A program made the position numbers and the translations under genes. The notes below the pieces were generated by a model. That model did no database searches and was not told the origin of the DNA. It saw only the letters and a list, made by a program, of their open reading frames with translations. Of a stretch of DNA of 32,000 bases, positions 1-32,000 are shown one piece after another (positions within the stretch are counted from its first letter, which is position 1; the number at the start of each line of letters is the position of its first letter). The stretch is from Candidatus Kuenenia stuttgartensis. Lineage in GTDB: Bacteria; Planctomycetota; Brocadiia; Brocadiales; Brocadiaceae. The stretch spans positions 3,360,001 through 3,392,000 of the forward strand of contig NZ_LT934425.1 in the NCBI RefSeq assembly GCF_900232105.1, in the 5' to 3' direction.

Positions 1-29
1 AAAATAAAACATTTCTTGGATTAAAAATT

Positions 30-263
30 ATGAAACACCACAAGGTCGAACCAATATTTGCTGTTTGCATTAACAACAAAGACTATGAAGTATCGCTGGA
101 ATTGAGAAAAATTTACAAAGTTCTCCATGACGCTAAAGCGGCCGAACATCACTATATAAGAGTCATAGATGAATCAGGAGATGACTACCTATATCCTGAA
201 GATTATTTTATTCCGATTGAGTTGCCCAAGGCTGTAGAAAAAGCGCTGCTGCTGGTATCTTAA
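30..263 (+). CDS. small hypothetical protein (77 aa), no recognisable domain
   Basis: Intact ATG ORF with non-repetitive composition and an acidic C-terminal half (IRVIDESGDDYLYPEDYF). Co-directional with a HigA-type gene 111 nt downstream. No RelE/HigB-like motifs seen. Confidence 0.5.
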   Translation: MKHHKVEPIFAVCINNKDYEVSLELRKIYKVLHDAKAAEHHYIRVIDESGDDYLYPEDYFIPIELPKAVEKALLLVS

Positions 264-326
264 TCGTATCTGAAATATCACCCGGCAAGGAGGGGTTAGA
301 GTGACCAATCTTTATCGTTGGCGAAC

Positions 327-374
327 GATGTCATTTTGAAACTGTTCCATGACCCCGTTTTGAGGAGAAAATCT
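327..374 (+). repeat. relic of a GT4 glycosyltransferase 3' region; inverted copy of 1318..1366
   Basis: gatgtcattttgaaactgttccatgaccccgt (327..358) matches the reverse complement of 1335..1366 at 31/32 positions. Weaker similarity continues to 374. It translates to DVILKLFHDPVLR, the same peptide found in the GT at 1229..2374. Confidence 0.8.
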
Positions 375-680
375 ATGGAAAAGAAGAGATTACAGTCGGT
401 TCACCCCGGAGAGGTTCTTTTGGAGGAATTTCTCAAACCTATGGGCTTGAGTCAAAACAGAGTTGCACTTAATATCGGTGTTCCTCCCCGGAGAATCAAC
501 GAGATTGTACTTCAAAAAAGACGGATAACCGCGGATACTGCTCTCAGACTGGCTCGTTTTTTTGGTACTTCCCCTGAGTTTTGGCTTGGATTACAGGCAC
601 AGTACGATTTGGATGTTACTTCTGACGAACTTGGCGAACGCCTCGAACGCGAAGTAAAAGAGTATACAAAGATTGTATAA
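375..680 (+). CDS. higA: HigA-family antitoxin / XRE-type HTH protein
   Basis: The sequence HPGEVLLEEFLKPMGLSQNRVALNIGVPPRRINEIVLQKRRITADTALRLARFFGTSPEFWLGLQAQYDL is the classic HigA antidote pattern. ATG at 375 is preceded by GAGGAG (362..367). The tracked TTG start at 318 only adds the GT relic peptide. Confidence 0.8.
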   Translation: MEKKRLQSVHPGEVLLEEFLKPMGLSQNRVALNIGVPPRRINEIVLQKRRITADTALRLARFFGTSPEFWLGLQAQYDLDVTSDELGERLEREVKEYTKIV

Positions 681-716
681 ATTAATATCATGCGAAGAGC
701 ATTTCTCCTTGAATTA

Positions 717-956
717 TTATGATAAAAGTCTTTCTATTTCATCATCGGTAAAACCAAATTGTCGGAAAATACGAAGCACATACGGGGGAGAAAGTTCCCC
801 TGCTCCCATATCAATAGGAACAACCCTTTTCTTGCCTTGACAATAGCGAACATATATTCGATGATCTCCTTTGCCCTCCCTGTGAAACATACAGCCTCCA
901 CGTTTTAATAGGCGAATTAATTCTTTTGGCTTGAGAGAAGGAACATTTTTAGGCAT
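717..956 (-). CDS. hicA: HicA-family mRNA interferase toxin
   Basis: 79 aa. KELIRLLKRGGCMFHREGKGDHRIY resembles the HicA (YcfA-like) dsRBD-fold motif. It overlaps the upstream hicB by 8 nt. Confidence 0.75.
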   Translation of the reverse strand: MPKNVPSLKPKELIRLLKRGGCMFHREGKGDHRIYVRYCQGKKRVVPIDMGAGELSPPYVLRIFRQFGFTDDEIERLLS

Positions 957-1215
957 GTACAGCCCTTAATTCGTATGTTTCTGTGGTTGGTTCTACCCCT
1001 TCAACAGTTAAAAATTCGTGGAGTTCTTTAACAGATAATGGTGAAGTATAGATGTCGTTCTCTGTTTTGTGTACGGCATCAAAAGAATCAATGGCCTCTT
1101 TAAGTTTTTCAATCGCCTCTTCTTTTGTAATCCCCTGCCCTACAATACCATTTTCCAAACATAAAGCTACCCAATAGTTTCTACTCTTTCGTAACACCAT
1201 TGTATAAAATTCCAT
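949..1215 (-). CDS. hicB: HicB-family antitoxin (UPF0150-like)
   Basis: 88 aa. The N-terminal pattern YWVALCLENGIVGQGITKEEAIEKLKEAI is typical of the HicB partial RNase-H fold. It is translationally coupled to hicA. Confidence 0.7.
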   Translation of the reverse strand: MEFYTMVLRKSRNYWVALCLENGIVGQGITKEEAIEKLKEAIDSFDAVHKTENDIYTSPLSVKELHEFLTVEGVEPTTETYELRAVHA

Positions 1216-1228
1216 TCCTTTATTCTCC

Positions 1229-2374
1229 TTAAGTAAGCATAGACGAATATAGCGCTACATGCTGAAGTCCGATATTATCCCAGGAAAAACACTTTCCCAA
1301 CTCCATGGCGTTATCTGAGATTTTATTTCTCAGGACGGGGTCATGGAACAGTTTTAAAATGACATCGGACATGGCCTGATAATCGCCGATTGGCGTTAAA
1401 ATTACATTTTCCCAATTTTTTAATACCTCCGGGACATTTTCACCTATAGTGGTTACTACGGGGAGACCATGCCGAAGCGCAGTGAGAAATGTTCCCCGCC
1501 GCAAAGAGACTCCATCCTTAAATGGCAGAACGCAGGCCGTTGCATTCGTAAAATAAACAGATACCTGTTCAGGGGTACAATAGCCGGTAACCGTTATTGC
1601 ATGTTCAATGCCTAACTCTTTCATAACATGATGATCATCATCCGAAAGATAGGTTATCATTACCAATTTACATTTAACCCCATGTATGAGCAATTGTTTA
1701 AATGCATGGAATAAAGTAATAACGTCTTTTGACTTTGTGGCAAAACCAAAATAAACGATGTACGGTATTTCTGCTATGCGCCTGCTTGAAACAATGTTAG
1801 GAACCGGCTCAATGTTGGCGCCAATCGGGATGACCGTATATCGTCCTTTAAGCCAGGGAAACCACTTTAAAACGGCTGATGCTTCACGCTTGTCAGGGAA
1901 TATAATCTTATTTGAAAGGAGCAAGAAAAAGATCATTCCAATCTTGCGAAACTTATGTGCAATGCTAAATTCATGGATTGTAGCTATTCTACATAATTTG
2001 GGAAAGATCGCCCAACAAATAAGGGGAAGAAAATTGGGCAACAGAAACCGCCGATATTCCCGCGTAGGATACTGGATATGGATGATGTCCGGTTTCATTG
2101 CCTTCAGGAATCGAACAAATCGAAATGTATTATACAATTGCCAGGATTTAACGACTTTGCATACAGTTATTGAAGGCTGAGGGGGCTTGATTTCAGGCAG
2201 ATCAGTTGTCAGTACAGAAACGTGTATCCCTTGTCTGGCTAACTCCTGCGACAATCTTGCGGTATAATCGCCTACACCGCATGGCGCATCAGGAAAGCTT
2301 CCGGTGATCATAGCCACTTTGTAAGCCTTGGATTTTGTAGCAGATGTATGAGAATTATTTACCACTAAAGACAT
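1229..2374 (-). CDS. GT-B fold glycosyltransferase (GT4-like)
   Basis: N-terminus KVAMITGSFPDAPCGVGDYTARLSQELARQGIHV. C-terminal half has LPFKDGVSLRRGTFLTALRHGLPVVTT, in the position of the E-x7-E region. Confidence 0.8.
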   Translation of the reverse strand: MSLVVNNSHTSATKSKAYKVAMITGSFPDAPCGVGDYTARLSQELARQGIHVSVLTTDLPEIKPPQPSITVCKVVKSWQLYNTFRFVRFLKAMKPDIIHIQYPTREYRRFLLPNFLPLICWAIFPKLCRIATIHEFSIAHKFRKIGMIFFLLLSNKIIFPDKREASAVLKWFPWLKGRYTVIPIGANIEPVPNIVSSRRIAEIPYIVYFGFATKSKDVITLFHAFKQLLIHGVKCKLVMITYLSDDDHHVMKELGIEHAITVTGYCTPEQVSVYFTNATACVLPFKDGVSLRRGTFLTALRHGLPVVTTIGENVPEVLKNWENVILTPIGDYQAMSDVILKLFHDPVLRNKISDNAMELGKCFSWDNIGLQHVALYSSMLT

Positions 2375-2401
2375 AGCTATTCCTGTAAATCTGTTTATAA
2401 C

Positions 2402-3409
2402 TTAAAAACATAATTTTAATACCTTTCCGTAGCCGGATAGTTTTTCCGCTGCCGTTTTTGCATTTGCAGGGTACAGTGTCAGCCAAAGAATAATGCGAAG
2501 CAGTGATCTTGAGAATAGTATCATCTTCAGAAAAATCAACTGGTGTGGCATGTGTTTTCTGAAATAATAAAAGAGGCTTTTGTGATAGTGGATGATTTTT
2601 TCTGCATTATAAAGTTCAGGGCTGCTTGCCCCGCCAAAGTGTATGAGTCTGGCCCCGGGCAGAAGGTATATCTCATACCCGGCATTTCTCAGCCGTAGGC
2701 ACAGGTCTGTTTCTTCAAAAAAGAGGAAATAATTGCTGTCAAAATTTCCCGCTCTATCGAGTGCTTCTCTGCGTACAAAGAGGCACGACCCCATAGTCCA
2801 GTCAACCTTCAATACTTTTGAACGGTCGATATGGCTCATCTTATGCAACCCAAAAAAACGGCTGTTTGGGAAGAGACGATCAAGGAAAAATGATTCACTC
2901 AGAATATTTTTAAGATTGGGAAAGGTATTGCCGCTCAACTGGAGTGTTCCGTCAGGATTAAGTAGCGTGGGGCCAATTGCACCTGCTTCCTGATGTTTTT
3001 CCATGAATGCCAACAGGCTTTTCGTCATGCCTGGAATCACTTCTGTATCGGGGTTTAAAAAGAGGACATACTCAGAGCATGATTTTTGCAGCGCCGTGTT
3101 GCACGCCTGCGCAAAACCATTATTGGTTTTGTTTTCGATAAGAATTATCTCCGGAAATTGTGTTTTGATATACGATACGGTTTGGTCGGAGGATGCATTG
3201 TCCACGATGATGATTGAATGAGAAAAAGCGCTGAGATCGCTTTTAAGGCTTTTCAGGCAATTAGCTATCCATGAATACGCATTCCACGTTACGATAATAA
3301 CAGAGATTTTACCTGTATGCTGTTGTTCAGGAGTAATATCTTTTTCCATAGAGATTGTTGACCAATAAGGGGCGAGGTGTGACGGATTATTTTTCAGTGA
3401 TAGTATCAT
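2402..3409 (-). CDS. GT-A fold glycosyltransferase (GT2 family)
   Basis: ISVIIVTWNA...IIIVDNASSDQT...NNGFAQACN...YVLFLNPDTEV are the GT2 core motifs. An alternative ATG at 3349 would remove the 23-nt overlap with the upstream gene. Confidence 0.8.
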   Translation of the reverse strand: MILSLKNNPSHLAPYWSTISMEKDITPEQQHTGKISVIIVTWNAYSWIANCLKSLKSDLSAFSHSIIIVDNASSDQTVSYIKTQFPEIILIENKTNNGFAQACNTALQKSCSEYVLFLNPDTEVIPGMTKSLLAFMEKHQEAGAIGPTLLNPDGTLQLSGNTFPNLKNILSESFFLDRLFPNSRFFGLHKMSHIDRSKVLKVDWTMGSCLFVRREALDRAGNFDSNYFLFFEETDLCLRLRNAGYEIYLLPGARLIHFGGASSPELYNAEKIIHYHKSLFYYFRKHMPHQLIFLKMILFSRSLLRIILWLTLYPANAKTAAEKLSGYGKVLKLCF

Positions 3410-4262
3410 AGCCTAGTTTTTTCATGATATCTTCTTCCTTTATGTGCCGGTAAATTTCCAGTAGGGCGCTGTCCTTTATAAAGGTAAATTTATTCCCGGA
3501 TAACACGTTTTTTGAAACGGCATTTATTAATGGAGCATCAGCGGTCAGGCCGATAAAGCGTACAATTTTGCCAAGGGTGTCCGCCGGATTGTCCAGAAAT
3601 GTTTCATATCGTACATGGAGTATGTTTCCATTCCATTCCTCTTCTAAGGAAAGCGCTTTTTGTACATAAACCCTCCACAATTGAATCCCTTCATAAATAT
3701 TCTGAAGCCTTACGGAGTCCTGGTAGAAAGCCTTTCCTAATACCAAACGTTCTTTAAAAAAACACTTCCAGTTATGCTTAAAATTATTTTGAATCTCAAT
3801 TTCTCTTTTTCTTGCGCTGTTTGCAACGTCAAGGGGATTTCTGTAAATATGCAATAGCTTTGGATGGGGGAAGATATCTTTCCAGATATCAATGGTAAAG
3901 GTGTTTCTTGGGTCTTTCCATCCCCATGGAAAATCAATATGCCGGATGTCGCCATAGCGCAAAAATTTTCCAAAACCTAAATATTCAAACCTTCGCATAC
4001 CCTTCAGGTGCTGCTTTAGCACGTGAAGAACCCTCTCCTTAAAGACGGCATTTATAAAGGTGAAATTATGCGGATTATCCCATGTGGCATTTGCCTGGCG
4101 CAGCAGCCAGTCGTTTAATTTGAAAAAGAACAAAGATTCATCATTTTCCTGTTTTTTTGCGCCGATAAATAGTCCCAGTTGTTCCAGCAGTGAAGCAAGC
4201 ATTGTGGTGCCGGAACGGTGCATACCCATGATTATTACTGGTTGAAGAGCGGTTTTATTCAT
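3387..4262 (-). CDS. sulfotransferase
   Basis: 5'-PSB P-loop-like motif GMHRSGTTML at the N-terminus. 3'-PB-like motif IYRNPLDVANS. Confidence 0.8.
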   Translation of the reverse strand: MNKTALQPVIIMGMHRSGTTMLASLLEQLGLFIGAKKQENDESLFFFKLNDWLLRQANATWDNPHNFTFINAVFKERVLHVLKQHLKGMRRFEYLGFGKFLRYGDIRHIDFPWGWKDPRNTFTIDIWKDIFPHPKLLHIYRNPLDVANSARKREIEIQNNFKHNWKCFFKERLVLGKAFYQDSVRLQNIYEGIQLWRVYVQKALSLEEEWNGNILHVRYETFLDNPADTLGKIVRFIGLTADAPLINAVSKNVLSGNKFTFIKDSALLEIYRHIKEEDIMKKLGYDTITEK

Positions 4263-5263
4263 TATTTTAATTTCAATACTTTTTCAAACACCAACAAATG
4301 TTCTTTTGCGCTTTTTTGCCATGAAAAATGTTGCGCGTGGTCCAAGCCCTTTTTTCTTAATGCATCTTGTAAGGAAACATCTTCTCTCAAACGCTGCATT
4401 GCGTGAGTAATATCATGTTCTGAACGCGGATTTACGAGAAGGGCGGCGTCGTTTGCTATTTCGGCGCATGCAGTGGCGTTTGATGTTATTACCGGACAGC
4501 CGCATGCCATTGCCTCTAAAACAGGCATGCCGAATGTTTCATGCAGAGAAGGGAATATAAATCCAATTGACCCTCTGTACCATTTTGCCAATTCATGGGG
4601 AGAGCACTTTTCCTGAATATGCCTTATTCCTTTAACGCGGATGGTTTTTGTGTATCCGGGCGCTATCATGATAAGTTCCGGCTTTCTGTTATTTGAAAGA
4701 TTTTCATATGCACGGATAATCCTGTCAACATTTTTTTTTGGACTATATTGTGAGACATGGAGAAAATAGGGTTCTGATACCTTTGCAATGTCGCCATTCT
4801 GGTGAAACGTCTCATGATCGACGCCATGGTAGATAGGGTGTATCTTTCCGCGAGGAAGCGCAAAGACATGCGACACTTCCCGTACGGCAAATTCTGAAAC
4901 GGTAATGATTGCGGAGGTCTTTTCCCGAAACCATTTCCACGCGGATAATGTTATACGGTTTTTCAATTTGCATCTTATTACCTGCAAAAAAGAGGTGTTA
5001 ATTTCATTCCATTTCATGGTAAACAGCGCCGCCCCGTGAACGGTTGCAACAATTGTTGTGCGCGAGTTTTTATATATATCAGGCGGAGTATGGTTTCCCG
5101 CCAGGCCAGGTTCCCAGATGATATCGCAATTTTCAGGGGCAGGGCCGGATTCCGTAAAGGGAGTGATCTCTACGCCAAGGATTGATAACTCCCTCCTGAT
5201 ACTTTCGCGGTATGTTTCCAGACTAAAAGGGATTTTATGGCGGGTAAGGACGGATATTTTCAT
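4262..5263 (-). CDS. GT-B fold glycosyltransferase (GT4 / Glycos_transf_1-like)
   Basis: PSLHETFGMPVLEAMACGCPVITSN is the classic GT4 C-terminal motif. Its stop overlaps the downstream sulfotransferase start by 1 nt. Confidence 0.85.
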   Translation of the reverse strand: MKISVLTRHKIPFSLETYRESIRRELSILGVEITPFTESGPAPENCDIIWEPGLAGNHTPPDIYKNSRTTIVATVHGAALFTMKWNEINTSFLQVIRCKLKNRITLSAWKWFREKTSAIITVSEFAVREVSHVFALPRGKIHPIYHGVDHETFHQNGDIAKVSEPYFLHVSQYSPKKNVDRIIRAYENLSNNRKPELIMIAPGYTKTIRVKGIRHIQEKCSPHELAKWYRGSIGFIFPSLHETFGMPVLEAMACGCPVITSNATACAEIANDAALLVNPRSEHDITHAMQRLREDVSLQDALRKKGLDHAQHFSWQKSAKEHLLVFEKVLKLK

Positions 5264-5278
5264 TTAATTCGCAAATGA

Positions 5279-6175
5279 TTAATGTGCACACCAATAGTTT
5301 AAATCTCTTCCCAGCATATCGCTCAACTGTTTGATTTCAGGTTTAAATTCATCCTGCAATCTCTTTCGTAATTCCGGTCTCATGGGAATACGGGATTCGT
5401 ACCGGATATTGAAATTCCACATGCCCTTTCTCATTCTGCTGCGAATTGCGTGGGGTATTAATCTTCTTGACATATTCAGTAAAAAGGGAGGGGGGTTTTG
5501 CAGTAAATTTCTTAAAAAAACGCTTTTTGCGCGTTTGTTTGGGTTAATCAATTTTGTATCATTGCTGATATCTTCATTCACCCCCAAAAAGCGGAAGGTA
5601 TCCTGTAAGGATGTTTGGGGATTATTCTTTATATCGTCAAAAATAATGAATTGAATGGCTTTCTTATCAAATATTTCAAAATATCGTTTTATCTGTTGCG
5701 TGTATTTTGCCGTTTCACGATATAAAAGACCTTCCACAGGATAAGCGTTTTTCGGTAAGAATAACCCTTTTTTCCTCAAATCCTCTTTTCTAAGGGCATC
5801 TTCAAAATCAATAATATCCTCGCATCCATTATACAGGTATTGACTGTGTAAGGAGTATATCATATCGACGGGATTTCTAAGCATAATGATAATTTGCGCC
5901 GAAGGGTAAAAAGCCTTTATCTCACGCGCCGCCTGTTTTGAATAAAGATACCATACGGACGCCTCTCCTATTCTCCTTTCATTTTCCGCGTTTTGAAAAA
6001 AAGACAGATAGGTTGTTGTGTCTCTGACAAAATCAGGATGATATATATCCGTCCCGAAATGATGCAATTCCTTTCTCTCCGGCATGAAGATTTCAGGGTG
6101 GTTTTTAAGGTGGCTATATAAAAATGTCGTCCCGCATTTTGGTGCGCCCACGATAAAAAAATCAGGTTGTTTCAT
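5279..6175 (-). CDS. sulfotransferase (Sulfotransfer_1-like)
   Basis: FFIVGAPKCGTTFLYSHL (5'-PSB) and IIMLRNPVDMIYSLHS (3'-PB). Confidence 0.85.
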   Translation of the reverse strand: MKQPDFFIVGAPKCGTTFLYSHLKNHPEIFMPERKELHHFGTDIYHPDFVRDTTTYLSFFQNAENERRIGEASVWYLYSKQAAREIKAFYPSAQIIIMLRNPVDMIYSLHSQYLYNGCEDIIDFEDALRKEDLRKKGLFLPKNAYPVEGLLYRETAKYTQQIKRYFEIFDKKAIQFIIFDDIKNNPQTSLQDTFRFLGVNEDISNDTKLINPNKRAKSVFLRNLLQNPPPFLLNMSRRLIPHAIRSRMRKGMWNFNIRYESRIPMRPELRKRLQDEFKPEIKQLSDMLGRDLNYWCAH

Positions 6176-6190
6176 AATGAATAAAGGCTT

Positions 6191-8044
6191 TTAAAAATCA
6201 TCATCGTCCAGGTCGTCATCAAGGTCGAAGTCATCGGCTCCTTTTTCAGTGGTTCTGTTATATTCCGGCATTTGTATTTCTTTGATGGCGTCCTGATTCC
6301 TTCTAAACCATTCTATTGACCCCAAACCTATAATTTCGCCATGCCCCATTGCCGCTATAACCTCTTCCCCGTAATTGCCTGCAGCGACATAGTCTTCAAA
6401 GAAGACGATTGTTGTTATTTTATCGGAACAGTGGTTAAGCATATAATTTCCTGCGCTATCCGGCAAGGTTCTTAACCCCTTTTCCGCAATCATTATCCAC
6501 TGACAATTTGATTGCAGCGCATTAAGTAATGCCAGCGAAAATTTCAGGCACGGGTCTATCCTTCTCCAAATATCAGGCGATAAAGATGTATCCAAGTTGT
6601 CAGGCATCTGTGCGTTGTATTTATCCCACAGGCCCATTTTTGTTAAATCTTTTTGTAAATTATCGGTGGTGTATTTTTCTGAGAAACCCAGGGATTCCCG
6701 TAAAGAACGGTTCGGGAGAAATTCATAATCCGCAGTTACAAACCACATGGATTCAAGGGCGGTTTTTGTCTTCTCCACAGAATGCCCGAGTATGCAATCG
6801 GTCAAAAATCCCAATGTATAACGATTTAATGTAACTGTGCTCAGGAGTCCCATACGGCTTCCTGCCTTTAGCTCCCCGTATTCAAGAGAACCTTCTATTG
6901 CAGGATGAGTAGTTGTTGGGACAATGATATAGCTTGCCGGTGGAACTGCCCCTGTCTTTGGGGTAATGACTGTAGCGCAGAGAAACTGGAAATATCTTCT
7001 GATTTGCGGATAAAGGCGGTTGATACCGGTTGCCTTTCTGTTTACCTGCCGCATATTTGTCAACATAAAGCGCAGCGCTATTAAATAGACAATTAATTCG
7101 CCCCACCCTTTGCCTTCAGAAATAATAGATCTGCCCATGATGAGCAATATTAAAAAAATCGCCAGTGCGAAGACAATGTTGCTGATTAACTGGCTATACT
7201 CCAGGGATCTCAACCTTCCCTCATAGGCATCGTGAAATTTCTTTATTGCCCCGGAGGAAAAAAGGGTTTTCCCCAGCCATTGTTCGTTTTCATGCGCTGA
7301 GACGTGCAATGTCTTTTGCCGCTGAATAATTTTTAAATATTCCCTGCTTGTTCCTTTTGCGAATTTTTCCAGTGATGACGAATTTCTCGCCGCATAAACA
7401 CTTACTTTATAAAGAAATATGGCAGAAATGCCCATAAGGGTAAAGTTTAAAAGTGTTAAAAGCGTGTTGATGTATAATAATGTAGCAATGGCGACCATGA
7501 AAGTGACCAAAGGTATGATCGTATCAAGTATCATCCATAATGCCCTGCTGCAGAACCTTGAATCCCTTCTTGCCAGCCGCACGATAATTTTGTCGTTGCT
7601 GAAATCCTGCTCAAGGGATGTTCCGATTTTAAAGCCTGAGCCGAAGTGCAGAAATATTCTCTTTGTACAAAATTCTTCGTATTTTCTCCTTAGTTTTAAG
7701 CCATTAGAGTTTGAAAAATAAATAGCCCATGCGGCGATCAACAGCGAGAACAGGATTGATAATCCGCATAAAATAAGAAATACATTAGATGTTCGTGCAT
7801 TGAATTCATAGTGGAGGAGTTTTATGGTGCTGCCGCTTTGCATAGCCTTGGCGTAATAAATTGCAAGGCCAATAGTCCATACCTGAAATGATACCCCGAT
7901 AAAATTGGTAAAAAGGATGAGGAATGATTCTTTCCTGAACCGCCAGATAGAATCTCCTATTAGCCATTTAAGCACCAAACGGTACTGATCGAAGGTTTTC
8001 ATAAAACCGTCGTATCGTGTCTTTAAAAAGCAGTAGATGTTCAT
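6191..8044 (-). CDS. ABC type-I-exporter-like membrane protein with degenerate nucleotide-binding domain and poly-acidic C-terminus
   Basis: The N-terminal half has about 6 hydrophobic helices. The C-terminal half aligns by eye to an ABC NBD, but Walker A is STVTLNRYT, the signature is LSPDI, Walker B is WIMIAE, and no H-loop His is present (FFEDY). It ends GADDFDLDDDLDDDDF. Confidence 0.6.
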   Translation of the reverse strand: MNIYCFLKTRYDGFMKTFDQYRLVLKWLIGDSIWRFRKESFLILFTNFIGVSFQVWTIGLAIYYAKAMQSGSTIKLLHYEFNARTSNVFLILCGLSILFSLLIAAWAIYFSNSNGLKLRRKYEEFCTKRIFLHFGSGFKIGTSLEQDFSNDKIIVRLARRDSRFCSRALWMILDTIIPLVTFMVAIATLLYINTLLTLLNFTLMGISAIFLYKVSVYAARNSSSLEKFAKGTSREYLKIIQRQKTLHVSAHENEQWLGKTLFSSGAIKKFHDAYEGRLRSLEYSQLISNIVFALAIFLILLIMGRSIISEGKGWGELIVYLIALRFMLTNMRQVNRKATGINRLYPQIRRYFQFLCATVITPKTGAVPPASYIIVPTTTHPAIEGSLEYGELKAGSRMGLLSTVTLNRYTLGFLTDCILGHSVEKTKTALESMWFVTADYEFLPNRSLRESLGFSEKYTTDNLQKDLTKMGLWDKYNAQMPDNLDTSLSPDIWRRIDPCLKFSLALLNALQSNCQWIMIAEKGLRTLPDSAGNYMLNHCSDKITTIVFFEDYVAAGNYGEEVIAAMGHGEIIGLGSIEWFRRNQDAIKEIQMPEYNRTTEKGADDFDLDDDLDDDDF

Positions 8045-8096
8045 AGTGTAATTGAATTAAGGAATGCAGAGAAAATGGTGAAAGGGGGAGGGCGTT

Positions 8097-8882
8097 TTAT
8101 TTTTTATATCCCCAGAAATCGCAGTAGTGCGGCATTAAGTCGATAATTTTGGTTGCCTCGGCAACTAACCTTTTATCCGGCTCCTGCTGCCAGCGATGTA
8201 CCCTTTTGTCAGTGATGATGTTGCCATGCAGTTCATATTCATCCTTCCGTTTAACGTTTGCCGCATTAAAACTCCCGATGTCTCCGGTATCTGGGATTTC
8301 ACTTTCCAGGAAGGTCTTTATTTTTTGATATATTTCTGTATTTGTACATAATTCTTCATATTTTACCTTTATGCAGTTTGCCTGTTCAGCCATTTCCAAT
8401 TGTCTGTTAAACTCATTGTTAAGGTGTGTCGATAATGTTTCCGGCGTTAATTCTTTTTTCCAGCTTCCCTTCCCCTGTTTTTTCCGGTAATAAAGGGAAA
8501 CATATATATCCCGTGGGTCTCTTGCCGTCAGGATAAACCGTATATCTTCAAATACCCGATAATAATTTTGCCAGCCGCGGTGATGGATTTCTTTTACTCC
8601 CAACTGATGGATGTGAGGGGCAAGGTTTGGCATTATTTGGCTTTTCAAGGCATTGATAAGGGAATTATCTTCTTCATCCATATATTTTTGTTTAAATGCC
8701 TTGAGATCAATCCCCAATTGTAAAAACAATGTATAATCATTTTCCTGTATGCGGAATTTGTTTTTCCCCAAATTCGGTTCCCGAAGAATAAAAGAATAAG
8801 GCAGCATGGTTAATGCCTCGCTGAGTACAGTGCCGCCTGTTCTTCTTAGTGAGGCGATGTAAATAAAGGGTTTTTTTTGCAT
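8097..8882 (-). CDS. sulfotransferase-family protein
   Basis: IYIASLRRTGGTVLSEAL (5'-PSB-like) and ILTARDPRDIYVSLY (3'-PB-like). Confidence 0.7.
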   Translation of the reverse strand: MQKKPFIYIASLRRTGGTVLSEALTMLPYSFILREPNLGKNKFRIQENDYTLFLQLGIDLKAFKQKYMDEEDNSLINALKSQIMPNLAPHIHQLGVKEIHHRGWQNYYRVFEDIRFILTARDPRDIYVSLYYRKKQGKGSWKKELTPETLSTHLNNEFNRQLEMAEQANCIKVKYEELCTNTEIYQKIKTFLESEIPDTGDIGSFNAANVKRKDEYELHGNIITDKRVHRWQQEPDKRLVAEATKIIDLMPHYCDFWGYKK

Positions 8883-8910
8883 AAAATTATATCTTTCTGG
8901 GTAACAGTTT

Positions 8911-8982
8911 ACCCACCCCTAAATCCCCTCCCAGGAGGGGACTTCTTGTATTCCACTCCTGGGAGGGGATTTAGGGGTGGGT
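8911..8982. repeat. perfect 27-bp-stem palindromic element (C-run/G-run family) with T7 on the plus side
   Basis: acccacccctaaatcccctcccaggag (8911..8937) is the exact reverse complement of 8956..8982. The loop is 18 nt. ttttttt follows on the plus strand only. Confidence 0.9.
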
Positions 8983-9043
8983 TTTTTTCAAATACCGGGA
9001 CAATCCGGAAGGGGTGAACTGTTGCCTTCCTGAAAATTATACA

Positions 9044-10078
9044 TCAACTACATGCCAATAATCCATGCACACATACGGCTATATCCTGAGAATATTGAAA
9101 AAGGTCGAGAAGCCTTCCTTTTTCAATATCAATTTCCGCAATAGTCGCAGGAGAAAATCCCACAAGGATACGGGATTGACCGGCAGGGCAAAGTCCGCGC
9201 AAGAATAACGGGCTTTTAATCTCATGCTCCATGTTTAAAAAACGTGAAAGAAAGTGAATGCCTCTGAAAAAAGAAGATGACTTTGCCTTAGAAGATTTGA
9301 TTGCAAGTTTGTATAGGGCATTTATTTCAGGAAAGTCTAATAAAGATAAAGCCTTGATCAATGTGCCGTTCTGTGTATAGACCATAACCCTTTTTCCCTG
9401 GGTGTCATTAATTATTATTTTATCTTCAAAAAACACAAGATTATGGCATCCTTTTATAGAGGGGTCTTCCAGTACAAGGCGATTTGTTGTCGTATTGTAA
9501 ACGGCGCCAAACCGGTTAAAGAGGACGTATAACTCATTATTATGCACTGCAACTGCATTTAAATGCGTATGGCTTGGCTGTCTGGCGGGCAAGACTTTAA
9601 GCCACAGCAGTCTGTTGTCGGTTGTTTTATCAATTTTCAACGGTGAGAGGGAAAAATGCTTCTGCAGGGTTGGACTTTCTCTTGCCCACCAGGATTTGAT
9701 GGAATTTCCTTGTGTATCAATGCCAATCACGCAATCTATTGCGGTGGAGGTAAGCCAAATTACGTTATCATGATGAAAAATCTCATGCAATCCGACAAAC
9801 AAATTATTTGATATCTTCCCTTTTGGCGTAAGGGAGAGGTCAAAAAGAATCAGGCTATGGTAGGTTGCGACATAGATTGTATCATTAATCTTAACGATGC
9901 CCCTTCCGCCCCTTGAGTTGCCCCGTGGGTTAGCATCGTCTTTTTCTGTAATAAGCGGATCGGTAGGCGATAACGTTGTTTTCCTCTTTATTTTTTTGGT
10001 TGCCCAGTCAATGCTAACCAATTCCCCGCCCTGTGCAATAGGCCCCTGTCGTACCACCGTGCTAAAATAAACTTCCAT
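9044..10078 (-). CDS. hypothetical protein, repetitive beta-strand (propeller-like) pattern; possibly TIGR03032/DUF4915-like
   Basis: Long intact 344-aa ORF inside the glycan cluster with repeated short hydrophobic strand/turn periodicity. FLRGLCPAGQSRILVGFS and HNLVFFEDKIIINDTQG are reminiscent of that family, from memory only. Confidence 0.4.
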   Translation of the reverse strand: MEVYFSTVVRQGPIAQGGELVSIDWATKKIKRKTTLSPTDPLITEKDDANPRGNSRGGRGIVKINDTIYVATYHSLILFDLSLTPKGKISNNLFVGLHEIFHHDNVIWLTSTAIDCVIGIDTQGNSIKSWWARESPTLQKHFSLSPLKIDKTTDNRLLWLKVLPARQPSHTHLNAVAVHNNELYVLFNRFGAVYNTTTNRLVLEDPSIKGCHNLVFFEDKIIINDTQGKRVMVYTQNGTLIKALSLLDFPEINALYKLAIKSSKAKSSSFFRGIHFLSRFLNMEHEIKSPLFLRGLCPAGQSRILVGFSPATIAEIDIEKGRLLDLFQYSQDIAVCVHGLLACS

Positions 10079-10122
10079 TCACTTATATCTCCGCAAAAAA
10101 GTATTTAAACCAAAACAACATT

Positions 10123-11280
10123 TTACAGGCCAAAGGCGTCTTTTGCATGTTTTATCGTATTTTCCCATGAAAAGATTTTTTGTGAGGCCACCGTATTTCT
10201 TGCATATGCTTCGACCGTTTCCGGATCGGATAATTCCGCTATTGCACGTGTAAGGTCTTCAACATCAGGGTCAAAGTAGGGAATACCGGAAGCGGTGTAG
10301 CCTGTCTTGTGTGATTTAACGAGGATGCCATTATACCGGTCTTGTATCACCTCATTATGGGGCGGGATGTTGTTGGTGATTGTGGGTAATCCGAAAGAGA
10401 CTGCCTCATAAAAATGCTGTCCTAACCCTTCCCACCTGCTTGGTGCGAGGCACACATGGCATGATGAAAACAAATCATAATATTCCTTTGCGGATAAATC
10501 TTCTTTAATGTGTATAATTCTTTTATCAGTAAAATCATCAATATGTTCCGTATTTGACCGCTCCCCCTGCGCCTTGATAATGAGCCTTATATTGGGATTT
10601 TGTACTTGTGTAAAGGCCTTGACTGTTTTTCGTATGGGCTTTCTGCCGCCCTGAAAGCCGCCAGGAAAATAAAAATAAATGGCGTCTCCCCGTTTTTTCG
10701 ACACGGAATTAAGAAGTTCCGGATGGCATCCCCACGGCACCCACGGGCTGTCAACGCCAAAGTCGGCGTATCGTGTGCATTCGCATTTGTTTAAAGAATA
10801 AATTATGTCATATGCGTCGATGGCGCCTTTCATGGGGCGTATGCCTGAATTACTTAATAAACACCTTCCTGCCATTTTCCACATAAATGGTTTCAACGGT
10901 ATTTTTTTATAACCGGTTAGGTGTTGTATCCCGAAACTTTCCCAGATAAATCTTCCGATGGTCTTTATCCCCATTGCGCGTAACGCCGCAATTTCCTTAA
11001 ATTGCAAATTTGAATCAAAGAATATCAGATCGAGTGAATTGTGAACAGCCCATTCTTTGTATTCTTTTAAGGGGATTACAAAATTAGAGGCATGGGCAAC
11101 GCCTTCCTGTTCCCATACATCTGATTTGGCAATGAATTTTGGCAGGGCGTCATTATCCCTTGTGGGCCTTGCAAGCACAAAGGTCTTGTGTCCAAGTTCA
11201 TCTAATATAGAGCGCAGATAACGTGAAACAGTAGCCTGTCCTCTGTTTAACCAGGTGCTGACTATGCCGATATGCATCAT
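10123..11280 (-). CDS. GT-B fold glycosyltransferase, paralog A
   Basis: MMHIGIVSTWLNRGQATVSRYLRS...CLAPSRWEGLGQHFYEAVSFGLPTITNN. Start moved to ATG 11280 by alignment with paralog B. The tracked start at 11355 adds 25 unaligned residues. Confidence 0.75.
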   Translation of the reverse strand: MMHIGIVSTWLNRGQATVSRYLRSILDELGHKTFVLARPTRDNDALPKFIAKSDVWEQEGVAHASNFVIPLKEYKEWAVHNSLDLIFFDSNLQFKEIAALRAMGIKTIGRFIWESFGIQHLTGYKKIPLKPFMWKMAGRCLLSNSGIRPMKGAIDAYDIIYSLNKCECTRYADFGVDSPWVPWGCHPELLNSVSKKRGDAIYFYFPGGFQGGRKPIRKTVKAFTQVQNPNIRLIIKAQGERSNTEHIDDFTDKRIIHIKEDLSAKEYYDLFSSCHVCLAPSRWEGLGQHFYEAVSFGLPTITNNIPPHNEVIQDRYNGILVKSHKTGYTASGIPYFDPDVEDLTRAIAELSDPETVEAYARNTVASQKIFSWENTIKHAKDAFGL

Positions 11281-11411
11281 TTTGCCTTTCTTTAATTTTA
11301 CTATCGTCAAACAAATCGTAAAAGCTGAGGATACGTTAATGCCGGCGGTGTGCAATGAGTTCTCTTACTTTCGGATGTTTTATTTTTTATATGACTGTGC
11401 CGCAGTTGTTC

Positions 11412-11846
11412 TCAAGAGGTTTTTAATATGAATTTCAAAATATAATTGCAATATTTTGCATATTGATTTATAGCATCTCCGACTGTTTTATAGATAATAC
11501 TTTTATCTAAATTGTTATATTCATGAACAATTGCATTTCTAAATCCGGCGCTTTTCGAGATTTCTTCGGCAAAATCCCTCTGCAAAACATTCAAGTCAGC
11601 AAGGAGTAAGAATGTGTCTCTATATGTCTTTGGCGCTTCCATATCCGGTCTGGCCAATTCAGAAATAAGGTGCTCATTAATATCGATAGCCCTGCCAATG
11701 ATCTCCATTAAGATATTTTTTAGCGCCGCATACTTTATAAAATCTTCCGCAATCTGGCTAATTGTAAAATCATAGAATATCTTTAATCTTTCCAAATCAC
11801 GGGTAATTAAATTCAGTTTTTCTTTTAAAAATTCTTTATCAATCAT
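11412..11846 (-). CDS. hepT: HepT (DUF86, HEPN-domain) RNase toxin
   Basis: Contains the R-x4-H-x-Y HEPN motif (FRNAIVHEYNNLD). Sits directly downstream of an MNT gene. Confidence 0.85.
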   Translation of the reverse strand: MIDKEFLKEKLNLITRDLERLKIFYDFTISQIAEDFIKYAALKNILMEIIGRAIDINEHLISELARPDMEAPKTYRDTFLLLADLNVLQRDFAEEISKSAGFRNAIVHEYNNLDKSIIYKTVGDAINQYAKYCNYILKFILKTS

Positions 11847-11854
11847 CTGAAATA

Positions 11855-12259
11855 CTAAACGCCTAAATTTTGCAGCCGTTTCTTAATAAGCACTTCTTTT
11901 AACCTTAAAAGGTCTTGGCTATCATAATAATCGCGGAAGGCATAGGATTTAAAAGAATTATAATCATAACTCTTACCGTAAAGCAGAACTCCTTTACTCA
12001 TTACCTGATAACGAAACAGGGAATTGGTATTATGAAGGGATTTTACATCTATTTCCTTAACTTTAAATATTTCAGCAAATTCGTTATTCAAATCAATCAG
12101 ATTTTCAAAGGTGATGGGTCTTGTTCCCAAAACAGCAATATCAATATCACTTTCTTTACAAGTTCGCCCGCTTGCATGAGAACCATAAAGTATAACTAAC
12201 AAGAGGTTGTATTTCCTGGCAATATGATCAATTTCAGGCTTTGACATTAAAATGTTCAT
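11855..12259 (-). CDS. mntA: MntA minimal nucleotidyltransferase antitoxin
   Basis: LYGSHASGRTCKESDIDIAVL matches the G-S-x(n)-D-x-D pol-beta NTase motif. Only 8 nt separate it from hepT. Confidence 0.85.
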   Translation of the reverse strand: MNILMSKPEIDHIARKYNLLLVILYGSHASGRTCKESDIDIAVLGTRPITFENLIDLNNEFAEIFKVKEIDVKSLHNTNSLFRYQVMSKGVLLYGKSYDYNSFKSYAFRDYYDSQDLLRLKEVLIKKRLQNLGV

Positions 12260-12278
12260 CAGTGGCCTCTCTCTCTCT

Positions 12279-13439
12279 TTATAATCTAAAAGTCTTTTTT
12301 ATATGTTCGGTGGTGGTATTCCATGAATATTTTTTTTGCAATTGTATCGTATTGTTTGAGAGTTCCGTTATTTTATTTACGTCAGACAGTTCCTCTATTG
12401 CCCTTGCAAGGTCATCCACATCAGGGTCGTAGATGGGTATTCCCGATTGTTTATAACCAATTTTTACCGATTTTACAAGCAGCCCATTCTTTCCGTCTTC
12501 AATGACTTCATTGTGAGGGGGGATGTTATTGGTGATTGTGGGCAATCCGAAGGAGATTGTTTCATAAAAATGTTGCCCTAAACCTTCCCATCTGCTTGGC
12601 GCCAAACATACATGACAGGAGGAGAATAAATTATAATATTCCTTTGCGGGCAGGTCTTTCACTATTTTTATGAGTCGTGTATCCGGGAAGTCTTCAATAT
12701 TCTCGGTCGTTGTCCTTGTTCCCTGTGCTTTAATAATCAGGCGAATGTCAGGATTTTTTACCTTCATAAAGGCTTCAACCGTCTTTCTCATCGGTTTTCT
12801 CGCCCCCTGAAAACCGCCCGGAAAGAAAAAATAAATAGCATCTTCACGTTTTTGCGGTTTTACTGCAAGTAGTTCCGGATGGCAGCCCCATTGGATCCAG
12901 GGGCTGTCAATCCCAAAGTCTTTGTATCGCGCCTGTTCACATTTTGTGAGAGAATAGACGATATCAAATGCCTCCTTTGCACCAATGACGTCCTTGTTGG
13001 TAAAGCACTCCCGCATATACCGGCAAAAAGCCTTCATATCCCTTGTCCGAAGGATTGTTTTAAGGCCTTTTGCATGTTTTTCTCCAAAACCTTCCCAGAC
13101 GAAACGGCCAAAGGTTTTAATGCCCTTTGACCGCAGATATTTAATCTTGTCATACTCATTGTTTTCATCAAAAAAAATGATCTGGATGGCATTTTTTTCT
13201 ATCCAGGAGAGATATTCTTCTAAGGGGATGAAAAAACGAGACGCCCTGGTAACGTCCCCCTGGTTCCATACGTCAGCCGTAGAGATAAAATTGGGCAAAT
13301 CATCGGTATCGCTTGTGGGGCGGGCAAGTACGAATGTGTGATGTCCCAAATTGTCAAAAACAGACCTGAGATAACGGGACACCGTGCTTTGTCCCCTATT
13401 CCACCAGGAGCTAACTATTCCTATGCTGAGTTTTTTCAT
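12279..13439 (-). CDS. GT-B fold glycosyltransferase, paralog B
   Basis: MKKLSIGIVSSWWNRGQSTVSRYLRS...CLAPSRWEGLGQHFYETISFGLPTITNN. ATG at 13439 forms an ATGA overlap with the stop of the upstream sulfotransferase. Confidence 0.75.
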   Translation of the reverse strand: MKKLSIGIVSSWWNRGQSTVSRYLRSVFDNLGHHTFVLARPTSDTDDLPNFISTADVWNQGDVTRASRFFIPLEEYLSWIEKNAIQIIFFDENNEYDKIKYLRSKGIKTFGRFVWEGFGEKHAKGLKTILRTRDMKAFCRYMRECFTNKDVIGAKEAFDIVYSLTKCEQARYKDFGIDSPWIQWGCHPELLAVKPQKREDAIYFFFPGGFQGARKPMRKTVEAFMKVKNPDIRLIIKAQGTRTTTENIEDFPDTRLIKIVKDLPAKEYYNLFSSCHVCLAPSRWEGLGQHFYETISFGLPTITNNIPPHNEVIEDGKNGLLVKSVKIGYKQSGIPIYDPDVDDLARAIEELSDVNKITELSNNTIQLQKKYSWNTTTEHIKKTFRL

Positions 13440-14392
13440 CGGCGAAAAAAATGGGTAAGGTTGTTGTACCATCGTTGCGTGTTCATAAGCTTAAGACAAT
13501 CGTGATATCCTGCCTGTTCAAGTGCTTCTCTCATATTGAGGAGGGTAAAACCTTTTCTCCAGTAATTACTGGATGGGGCAAATAGCGTTACCTTTTTTTT
13601 CACATGTTCTGTCGTCCATTGAAGAACGTTACCGGGTAATGTTCTTTCCATAAAATCATAGAGCAATTTCAGTGTTTCATGCGGTTCCGCTATTAAATCC
13701 TCATTGCGTAATAAAAGAAAATTTTTCCCGAATGTTTTCCTGCCTGCCTCGTGTGTTTGCTGAAAGGTATATTTCCAAATCATTAAAACCTTCAAATAGT
13801 CGTTGCAATTTTTCATATGGGCATATTCGGGTGTTTTTATCAATAATTTATAAAGTTCGTAACTTCCCCACGGATTCCTTTCGATGATGGTTTTGAAAAA
13901 GGTTTTTTTCGTAGAATACTTTTCTCTGTGTTTCTGTTCTCTGCCAAAAATATACGACGTGGTGATTGCACGCGGGTCCCGAACGATAAGGATGAGTTTT
14001 GAATCCGGGTCGATTCTCTTGAGTACCGGGATTTTGGTGTACATTCGTGTAAATTTAATAACGGTATCTTCAGAGCGGGAAATCAAATATTTTATGTAAT
14101 CAATGCAATATTGCGGTAAATCTCTTTCGAGTTCCAGGGAGGCGTCCCTTGGTGTGCCATAATTTAACAAATCGATGTCTTTTAATAAGGGGTATGTTTT
14201 TTGAAAATCTTCCCTGCATTTTCTGATCTTTTCAAAAAGATCAACATTTTGTATGCCGCTACCCCCTCCGTGTTTTGGAATTCTACCTGCGGCAAAAGGT
14301 TCATAATATAAATCAAGATTCTTGTCCTGACACAATATATCATAAACAATTGTTGTTCCTGACCGGCGCATTCCCTGTATAAAAACATTCAT
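13436..14392 (-). CDS. sulfotransferase
   Basis: MNVFIQGMRRSGTTIVYDIL (5'-PSB) and LILIVRDPRAITTSY (3'-PB-like). Confidence 0.8.
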   Translation of the reverse strand: MNVFIQGMRRSGTTIVYDILCQDKNLDLYYEPFAAGRIPKHGGGSGIQNVDLFEKIRKCREDFQKTYPLLKDIDLLNYGTPRDASLELERDLPQYCIDYIKYLISRSEDTVIKFTRMYTKIPVLKRIDPDSKLILIVRDPRAITTSYIFGREQKHREKYSTKKTFFKTIIERNPWGSYELYKLLIKTPEYAHMKNCNDYLKVLMIWKYTFQQTHEAGRKTFGKNFLLLRNEDLIAEPHETLKLLYDFMERTLPGNVLQWTTEHVKKKVTLFAPSSNYWRKGFTLLNMREALEQAGYHDCLKLMNTQRWYNNLTHFFRR

Positions 14393-14630
14393 TTACGATC
14401 CCCCCCCATGAGTGGAAAAGAATGAGAGACAAAACAGCAGCCGCCTGCGTGTATTACTTTTATTTTAGTGTATGTAAAATCAAGGCGGCAGTATATCAAA
14501 ATACGGAAGAGAAGGAAACGGAAAATAGAGAGATAGTTGAAGGGGAAGCAGTGGGGGGAGACAGTCGGCTGTTGGCAATCTACAGCCTGCAATTTGCCGG
14601 TTGCCGATTGTATTTATTTTGTTTTCACAT

Positions 14631-15788
14631 TTACATAATTACCAGTTCCGCATGCAATGCGCCGGCTTTTTTAATGGCCTGGAATATCGAGATGAGGTCC
14701 CTTGGGGTTACGCCCAATACATTAAGTGCACGCGCAACGTCGGAAATAGAGACGCCTTCCTGCAGTACGGTCAATCTGCTTTTTTCTTCGCTTACCTGTA
14801 TATCCGTGCGTGCCATATCCCTTGTTTCACCTGCACCCAGCATATTTGGCTGTGAAACCTCCTTTTCTTCCTTGATCGTTATACTGAGGTTTCCATGGGC
14901 AACTGCAACCGTGGATATTCTTACATGCTGGTCTGCAACAATGGTGCCGGTGCGTTCATTAATAATTATCTTAGCGACGCTGTCGGTTTTAATGTAAAGT
15001 TCTTCCAGGGTAGAGATAAATTTTACTATAGTCTCATCGGACTGAAACCCCTGCGGAGGTCTTATATTGATAACCGCCGCATCAACCGCAACTGAAGAAT
15101 TTGGATAAATATTATTAATAAGCTCTGTTACCCTTGTGGAGGTGGTGAAATCAGGGTCTCTCAGCACAATATTCAGTGCCTGCCCCTTCAAAAAGGTGGT
15201 GTGAATCTCCTTTTCAACGATCGCTCCGTTTGAAATATGGGCGGTAGTGGATATGTTTTTCCTGACAGACTGTGCATCGCCTTTGATGCTGTAACCGCCT
15301 ACGGTAAGCGCGCCCTGAGCTACGGCATACACTTCATTATCAGCGCCCTGCAATGCGGTCTGAAGCAGCACGCCGCCTTCCAGACTTTTACAGTCACCAA
15401 TGGAAGAAAGCGTTATGTCCAGCTTATCGCCCGGCCTTGCAAATGCAGGGATATTCGTGGTGACCATGACCACCGCGGTGTTTTTGGAAAAGAAGTCTTT
15501 TTCATCCATTAGCACCCCCAGTTTTTCAAATATATTTACTGCCATTTGGCTGGTAAGTTTAAAGATTTGACTGTTATCGCCTGTTCCCTGAAGTCCGATA
15601 ACTATGCCATATCCGTAAAGCTGGTTTTCACGCACGCCCTGAACATACGCAATATCTTTAATTCTGACTGCGGCCTGTACGTGATGTACAAAGAGGCTTA
15701 TCAGTGTTGTGCCTGCGATAATAAAAGACGTTATAACACACTTCAACATAAACCTTATTGTAAACTGTTTTTTTCCCATAGCATTCAC
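14631..15788 (-). CDS. flgI: flagellar P-ring protein FlgI
   Basis: Signal peptide followed by RIKDIAYVQGVRENQLYGYGIVIGLQGTGD. C-terminus is ISDVARALNVLGVTPRDLISIFQAIKKAGALHAELVIM. Confidence 0.95.
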   Translation of the reverse strand: MNAMGKKQFTIRFMLKCVITSFIIAGTTLISLFVHHVQAAVRIKDIAYVQGVRENQLYGYGIVIGLQGTGDNSQIFKLTSQMAVNIFEKLGVLMDEKDFFSKNTAVVMVTTNIPAFARPGDKLDITLSSIGDCKSLEGGVLLQTALQGADNEVYAVAQGALTVGGYSIKGDAQSVRKNISTTAHISNGAIVEKEIHTTFLKGQALNIVLRDPDFTTSTRVTELINNIYPNSSVAVDAAVINIRPPQGFQSDETIVKFISTLEELYIKTDSVAKIIINERTGTIVADQHVRISTVAVAHGNLSITIKEEKEVSQPNMLGAGETRDMARTDIQVSEEKSRLTVLQEGVSISDVARALNVLGVTPRDLISIFQAIKKAGALHAELVIM

Positions 15789-15842
15789 CGTAAGTTGTTA
15801 ATGGATAATTTGTCTTTCTGTGTTTTATTAAATCTGTATAAT

Positions 15843-16142
15843 CGTAACACTTTAGTTTTTTGAAAAATTCCCGTTATAGAAAAAATACCATGTAGCCCCG
15901 TCAGGGGCGGTCTGTTTGTAGCGCAATAAAATTCAATAAGGTAAATAGCTCCGTAGGAGCGGCCTGTCCGTATTCAGGCAGACCTGTTTAATATGGATTT
16001 ACAAGAGACAGGTCGCTCCTAATTGCAGAGACAGGTTTCAAACCTGTCTCTACGATCTGTTATAATATTCTATTTTGCTACAAACAGGCTGCTCCTACGG
16101 AGCTTATAGGTAATACATTTTTCAAAAAACTAAAGTGTTACG
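15843..16142. mobile_element. 300-bp MITE-like element with perfect 26-bp terminal inverted repeats and a 6-bp TATAAT target-site duplication
   Basis: cgtaacactttagttttttgaaaaat (15843..15868) is the exact reverse complement of 16117..16142. TATAAT flanks both ends (15837..15842 and 16143..16148). The interior has nested palindromes, for example gagacaggtttcaaacctgtctc, and contains no ORF. Confidence 0.8.
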
Positions 16143-16199
16143 TATAATCTGTGGCTTTTTTTATTAATTTAGGATTTTAAATCGTGCTTCGTAACTAGC

Positions 16200-16820
16200 T
16201 TAAAATGGCGATACAAATTCCTTCAGGCGATAAAACCAGCCCCGTTTGGCGGCATTTGTCAAAAAACCTTTGCCTTCAAGGCTTATACTGGCATTTGCAA
16301 TCGAGCTTGATTGAATTACATTATCCACACTTACATCGATTGGCCGTATGATCCCTGATACCTTTATATTGTATTTTTCCTTATTAATATCCACCTCTCT
16401 GTTCCCTTCAATAATAAGATTCCCATTTGATAATATTTCCGTTACCACAGCGGTGATTTCCAATTGAAGGCTGCGGCTGCTGTCGTATTGCCCCGTACCG
16501 CCAAAAGTGTGCTCAGTTTGTGATTTTACATTGGGTAAATAGTCTTGCAATGCCCCTAATTTCTTGGAAAAATCTGAAGCGTCCACATTTATGTTATGGC
16601 TTGTGCTTTGGTCTGCGCTGGAATCTTCTTTTCCGGTAATTGCCGTTGACTCATTTATCGTGACCGTCACAATGTCGCCGATACGCATTGCCCTGTTGTC
16701 ATTATAAAGGTTTGTATTTAACGTAATGCGTTTTTGCCAGAGAGATTCTCCCATAGCATCGGTTACGAATGCAATACAAGTGAAACATGCAATAAGATAG
16801 GGAATAGTTTTCTTTTTCAT
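16200..16820 (-). CDS. flgH: flagellar L-ring lipoprotein FlgH
   Basis: N-terminal signal sequence with Cys. SLWQ...LYNDNRAMRIGDIVTVTINE and GNLIIEGNREV are FlgH hallmarks. Confidence 0.9.
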   Translation of the reverse strand: MKKKTIPYLIACFTCIAFVTDAMGESLWQKRITLNTNLYNDNRAMRIGDIVTVTINESTAITGKEDSSADQSTSHNINVDASDFSKKLGALQDYLPNVKSQTEHTFGGTGQYDSSRSLQLEITAVVTEILSNGNLIIEGNREVDINKEKYNIKVSGIIRPIDVSVDNVIQSSSIANASISLEGKGFLTNAAKRGWFYRLKEFVSPF

Positions 16821-16870
16821 AAGAGACTCCGCCAGTGGTTGTTCTGATTTAAAATATTTTGACCAAGTAG

Positions 16871-16890
16871 GGGCGAATAATTATTCGCCC
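16871..16890. repeat. perfect 20-bp palindrome gggcgaataattattcgccc in the flgA-flgH junction
   Basis: Self-complementary. It overlaps the flgA stop codon by 1 nt. Confidence 0.8.
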
Positions 16891-17909
16891 TAAAGGATTA
16901 TCTTCACGGTACAATCATCCTGCACTTCGCCGTATAATTCCTTTTTTGTATCTAAATTCATAACCTTAATCGCCCGTCCTTTGTAACCGTCTTCTTTCGC
17001 AACTCCCTTTGTGAGAATACTAAGGTTGCCGATTTTTACAAGAATCTTGACGAGTTCGCCCTTTTTTATCACTGCGGGGTCATCTACCATGTTTTGCGTA
17101 AGGGGTTTGCCGGGAGGAATGGTATATAAGACACGTTTCCCCAAAAGAGGTTCTACACTGTCAATGGTAGTAAACCCTGGCATGCTTGTTGTTTCGATAC
17201 GTTTTATACAAATATCCTTAGTGGTTAAAATATCGTTTCTGTTGATTTTCCTGTTGGCGACTACGATTTCTTCATAGCGCCGTATAGTAAAATACATTGG
17301 TATTTTATGATATTGTTTCTCATCAAGATAAATCCGTACCACTACCTGAACCCTGCCGCTGCTTTTGTTTGCATTTACCTGTGAAACCTCTATGCGCATA
17401 ATTCCTCCGCCCAGTGGCAGCATTATATCGTTTGGAGGCCTTTCGGCTTCGACAACGATTTCTTCATTTCTCTCAGAGTATGCAAGCTTTGTGATGACAA
17501 ACTCTTTTGCGGTTTGTAAAATCTCGTCGCCGGTAATGGTGAATGATTCTACGGATATCATGGTAAAATCATTCCTGCCAAACGAGACTTTATTGGGGTT
17601 TATTCCTGCGTCCAGCATACGTGAAGCTATAATATTCTTTTCTATTTTTCTGACGTTGCCCGGCCACGGAGTGTTTCCGATAAATACGTTATGCGCTCTT
17701 TTTAAAAGGTCTGCGTCACTGCATGACAGGTCTGCAATATCGCCAAGGGTAACTTCCTTTTCGGGAAGTGATACGGATTCTTTCAACTCGACCGTAATCT
17801 GTTGTCCAAAGGATACAGAAACGATTGCAAACATTATGAATATTATGAATATCCCCCCCTTAGCCCCCCCCAGAGGGAGGGGAATTATCCCTCGTCTTTT
17901 GTCCCTCAT
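16890..17909 (-). CDS. flgA: flagellar P-ring assembly chaperone FlgA
   Basis: C-terminal SAF-like region VIKKGELVKILVKIGNLSILTKGVAKEDGYKGRAIKVMN. It sits in the flgA position between flgG and flgH. GAGGGG lies 6 nt upstream of ATG 17909. Confidence 0.85.
   Translation of the reverse strand: MRDKRRGIIPLPLGGAKGGIFIIFIMFAIVSVSFGQQITVELKESVSLPEKEVTLGDIADLSCSDADLLKRAHNVFIGNTPWPGNVRKIEKNIIASRMLDAGINPNKVSFGRNDFTMISVESFTITGDEILQTAKEFVITKLAYSERNEEIVVEAERPPNDIMLPLGGGIMRIEVSQVNANKSSGRVQVVVRIYLDEKQYHKIPMYFTIRRYEEIVVANRKINRNDILTTKDICIKRIETTSMPGFTTIDSVEPLLGKRVLYTIPPGKPLTQNMVDDPAVIKKGELVKILVKIGNLSILTKGVAKEDGYKGRAIKVMNLDTKKELYGEVQDDCTVKIIL
17852..17886. repeat. C-run/G-run short repeat, copy inside the flgA 5' coding region
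   Basis: tcccccccttagcccccccccagagggaggggaatt is nearly identical to the reverse complement of 24609..24641. Confidence 0.8.
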
Positions 17910-17926
17910 TTTTCGCCCCTCATTCT

Positions 17927-18715
17927 TTACCTGGCCATACTGTTAATGGTGGATAACATTTCATCGCTTGCTGATATTGCCCTGGAGTTAATTTCGTAAG
18001 CACGCTGTGCAGTGATAAGGCTTACGAGTTCCGTAACGGTTTCAACATTGGAGTTCTCAAGAAATCCCTGATAAATCTCTCCTGTTCCCTGTTCCCCCGC
18101 CACAGTTACAATTGGGGAACCCGACGCCATAGTTTCAAGATAGAGATTTTTGCCCAGACTGTCGAGTCCGGAAGGATTGGGGAACATTGTCAACATAATT
18201 TGCCCGACGTTTTGAAGCGTCCCGCTGGGGTCTGACCCTTTCACATAGACCGTGCCGTCGGTGCCAATGGAAATTTCCGTTGCGTTAGTGATCGTAATGG
18301 AGGGCGATAACGGCAATCCGTCTGCTGTCACGACTTCTCCTTTACTGTTTAATTGAAATGAACCGTCTCTTGTGTATGCAATGCTGCCGTCAGACTGCTG
18401 GATTTGGAAGAACCCTTTTCCCTGGATGGCGAGATCTAACTCTCTCTCAGTGTTTACGTGATTACCCTGGGAAAACACCTTGGAAATGGAAATTGTTCTC
18501 ACACCGCCGCCAAGCTGAATACCTGCCGGGATCTCGAAACCCTGCGCAGACTCAGAACCCGCTATATACCGTTTGCTGTAAAGGAGGTCCTGAAAGTTGA
18601 CCTGGCTCCTTTTAAACCCTGTGGTATTAATATTTGATAAGTTGTTTGAAACATTGTCCAGAAAAAGCTGTTGTGCCTTCATACCTGTTGCTGCTGTGTA
18701 GAGCGCTCGTAACAT
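17927..18715 (-). CDS. flgG: flagellar distal rod protein FlgG
   Basis: MLRALYTAATGMKAQQLFLDNVSNNLSNINTTGFKRS at the N-terminus. C-terminus is ELVSLITAQRAYEINSRAISASDEML. Confidence 0.95.
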   Translation of the reverse strand: MLRALYTAATGMKAQQLFLDNVSNNLSNINTTGFKRSQVNFQDLLYSKRYIAGSESAQGFEIPAGIQLGGGVRTISISKVFSQGNHVNTERELDLAIQGKGFFQIQQSDGSIAYTRDGSFQLNSKGEVVTADGLPLSPSITITNATEISIGTDGTVYVKGSDPSGTLQNVGQIMLTMFPNPSGLDSLGKNLYLETMASGSPIVTVAGEQGTGEIYQGFLENSNVETVTELVSLITAQRAYEINSRAISASDEMLSTINSMAR

Positions 18716-18735
18716 TTTATATTCTCCTTAGATTT

Positions 18736-19464
18736 TTATGAGACAAGTCCGATAAGTTTTTTCAAAGAATCGTTTATGGAGTCAGTTGATTTATTGCCGG
18801 ATTGAAAGCTTCTCATATTGGCAATCATATTTACCATTTCATCGATAACGTTTACATTTGATTTTTCCAGATAACCCTGTGCAATCTCAACCGTTCCATC
18901 TGCGGTGGTAGGGTTTGCTTTATCCGATGCGATATAAGCGCTTCCACCGATTGATTTAAGACCGTCAGGGTTCAAAAAATTAACGATATTGAGTTTGCTT
19001 ATCGTTTTGCCGTCGACGGAAACAGAGCCGTCTGTTTTAAAGGTAAATGATTGTGCTTTCGCCGGTATTTGAATAGGGCCCCCACTGCTCATCAACGGCC
19101 AACCTTCAGGGGTTACCACTGTCCTGTCGCGGGAAAGCATAAATTGTCCGCTTCTGGTATAAGCGATCCCTGCTTTGGTTTGAACTTCAAAAAAACCGTC
19201 GCCCTTTATTGCAAGGTCAAGTTCATTGCCGGTGAATTGCATCACCCCTGGTGAAAAATCGGTCGCCACTTTTCCTAAAGTACTGCCCGTCCCTTCTGAA
19301 GCCTCTTTTGTCTGGTTTTTTGCACCGGCAACGAAAGACTCAAATACGGCAATATTCTTTTTGTATCCGACGGTATTTACATTTGCCAGATTCCGGGCAA
19401 TAACGGCCTGGTATTCCCCCTGTCCCATCATATTCGTTGCTCCGGTGTATAAGCCGCTAATCAT
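18736..19464 (-). CDS. flgF: flagellar proximal rod protein FlgF
   Basis: MISGLYTGATNMMGQGEYQAVIARNLANVNTVGYKK. ATG at 19464 has GGAGGA 7 nt upstream. The tracked start at 19620 adds 52 Cys/Trp/His-rich residues that look non-coding. Confidence 0.85.
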   Translation of the reverse strand: MISGLYTGATNMMGQGEYQAVIARNLANVNTVGYKKNIAVFESFVAGAKNQTKEASEGTGSTLGKVATDFSPGVMQFTGNELDLAIKGDGFFEVQTKAGIAYTRSGQFMLSRDRTVVTPEGWPLMSSGGPIQIPAKAQSFTFKTDGSVSVDGKTISKLNIVNFLNPDGLKSIGGSAYIASDKANPTTADGTVEIAQGYLEKSNVNVIDEMVNMIANMRSFQSGNKSTDSINDSLKKLIGLVS

Positions 19465-19739
19465 TCTATCTATCCTCCATGGTTGCAAAAAAAAAGGATT
19501 AAAAAACTCTGTTGCTGCATTAAGGCAGCAATCCCAATACCAAATGCAGGAATAAATAAAATGATGCATGATATGTGCGCTTAAGGGGTGTATTTGCAAA
19601 TGGTTACAATATCGTTGCACCGGGTATGGAATAATACATTTTCAATATGCTGTGAAAGAAGGGGGCAATTATTTCCTGTCTGGGGTGAATAAATTTTCCT
19701 GGTGTGAGAGGGTATTGTTGAAAAAACTTACAGGGAAAA

Positions 19740-19774
19740 GGCTAATGGCTAATGGCTAATGGCTCATGGCTCAT
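19740..19774. repeat. heptamer tandem array (GGCTMAT x5)
   Basis: ggctaat ggctaat ggctaat ggctcat ggctcat, followed by degenerate atggtta/atggttt units to about 19793. Confidence 0.9.
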
Positions 19775-19918
19775 AATTTATGGTTAATGGTTTAGCACGG
19801 TTGGGATGGGAGTAACGGTAGTGGTTGAATGGTTATGCAGAGAGGCGGTGGAGGAGTACAGCTAAACCCAACATTAACCATTCGCGGTATTCAAAAAGCT
19901 AAAGTATTTCTATTCCGT

Positions 19919-20332
19919 TTATTTATGAGGTTTGTTTATGGAAATGATATTCAACTTTTCCACAATTTTAAAATGCTTTATATTGTTGGTGAGAAGGGTT
20001 AAATTATAACAAAGGCAAGTTGCAGCTATTAAAAGGTCGAAGTCACCTATTACTATTTTAAGTTTTCTCAGTTTTCCCCGCTCTTTTCCGAAGATTTTAC
20101 ATATTTCATCTTCAAGTCCCAGGATCAAGACTCCGGTTAGAAAATCGTCTAAAGCTTTTTTATCTCCTTTAGGATTCGTTGAATAATAAACACCTTCGTA
20201 TAATTCTGCTAAAGAGATAACGCTAATGGCCAGTCCTTCTTTTCTAAGAGCCACAAGCCGTTTAACTATCTCTTCTTGTCCATTGAGATAATGAATAATC
20301 CAGTCGGTATCGATAAGATATGAGGGTGTCAT
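19919..20332 (-). CDS. vapC: VapC PIN-domain toxin
   Basis: N-terminal YLIDTDWIIHYLNG gives the first PIN acidic residue. 137 aa. Shares a 4-nt overlap with the upstream antitoxin gene. Confidence 0.85.
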   Translation of the reverse strand: MTPSYLIDTDWIIHYLNGQEEIVKRLVALRKEGLAISVISLAELYEGVYYSTNPKGDKKALDDFLTGVLILGLEDEICKIFGKERGKLRKLKIVIGDFDLLIAATCLCYNLTLLTNNIKHFKIVEKLNIISINKPHK

Positions 20333-20565
20333 AATTTTGGTTCATTTCTGGTGGATACAAGGCGATCCGCATAAATATCCTTCATTAATTTTTCTGCATC
20401 AATGGTTCCTTTCCAACTTCCCGCGGATTTTTCAAAGGCATCTTCTTCTTTCCCAGAAGGAATTTCGATTATGGTTATAGTAATTTCCTTTCCTTCCGCA
20501 ATGTCTATTTTCTCCATAGGCTCAATTATTCCCCTGGAAAATCTGGCTTTAATTGTTTTTCCCAT
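20329..20565 (-). CDS. DUF104-type antitoxin partner of VapC
   Basis: 78 aa. ARFSRGIIEPMEKIDIAEGKEITITI resembles the AF2212/DUF104 antitoxin family. It is coupled to vapC. Confidence 0.65.
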   Translation of the reverse strand: MGKTIKARFSRGIIEPMEKIDIAEGKEITITIIEIPSGKEEDAFEKSAGSWKGTIDAEKLMKDIYADRLVSTRNEPKL

Positions 20566-21032
20566 CTTTAGTCCTCTTTTTAAATGTAAAATAATTGTTC
20601 TGGAATATTATATTTATTTCTCTATAGTATTTTTTGTGATTATCGCTTATCGCATCAATAATGATATAAGTAATTGGATTTGAAATCATCTTAATTTTTT
20701 AAAAGGGTTATTGAGTTATCCCTGCTTTCCCTAAGCTGGCATAGCCAGTCGGGTAGGGCATGGCATTGCCTGCCTTACATGGCTAAGCCCACTAAATTCA
20801 TGTATTGCGGCGAGGTTCGTCGCACTACAAATGACAATTTCCAGTATCGGCTCAATAAATAAGGGTAATACATTTACATTCCCCGTATAAACCTGATAGA
20901 TGCTTACCTTGACACGTGTTTTCTTCTATTTATTGAGCGGATATTGGGAAATGTTAATTTGGAGAACTCCTCTCTCTGTGGGCAAGTGAAAAAGAGAGAG
21001 GAGCTCCAAATTATTATCGAAAAGGCTGGAAA

Positions 21033-22631
21033 TTACCTCTTGAGGTTAACGGCTTCCGCGAGTACCTCGTCTGCGGTGCTGATAACACGTGAGTTAAGCT
21101 GGAAACCTCTTTGCGCCATGATGAGCGACGTTAGTTCCGACGTCATGTCCACATTGGACGCCTCTAAATATCCATTGTATATATCTCCGGCGCTTCCCGT
21201 ACCTCCGACTGTGTAAAGCGGTTCTCCGGAGGAGTCTGTTTGTTCATATAAATTGTCTCCAGACCTTCTTAGTCCCTGTACATTGCCAAAGGTGGCGAGT
21301 TGTAACTGGGCAATTTTGCTCGATGTTCCGTTTGAATATAATGCGGACAAAGTGCCGTCAGTATTCACCGAAAAACTGCTGAAACTACCCGATTCGGAAC
21401 CGTCCTGCTCTGATGCGGTAACCGAAGAACCTTTGCCGCTCTGGTAAATACCGTCAGTTTTTCCGAATGTTCCAAGTTTAAACTTCACAGTTTGTGAAGT
21501 GGTTATTCCATCAAATTTAAAGGTAAGGGTTGTATCCCCTGATGATTTAAGGCTACCGTCATCATTAAAAGTAATTGCGCTTATGGTATCGGTGGTAATT
21601 GTGCCGTCAGCGCTTGGCATACTTGCGCGCATATCCCATTCTCCATCATTTTTCTTAATAAAGGAAAGCGTTACGTTATGTCCTGTTCCCTGTGAGTCAT
21701 AAATGGTTGTGGAGGTCGTATAAGTTGAAGCCTTTAAACTGTAATTTGTCCATGTGCCGGTAGCAGTGCTGCTATCTGATATCGAAAGAGAGAGTTCATC
21801 TTCGCCAGCGGTGGTTGATGTTACAATAATTTTTCCACTGGAAGAAAGAGTGGCAAATGCAGATCCATCACCCGCCGTTCCGGTGGTATCACCAAAAGCA
21901 TTTGTATTTATATATGCCAGCAAATCGTCTACCGTGGTGCCGTCGTTTGCTGCACCATAAGTAAAATCTACAGAACCCGAAGTACCATCAGGTTCTGTGT
22001 AAGAGATAGTGATTATATCTGTTCCAGAGGTGTAATCTGTCGTATTGGTATCCAAGGCGTTTAATGTGGTTGCTCCGGTTGCAGCTACGCTGCTACTAGT
22101 AAGGGCGCTGGACAATATCAATACCTCACCCGAAGAACTAGACGGTGTTGATTCCAGGGTACCGGTCAGGGTCATCGTTGATGTTTTTGTCGCTGAAACT
22201 GACGAACCGTAAGGAATGGTAATGGTTTTACCGGATGAATCTAATATCTGATAACCGGTGGTTGAGTCAACGAGCTGGTTACTGGCGTCTGTGGCAAACG
22301 TCCCGACCCGGGAAAAGAAGTTTTTATTGCCGCCGTTCAATACAAAGAACCCATCACCCTGAATGGCAAAATCGAATTCATTGTTCGTTGCCTCAAGGGT
22401 TCCCTGGCTAAATAGGGAAGAAATGCTTCCGACCTTCACGCCCATGCCGATCTGCATAGGATTAACCCCGCCGCTCCCTTTATCCTGGCTGATCAGGTCG
22501 GAAAACAGCAACCGGGATGATTTATACCCGTAAGTATTAATATTGGACAGGTTATTTCCGATAACATCCAGCCAGCTCTGGTGCGAACGGATACCCGTTA
22601 CACCCGCGTATAATGCTCCTCCTAAGCCCAT
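21033..22631 (-). CDS. flgE: flagellar hook protein FlgE (long form with S/T-rich central insert)
   Basis: N-terminus ALYAGVTGIRSHQSWLDVIGNNLSNINTYGYKSSR. C-terminus ELTSLIMAQRGFQLNSRVISTADEVL. AAAGGAGG lies upstream of the ATG. Confidence 0.9.
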   Translation of the reverse strand: MGLGGALYAGVTGIRSHQSWLDVIGNNLSNINTYGYKSSRLLFSDLISQDKGSGGVNPMQIGMGVKVGSISSLFSQGTLEATNNEFDFAIQGDGFFVLNGGNKNFFSRVGTFATDASNQLVDSTTGYQILDSSGKTITIPYGSSVSATKTSTMTLTGTLESTPSSSSGEVLILSSALTSSSVAATGATTLNALDTNTTDYTSGTDIITISYTEPDGTSGSVDFTYGAANDGTTVDDLLAYINTNAFGDTTGTAGDGSAFATLSSSGKIIVTSTTAGEDELSLSISDSSTATGTWTNYSLKASTYTTSTTIYDSQGTGHNVTLSFIKKNDGEWDMRASMPSADGTITTDTISAITFNDDGSLKSSGDTTLTFKFDGITTSQTVKFKLGTFGKTDGIYQSGKGSSVTASEQDGSESGSFSSFSVNTDGTLSALYSNGTSSKIAQLQLATFGNVQGLRRSGDNLYEQTDSSGEPLYTVGGTGSAGDIYNGYLEASNVDMTSELTSLIMAQRGFQLNSRVISTADEVLAEAVNLKR

Positions 22632-22653
22632 TGTGTGCCTCCTTTCATTTTTA

Positions 22654-22701
22654 GATTTACGATTTACGATTTTTTTATCTGTGTAATCTATGCAATCTGT
22701 G
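22654..22701. repeat. tandem 7-mers (GATTTAC x2.5) followed by three 9-mers (WWATCTRTG)
   Basis: gatttac gatttac gattttt, then ttatctgtg taatctatg caatctgtg. This lies directly 5' of the flgE SD on the minus strand. Confidence 0.85.
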
Positions 22702-22776
22702 GTTTCTTTATATCTTCCATTTTGACTCCGCGCCTATGGATGATATCCCGTCGCCCGAATCAGTTTCGGTTTCTCC

Positions 22777-23190
22777 TTATACGGTGGCGGCGGTGCTTTC
22801 CACTTGTATAAAATTCGATATGGAAACGGATTCGCCGTCTATGACAAACGATACCGTGCCGTCTTCTTCCAGCTTTACCCCTTCCACCACTCCGCTATAT
22901 TCTCCTTCTCCATCGTCATCGCTGTAGGTAATGGTTTTGCCGATGAATCCGGAAGCGATCCCGATTTGATCCAGTTGCAGTGAAGCGGTATCAAGCGATG
23001 ACAGGTCAGCAAGGTATTCCGTTTGCTGCGATGTCTGCTCCAGCGTGGTGAATTGCGCCAACTGTGACAGAAATTCTGAATTGTCCTGTGGGTCTAAGGG
23101 GTCCTGATAGCGCATCTGCGTGGTAAAAAGCGTAAGAAAGCTATCCGTTGTGATTTCAGAGCCTAAACTTGTGGTACTAGTAGTACTCAT
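22777..23190 (-). CDS. flgD: flagellar hook capping/assembly protein FlgD
   Basis: FLTLFTTQMRYQDPLDPQDNSEFLSQLAQFTTLEQ is the FlgD N-domain signature. Confidence 0.9.
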   Translation of the reverse strand: MSTTSTTSLGSEITTDSFLTLFTTQMRYQDPLDPQDNSEFLSQLAQFTTLEQTSQQTEYLADLSSLDTASLQLDQIGIASGFIGKTITYSDDDGEGEYSGVVEGVKLEEDGTVSFVIDGESVSISNFIQVESTAATV

Positions 23191-23201
23191 AGGTAATCTC
23201 C

Positions 23202-25124
23202 TTAAAAAATGTAATCTATTGTTAAATTTGATGATGCTGCGATTTTATTTTTAATTGATAGCACTTTATGACTATTTTCATTTTCTCCTGTAAGGTTTTC
23301 TTCTTTATGGCTGCCGTCTCTGGCCCCGTCCCGGCGCGGTGAATCGCCTTCGGCAAAATATGCCTGGGATTGCCGTTCGTGGTTGTTTTTGCTTTCATTT
23401 TGTACATACACTTCTACCCTATGTATCTCAACGCCATTTGTGGCGATTGATTCCTTCAGGCGATGGATATTGTTTTGTATTGCCGCCTTTACCTCCGCAT
23501 TTTCCACATATATCTTTGCCCTGACCTCATCATTTTCCTCGGTGAGATGAAGTCTTACCGTGCCCAGCGCGGGTGGGGTTAGTTGTAGTTTGATTTCAGA
23601 CGTATTGCCGTTGCGTAACGTCTTGATATTTTCCAATAGTTGTTCCATTACGTTATTTTGCAGGGTATTTGTACCGGCAGGGGTATTGCCCTGGAACAAG
23701 GGGGACGCAACATTCTTTTGATTTTCAGCGGAAGACAATATCGTAGTTGCTGAACCAGTGAGGGGTTCTGATATATTTTGCCGGAAATCAAAGTTGTTTA
23801 ACTGGGAGTTATTTACCGGCGTCTTTTCCTGTTGATTATTGGGGGCAAAAGCAAACGTATCCTTCCCTTGTTGTGAAAGATTGCCGGATGAATTACCCTC
23901 CTCATTTCTCTGGAATGAGCCGGAACCGGAAGATGTGTTGAGAGGGGAAGCGGTCTGTTCTTTTGTACCGGCATCCTTAGTCTCATTCTTTCCCGCGGAA
24001 TTATTAGGGTCGTTTGTTATTTTATGTGCGAATCCATTGATTTCCCCTGTGGTATGCTGCAAAAATGTCTTCAGTGTTTCAGCGGTTTTTGACGCCCTGT
24101 TCATAGTTAATCCTGCAAACTCCTGCATGGAAATACCGGCGTCCATAGGGGTGTTAAACGAGAATGCACTATTCCTGCCTTCGTTTACCATTGTTTGCAG
24201 GAGGGATTTTAGCGCATTGTGTGCCTCTCTTGTTTTTGAATCCGTGAGAGAAATCTCTGATACGGTAATATTCCCCTCATAATTGTTGAACAATCCATTC
24301 AACTGCGAAACAACACCTTCGCCGGCAGCAGGCGGCATATTTGTTATCGAGGAATTCCCTGATGAGGCCATTCCCTTAGTATTGGCATTAAAAATGAATG
24401 ATTCTAAAAGGGTTGAACGTGTATCACCACCCGGGAGGTGTTTTTTTGTATTTCCTTCGTTATCCGCAAGTATATTTGGATGCAAAGAGATACTCTCTCC
24501 GGCAAAAGCAGGGAGATGCCTTTCTGCAAATACACCTGATTGCAAAGAAACGCCATCGTTCTTTGAGGGGTTTGTTTGAAAGAATGACGTTAAGGTGTTG
24601 AGCAACTTAATCCCCTCCCTTTGGGGGGGATAGGGGGGGGATTTCAGTGCGTTTAATAACTGTTTCAATGCGGCAAGTATTTCCCCTTTATCAGTATCAG
24701 AAAACAATGCCTTTTCTGCGGTAAGTGTATTAAAAAAATTATAAAGTTTTTCGGATTCCGCAGTGTTTGCATTTCCCTGAAGTACGTTGATTATTGTATT
24801 TGCCAGAGCATCTGGATTTAACATGTTTGCAAAAATCGTGTCGCCTTCCGGTTCTTCGCCTTCAGCGATTTTTTCAGTAATTGTTTTTGAAAGGGTTTCA
24901 AGGGCGTTTTTTGCACTTTTCCCCTCTGGCTTTTTTGCGGATGGGGAAGTGTGGTGTGTAAGAAATTCTTCAAACGGTTCTGCAAGGTCTTCTACTTCAT
25001 TATCGGCGAAACCAGTATTTGAACCATTAGCGCTGATGTTGGCATTGTTTGCGTCTTGCCGTGCTTCATTGAGCATTTTTGGTGAGGAATAGCTGCTGTT
25101 AAAAAGTTCGAGTATTGGAGACAT
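23202..25124 (-). CDS. fliK: flagellar hook-length control protein FliK
   Basis: Long low-complexity N-terminal and central region. C-terminal Flg_hook-like domain is LQLTPPALGTVRLHLTEENDEVRAKIYVENAEVKAAIQNNIHRLKESI. It sits upstream of flgD. Confidence 0.8.
   Translation of the reverse strand: MSPILELFNSSYSSPKMLNEARQDANNANISANGSNTGFADNEVEDLAEPFEEFLTHHTSPSAKKPEGKSAKNALETLSKTITEKIAEGEEPEGDTIFANMLNPDALANTIINVLQGNANTAESEKLYNFFNTLTAEKALFSDTDKGEILAALKQLLNALKSPPYPPQREGIKLLNTLTSFFQTNPSKNDGVSLQSGVFAERHLPAFAGESISLHPNILADNEGNTKKHLPGGDTRSTLLESFIFNANTKGMASSGNSSITNMPPAAGEGVVSQLNGLFNNYEGNITVSEISLTDSKTREAHNALKSLLQTMVNEGRNSAFSFNTPMDAGISMQEFAGLTMNRASKTAETLKTFLQHTTGEINGFAHKITNDPNNSAGKNETKDAGTKEQTASPLNTSSGSGSFQRNEEGNSSGNLSQQGKDTFAFAPNNQQEKTPVNNSQLNNFDFRQNISEPLTGSATTILSSAENQKNVASPLFQGNTPAGTNTLQNNVMEQLLENIKTLRNGNTSEIKLQLTPPALGTVRLHLTEENDEVRAKIYVENAEVKAAIQNNIHRLKESIATNGVEIHRVEVYVQNESKNNHERQSQAYFAEGDSPRRDGARDGSHKEENLTGENENSHKVLSIKNKIAASSNLTIDYIF
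24609..24641. repeat. C-run/G-run short repeat, copy inside the fliK coding region
   Basis: aatcccctccctttgggggggatagggggggga. Its reverse complement matches 17852..17886 apart from C-run lengths and about 4 substitutions. Confidence 0.8.
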
Positions 25125-25298
25125 GTTTTTTCCCCTTTTTGGTTAAAATGTGTATAGTGTTACAACCACGGAACACACGGAAAATTCTTTTTAATTAAAA
25201 TGGGTATGGTATTACCCGGTAAAAATCATTTTTCATTATAGTGGCAAGATACGCCTTGCCACTGCATGAACAGTTTGAAATTCCTGTATGTGAACATG

Positions 25299-25314
25299 CG
25301 CAATAATAATGCCA
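25299..25314 (-). promoter_or_regulatory. candidate sigma-54 (-24/-12) promoter upstream of fliK
   Basis: The minus strand reads TGGCAT-tatta-TTGCG, against the consensus TGGCAC-N5-TTGCW. It lies about 175-190 nt upstream of the fliK ATG. Confidence 0.55.
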
Positions 25315-25802
25315 TGATTTTTTTTCAGAAAAAAGAGCGGGGGGATGCACGGTTTTATCCTTTCATACGCAGTTCTTTTTGATAGAGAAAAAAGCGCTAT
25401 AAGCCTTAAGACGCCTTTCCCATGTTGGCGGTGGTTTAGTCCTGCAACCCCTGATACTATGACTGTCCGGTGGAAACACCCCTGAGTACAAATCGCGGGT
25501 TTAATGGTATTTTTCAGGTAATAAAATATTTTGTCCGGAGATATAAAATTACATGAAAAATTTTAGGACTATTTTGTGGATTAGGGAAAACGAGGAGGAA
25601 ACAAGGGGGCTTTTTTTCCTATGAGCAGGTAATTCTTTCCGTTTACGATTTACGATGATGAAAAAGCGGAAACCACAGATTTCGGTAGAGTAGAAACAGA
25701 CGACTAGAACTTAGGCAGAAGTTTGTTTTCTCTGTTTGCTGGCTGGTTTCCCGCCAGTGCCACCATATCTCCGCCATATACTTATCATCTGCCCCCCTCG
25801 TC

Positions 25803-25835
25803 AAACCGTGCATGCGATTTTACCGCACACGGCTT
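25803..25835 (-). ncRNA. group II intron domain V
   Basis: The minus strand reads AAGCCGUGUGCGGUAAAAUCGCAUGCACGGUUU. It has the AGC triad, a two-part helix with a 2-nt bulge, and an A-rich terminal loop. Confidence 0.85.
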
Positions 25836-25902
25836 TCCGACAGTCTTCTTCTTAAGCTTTCACAGGTTGTCTGGCAGGAACATATTTTGTCGGGTCTATT
25901 AG

Positions 25903-27201
25903 TCAATATCTATTGACTAATTCCTTAAACGCTCCTCGATTATAGAGCTTGCTCCTGCGCTGACTTTTCCTCTTATAATATCTCGTTAATCTCCTGAAAA
26001 GATAATATCGTAGGTCTCTTTTCGCCTTGTTTGGATACGTTACTCCCTTTATTGTGAAGTAATTTATCCATCCTCTTGTTATTGCATTCAGTTCATTAGC
26101 TACTTTTTCCGCCGCTTTATGCCCATTGCTCTTTAGGTAGTTTCCTATCTTTTCCCTAACCTTCTTCTGTGATTTCCTGCTTGGTTCTATGTTCCAGTAT
26201 TTCTTGTGTTTCCTACCAAACAAATCTTCTGAGAAGGATATGGTATGTCCGAGAAAGTCAAAGCTCTCTTCTTCAGCTTTTACTATTTTACTCTTATCCT
26301 CGTTAAGACTCAGCTTTAACTTCTTTAACAACCTGTTGAGATAGTCTAATGCTTCACGAGGTATTCGCTTTGCCATCAATACCCAATCATCCGCATAACG
26401 TATGATTGTTATCCCATACTTATAGAAAACCCCATTCTCTCTATTGACTGCTTTGTCGAGCATGTGCAGATATATGTTTGCTAATAATGGTGATATTACG
26501 CTTCCCTGCGGTGTTCCTATCTTATTTTTCCTCCCGCCTCCTGGTTTGCCTTCCTCTATCACCGGTGCTTTTAACCACATTTTTATCAAGTGCAGTACGT
26601 TCTTGTCGCTTATCCTCATCCCTATTAACAGTAACAATTCCTTGTGCGGTATTGTGTCAAAATAAGAACTCAGGTCTGCGTCAAATACCTCTGTTTTCCC
26701 TTCTCGCAGTTTTTCTTTGATTTTCCTCACAGCATCGCCCGCTGAACGTCCCGGTCGGAATCCGTAGGAGCTATCTTCAAAGTCTGCTTCGAATATCGGC
26801 TCTATTACAAGCTTTACACTCATCTGCACTACCCTGTCTTTTATCACAGGGATTCCCAATGGTCGTGTCTTACCGTTGGTTTTAGGTATGTACACTCTCA
26901 GTACCGGCTGTGGTTCGTAGGTTTTGTTTTCAAGTTCCTCTATTATCTCTCCAAGAAACTTCTCCACCCCGTATGACTCCACATCTTCAAATGTAATCCC
27001 GTCTGCCCCGGCGCTTCCTCCATTGGATTTGCAGCGCTTGTACGCCTCTCTCAAAAAATGCAACATTCTCACCTTGTCATACAATACATAAAAGCGAAAT
27101 CCTTCTTCCTGTTTGGCTTTTCGATATAGTTTACGCTGAAAGTCTCGGACTCTTTCATCATCGCTCATTTGCGATTTCGGTATTGCTTGTAGGTCTCCCA
27201 A
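25903..27201 (-). CDS. group II intron reverse transcriptase/maturase (RT + X domains, no En domain)
   Basis: RVYIPKTNGKTRPLGIPVIKDRVVQ, SYGFRPGRSAGDA, RYADDWVLM (YADD) and ITRGWINYF (the X/maturase domain). TTG at 27201 has AGGAGG 8 nt upstream. An alternative ATG lies at 27168. Confidence 0.9.
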   Translation of the reverse strand: MGDLQAIPKSQMSDDERVRDFQRKLYRKAKQEEGFRFYVLYDKVRMLHFLREAYKRCKSNGGSAGADGITFEDVESYGVEKFLGEIIEELENKTYEPQPVLRVYIPKTNGKTRPLGIPVIKDRVVQMSVKLVIEPIFEADFEDSSYGFRPGRSAGDAVRKIKEKLREGKTEVFDADLSSYFDTIPHKELLLLIGMRISDKNVLHLIKMWLKAPVIEEGKPGGGRKNKIGTPQGSVISPLLANIYLHMLDKAVNRENGVFYKYGITIIRYADDWVLMAKRIPREALDYLNRLLKKLKLSLNEDKSKIVKAEEESFDFLGHTISFSEDLFGRKHKKYWNIEPSRKSQKKVREKIGNYLKSNGHKAAEKVANELNAITRGWINYFTIKGVTYPNKAKRDLRYYLFRRLTRYYKRKSQRRSKLYNRGAFKELVNRY

Positions 27202-27740
27202 TACAATTTCCTCCTTTCTTTGTAAACGTTAACTGAAGTAATGCCCCTTCGCTACGGTGAAGTTATGTTGTCTTCACCATCTTCACTACTATGGGCATCT
27301 CCGACTTCTCATTATCCCGCTATACCCTTCGGCTTCCCTTATAGTATGCGTTACGGTCATCAACCTGAACAATGAGACCTCCCAAGTTCATATATATACC
27401 TTTTACAGTCATACCGTCACTCTCAACTCCGACGACACCGCATAGTTCTACCGTTTGTCTCTTTCTACCTATGCGATTACAGATTTCGCCCAATCCGGGA
27501 GGCTCATCTATCGTATTTTTAGCGTAACGAAGCCTGCGTGTTCGCTTGCGCTACGGTCTGACTGCTCGCTACAGGGGACTCGAACGTATTCATCGCTGTT
27601 TACGTCCTCCCGTGAGGCTTTCTGCCTCTTTCACTACCGCCCGAACGGTCAATTGGCGGGTTGGATTTGCACCAACTGATATATATACGCTTCTTGGCGT
27701 ACCAGATTGCACAGATTGAAAAGGTGGGAATTTAATATGT

Positions 27741-27764
27741 AGAGACAACACATGCGTTGTCTCT
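27741..27764 (-). terminator. 9-bp stem hairpin 3 nt after the lipoprotein stop codon
   Basis: agagacaac-acatgc-gttgtctct. Only a weak U-tract follows on the minus strand. The putative intron 5' end is 28 nt further downstream. Confidence 0.45.
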
Positions 27765-27767
27765 GTT

Positions 27768-28391
27768 TTAATATAATAGCGTCTTTGTAATCTGGTTGGC
27801 GACAAACTGAGAATAACGTCTCATGGAAAGCAGGATAAGCTTCCAGCCGTAGAGAGCGCTTTTTTGGTGGGTGCTTTCAAAGTAATATTTTACCAGTTCT
27901 GCGACTTCATTTTCGTTGCTGTCATATACACCGTCCGCGCTCCATAAAACTGTGCCGGTATCGGTGGAAACCATTCCTGCTTTAACACCAAGCAGCATTG
28001 GTTCATAGGGACGATAGTGAGTAATGGCGCCAAAAACAATGGCGTCAACGTCGTATTTTTTCCTTAATTGCAATACAGTGTTGAGATTGATAGACCCTTT
28101 ATCCCATATCTTATTTTCCGATAACATTTTTGCCTTTCCTTCAAGTACAACAACTTCAAATCTGCCTATTTTCCTCAGCTCTACAGAAAATGCCTCTGCA
28201 ATTTCATCGATAACGGCTTCCCGGTCGATGGTGTATTCAAAGGGCAAAAGCAATACCCGTTGCAAATGGGTTACTCTTAATTCTTCGGATTTGTTATAAC
28301 TCAATCCTGAATACCGGGTAATTTTAGGGCTGCTTATACAACCGGAAAGAAGGATTAAAAATATGATACTTACGCTGATTCTACGATACAC
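27768..28391 (-). CDS. lipoprotein with LpoB/CsgG-N/DUF799-like pattern
   Basis: GTG at 28391 is preceded by GGAGG and gives MYRRISVSIIFLILLSGC, a signal peptide with lipobox. Further motifs are RVLLLPFEY...DAIVFGAITHY...VSTDTGTVLWSA. The tracked N-terminal extension is built from heptamer repeats. Confidence 0.65.
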   Translation of the reverse strand: MYRRISVSIIFLILLSGCISSPKITRYSGLSYNKSEELRVTHLQRVLLLPFEYTIDREAVIDEIAEAFSVELRKIGRFEVVVLEGKAKMLSENKIWDKGSINLNTVLQLRKKYDVDAIVFGAITHYRPYEPMLLGVKAGMVSTDTGTVLWSADGVYDSNENEVAELVKYYFESTHQKSALYGWKLILLSMRRYSQFVANQITKTLLY

Positions 28392-28431
28392 AAACACCTC
28401 CAGATGCGTTATAAAAAATAGTGGCTGTTCA

Positions 28432-28494
28432 CAATCCGCAATCTCCAATCTCCAATCTGCAATTTGCTGACTGCTGACTGCCGACTGCCGACTG
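28432..28494. repeat. two-block heptamer tandem array (CAATYYS x5, then CYGACTG x4)
   Basis: caatccg caatctc caatctc caatctg caatttg ctgactg ctgactg ccgactg ccgactg. Confidence 0.9.
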
Positions 28495-28537
28495 TTCACT
28501 CCACCCTACACTATTTTTAAAGAGATTTACACGTCAT

Positions 28538-29059
28538 TTACTGGTTTTTCTTTTTATCTACCAGTAATTCTATCTTTAGGCCAACAAGCTCTTGTTTCGC
28601 TTTTGTTTCCTCGAGCCTTGACCTGGCTAATTCCAGGGTCAGTTCTTTAATTTTATCCTCATAAGGCGCCTGTGCGTTCACAAGTTGTTTTCTAAGTTGT
28701 TCATTTTCCTGTTGAAGTGTTTCCAGAAACTGCAATTGCCGCTCGTTTTCTTCAATCTTGTATTCAAGCATCTTGCGAATTTCCCTTTGCTCTGCTATTT
28801 CTTTTTCGAGTGAAGCGACCTTTTCTTTTTCCGTTGTAAGGTTTTTGTTTGCCTGATCAAGCTGTTCCAGGATAGAGAGTCTATTGGTTTTGTAGCCGGT
28901 ATCTATTTTTACGGTAGCCCCTTCTGTAAGATAGCCACTGCTTTTGGGTGGAGGGGGCGGTGGTTCCGTTGAAAGCGAAGAGTTCATAATGCTTTCACAA
29001 CCAAGGCAGGTTAAGAGCATAAAAGATAACAGAGAAAGTAAAAATAAAAATTTCTGCAT
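28538..29059 (-). CDS. coiled-coil lipoprotein
   Basis: MQKFLFLLSLLSFMLLTCLGC gives the lipobox. A PPPPPP linker follows, then about 110 aa of E/K/Q/L heptad-like sequence. Confidence 0.7.
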   Translation of the reverse strand: MQKFLFLLSLLSFMLLTCLGCESIMNSSLSTEPPPPPPKSSGYLTEGATVKIDTGYKTNRLSILEQLDQANKNLTTEKEKVASLEKEIAEQREIRKMLEYKIEENERQLQFLETLQQENEQLRKQLVNAQAPYEDKIKELTLELARSRLEETKAKQELVGLKIELLVDKKKNQ

Positions 29060-29092
29060 GGTGTATTCCTTAATTAATGTAAAATCTTATCT

Positions 29093-29166
29093 GTAGGGGC
29101 TAAGCATTTGCCAGTTTTGGCAGGAGCGCATTTATGACAATTTATAGCAAATGCTTCGGCTCCTAC
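29093..29166. repeat. imperfect inverted repeat (19-20 nt arms, 35-nt spacer)
   Basis: gtaggggctaagcatttgc (29093..29111) against gcaaatgcttcggctcctac (29147..29166). The arms are complementary except for about 3 positions. Confidence 0.7.
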
Positions 29167-29375
29167 ACTGAGGAAAATAATACCAAAATAGTGGCGCAAA
29201 TAGAATGCCTTAAATAGTACCGGCAGGGTATTGCCTTGTCATTTGGTTGGAAATATTTTTTAATTGTTTCAAAAATAGACACTTATGATATTATTCAAGT
29301 CTTGTATTGAAATCTTCATTCCTGCATTTCGTGACGGCGGAAAAAACATCAATGGTGAAATATTTTCCGGTTTTT

Positions 29376-30062
29376 TTATAAAGGCAATTTTTTCTCCTGT
29401 CCTGAAAAGGGATTATTTTTGACTAAGAGGTCTTTAAGGGTGCGTGTTGCCTGCGTTATATTTTCACTGCAAATAATTGCAGAACAAATAGCAATCCTGT
29501 TTCCGCCCGCCTGTATTATTTCAGCCGCGTTGTTGGCGGTAATGCCGCCAATCACTACAAAAGGAAGAGAAATTTCCTGACGTACCTGCTGCAAATAGCG
29601 TAGGCCTACGGGGGGCTCATGGGATTTTGTGGCGGTATAAAATAAGGGACCAACGCTAATATAGTCAGCGCCTTCCTGTTCTGCCAGGCGTGCCTGGAAT
29701 ATGTTGTGTGTGGAGCGTCCGATTATTTTGTCATTTCCAATGATTTTGCGTGCGTTATTGATGTTCATATCTGTCTGCCCGATATGTAATCCATCTGCAT
29801 TTACTTTTCCGGCGATTTTCGCCCGGTCATTTATGATAAATAGTGTATTTGTTTGTCCGGTTATTTCCCTGAAATCTTTTGCAATGGCAAGGAATTCATT
29901 GTCTGGCATTGTTTTTTCCCTGAGTTGTACCGCATCTGCGCCACCCCGGATAACTTCCTGCAGGATGTTTCCTCCGTTTTTCCGTACCAGCGTGGGGCTT
30001 ATTATGACATACAGGAGGACATCCGAAAATCTTTTTTTATATTTTATCGTACTATTCTTCAT
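29376..30062 (-). CDS. thiE: thiamine-phosphate synthase ThiE
   Basis: GGADAVQLREK, ADGLHIGQTD, ADYISVGPLFYTATK and FVVIGGIT are the TMP-synthase motifs. AGGAG lies 8 nt upstream of the ATG. Confidence 0.9.
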   Translation of the reverse strand: MKNSTIKYKKRFSDVLLYVIISPTLVRKNGGNILQEVIRGGADAVQLREKTMPDNEFLAIAKDFREITGQTNTLFIINDRAKIAGKVNADGLHIGQTDMNINNARKIIGNDKIIGRSTHNIFQARLAEQEGADYISVGPLFYTATKSHEPPVGLRYLQQVRQEISLPFVVIGGITANNAAEIIQAGGNRIAICSAIICSENITQATRTLKDLLVKNNPFSGQEKKLPL

Positions 30063-30091
30063 GTACCCGCTCCTGAGACATAATTATAATA

Positions 30092-30119
30092 TTGACACTA
30101 AACGTATGTTTGATATAAT
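30092..30119 (+). promoter_or_regulatory. near-consensus sigma-70 promoter (TTGACA-N16-TGaTATAAT)
   Basis: TTGACA at 30092..30097 and TATAAT at 30114..30119, with an extended -10 TG at 30111..30112. It points toward purF, about 350 nt downstream. Confidence 0.5.
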
Positions 30120-30476
30120 TTCTTTTCGTTACCAAACCTGCCGAAAAATTCAATTATTTGCATCTCTTAGTGAACAATCTTCAAAACAAATTGACGCATA
30201 TTAATGACACAAAACAACTGATTATTGTTAAAAAAATTGTGCAGAGGATAATATTCCAATGCCACAATTCCTGCCCTGTACGGAAAAATGTCAGCATTAA
30301 AGAACAGCGTTTTTCTCTTTTTCCTCATTTTAAGCAATATTTTATATAATACTGGTTTGTGCATGGAATTTCAAAGGAATCGTAAGATGCCCTCCCTCAA
30401 AGGGAGGATTCGTAAATTTAAAATCGTAAATGGATTTTTATAAAATACTTAACAATTTTAACGGGCTTATAGATAA

Positions 30477-31904
30477 ATGGGTTACATAAAAGAACATTGT
30501 GGTTTGTTTGGTGTTTACGGCTGTGAAGATGCTGTTGAGAAGGTGTATTATGGGTTATATTCTTTACAGCACCGTGGGGAGGAAAGCGCCGGGATTGCCT
30601 CAACGGATGGCAAAGATATCATTTGCCGTAAAGGAATGGGGTTGATCAGTGACGCCCTGGATGCCCGTATGCTTAAATTCTTAAAAAACCCCGTTGCGAT
30701 CGGGCATGTGCGATATTCTACTTTTGGTTCGAGCAATATTGAAAATGCACAGCCTATGCTGGTGGATTATTATCGGGGGAAAGTGGCAATTGCCCATAAT
30801 GGACAATTGACTAATGCAAAAAAACTGCGGGATGAGTTTGAAGGAAATGGGTCGATATTCCATACAACTTCTGACACTGAAGTAATTGTGCACCTGATGG
30901 CGAAGCCTTCGGTTTCAAGGCAAAGCGGGCTGCCAGGCGTATTAAATCAACTGAAAGGGGCATTTTCATTGTTGATTTTAACCCCAAATGAGATGATTGG
31001 AGTACGTGATCCGTATGGCTTCAGGCCGCTTTCTTTGGGAAAACTTAATAACGGATATGTTTTTGCTTCTGAAACATGTGCCCTTGACCAGATCGGCGCA
31101 GAATACGTTCGGGATGTGCAGCCGGGGGAAATAGTCTCTATAAGTAAAGGCGGCCTTCGCAGTGAATTTTATAGTAATCAAAAAAAACATGCCTTCTGTA
31201 TATTTGAATTGGTGTATTTTTCCCGACCCGATAGCAGCGTGTACGGGGAAAGCGTCCATTTGTTCCGTAAGAAATTAGGCGCGAAGCTTACGGAAGAGTC
31301 GCCTGTTGATGCTGACGTGGTAATTTCCGTGCCGGAAGGGGGAAATTCCGCAGCAATTGGATATTCGCACGCCGCATCAATACCTTTTGACAGAGGTTTT
31401 ATCAGAAACCATTATGTTGGAAGGACTTTCATCCTGCCTCAGCAAGATATGAGACATCGTTTTGTCGAGCTGAAATTAAATCCGCTGAAAGAGACAGTGG
31501 CTGGGAAACGTGTTATTGTAATAGATGATTCGATTGTGCGGGGTACTACCTCGAAATCCAGGTTTGGTTTATTAAGAAAAGCAGGTGCGAAGGAAATACA
31601 CGCGAGGATTAGTTGTCCGCCCCACAGGCATCCCTGTTATTATGGAATTGATTTTCAGCAAAAAGGCGAACTTATTGCAGCCAATAAAACGGTTGAAGAG
31701 ACAAGAAAATTTTTGAATGTAGAGAGCCTGAGTTATCTTAGCGTGGAAGGAATGATGAGCTGTACCACACAGCCGAGGCAGAATTTCTGCAACGCTTGTT
31801 TCACCAGTGATTATCCAACAAACGTTAATGAAGAAATGGATAATGTAACGGATAGTTTTTCCGTTGATGAAGCGGAAAGATTGAGCCGATGTGTAATTAA
31901 ATAA
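30477..31904 (+). CDS. purF: amidophosphoribosyltransferase PurF (propeptide plus Fe-S cluster type)
   Basis: MGYIKEH-CGLFGVYG gives the Ntn catalytic Cys after a short propeptide. VIVIDDSIVRGTTSK is the PRPP loop. Cys ligands are CPPHRHPCYYGID and NFCNACF. Confidence 0.95.
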   Translation: MGYIKEHCGLFGVYGCEDAVEKVYYGLYSLQHRGEESAGIASTDGKDIICRKGMGLISDALDARMLKFLKNPVAIGHVRYSTFGSSNIENAQPMLVDYYRGKVAIAHNGQLTNAKKLRDEFEGNGSIFHTTSDTEVIVHLMAKPSVSRQSGLPGVLNQLKGAFSLLILTPNEMIGVRDPYGFRPLSLGKLNNGYVFASETCALDQIGAEYVRDVQPGEIVSISKGGLRSEFYSNQKKHAFCIFELVYFSRPDSSVYGESVHLFRKKLGAKLTEESPVDADVVISVPEGGNSAAIGYSHAASIPFDRGFIRNHYVGRTFILPQQDMRHRFVELKLNPLKETVAGKRVIVIDDSIVRGTTSKSRFGLLRKAGAKEIHARISCPPHRHPCYYGIDFQQKGELIAANKTVEETRKFLNVESLSYLSVEGMMSCTTQPRQNFCNACFTSDYPTNVNEEMDNVTDSFSVDEAERLSRCVIK

Positions 31905-32000
31905 ACTCCCCCCTTGGATTATAGGCAAATGTATTTCATAAATCCCCTCTATCTGGTAAAAGGTATATTTGGCAGAACATTTTATATCTTTCCGGAACGA

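Follow-up and report, generated by a model that had tools for sequence, protein, structure and literature searches.

A sulfotransferase-rich glycan gene cluster beside flgI in Candidatus Kuenenia stuttgartiensis

In Candidatus Kuenenia stuttgartiensis, an array of sulfotransferase and glycosyltransferase genes adjoins the flagellar gene flgI, raising the question of what this array makes and whether its product belongs to the flagellum. The tightly packed array occupies positions 1229-14392 of the window, the 32,000-nucleotide stretch of DNA analyzed here, and lies on the minus strand throughout. It contains four sulfotransferases (ST-A to ST-D), five glycosyltransferases, a membrane protein termed pseudo-ABC, a beta-propeller protein and a HepT/MNT pair (Table 1).

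Gene content of the array

A sequence-only reading had proposed a sulfotransferase-dense glycan pathway, and genuine PAPS-type enzymes of four distinct subfamilies are indeed interspersed with glycosyltransferases. An ORF check re-found all of its coordinates and the minus-strand orientation, along with the 238-nt gap between the flgI stop and the first sulfotransferase start. Overlapping junctions were likewise seen at 3387-3409 and at 4262, and a third spans 13436-13439 or, with the other start codon, 13436-13472.

Table 1. Features of the array and its flgI-proximal junction (window coordinates).
Feature	Position	Strand	Evidence
GT4 glycosyltransferase, final cluster gene in window	1229..2374	-	Pfam
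GT2 glycosyltransferase	2402..3409	-	Pfam Glycos_transf_2 85.5 bits
ST-A, 291 aa, HRSGTT / RNPLD	3387..4262	-	Sulfotransfer_3 78.4, Sulfotransfer_1 47.1 bits
GT4 glycosyltransferase	4262..5263	-	Glycos_transf_1 82.7, Glyco_transf_4 38.7 bits
ST-B, 298 aa, PKCGTT / KELHHF / RNPVD	5279..6175	-	Sulfotransfer_3 51.8, Sulfotransfer_1 58.8 bits
Pseudo-ABC membrane protein (annotated alternative start 8002)	6191..8044	-	AlphaFold2, Foldseek, family profile
ST-C, 261 aa, RRTGGT / RDPRD	8097..8882	-	Sulfotransfer_3 36.2, Sulfotransfer_1 26.5 bits
Cytoplasmic beta-propeller, unnamed family, 344 aa	9044..10078	-	AlphaFold2
GT1b, Glycos_transf_1	10123..11355	-	Pfam
HepT (toxin-antitoxin pair)	11412..11846	-	Pfam HepT-like 86.9 bits
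MNT (toxin-antitoxin pair)	11855..12259	-	Pfam Polbeta 72.8 bits
GT1a, Glycos_transf_1 (annotated alternative start 13439)	12279..13472	-	Pfam
ST-D, 318 aa, RRSGTT / RDPRA, array's first gene	13436..14392	-	Sulfotransfer_3 68.8, Sulfotransfer_1 53.8 bits
flgI / ST-D intergenic region	14393..14630	-	Palindromic element and leader

Pfam confirmed all five predicted glycosyltransferases, including the single GT2. GT1a and GT1b are paralogues (61% identical), with K. hertensis orthologues at 85 and 88% identity, respectively; Brocadia has one GT1 copy only, roughly 51% identical to GT1a. By synteny, neither the terminal GT4 nor the GT2 gene is in the K. hertensis cluster; the GT2 gene is in K. stuttgartiensis and Kuenenia sp. 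Bin_40. One additional glycosyltransferase was found past the window start, giving six for the region. Between the two GT1 paralogues lies the HepT/MNT pair, overlooked in the sequence-only reading. Missing from the equivalent position in K. hertensis and K_DeepCast, the pair is an inserted passenger outside the pathway.

A Pfam scan of window ORFs of at least 120 aa gave no match to Wzx, Wzy, Wzz, a priming phosphoglycosyltransferase, or nucleotide-sugar and PAPS synthesis enzymes, as the sequence-only reading had it. OPX/PCP genes were not found in the window either.

Sulfotransferases, propeller and membrane protein

All four predicted sulfotransferases exceed the curated Pfam cut-offs for Sulfotransfer_3 and Sulfotransfer_1. 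The 5'-PSB and 3'-PB motifs assigned to them are all present and share alignment columns across the four enzymes, with G, T, R, P and a Ser eight residues past the Arg invariant. Pairwise identity is only 21-25%, and the four are thus not recent duplicates. Within the ST-D family alignment (30 sequences), R9, R10, S11, G12, T13, T14, R138, P140 and S146 are invariant. The K. hertensis orthologue of ST-A is 80% identical, and that of ST-C in Brocadia, which adjoins the propeller gene, is 58% identical. An earlier remark that bacterial pathways usually hold a single carbohydrate sulfotransferase no longer holds: two are encoded by the synechan xss cluster (PMC8205485), and loci retrieved here from other phyla carry 4-6 sulfotransferase-like ORFs.

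ST-B is a heparan-sulfate-sulfotransferase-like Sulfotransfer_1 protein (PDB 3rnl, E 6e-45) that matches NDST1 and 3-OST-1 across the PSB-to-PB region (E 2e-6 to 2e-5); on sequence grounds, it groups with heparan-sulfate carbohydrate sulfotransferases. Three of the four enzymes are TPST-like Sulfotransfer_3 members, the sequences of which do not reveal acceptors. One of these is ST-D, whose family profile finds its best PDB matches among tyrosylprotein sulfotransferases. This match and automatically assigned database labels, for example 'thyroid hormone', 'hydroxysteroid' or 'flavonol' sulfotransferase, could suggest that some or all of the enzymes act on tyrosines of secreted proteins or peptides, or on a small metabolite, and that their mixing with glycosyltransferases is incidental. 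We regard such acceptors as extremely improbable given the placement of ST-B, the order with glycosyltransferases kept across Kuenenia and Brocadia, and a cluster in which Pfam found no precursor-peptide or secondary-metabolite gene. In other phyla, moreover, pairs of propeller and sulfotransferase genes accompany Wzx flippases.

Structure prediction bore out the description of the 9044..10078 product as propeller-like, yielding a confident model (pLDDT 90.7) of all-beta blades. By inspection the protein has no signal peptide. It matched no Pfam or NCBIfam family, and a structure search returned only generic NHL/BamB/WD40 matches (TM about 0.5). Its family comprises 1,201 representative clusters (E<=1e-3) from many phyla, and its alignment holds 28 invariant residues, among them R10, N50, R52, R56, H98, E99, E134, D154, R156, H172, N174, H212, R294 and H338. 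Among 140 crude ORFs within two genes of the propeller at 39 loci of other bacteria, 27 matched Sulfotransfer_3 and 11 matched Wzx-type Polysacc_synt. In a second set, 24 of 41 loci had a sulfotransferase-like ORF within 3 kb, and the density of such ORFs dropped with distance from 1.75 to 0.41 per 10 kb. The propeller is a conserved partner of sulfotransferases, which are enriched beside propeller genes. Fusions of the propeller to an FkbM methyltransferase or a GT2 occur in other organisms.

The membrane protein, previously read as ABC-exporter-like, was modeled (pLDDT 72) with a type-IV ABC-exporter fold of six transmembrane helices and an NBD-like domain. Best Foldseek matches were MsbA, TM287/288, ABCB7 and PCAT1 (E about 1e-12), and the family profile matches BmrA/MsbA (E 4e-4). 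Alignment to BmrA/MsbA revealed substitutions of LSGGQ, Walker B and the H-loop, with a conserved LNRYT standing in place of Walker A. Because all ATPase motifs are degenerate, we call the protein a pseudo-ABC; with Walker A, Walker B, signature motif and H-loop lost, it is not expected to drive export by ATP and may serve another role. Homologues number only 37 in a collection of 5.8 billion protein sequences, and those beyond anammox bacteria all lie in glycan clusters, two of the three with sulfotransferases. The pseudo-ABC is a putative translocase for a sulfated lipid-linked glycan.

The cluster in relatives and its junction with flgI

K. hertensis, where the cluster is flanked by rnpA/yidD, and the lake planctomycete K_DeepCast (Planctomycetota) share its gene order and content, with proteins about 80% identical. 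Brocadia retains a core of GT1, ST-D, ST-C, propeller and pseudo-ABC (49-59% conserved), accompanied by Wzy_C, Bac_transf (a priming phosphoglycosyltransferase), a hexapeptide acyltransferase and more glycosyltransferases. Together, the pseudo-ABC and the Brocadia Wzy_C and Bac_transf genes point to transfer to the cell surface by way of a lipid carrier.

The carrier could be a lipid other than undecaprenyl phosphate, with the MsbA-like protein flipping a sulfated glycolipid or lipo-oligosaccharide akin to sulfated LPS core or O-chain, Nod factor or mycobacterial sulfolipid. Kuenenia produces ADP-heptose for its LPS, its cluster is without priming phosphoglycosyltransferase, Wzx and Wzy, and two of the sulfotransferases show local matches to NoeE, weak and far under cut-off. 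The lipid A flippase MsbA is also among the closest folds of the membrane protein, but this resemblance is generic to every type-IV exporter. Bac_transf and Wzy_C in Brocadia are typical of undecaprenyl-linked repeat units, and Pfam found no acyltransferase or lipid-synthesis gene in the K. stuttgartiensis cluster. A glycolipid product is therefore unlikely.

Adjacency to flgI was seen only in K. stuttgartiensis and in the 94%-identical Bin_40. Of seven K. stuttgartiensis-type assemblies examined, six retain it. Within 10 kb on each side, contig permitting, no flagellar genes were found around the cluster in K_DeepCast or at six Brocadia loci, and the two are also unlinked in K. hertensis. In the exceptional K. 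stuttgartiensis-type assembly, GCA_900696675.1, synteny is lost 15 nt past the flgI stop, at 14616, adjoining a palindromic CAATCG/GATTG-type element (14562-14606). This element has grown into tandem arrays in Bin_40, where the flgI-proximal ST-D, kept in K. hertensis and Brocadia, is deleted. A conserved 61-nt leader (about 14473-14533) is 93% kept in Bin_40, immediately 5' of the first cluster gene. The junction is thus repeat-rich and rearrangement-prone, with a cluster-specific leader that travels with the glycan genes.

These comparisons bear on the functional flagellar link that the sequence-only reading had hypothesized from location. Such a link would mean a sulfated glycan of hook, rod or filament, or a surface polymer co-transcribed and co-regulated with the flgF-flgI operon. 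The shared strand, short gap and conserved adjacency noted above are compatible with such a link, and no convincing terminator or promoter match was found in 14393-14630. However, the cluster is unlinked in relatives, its junction is unstable, and no Maf, Pse/Leg-type flagellin glycosylation or flagellin gene was found in the window. Flagellins are glycosylated in the cytoplasm, unlike glycans built by a lipid-carrier route, which the exporter-like protein and the Brocadia Wzy_C/Bac_transf genes suit. A flagellar role is very unlikely, and the flagellar neighborhood seems to have arisen recently and by chance, not from shared function.

A probable sulfated glycan of the surface or matrix

Enzyme families, PAPS motifs and folds, together with conservation, synteny and gene co-occurrence, were all directly observed. 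On this basis, the cluster probably directs synthesis, in anammox bacteria, of a heavily sulfated glycan of the cell surface or matrix that is unrelated to the flagellum. We infer the following scheme for its lipid-carrier chemistry and order of steps, for the roles of pseudo-ABC and propeller, and for what the product is and where it ends up. On the cytoplasmic side of the inner membrane, five to six glycosyltransferases would build an oligosaccharide onto a lipid carrier; the priming transferase would be encoded elsewhere in Kuenenia and lies within the cluster in Brocadia. Four cytoplasmic PAPS-dependent sulfotransferases of different subfamilies would each sulfate a different position, and the propeller may work with them as a tailoring enzyme or acceptor-binding partner. 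The MsbA/PglK-like pseudo-ABC would then carry the polyanionic intermediate across the membrane, replacing a Wzx flippase. Finally, a polymerase or ligase of the Wzy_C type, whose gene lies in the Brocadia cluster but would lie elsewhere in Kuenenia, would polymerize the unit or pass it to a final acceptor, predicted to be extracellular polysaccharide, O-antigen or possibly protein.

If protein, the product might be a sulfated variant of an O-glycan, such as that on the S-layer protein Kustd1514, missed by positive-mode mass spectrometry. Kuenenia S-layer O-glycans have been described as sulfate-free chains of methylated HexNAc, nonulosonic acid and heptose. The O-glycan has six sugars, matching the six glycosyltransferases of the region once the enzyme encoded past the window start is included; Kuenenia and Brocadia share an X-type HexNAc glycan; and the Wzy_C family includes O-oligosaccharyltransferases. 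A sulfated S-layer variant nevertheless seems quite unlikely: HexNAc, methyl and a 174-Da unit fully explain the glycopeptide precursor masses with no +80 Da, sulfated species were absent from those reported in an untargeted glycoproteomics survey, and the glycan is heavily methylated whereas Pfam found no methyltransferase in the cluster.

A sulfated surface or matrix glycan, the reading we favor, has a possible counterpart in anammox granules. Sulfated glycosaminoglycan-like polymers are reported from granule EPS (Boleij 2020, as cited in PMC10483923 and PMC7356697), and their producer and genes are unknown according to these citing accounts. Among the precursors that K. stuttgartiensis makes are UDP-GlcA and UDP-HexNAcA; no sulfated glycan from Kuenenia has been reported in the literature. 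The cluster is a candidate source of the granule polymers and, if a heavily sulfated surface sugar of anammox bacteria is the product of this pathway, that sugar has so far gone unstudied.

Sulfotransferases and layout of the cluster

All four predicted sulfotransferases of the array (ST-A, ST-B, ST-C and ST-D) scored above the Pfam gathering cut-offs of both Sulfotransfer_3 (27 bits) and Sulfotransfer_1 (22 bits), the lowest scores being those of ST-C (36.2 and 26.5 bits, respectively). Alignment of the four placed their 5'-PSB loops (HRSGTT, PKCGTT, RRTGGT and RRSGTT) in one column block near the N-terminus that follows the pattern [KR]-x-G-[TG]-T, with invariant G and T. The 3'-PB pattern, R-[ND]-P followed by a serine eight residues past the arginine, was likewise present, and R141, P143 and S149 (ST-A numbering) were invariant in all four. 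Overall, mutual identity in this alignment was only 21–25%. The sequence-only reading had described four sulfotransferase ORFs with both PAPS-binding motifs, set among five glycosyltransferases. Pfam scores and aligned motif columns bear out the former and Pfam the latter, and the profile-HMM searches proposed there as a check matched Sulfotransfer_1 and Sulfotransfer_3 in each of the four ORFs.

Individual sulfotransferases resembled different characterized families. ST-B, the sole window sulfotransferase with a close solved relative (a bacterial structural-genomics sulfotransferase, PDB 3rnl; E 6e-45), also matched NDST1 and 3-OST-1, the heparan-sulfate N- and 3-O-sulfotransferases, over the PAPS-binding half (E 2e-6 to 2e-5). 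It shares with 3rnl and NDST1/HS3ST1 a PK-GTT 5'-PSB loop, a KE-H-F segment and an RNP-D---S 3'-PB motif, but sequence identity with the two animal enzymes is low and confined to that half; the acceptor region cannot be aligned, and thus the substrate cannot be read from the likeness. The ST-D family profile was nearest to tyrosylprotein sulfotransferases, and RRSGTT, R138, P140 and S146 were invariant among 30 ST-D homologues. A single-sequence search of the PDB with ST-A gave no match. Public annotations of these genes are automatic ('putative thyroid hormone / hydroxysteroid / flavonol sulfotransferase', 'ABC transporter ATP-binding protein'). The sulfotransferase annotation of cluster genes dates from 2006; the cluster itself is uncharacterized and is conserved across anammox genera. 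Our literature search found no paper discussing sulfotransferases, or these genes, of the Kuenenia genome.

Features of the region, all on the minus strand where a strand is given and listed in the direction of transcription
Feature	Position (nt)	Strand	Remark
fliK, flgD, flgE	20817-24139	-	first in order
VapBC pair (PIN toxin, AF2212-like antitoxin)	19919-20565	-	between flgE and flgF, within the flagellar cluster
flgF, flgG, flgA, flgH, flgI	flgI, 14631-15788	-	
flgI/ST-D gap			238 nt, 14393-14630
ST-D, sulfotransferase	13436-14392	-	
GT1a, Glycos_transf_1 glycosyltransferase	12279-13472	-	paralogue of GT1b
MNT and HepT toxin-antitoxin pair	11412-12259	-	overlooked in the sequence-only reading
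GT1b, Glycos_transf_1 glycosyltransferase	10123-11355	-	paralogue of GT1a
Propeller	9044-10078	-	344 aa; KsCSTR_39750
ST-C, sulfotransferase	8097-8882	-	
Membrane protein (pseudo-ABC)	6191-8044	-	617 aa; CAJ70871.1
ST-B, sulfotransferase	5279-6175	-	
GT4 glycosyltransferase	4262-5263	-	
ST-A, sulfotransferase	3387-4262	-	
GT2 glycosyltransferase	2402-3409	-	
Terminal GT4 glycosyltransferase	1229-2374	-	
HicAB toxin-antitoxin genes	717-1215		at window start
HigA-like HTH ORF	318-680		toxin-antitoxin gene at window start

The window is 99.75–99.96% identical to other K. stuttgartiensis loci, hook genes excepted, and the encoded ST-D is unchanged across several assemblies, the complete genome CP049055.1 among them. 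Apparent strain-level truncations of ST-C (236 aa) and the membrane protein (447 aa) reflect start-codon differences between gene callers, the DNA being intact. Phase variation at a G8 tract that immediately precedes the ST-D start was considered and rejected, the tract being identical in six assemblies.

The region contains VapBC, HicAB, HigA and two MNT/HepT pairs and is thus unusually rich in toxin-antitoxin modules. One pair, consisting of MNT (a nucleotidyltransferase) and HepT (an RNase), sits exactly between the GT1 paralogues, a site at which it does not occur in K. hertensis or in K_DeepCast, a lake planctomycete; in one strain HepT was called as 45-aa and 98-aa fragments. The second pair lies past the window start, together with more small genes, another Glycos_transf_1 gene and leuS. 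The HicAB module is bracketed by the arms (326-371 and 1322-1367) of a 46-nt inverted repeat, 87% complementary, which may have been left by an insertion or inversion, and the 3' end of the terminal GT4 gene is copied as the 5' end of the HigA-like ORF. On the flagellar side, fliK, flgD and flgE are only 83–95% identical to those of strain CSTR1, as against 99.75% over the flanking 17 kb, and FlgE measures 532 aa here versus 577 aa in CSTR1; by this comparison the hook region appears hypervariable or recombined. Between the flagellar genes and a lipoprotein-like ORF lies a group II intron reverse transcriptase/maturase (RVT_1 and GIIM; 25903-27201). The ORF at 27768-28499 has a lipoprotein-like N-terminus and a sub-threshold CsgG-like match (20.5 bits against a 20.8-bit cut-off); the next ORF downstream (28538-29059, minus strand) encodes a coiled-coil lipoprotein-like protein.

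The propeller and the exporter-like membrane protein

Two proteins of the cluster matched no Pfam family and represent unstudied families. The AlphaFold2 model of the 344-aa protein (pLDDT 90.7) is a beta-propeller of repeated four-stranded sheets whose best PDB structural matches are generic (NHL domains, BamB, WD40 and designed propellers; TM ~0.5). No Pfam family was matched, NHL and SGL included; the best hit, DUF4915 (E 0.18, or 0.0075 for a homologue), fell far under the 35-bit cut-off. A single-sequence search of the PDB was without match, and our literature search found no paper mentioning DUF4915 or TIGR03032. The protein begins directly with a beta-strand, and inspection revealed no signal peptide. 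Across 42 diverse homologues, 28 residues were invariant, many of them Arg, His, Asp or Glu, and this conservation hints at a catalytic or ligand-binding site.

The propeller family is large and spans many bacterial phyla: an E-value limit of 1e-3 gives 1,201 representative clusters, and a limit of 1e-30 still gives 176. A scan of a genome collection with a 13-sequence propeller alignment yielded 51 loci. Crude ORFs up to two genes away were gathered from 39 loci of other bacteria, whose MAG labels include Aminicenantes, Anaerolineae, Bacteroidota, Clostridia, KSB3, Verrucomicrobiota and Planctomycetota. Among these 140 ORFs, 27 matched Sulfotransfer_3, 19 Sulfotransfer_1 and 11 the Wzx-type Polysacc_synt, and a few matched glycosyltransferases. 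In 24 of 41 other-bacteria loci, an independent iterative search seeded with the four window sulfotransferases detected a sulfotransferase-like ORF no more than 3 kb from the propeller. Per 10 kb, sulfotransferases numbered 1.75 close to the propeller and 0.41 at a distance of 6–10 kb. Distant propeller relatives (<=31% identity) mostly showed no such association. Several loci equal the Kuenenia cluster in sulfotransferase density: within 10 kb of a propeller homologue, MAGs of Aminicenantes and Cytophagia carry six and five sulfotransferase-like ORFs, respectively, and loci of KSB3 and Salinivenus/Bacteroidota (two loci) carry four, often with a Wzx flippase as well. The occurrence of four to six sulfotransferase-like ORFs in unrelated phyla indicates that sulfotransferase-dense glycan clusters are widespread in uncultured bacteria and that the Kuenenia cluster is not a one-off. 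Fusions with an FkbM-type methyltransferase at the N-terminus or a GT2 domain at the C-terminus occur in other organisms (P0435 and P0436, ~600 aa; P0453, 908 aa) and place the propeller among glycan-tailoring activities.

The 617-aa membrane protein had no Pfam match even at E<=10, ABC_membrane and ABC_tran included, and no match in a single-sequence search of the PDB. A search of 5.8 billion sequences turned up only 37 homologues, most of which came from anammox metagenomes. Its AlphaFold2 model (pLDDT 72) comprises six long transmembrane helices and a C-terminal, NBD-like alpha/beta domain. Foldseek aligned this model over ~600 columns (E ~1e-12) with type-IV exporters such as MsbA, TM287/288, ABCB7, PCAT1 and BmrA, and the family profile matched BmrA/MsbA sequences weakly but significantly (E 4e-4). 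MsbA and PglK are flippases of lipid A and lipid-linked oligosaccharides, and the setting of PglK within a glycan cluster resembles that seen here. The overall fold, six transmembrane helices and C-terminal NBD-like domain are shared with MsbA, PglK and BmrA, but the ATPase motifs are not. LNRYT is conserved at the Walker A position, where GxxGxGKS/T is expected, and in the BmrA alignment LSGGQ, LDEAT (Walker B DE) and AHRLST (H-loop His) face conserved residues that do not match. Family-wide replacement of these motifs, with the lack of an ABC Pfam match, makes ATP hydrolysis unlikely. Judged by model and alignment, the protein is an ABC-exporter fold with a dead ATPase site (pseudo-ABC). Three non-anammox homologues were inspected: the genes in a Coleofasciculus cyanobacterium and in an unidentified MAG both belong to glycan clusters that each encode two sulfotransferases, and the most distant sits among glycosyltransferases.

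Genomic setting in relatives

The sequence-only reading had raised two hypotheses from the position of the cluster, a sulfated flagellar glycan or a sulfated surface/EPS polymer co-regulated with motility, and had named clusters that are unlinked to flagellar genes in related genomes and transcriptionally independent as evidence against them. Glycan genes beside flagellar genes do recall the flagellin glycosylation islands of Campylobacter, Helicobacter, Pseudomonas and Clostridium, and in Kuenenia sp. Bin_40 (94% identity) the cluster still lies beside flgI, with ST-D missing. Unlike those islands, however, the cluster has no flagellin, Maf-type transferase or nonulosonic-acid genes, and its exporter-like membrane component does not fit the flagellin glycosylation route. 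In K. hertensis the cluster retains the same order at ~77–88% protein identity, adds a fifth sulfotransferase and is without the toxin-antitoxin insert, the GT2 and the terminal GT4; its neighbors are rnpA/yidD and a radical-SAM gene, and no flagellar genes were found within 10 kb. The K_DeepCast cluster is similarly unlinked. Brocadia spp. retain a core of GT1, ST-D, ST-C, propeller and pseudo-ABC at 49–59% identity, accompanied by a 700-aa Sulfotransfer_3 protein, more GT4s, a hexapeptide acyltransferase, a Bac_transf priming transferase and a sigma-54 regulator. A Wzy_C gene overlaps the Brocadia pseudo-ABC gene, and the cluster neighborhood, up to 10 kb on each side, holds no flagellar genes.

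The junction itself also varies. In one K. stuttgartiensis-type assembly, GCA_900696675.1, similarity to the window ends 15 nt past the flgI stop and GGDEF and AddB genes follow, a break that could be rearrangement or misassembly. The break adjoins a palindromic CAATCG/GATTG element (14562-14606), which follows flgI closely on its downstream side. In Bin_40, at the very site where ST-D is missing, this palindrome has grown into long tandem CAATCGG/TGTGGAT-type arrays around a ~200-nt insert (~5990-6450 of that locus), and a 61-nt leader (~14473-14533 in the window) is 93% kept directly upstream of the first cluster gene. A consensus scan of the flgI/ST-D gap for promoters and terminators gave nothing above shuffled background. 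Among the genomes compared, adjacency to flgI is confined to K. stuttgartiensis and its closest relative, at an unstable junction, and linkage to flagellar genes is not conserved. Synteny in K. hertensis, K_DeepCast, Brocadia and GCA_900696675.1 leads us to reject the flagellar link and the sulfated flagellar glycan, the first three presenting the unlinked arrangement named beforehand as counting against them. What stands of the sequence-only reading is a sulfated-glycan pathway.

Known systems and a proposed pathway

Domains of Wzx, Wzy, Wzz, priming transferases, nucleotide-sugar synthesis and PAPS synthesis were absent from every sizeable window ORF scanned, as the sequence-only reading had stated. 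Searches for Polysacc_synt, Wzy_C, Wzz, Poly_export and Bac_transf were also negative in the window ORFs scanned and in 8 kb past the window start. The homologous Brocadia cluster does carry Wzy_C and Bac_transf. Overall, the cluster does not qualify as a complete Wzx/Wzy cluster, as an active ABC exporter or as a flagellar glycosylation island.

The closest characterized system is the xss (synechan) cluster of Synechocystis sp. PCC 6803, which encodes two sulfotransferases, eight glycosyltransferases and a full Wzx/Wzy/PCP set (PMC8205485). In both clusters, sulfotransferases of distinct subfamilies occur amid many glycosyltransferases. Presumed cytoplasmic sulfation of a lipid-linked repeat unit and an anionic matrix polysaccharide as product are further points of likeness, the Kuenenia product being a predicted one. 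The host is a planctomycete rather than a cyanobacterium, the ratio of sulfotransferases to glycosyltransferases is 4:5 (5:3 in K. hertensis) versus 2:8, and the Kuenenia window has no Wzx, Wzy, PCP or priming transferase; conversely, neither pseudo-ABC nor propeller is listed among the xss genes. A second counterpart comes from within the PVC superphylum, to which Kuenenia also belongs. Pontiella sulfatireligans F21 (Kiritimatiellae) has a putative sulfated GAG cluster, tied to a chemically detected sulfated GAG-like exopolymer, in which a PF13469 sulfotransferase lies amid GT2 and GT4 genes (PMC7356697). That cluster differs in having one sulfotransferase plus methyltransferase, aminotransferase, YfhO and TuaB genes, with no pseudo-ABC or propeller reported; the gene-product link is putative in both. 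The Kuenenia/Brocadia cluster would work like xss and the Pontiella cluster but differs in its sulfotransferase density, the lack of Wzx, the pseudo-ABC and the propeller.

We propose that an oligosaccharide is put together by the glycosyltransferases on a lipid carrier, on the cytoplasmic side of the membrane. PAPS being cytoplasmic, sulfation would necessarily precede export, with the four sulfotransferases of distinct subfamilies probably acting on different positions. The 4:5 ratio of sulfotransferases to glycosyltransferases, or 5:3 in the conserved K. hertensis set, would imply a very high charge density. The propeller may cooperate with the sulfotransferases, either by tailoring the glycan itself or by binding the acceptor, and the pseudo-ABC may stand in for the Wzx of other phyla and carry the polyanionic intermediate outward. 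A Wzy_C protein, encoded within the cluster in Brocadia and presumably elsewhere in Kuenenia, would then polymerize or ligate the unit. Possible destinations are EPS or capsule, O-antigen, or a protein glycan. The S-layer O-glycans of Kuenenia carry methylated HexNAc, nonulosonic-acid and heptose chains with masses fully explained without sulfate (PMC5088730; 10.1101/2020.12.03.409086), and they are thus unlikely to be the cluster product. K. stuttgartiensis makes UDP-GlcA, UDP-HexNAcA and other precursors.

Sulfated bacterial polysaccharides have long been considered restricted to cyanobacteria, and the xss authors regarded sulfotransferase-bearing EPS clusters as essentially cyanobacterial (PMC8205485). 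Sulfated GAG-like polymers have nonetheless been reported in the EPS of anammox granules (Boleij et al. 2020, as cited in PMC10483923 and PMC7356697), and chemical assays detect them in other wastewater granules as well. According to these papers, the producers and pathways are not known, and BLAST with reference sulfotransferases returned few candidates (PMC10483923). At its most ambitious, our proposal would make the cytoplasmic propeller and the pseudo-ABC two unrecognized components dedicated to the biosynthesis of sulfated glycans in bacteria. The propeller would be needed by the sulfotransferases, either as a novel enzyme or to present their acceptors, the ATPase-dead exporter would be a new type of translocase for polyanionic lipid-linked glycans, and in anammox bacteria the two would jointly make the sulfated GAG-like matrix polymer that keeps the granules together. 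We put this forward tentatively and judge it rather unlikely to hold in full. The tempting idea of a sulfated bacterial flagellar glycan, being unsupported, is removed. The propeller and ATPase-dead ABC-fold families are likely sulfated-glycan machinery and possible markers for mining sulfated-polysaccharide pathways. Moreover, the sulfated matrix polymers of anammox granules now have a specific candidate locus, conserved between Kuenenia and Brocadia, so that the question of which genes make these polymers can be tested.

Follow-up and report, generated by a model that had tools for sequence, protein, structure and literature searches.

A homolog of type I ABC exporters without the canonical ATPase motifs, encoded in a glycosyltransferase and sulfotransferase cluster of Candidatus Kuenenia stuttgartiensis

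In this work, we have used profile alignments, structural models and family surveys to examine pABC, a protein encoded in a glycosyltransferase (GT) and sulfotransferase cluster of the anammox bacterium Ca. Kuenenia stuttgartiensis. Our sequence and model comparisons show that pABC is a full-length homolog of the type I ABC half-exporters (MsbA/PglK/BmrA type), and that it is without the canonical ATPase motifs and, as judged from its sequence, catalytically dead. The best reading of the protein is that of an ATP-independent flippase or exporter, or possibly a scaffold, for an anionic lipid-linked glycan. Textbooks present ABC exporters as the prime example of transport powered by ATP. To our knowledge, the exceptions either retain one or more working ATP sites, as in heterodimers, CFTR and SUR, or have discarded the nucleotide-binding domain (NBD) altogether, as in SbmA. 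The family to which pABC belongs is large and uncharacterised, and our literature search found nothing relevant on it or on fully degenerate homodimeric ABC exporters.

The window analysed here is a single stretch of DNA of 32,000 nucleotides. Translation confirmed the complete pABC ORF exactly as an earlier sequence-only reading had described it, and all the strings quoted in that reading were found (STVTLNRYT 402-410, VTAD 436-439, LSPDI 488-492, WIMIAE 516-521 and FFEDY 548-552), as was the C-terminus, GADDFDLDDDLDDDDF. A protein of Ca. Kuenenia stuttgartiensis matches pABC at 100% identity. Public start calls place the beginning of pABC at M1 (617 aa, UniProt Q1PUH2) or at M15 (603 aa), and the N-terminal extension is kept in relatives. 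Among 50%-identity cluster representatives the family has 1241 matches at E<=1e-3, 924 at E<=1e-10 and 487 at E<=1e-30, found in Planctomycetota, Nitrospinota/Nitrospirota, cyanobacteria and many metagenomic lineages; the individual entries viewed were the best 150 of the 1241. With an identical database protein and this number of relatives, pABC is, on sequence comparison, no chance ORF, and the representative counts, together with conservation above 80% at many positions of the transmembrane domain (TMD) and linker, indicate that the family is real and under selection. Automated annotation names these proteins 'ABC transporter ATP-binding protein' or 'multidrug transport system fused ATPase/permease', and the ATPase part of these labels is probably wrong. 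The features discussed below are located in Table 1.

Table 1. Position of pABC, its domains and motifs, and the surrounding cluster in the window
Feature	Position	Strand	Basis
pABC, complete ORF, 617 aa + stop	6191..8044	-	re-translation; motif coordinates re-translated too
TMD, residues 1-360, six long helices of type I (type IV fold)	6965..8044	-	hhalign, AF2, Foldseek
R325, conserved TM6 Arg (85% of 161 members)	7070..7072	-	alignment, family columns
TM6-to-NBD linker N342-R-L-Y-P-Q-I-R-R-Y-F-Q-F354	6983..7021	-	family conservation
NBD-like domain, residues 361-592, motifs degenerate	6269..6964	-	hhalign, AF2, Foldseek
Walker A equivalent S402-T-V-T-L-N-R408-Y409-T410	6815..6841	-	aligned to MsbA G376-RSGSG-K382-S383-T
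Q-loop equivalent V436-T-A-D439	6728..6739	-	hhalign, HMMER
'LSPDI' 488-492, upstream of signature	6569..6583	-	aligned to MsbA 'IGE-N'
Signature (LSGGQ) equivalent I496-D-P-C-L500	6545..6559	-	hhalign, HMMER
Walker B equivalent W516-I-M-I-A520-E521	6482..6499	-	hhalign
H-loop equivalent F548-F-E-D-Y552	6389..6403	-	hhalign, HMMER
Disordered acidic tail, residues 593-617, ends ...DDFDLDDDLDDDDF	6194..6268	-	AF2, charge count
Operon-like cluster around pABC	1229..14392	-	annotation of neighbouring ORFs

The layout of a half-size type I exporter, proposed earlier by eye for pABC, is supported by several comparisons, although the protein stays below the Pfam and NCBIfam thresholds. A Pfam search with pABC gave no match, ABC_tran, ABC_membrane and SbmA_BacA included, even at E<=10; in NCBIfam the one match, to the TMD, was weak (a bacteriocin exporter model, E 7e-4) and fell far short of the cut-off, and a Pfam scan of 33 close relatives returned noise, apart from one protein with ABC_membrane at E 0.013. 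The homology appears instead in profile-profile alignment. With hhalign, the full-length family aligned to an alignment of E. coli MsbA, MdlA, MdlB, CydC and CydD with Prob 97.0 and E 1.2e-10 over 511 collinear columns; the NBD alone gave Prob 97.0 and E 1.2e-10 over 189 columns, the TMD alone Prob 94.4 and E 8.6e-8 against the E. coli exporter TMDs, and the cross-domain negative controls Prob 0.1. The best match of the family profile (HMMER) in the PDB was BmrA, with the TMD and NBD stretches collinear. The structural comparisons agree with these results: the top 50 Foldseek matches of the full AF2 model in the PDB were all type I exporters (E about 1e-13), and those of the NBD-only model were all ABC exporter NBDs (E 4e-9 to 8e-8, TM about 0.5-0.58). 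The models are of the monomer and of the isolated NBD; the NBD-domain model reached a pLDDT of 87.7 and a pTM of 0.84, and confidence in the TMD is moderate (pLDDT about 62-85, with loop 136-150 low). From these alignments and models the C-terminal domain is a genuine NBD fold, as had been suspected. Thus pABC has in common with MsbA, PglK and BmrA (PF00664 + PF00005) a six-helix TMD followed by an NBD, a length of about 600 aa, a collinear alignment and the fold. In contrast to them, it is without Walker A, the Q-loop Gln, LSGGQ and the H-loop His.

The motif register was taken from hhalign against the five E. coli exporters and from HMMER against BmrA, columns were counted in 161 family members, and motif patterns were scanned in 183 family proteins. 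In the Walker A equivalent of pABC the Lys has become Arg, the Mg-coordinating Ser has become Tyr, and the glycines are all gone. The change is shared by the family, in which the Lys column holds Arg in 136 of 161 members and Lys in 7, and the Ser/Thr column holds Tyr in 113; the remodelled P-loop follows the pattern S/T-P-x-x-L-N-R-Y-T. At the Q-loop, MsbA Q424 is aligned with D439 by hhalign or A438 by HMMER, and none of the 161 members has a Gln there; at the H-loop, MsbA H537 falls on E550 (hhalign) or F549 (HMMER), and a conserved His was absent from the family columns. For these motifs and for Walker B, the earlier placements coincide with ours. The signature is the exception: it had been read as LSPDI followed by WRRI, a register off by 8 residues, since LSGGQ aligns with IDPCL at 496-500. 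The family columns at this position are variable and without LSGGQ; LSPDI is directly followed by a conserved W493, and IDPCL by a conserved K501 that aligns to MsbA R486. In Walker B, the Asp position is taken by Ala in pABC but by Glu or Asp in most relatives (Glu in 69, Asp in 61 and Ala in 9 of 161), and the Asp is not conserved in the family. The following catalytic-Glu position is kept in pABC as E521 (Glu in 81 and Ala in 27 of the 161 members), and hhhhDE was found in the C-terminal half of 17 of the 183 proteins. The claim that every catalytic motif is degenerate, correct for most of them, was therefore slightly overstated. Intact motifs sought elsewhere in pABC (P-loop, LSGGQ or hhhhDE) gave none at a homologous position, and neither a P-loop [AG]x4GK[ST] nor LSGGQ occurred at the homologous position in any of the 183 proteins; the degeneracy is thus family-wide, and it withstands the refuting test that the sequence-only reading had set for itself. 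Taken together, the sequence argues against canonical ATP binding or hydrolysis by pABC.

Could the degenerate site have another ligand? A folded NBD of 230 residues has been kept, with an Arg conserved where the Lys would be and often a Glu after Walker B, which suggests that the site may still bind something, possibly a nucleotide in a non-canonical manner or another anion. One explanation is a ligand-gated or ligand-driven exporter, in which the remodelled P-loop and the retained Glu would bind a different anionic ligand in place of MgATP. Candidates are PAPS/PAP, sulfated sugars, nucleotide sugars and free nucleotides, and NBD closure, with export, would be coupled to sulfation status or donor availability. 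In line with it, R408 (84-87%) is second in conservation within the NBD-like domain to G395 alone, N407, Y409 and T410 are conserved as well, the signature face has conserved residues of its own (W493, K501), and the closer clade of the family is tightly associated with sulfotransferases. The more distant members, however, carry the motif without nearby sulfotransferases, a PAPS or nucleotide binding motif is not recognisable, no Pfam or NCBIfam domain is present, and the idea is purely inferential. We consider it quite unlikely.

Still less do we favour a role in an ATP-driven machine, either as a heterodimer with a canonical half-transporter encoded elsewhere or with ATP used through Arg408 and E521, which is very unlikely. 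The Arg at the Lys position and the kept E521 would fit such a role, and exporters with one degenerate site are common among heterodimers (PMC7756269). With TM287/288, BmrCD, TmrAB, CydDC and CFTR/ABCC, pABC shares non-consensus residues at catalytic positions (Walker B/catalytic Glu, H-loop, signature) in a fold that is otherwise a normal NBD. However, in the TM287/288-type heterodimers only one composite site is degenerate, it still binds ATP, for which an intact Walker A is needed, and the consensus site works (PMC7756269). The pABC Walker A offers neither the glycines nor the Mg-binding Ser/Thr, and, unlike in those heterodimers, the P-loop is gone and both faces of a single NBD type are degenerate. 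With the Walker A and signature faces affected alike, any heterodimer would be left with two faulty composite sites and no consensus ATP site. The genomic context offers no linked partner gene either: within the fetched flanks, none of the 27 family loci has an adjacent type I ABC exporter gene, and no second paralog was seen beside pABC. Because both NBD faces are degenerate and no type I exporter gene adjoins these loci, the option of a partnership with an unlinked canonical half-transporter, raised in the sequence-only reading, is disfavoured. We also considered the unannotated neighbours of ~600-680 aa at other loci as a conserved partner and rejected them, as they are unrelated to pABC and to each other.

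The transmembrane half of the protein is where the family is most conserved. The AF2 model shows six long helices (37-70, 87-136, 152-192, 194-245, 266-310 and 314-359), in keeping with the six or so predicted before; five of them are strongly hydrophobic, and TM6 bears a conserved Arg. The conservation peak lies in the TM helices, notably TM6 with this Arg, and in the TM6-NBD linker, which is among the most conserved family positions (R343, for example, at 96%), and not in the tail or on the NBD surface; this is the pattern expected of a translocation pathway. The TMD is also much more basic than those of MsbA, PglK or BmrA, with a net charge of +25 in pABC and a family median of +19 against +3 to +10 in the five E. 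coli exporters, part of which may be accounted for by long cytoplasmic helix extensions rather than by the cavity. By hhalign, R325 falls at most one residue away from MsbA R296, which belongs to the 'ring' of residues that bind the lipid A phosphates (PMC8660845), and R325 is comparable to PglK R302/R309 (PMC5395944). PglK flips lipid-linked oligosaccharide (LLO) by means of arginines in its cavity, in outward-facing states (PMC5395944). In pABC, R84, R277 and R325 are conserved in the family alignment and, like pglK, its gene lies within a glycan biosynthesis cluster; the cavity position of these arginines and the flipping itself are predictions. The very basic TMD and R325 are a hint of an anionic substrate.

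Such a substrate would fit the Kuenenia cluster, which encodes five GTs (GT4/GT2/GT1-type), four sulfotransferases and one conserved unknown protein (9044-10078), with a HepT/MNT toxin-antitoxin pair inserted. The ten other proteins of the cluster are without TM segments and basic (pI 8.9-9.4, net +5 to +15). Within the window, no product of the GT/sulfotransferase cluster other than pABC is a polytopic membrane protein; pABC is also the sole ABC-like gene there, as had been noted. Neither Wzx nor any other candidate exporter is present in the cluster. An initiating phosphoglycosyltransferase, a polymerase or a ligase is likewise absent from the cluster within the window, so a lipid-linked intermediate is an assumption. 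PDB sequence searches with the neighbouring unknown protein, one sulfotransferase and one GT were uninformative. A role in flagellar glycosylation, considered because flgI lies directly upstream, was rejected: the adjacency occurs only in near-identical Kuenenia genomes and not in relatives of 81-82% identity.

Across the family, most genes lie in clusters for GTs and sulfotransferases. Within the fetched flanks, 16 of the 27 loci have a sulfotransferase, and four further ones (L001, L028, L031 and one unnumbered) have genes for glycan synthesis or sugar modification (GTs, acyltransferase, epimerase). The association is not uniform. A canonical ABC-2 (Wzm/Wzt-like) exporter pair lies 4 kb away from the distant member L029, and L019 is part of a type IV pilus operon, with neither a GT nor a sulfotransferase close by, so the family role need not be export of the cluster product.

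The last part of the protein is a disordered tail (AF2 pLDDT below 50) with a net charge of -10, a feature that MsbA, PglK and BmrA do not share. It is conserved: 138 of 161 family members have at least six D/E among the last 16 residues, and in 101 the last residue is hydrophobic (F, I, L or M). The C-terminus of bacterial SSB, ...DDDIPF, is an acidic docking tail with a hydrophobic end. The pABC tail resembles it in being a disordered Asp/Glu run that ends in a hydrophobic residue, a likeness that implies no homology, and the tail may just as well mimic a substrate or bind cations. In another reading, pABC would be a non-transporting scaffold. The exporter fold would then serve only to anchor a dimer in the membrane, the tail and the dead NBD would bring the soluble, basic GTs and sulfotransferases to the membrane for assembly, and export would be carried out by another protein. 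The conservation of the tail agrees with this explanation, as does the charge contrast between the ten soluble, basic cluster proteins and the acidic NBD-like domain (net -7) and tail, and L029 does co-occur with another exporter. Nevertheless, basic charge is common among peripheral GT4 enzymes anyway, the Kuenenia cluster itself offers no exporter to do the transport, and the strongest conservation is in the membrane helices and the linker. We therefore judge the scaffold unlikely.

We propose, tentatively but as a quite possible reading of the sequence evidence, that pABC provides an ATP-independent membrane step for an anionic lipid-linked glycan, with the dead NBD acting as a dimerisation and coupling module. 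As each locus has a single pABC copy, the protein would most likely act as a homodimer, without canonical ATP use, and supply the membrane step of the cluster pathway. At the cytoplasmic face, the soluble basic GTs and sulfotransferases would assemble an anionic (sulfated) glycan attached to a lipid carrier, and the basic exporter cavity, TM6 Arg325 included, would receive the anionic head group and deliver it, without ATP, to the outer leaflet. Flipping could be facilitated and drawn forward by consumption downstream, or it could be coupled to the proton gradient. The NBD would have been retained for dimerisation and coupling, with R408 at the former ATP site and W493/K501 on the opposite face as its most conserved elements, and the acidic tail with its hydrophobic end would be a flexible peptide with a docking or gating role towards either the basic enzymes of the cluster or the basic cavity.

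There is mechanistic precedent for an ABC-exporter TMD fold working without ATP hydrolysis, in SbmA/BacA (SLiPT) and in the MsbA-MD and LmrA-MD constructs. SbmA has this TMD fold and is proton-driven (PMC8442886, PMC13316013), and MsbA without its NBD still transports drugs, while lipid flopping by MsbA can need the proton gradient (PMC8660845). SbmA differs from pABC in that it has lost the NBD and is a peptide importer, whereas pABC has a full NBD-like domain and a tail and lies in a glycan-synthesis context. The Wzx/MOP family and other ATP-independent LLO flippases do in their pathways what is proposed for pABC, the transfer of a lipid-linked glycan head group across the inner membrane, but their fold and ancestry are entirely different, and the likeness is a proposed functional analogy alone.

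Extended to the whole family, the proposal becomes broader and more doubtful. The at least 900 clusters at 50% identity might be pseudo-ABC exporters that move anionic, often sulfated, lipid-linked glycans without ATP. In them the side chains R408/Y409/E521, set against W493, an acidic loop and K501, would replace ATP at the NBD dimer interface or sense a sulfation-related ligand, and the SSB-like tail would gather the GTs and sulfotransferases into a metabolon. If this is true, the pseudo-ABC family would be nature's halfway stage between the primary ABC exporters and secondary transporters, of which SbmA is one.

A family that keeps the whole NBD fold with its nucleotide-contacting motifs replaced would be a natural experiment on the roles of NBDs beyond ATP, that is, dimerisation, coupling and ligand sensing, and it could show whether the exporter fold flips lipid-linked glycans passively or by the proton gradient. 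It also marks a conserved sulfated-glycan gene module in anammox bacteria and cyanobacteria, organisms whose sulfated extracellular polymers attract interest in ecology and biotechnology. Here pABC may show how the ABC exporter fold can work free of ATP, or how it has been re-used.

Our results show that pABC, the 617-aa ABC-exporter-like protein of the window, is a full-length ABC exporter homolog whose catalytic apparatus is dead, and that such proteins form a conserved family associated with glycan/sulfotransferase clusters. The protein is 100% identical to one from Candidatus Kuenenia stuttgartiensis and appears in databases as 'unknown protein' (UniProt Q1PUH2), 'putative membrane protein', 'ABC transporter ATP-binding protein' and 'ABC-type multidrug transport system fused ATPase/permease subunit'; existing names for the family imply ATP binding. 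Pfam gave zero matches for it, even at E<=10, the sole NCBIfam match was sub-threshold, of the transmembrane domain (TMD) to a bacteriocin exporter model, and 33 close relatives scanned singly against Pfam yielded one marginal ABC_membrane match. By deeper methods, which compare profiles and structures, homology to full-length ABC exporters is unambiguous. When a profile built from an alignment of 33 homologs was searched against PDB sequences, the best match was BmrA (E 1e-3), in two collinear stretches pairing TMD with TMD and NBD with NBD. Full-length hhalign of the family against aligned E. coli MsbA, MdlA, MdlB, CydC and CydD (from MG1655) gave 97.0% probability (E 1.2e-10) over 511 collinear columns in both domains; when the two domains were compared one at a time, using an alignment of 161 family members, the NBD-like domain matched exporter NBDs (97.0%, E 1.2e-10) and the TMD matched exporter TMDs (94.4%, E 8.6e-8), with 0.1% in each of the two cross-domain controls. 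The full-length AF2 model (pLDDT 75, pTM 0.64, TMD confidence moderate) has six long helices and then an alpha/beta domain, and its 50 best Foldseek matches in the PDB are all type I exporters (E ~1e-13, ~600 aligned columns), among them MsbA, ABCB10, ABCB7, CydDC, TM287/288, Atm1, PCAT1, HlyB, BmrA and TmrAB. A separate model of residues 361-617 (pLDDT 87.7, pTM 0.84) matches ABC exporter NBDs only (Foldseek E 4e-9 to 8e-8, TM ~0.5-0.58), including the isolated NBD structures 4q7l and 7ndf. From these matches, the C-terminal domain is a true NBD homolog, and the half-size type I exporter layout proposed in the sequence-only reading is borne out.

The motif register was set by hhalign against MsbA, with HMMER as a second opinion (Table, Kuenenia numbering). 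The motif strings quoted in the sequence-only reading are all present at the places it gave them, and its positions for Walker A, Q-loop, Walker B and H-loop agree with the alignments; its signature, 'LSPDI...WRRI', was misplaced by eight residues, upstream of the true position. The claim that every catalytic motif is degenerate holds for Walker A, Q-loop, signature, Walker B Asp and H-loop, but not for the catalytic Glu, whose position survives. In P-loop NTPases, canonical Mg-NTP binding is impossible without the Walker A Ser/Thr and the glycine-rich loop. Because both are lost, the sequence strongly implies that pABC cannot hydrolyse ATP by the normal mechanism, and it is likely unable to bind any nucleotide. 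We consider a still ATP-driven machine very unlikely. The idea that pABC is one half of a heterodimer is also weakened: known degenerate ABC sites still bind ATP via an intact Walker A (PMC7756269), which pABC lacks, and since its Walker A and signature faces are both degenerate, no partner could complete a consensus site with it. Unlike heterodimers with a degenerate site, pABC has both faces dead and no partner linked.

Features of pABC, of the window and of related loci (window coordinates unless a locus or a protein is named)
Feature	Position	Strand	Remarks
pABC ORF	6191-8044	-	617 aa; sub-feature coordinates checked by re-translation
Walker A	MsbA G376-RSGSG-K382-S383 = pABC S402-TVTLN-R408-Y409		glycines gone; Lys to Arg; Mg-coordinating Ser to Tyr
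A-loop	MsbA aromatic region = gap in pABC		absent
Q-loop	MsbA Q424 = pABC D439 (A438 by HMMER)		Gln absent
Signature	MsbA L481-SGG-Q485 = pABC I496-DPC-L500		degenerate
Walker B	MsbA D505 = pABC A520		Asp lost
Catalytic Glu	MsbA E506 = pABC E521		retained
D-loop	MsbA SALD = pABC ~R525-TLP528		ambiguous; D-loop-like L-x-D one residue further on
H-loop	MsbA H537 = pABC E550 (F549 by HMMER)		His absent
Glycan cluster	1229-14392	-	tightly packed; five glycosyltransferases (GTs), four sulfotransferases, one 344-aa conserved protein, HepT/MNT pair
344-aa protein	9044-10078	-	basic; candidate pABC partner
Conserved GT	12279-13472 / 10123-11355	-	relatives in L023, L025
Conserved sulfotransferase paired with GT	13436-14392	-	relatives in L023, L025
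GT + sulfotransferase relatives	L023:1267-3343; L025:10976-13065		beside pABC homolog
HepT/MNT pair	11412-12259	-	RNase toxin / nucleotidyltransferase antitoxin
HicA/HicB-like pair	717-1215	-	toxin-antitoxin-like; end of cluster
HigA-like HTH protein	318-680	+	end of cluster
Intergenic gap	8883-9043		161 bp
GC-rich inverted repeats	8924-8941 + 8952-8981		in the gap; terminator-like on plus strand
Flagellar basal-body and hook operon	14631-25124	-	flgI, flgH, flgA, flgG, flgF, PIN-domain gene, flgE, flgD, fliK
Group II intron	25685-27201	-	just upstream of fliK/flgD/flgE
Reverse transcriptase/maturase ORF of intron	25903-27201	-	RVT_1 + GIIM
Intron_gpII catalytic domain	25685-25837	-	Rfam, 44 bits, above gathering score
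ABC-2 exporter pair	L029:4644-6218		ABC2_membrane + ABC_tran; Wzm/Wzt- or TagGH-like
Type IV pilus operon with pABC homolog	L019:6459-17405		Nitrospiraceae chromosome

When a profile was run exhaustively against 1.84 billion cluster representatives, 1241 relatives passed E<=1e-3; of these, 924 passed E<=1e-10 and 487 passed E<=1e-30, and the best 150 of the 1241 all have E<1e-77; relatives occur in Brocadiales and other Planctomycetota, Nitrospinae, Thermodesulfovibrionia, Nitrospiraceae and cyanobacteria (Coleofasciculus, Leptolyngbya). ATP-site degeneracy is common to the family. Among 161 near-full-length members, 136 have Arg and 7 have Lys at the Walker A Lys column, 113 have Tyr at the Ser/Thr column, the Walker B Asp column is occupied by Glu in 69 members, by Asp in 61 and by Ala in 9, and 81 have Glu at the catalytic-Glu column; the Q-loop Gln and LSGGQ are absent, and no His is conserved. 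Regular expressions that recognised Walker A in 5/5, LSGG[QE] in 3/5 and hhhhDE in 4/5 E. coli exporters, used as positive controls, found a P-loop or signature at the homologous position in 0/183 family proteins. The top-conserved positions lie in the TMD and the TM6-NBD linker, and include Q54, Y64, R84, Y122, R129, D161, E226, R277, G304, W314, Y320, R325, R343, Y345, P346, R350 and F354; in the NBD-like domain G395, R408 and W579 are best conserved. Such strong conservation across TMD, linker and NBD argues firmly for strong purifying selection, and not for a decaying pseudogene.

In the window, pABC is the sole polytopic membrane protein of its cluster, and the other cluster proteins are all basic (pI 8.9-9.4). 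No ABC_tran domain was found in the 26 ORFs scanned against Pfam, out of 32 other ORFs of at least 120 aa, in keeping with the earlier view of pABC as the only ABC-like gene of the cluster. The 344-aa protein has a marginal NHL/beta-propeller hint (E 0.7) and is otherwise without match in Pfam, NCBIfam and PDB sequences; its gene adjoins pABC in the Brocadiales loci L008-L010, L014 and L015, and no conserved uncharacterised partner was found among the ~600-680-aa unannotated neighbours of pABC in other loci. The gap with inverted repeats separates it from the sulfotransferase gene upstream of pABC. The HepT/MNT pair interrupts the GT/sulfotransferase operon midway; a 94%-identical Kuenenia MAG (L008) has the pair too, and none was detected in L009 and L010, relatives at 81-82% identity. 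The toxin-antitoxin-like genes and the group II intron, together with IS66 elements adjoining the pABC relative of L027, suggest that the glycan module lies in mobile or plastic DNA. The flagellar operon shares the orientation of the glycan cluster and is its immediate upstream neighbour; this adjacency is confined to near-identical Kuenenia genomes (L008) and absent from L009/L010, so a functional linkage is improbable.

Across 27 distinct pABC loci, the window included, a sulfotransferase lies within the fetched flanks in 16, four of the remaining loci (L001, L028, L031 and one further) carry glycan-synthesis or sugar-modifying genes (glycosyltransferases, acyltransferase, epimerase), and a type I ABC exporter gene adjoins pABC in none. 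The GT and sulfotransferase pair is kept with pABC across phyla (E 1e-96 to 1e-130), in a Leptolyngbya cyanobacterium and a distant Planctomycetota MAG, and from this conservation pABC, GT and sulfotransferase appear to form a horizontally mobile module that moves between phyla as a unit. In L021 an unrelated NBD-like ORF lies 4 kb from the pABC homolog. The L029 homolog, a distant one, has a canonical ABC-2 exporter pair 4 kb away, and the cluster also contains GT4 genes and genes for a diacetamido sugar (GFO_IDH_MocA, hexapeptide acetyltransferase, DegT aminotransferase); the pair bears on whether pABC itself is the exporter. In L019 the order is pilM-pilN-pilO-pilP, a 262-aa PilQ N-terminal fragment (AMIN + N0), pABC, a pfkB kinase, a hybrid histidine kinase and the full-length pilQ secretin, with no GT, sulfotransferase or other glycan genes near pABC; an insertion seems to have duplicated or split the beginning of pilQ.

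What could such a protein do? Since there is one pABC gene per locus, pABC would act as a homodimer, and we propose that it would carry the cluster's anionic glycan through its membrane step with no canonical use of ATP. Such a step is plausible because SbmA, with the same TMD fold, is proton-driven (PMC8442886, PMC13316013), MsbA keeps drug transport in a construct that lacks the NBD and can depend on a proton gradient to flop lipids (PMC8660845), and PglK has been proposed to flip its substrate through outward-facing states alone (PMC5395944). We give this ATP-independent exporter or flippase slightly less than an even chance. In contrast to SbmA/BacA, pABC retains its NBD, and the two faces that would meet in a head-to-tail NBD dimer each keep conserved residues (R408/Y409/E521 against W493, an often acidic loop and K501). 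This suggests that side chains may replace ATP as the 'glue' of the interface, or that the site may bind another anionic ligand; a ligand-gated variant seems quite unlikely.

The net charge of the TMD is +25, with a family median of +19, against +3 to +10 in the five E. coli exporter TMDs. The conserved TM6 R325 falls within one residue of MsbA R296 in the hhalign register, part of a basic-residue ring that binds lipid A phosphates (PMC8660845), and may be likened to the cavity arginines of PglK, two of them in TM6, which serve the pyrophosphate of the lipid-linked oligosaccharide (PMC5395944). Residues 593-617 are predicted to be disordered, with a net charge of -10; the acidic tail is conserved, with at least six Asp/Glu among the last 16 residues in 138/161 members, and the chain ends on a hydrophobic I, M, L or F in 101/161. 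SSB-type acidic tails are docking tails, and by analogy that of pABC may dock the basic soluble enzymes of the cluster; another possibility is that, at the basic cavity, it imitates the polyanionic product. That pABC is a pure scaffold is unlikely.

By fold and ancestry pABC belongs to the type I ABC exporter lineage. Because it fails the defining sequence features of ABC ATPases (P-loop, signature, Q-loop and H-loop), we do not class it as a functional ABC transporter, and no description of such a family was found in the searchable literature. Its interest lies in the complete, family-wide loss of the ATP site in a fold that is yet retained, and in its link to sulfated-glycan clusters.

Follow-up and report, generated by a model that had tools for sequence, protein, structure and literature searches.

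A 298-bp MITE with IS66-type ends in the flgH–flgI spacer of Kuenenia stuttgartiensis

Results

The flgH–flgI spacer and the element within it

The window, that is, the whole stretch of 32,000 nucleotides analysed here, covers positions 3,360,001 to 3,392,000 of the closed PacBio genome of K. stuttgartiensis MBR1 (4,406,153 bp, 41% G+C). Positions below refer to the window unless they are given as genome positions. The flg genes around the spacer lie on the minus strand, so that flgH is upstream of flgI, and the features of the region are as follows, listed in the direction of the genes.

16890–17909, minus strand: flgA
16200–16820, minus strand: flgH, the upstream gene, L-ring protein of 206 aa (PF02107, E = 2.8e-47)
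16142–16155, minus strand: flgH-proximal half of a split 9-nt tandem tract, sense GCCACAGATTATAC
16142–16149, no strand: right copy of the target-site duplication GTATAATC, perfect 8-bp direct repeat
16121–16148, plus strand: hybrid sigma-70-like site, –35 TTCAAA from the right terminal inverted repeat (TIR) and –10 TATAAT from the duplicated target (pattern scan only)
16117–16141, minus strand: right TIR, complement of the left TIR
16037–16066, plus strand: sigma-70-like site, TTCAAA, 18 nt, TATAAT, with TG before it (pattern scan only)
16025–16053, no strand: central palindrome of 29 nt, GCAGAGACAGGTTTCAAACCTGTCTCTAC, found stand-alone as a repeat unit as well
15844–16141, no strand: MITE of 298 bp, non-coding, with IS66-type ends
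15844–15868, plus strand: left TIR, GTAACACTTTAGTTTTTTGAAAAAT, perfect complement of 16117–16141
15836–15843, no strand: left copy of the target-site duplication GTATAATC, perfect 8-bp direct repeat
15829–15843, minus strand: flgI-proximal half of the split 9-nt tandem tract, sense GATTATACAGATTTA
14631–15788, minus strand: flgI, the downstream gene, P-ring protein (PF02119, E = 3.1e-125)

FlgI has 385 aa when read from GTG and 382 aa from ATG (first base 15779). Between the stop of flgH and the GTG of flgI (15789–16199), the spacer has the 411 nt given in a preliminary description of this DNA, and 420 nt when it is measured to the ATG annotated in other assemblies. The nearest relatives of FlgI come from Kuenenia genomes, and a protein identical to FlgH is found in many public assemblies. 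Both genes are intact and under purifying selection: with K. hertensis used to polarise the changes, the codon changes on the K. stuttgartiensis branch are 23 synonymous against 3 non-synonymous ones in flgI and 10 against 1 in flgH. The excess of synonymous changes in flgI argues against a loss of its function. Many flagellar genes look degraded in MBR1 according to its genome paper (PMC5854607), and for this reason present-day selection on the flg operon may be weak.

The element was initially described as a 300-bp MITE with perfect 26-bp TIRs and a 6-bp TATAAT duplication. Its existence stands, while its limits had to be redrawn. The two 26-nt arms (15843–15868 and 16117–16142) are indeed 100% complementary, but a genome-wide arm search found C, T, G or A as the outermost arm base among other copies. 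Since this base varies between copies, the true ends lie at 15844 and 16141, which leaves a 298-bp element with perfect 25-bp TIRs starting with GTAAC. In the same way TATAAT turned out to be the core of the target duplication, the full length of which is 8 bp. The largest ORFs inside the element would encode 24 and 28 aa, so there is no coding capacity and no transposase gene. An Rfam search of the region returned no match, and neither did a plasmid search with the element as query.

Empty sites in sister lineages and fixation in the species

The flgH–flgI spacers of three sister lineages were compared with that of K. stuttgartiensis:

Kuenenia sp. Bin_40: FlgI identity 97%, spacer 119 nt, element absent
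K. hertensis: FlgI identity 87%, spacer 93 nt, element absent
Third sister lineage: FlgI identity 84%, spacer 107 nt, element absent

Each of the eight distinct public K. stuttgartiensis assemblies covering the site, among them the closed CSTR1 genome, contains the element, with 99.9–100% identity over 801–1601 bp. The element is therefore fixed in the species and not strain-polymorphic. The comparison proposed earlier, a search for strains with an empty site, thus has a divided outcome, with three sister lineages empty and none of the eight K. stuttgartiensis assemblies. The same applies to the claim of a recent insertion: it is younger than the split of the sister species, yet it is fixed and essentially identical in all assemblies examined. 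Since K. stuttgartiensis strains share >99% nucleotide identity (PMC7709395), fixation by descent requires no selection. Metagenome scans gave 0 matches to the predicted empty junction and likewise 0 to the filled-junction control, though the filled junction exists in JGI contigs; with the control having failed, the negative for the empty junction carries no weight.

Assemblies made from short reads behave peculiarly at this place. Many short-read Kuenenia contigs end inside the MITE, and at its edge two turn out to be chimeras, of which one continues into the flank of the copy at genome position 1469878. In one MAG 155 bp are missing from the interior of the MITE (window 15957–16111), a deletion that could be genuine or could have arisen as an artefact of the palindrome.

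The insertion splits a tract that reads, on the sense strand, as a run of 9-nt units (CACAGATTN). When the element and one copy of the duplication are removed from the window, CCACAGATTATACAGATTT is obtained; the empty site of Bin_40 reads CCACAGATTACACAGATTACACAGATTT on the sense strand. This comparison supports the earlier proposal that a short tract of tandem repeats reappears once the element is taken out. The AATCTGT-type tract noted then is also real, and a similar one is found upstream of flgE at about 22676–22705. The target tract is one of 26 loci in the genome with a dispersed repeat of 9-nt tandem units, AACCACAGATTNCACAGATT(NCACAGATT)AAAAAA, compared with about 0–1 per Mb in a shuffled-sequence control, and the copy near flgE precedes the start of this gene by 73 nt. 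Like it, about half of the copies stand 44–180 nt ahead of an ORF on the same strand, and GAAATAC-type 7-mers precede some of the copies. K. hertensis and the third lineage have no such 9-nt tract in their flgI spacers, so it is not a conserved regulator of flgI.

A family of copies and its interior units

A search of the genome for other copies, suggested in the preliminary description, found 36 full-length relatives of the 298-bp element with 70–99% identity, in addition to partial copies. The TIR search, allowing up to 4 mismatches, detected 439 TIR-like ends that form 122 adjacent left-right pairs with size classes of 137, 151, 189, 222, 248–256, 276 and 298 bp. Perfect 8-bp duplications surround about 50 TIR-bounded pairs genome-wide and are present at 17 of the 24 close copies. 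Fifteen copies with 92–99% identity make up the 298-bp subfamily, and the flgH–flgI copy is the closest of all to the consensus of this subfamily (6 differences); its nearest relative, at genome position 1469878, is 99.3% identical to it. These two properties place the flgH–flgI copy among the youngest of the family. By a crude ORF call, long ORFs contain none of the 24 close copies, whose neighbouring ORFs are co-directional in 15 cases, divergent in 6 and convergent in 3. All 15 related genomes searched, which belong to the same family, contained matches to the MITE.

Inside, the MITE is a mosaic built from small palindromic repeats that recur elsewhere in the genome. The central 29-nt palindrome (GTAGAGACAGGTTTSAAACCTGTCTCTAC) has 34 genome matches, 16 of them outside TIR-bounded elements, and is found stand-alone many times in other Brocadiaceae genomes, so to judge by its distribution it is like an independent REP-type unit. 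A 20-nt interior module, GCTCCGTAGGAGCGGCCTGT, has 105 genome matches, 43 of which are outside TIR-bounded elements.

A diverged subfamily of 250–270 bp shows a different kind of behavior: the same 8-mer, AATAATTC, is always found on both flanks (genome positions 92799, 197287, 334010, 995643, 1426344, 1433323, 2191618, 2321760, 4034329 and 4145324), and several of these copies adjoin the IS4-DruA element. This subfamily is probably nested in, or targets, a larger repeat rather than being inserted at random.

An IS66-family element with the same ends

An autonomous element bearing these TIRs, for which a search had also been suggested, does exist. An IS66-family element of 2368 bp is present in three intact copies and an interrupted one; identity among the four is at least 99.9%, and perfect 8-bp duplications flank each of them. 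Its ends, GTAACACTTTAGTTCTTTGAAAAAT, share 24 of 25 bases with those of the MITE. The transposase has 512 aa and matches the curated IS66 model NF033517 with 243.5 bits by hmmscan and 244.1–247.0 bits by genome search (cut-off 180 bits); it also matches PF03050 (E = 1.3e-36) and the zf-IS66 zinc finger. The only other ORF of the element, upstream of the transposase gene, encodes 293 aa with a DruA/Mom-like PF14236 domain (E = 3e-39). No tnpA or tnpB was found in the element, which for this reason resembles the ISBst12-type organisation lacking these genes, with an extra module. Between its ends the MITE is not similar to the element, so that the ends are all the two have in common, and an origin of the MITE as an internal-deletion derivative was rejected on this ground. 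Two other IS66 lineages of the genome were rejected as partners because their ends are different (GTAACTATTCAGCG and GTAACCGTTCAC).

The 2368-bp element is the likely mobiliser of the MITE, where the argument for mobilisation by its transposase is one of end identity and of that only. Close homologues of this transposase were found in two of the 15 related family genomes, a count that has to be read with the frequent loss of IS copies from draft assemblies in mind, whereas the MITE has matches in every one. One of the two homologue-bearing genomes contains several transposase copies, most of them partial or interrupted by stops. The interrupted copy in MBR1 (genome 830583–835016) is split by an element of the IS1634 family, which has 20 copies in MBR1 and none in other strains according to the CSTR1 comparison paper (PMC7709395).

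The DruA/Mom-like PF14236 module has 33 tblastn matches at about 30 loci and is tied to three transposase families in the MBR1 genome. It forms a separate upstream ORF in the IS66-family element and is fused to the N-terminus of an IS4/Tn5-type transposase of 768 aa, present in at least 10 copies, and of an ISAs1-type transposase of 460 aa. Such loci are found at genome positions 3684893–3687260, 545892–548281 and about 4040500–4042541.

Predicted RNA structure and promoter-like sites

The element is a nested palindrome, as noticed earlier, and its RNA in the sense of the flg genes is predicted to fold into one long hairpin of –122.6 kcal/mol (z = –12). The prediction for the opposite strand is –132.4 kcal/mol (z = –14.7). 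The expectation of a very long hairpin in any flgH–flgI co-transcript is thus borne out at the level of predicted folding. Across 24 copies 98% of the predicted pairs are kept, and double changes occur in only 3 pairs; the copies are too young for such covariation to reveal selection for structure. A gene for RNase III is present in the genome.

It had also been suggested that the element could supply a new promoter for flgI. The scans gave no support for this: no sigma-70, sigma-54 or sigma-28 pattern in the element or spacer faces flgI. Both sigma-70-like sites of the plus strand, the hybrid one included, face antisense into flgH, no sigma-70-like site was found on the minus strand of the element or spacer, and no sigma-54 or sigma-28 motifs were found in the spacers of this genome and the three relatives; promoter rules of Planctomycetota are poorly known, however, so a genuine flgI promoter may escape scans of this kind. 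As no promoter-like site faces flgI, this gene most likely depends on read-through from flgH, in which case the hairpin would belong to the mRNA.

Discussion

By sequence criteria the element between flgH and flgI is a MITE throughout, with ends and duplication of the IS66-family type. It is 298 bp long (under ∼600 bp), lacks a transposase gene, is bounded by TIRs and a duplication of fixed length and has dispersed copies; an autonomous element with the same ends is found in the same genome, and an occupied orthologous site can be set against empty ones. Perfect TIRs, the 8-bp duplication, the copies and the IS with the same ends also support the original proposal that a transposase inserted a non-autonomous element here. 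Ends starting with GTAA together with an 8-bp duplication are reportedly given as hallmarks of IS66 by Han et al. in 2001 and Gourbeyre et al. in 2010. Within the IS66 family, both the MITE and its partner resemble the ISBst12 group and ISDge4 in their GTAAC ends and 8-bp duplication, and the partner belongs to the family also by its transposase, which passes the cut-off of the IS66 model. The MITE differs in having no transposase and shares with the partner nothing more than the 25-bp ends. Canonical members of the IS66 group have tnpA and tnpB upstream of tnpC, whereas the partner lacks both and has the PF14236 ORF instead. A comparable case is ISDge4 of Deinococcus geothermalis, an IS66-family element without tnpA and tnpB that has an 8-bp duplication and ends of the GTAAC/GTGAC type (PMC12898284).

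Anatomy, copy family, partner IS, empty sister sites, fixation, non-coding nature and the predicted hairpin are documented directly, and we consider it very probable that the element is a MITE mobilised in trans by the TnpC-type DDE transposase of the 2368-bp IS66-family IS, and that its insertion was tolerated and near neutral. The transposase would recognise the 25-bp ends starting with GTAAC, and its staggered cut of 8 bp would produce the GTATAATC duplication. The insertion would have gone into the short tract of 9-nt tandem repeats, at a point 54 nt ahead of the flgI ATG, after K. stuttgartiensis had separated from sister Kuenenia and before the sequenced strains diverged, and would then have become fixed. 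With flgI presumably lacking a promoter of its own and being read through from flgH, the element would be transcribed as a hairpin of about 300 nt within the operon mRNA, a plausible substrate of RNase III. Even so, the insertion would act as a tolerated and nearly neutral one and not as a switch.

The preliminary description saw a possible uncoupling of L-ring and P-ring expression, and fixation could be read along these lines: the hairpin or its cleavage would uncouple flgI from flgH, or the antisense sites would lower flgH expression, and the element would have been fixed through reduced flagellar output. All sampled strains do carry the element, its predicted hairpin is very stable, RNase III is encoded, and of the two promoter-like sites directed antisense into flgH one is composed of the TIR and the duplicated TATAAT. 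Effects of this kind are known from the Correia elements of Neisseria (PMC2649163; PMC10969869), and the degraded flagellar genes reported for MBR1 (PMC5854607) would agree with a reduced output. However, descent alone is expected to fix the element among strains that are >99% identical (PMC7709395), flgH and flgI remain intact with mostly synonymous changes, and the location of 15 of the 24 close copies between co-directional ORFs, some only 6–60 nt from both, fits a general tolerance of such insertions and not a special role of this one. We therefore regard a regulatory insertion as unlikely. The specific version, in which splitting of the lineage-specific 9-nt tract, present also ahead of flgE and about 25 other genes, an RNase III-type hairpin of about 300 nt and antisense promoter-like sites rewired the L-ring/P-ring ratio and led to fixation of a non-neutral insertion, appears quite improbable.

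Another possibility is that a REP/BIME-like cluster of palindromes was spread by other means, such as a Y1 REP-associated transposase or recombination, and that the likeness to IS66 ends is a coincidence. The interior of the MITE does resemble REP/BIME in its short, GC-rich palindromes, which are scattered alone as well, as both the 29-nt (16 of 34 matches) and the 20-nt unit (43 of 105) occur outside TIR-bounded elements. What differs is the MITE as a whole, a unit with long TIRs, an 8-bp target duplication and clean empty sites. A coincidence is hard to reconcile with 24 of 25 end bases being the same as in an IS66-family element and with perfect 8-bp duplications at both MITEs and IS, and the clean empty sites in relatives indicate that the whole 298 bp together with 8 bp arrived as one unit. 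To our knowledge, REP elements make no target duplications. Such an origin is thus very improbable. Finally, that the 300 bp are a conserved structured spacer, which the preliminary description had set against its own reading, or an assembly artefact, finds an argument in the strong predicted structure only and is refuted by dozens of copies elsewhere in the genome, by orthologous spacers of three sister lineages without the 300 bp and by the presence of the element in the closed PacBio genome and in independent assemblies, with no match to any Rfam family.

The mobilised and tolerated MITE that we favor has its closest functional analogues in Chunjie and the Correia elements, and it belongs to neither. 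Correia elements (CREE) are about 100–160 bp long and duplicate TA, whereas the Kuenenia element with its 298 bp, 8-bp duplication and IS66-type GTAAC ends falls outside the Correia definition. Short, TIR-bounded and non-coding, CREE of Neisseria are co-transcribed with neighbouring genes, their hairpins are cleaved by RNase III, and their ends can create promoters (PMC2649163; PMC10969869). They may serve as a functional model of what the flgH–flgI copy could do, for which the indications here are pattern and fold predictions. Chunjie (2008, cited in PMC10969869) is, as far as it is described there, likewise a bacterial MITE that was active recently and has TIRs and direct repeats; its copies, of variable size, are many and intergenic, and one lies between the genes of an operon. 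It differs in its TIRs and presumed transposase family; its operon insertion is a tolerated one, and for the Kuenenia element co-transcription is predicted from the sequence.

Our search of the literature found no paper that links Kuenenia with MITEs and no description of IS66-ended MITEs or of MITEs in anammox bacteria, and both IS66 and Planctomycetota go unmentioned in a review of prokaryotic MITEs from 2024. For this reason the family as a whole merits a short note. The flgH–flgI element offers a textbook case, in which ends, duplication, partner and empty site are all documented. It accounts for a spacer of 411 nt against 93–119 nt in relatives, and it accounts for the breaks and chimeras of short-read Kuenenia assemblies at this site. 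The flgH–flgI copy itself is clean, ordinary selfish DNA of the kind that fills this genome; what this particular copy adds, and all that it adds, is a candidate natural experiment on how a flagellar operon tolerates a long hairpin within it.
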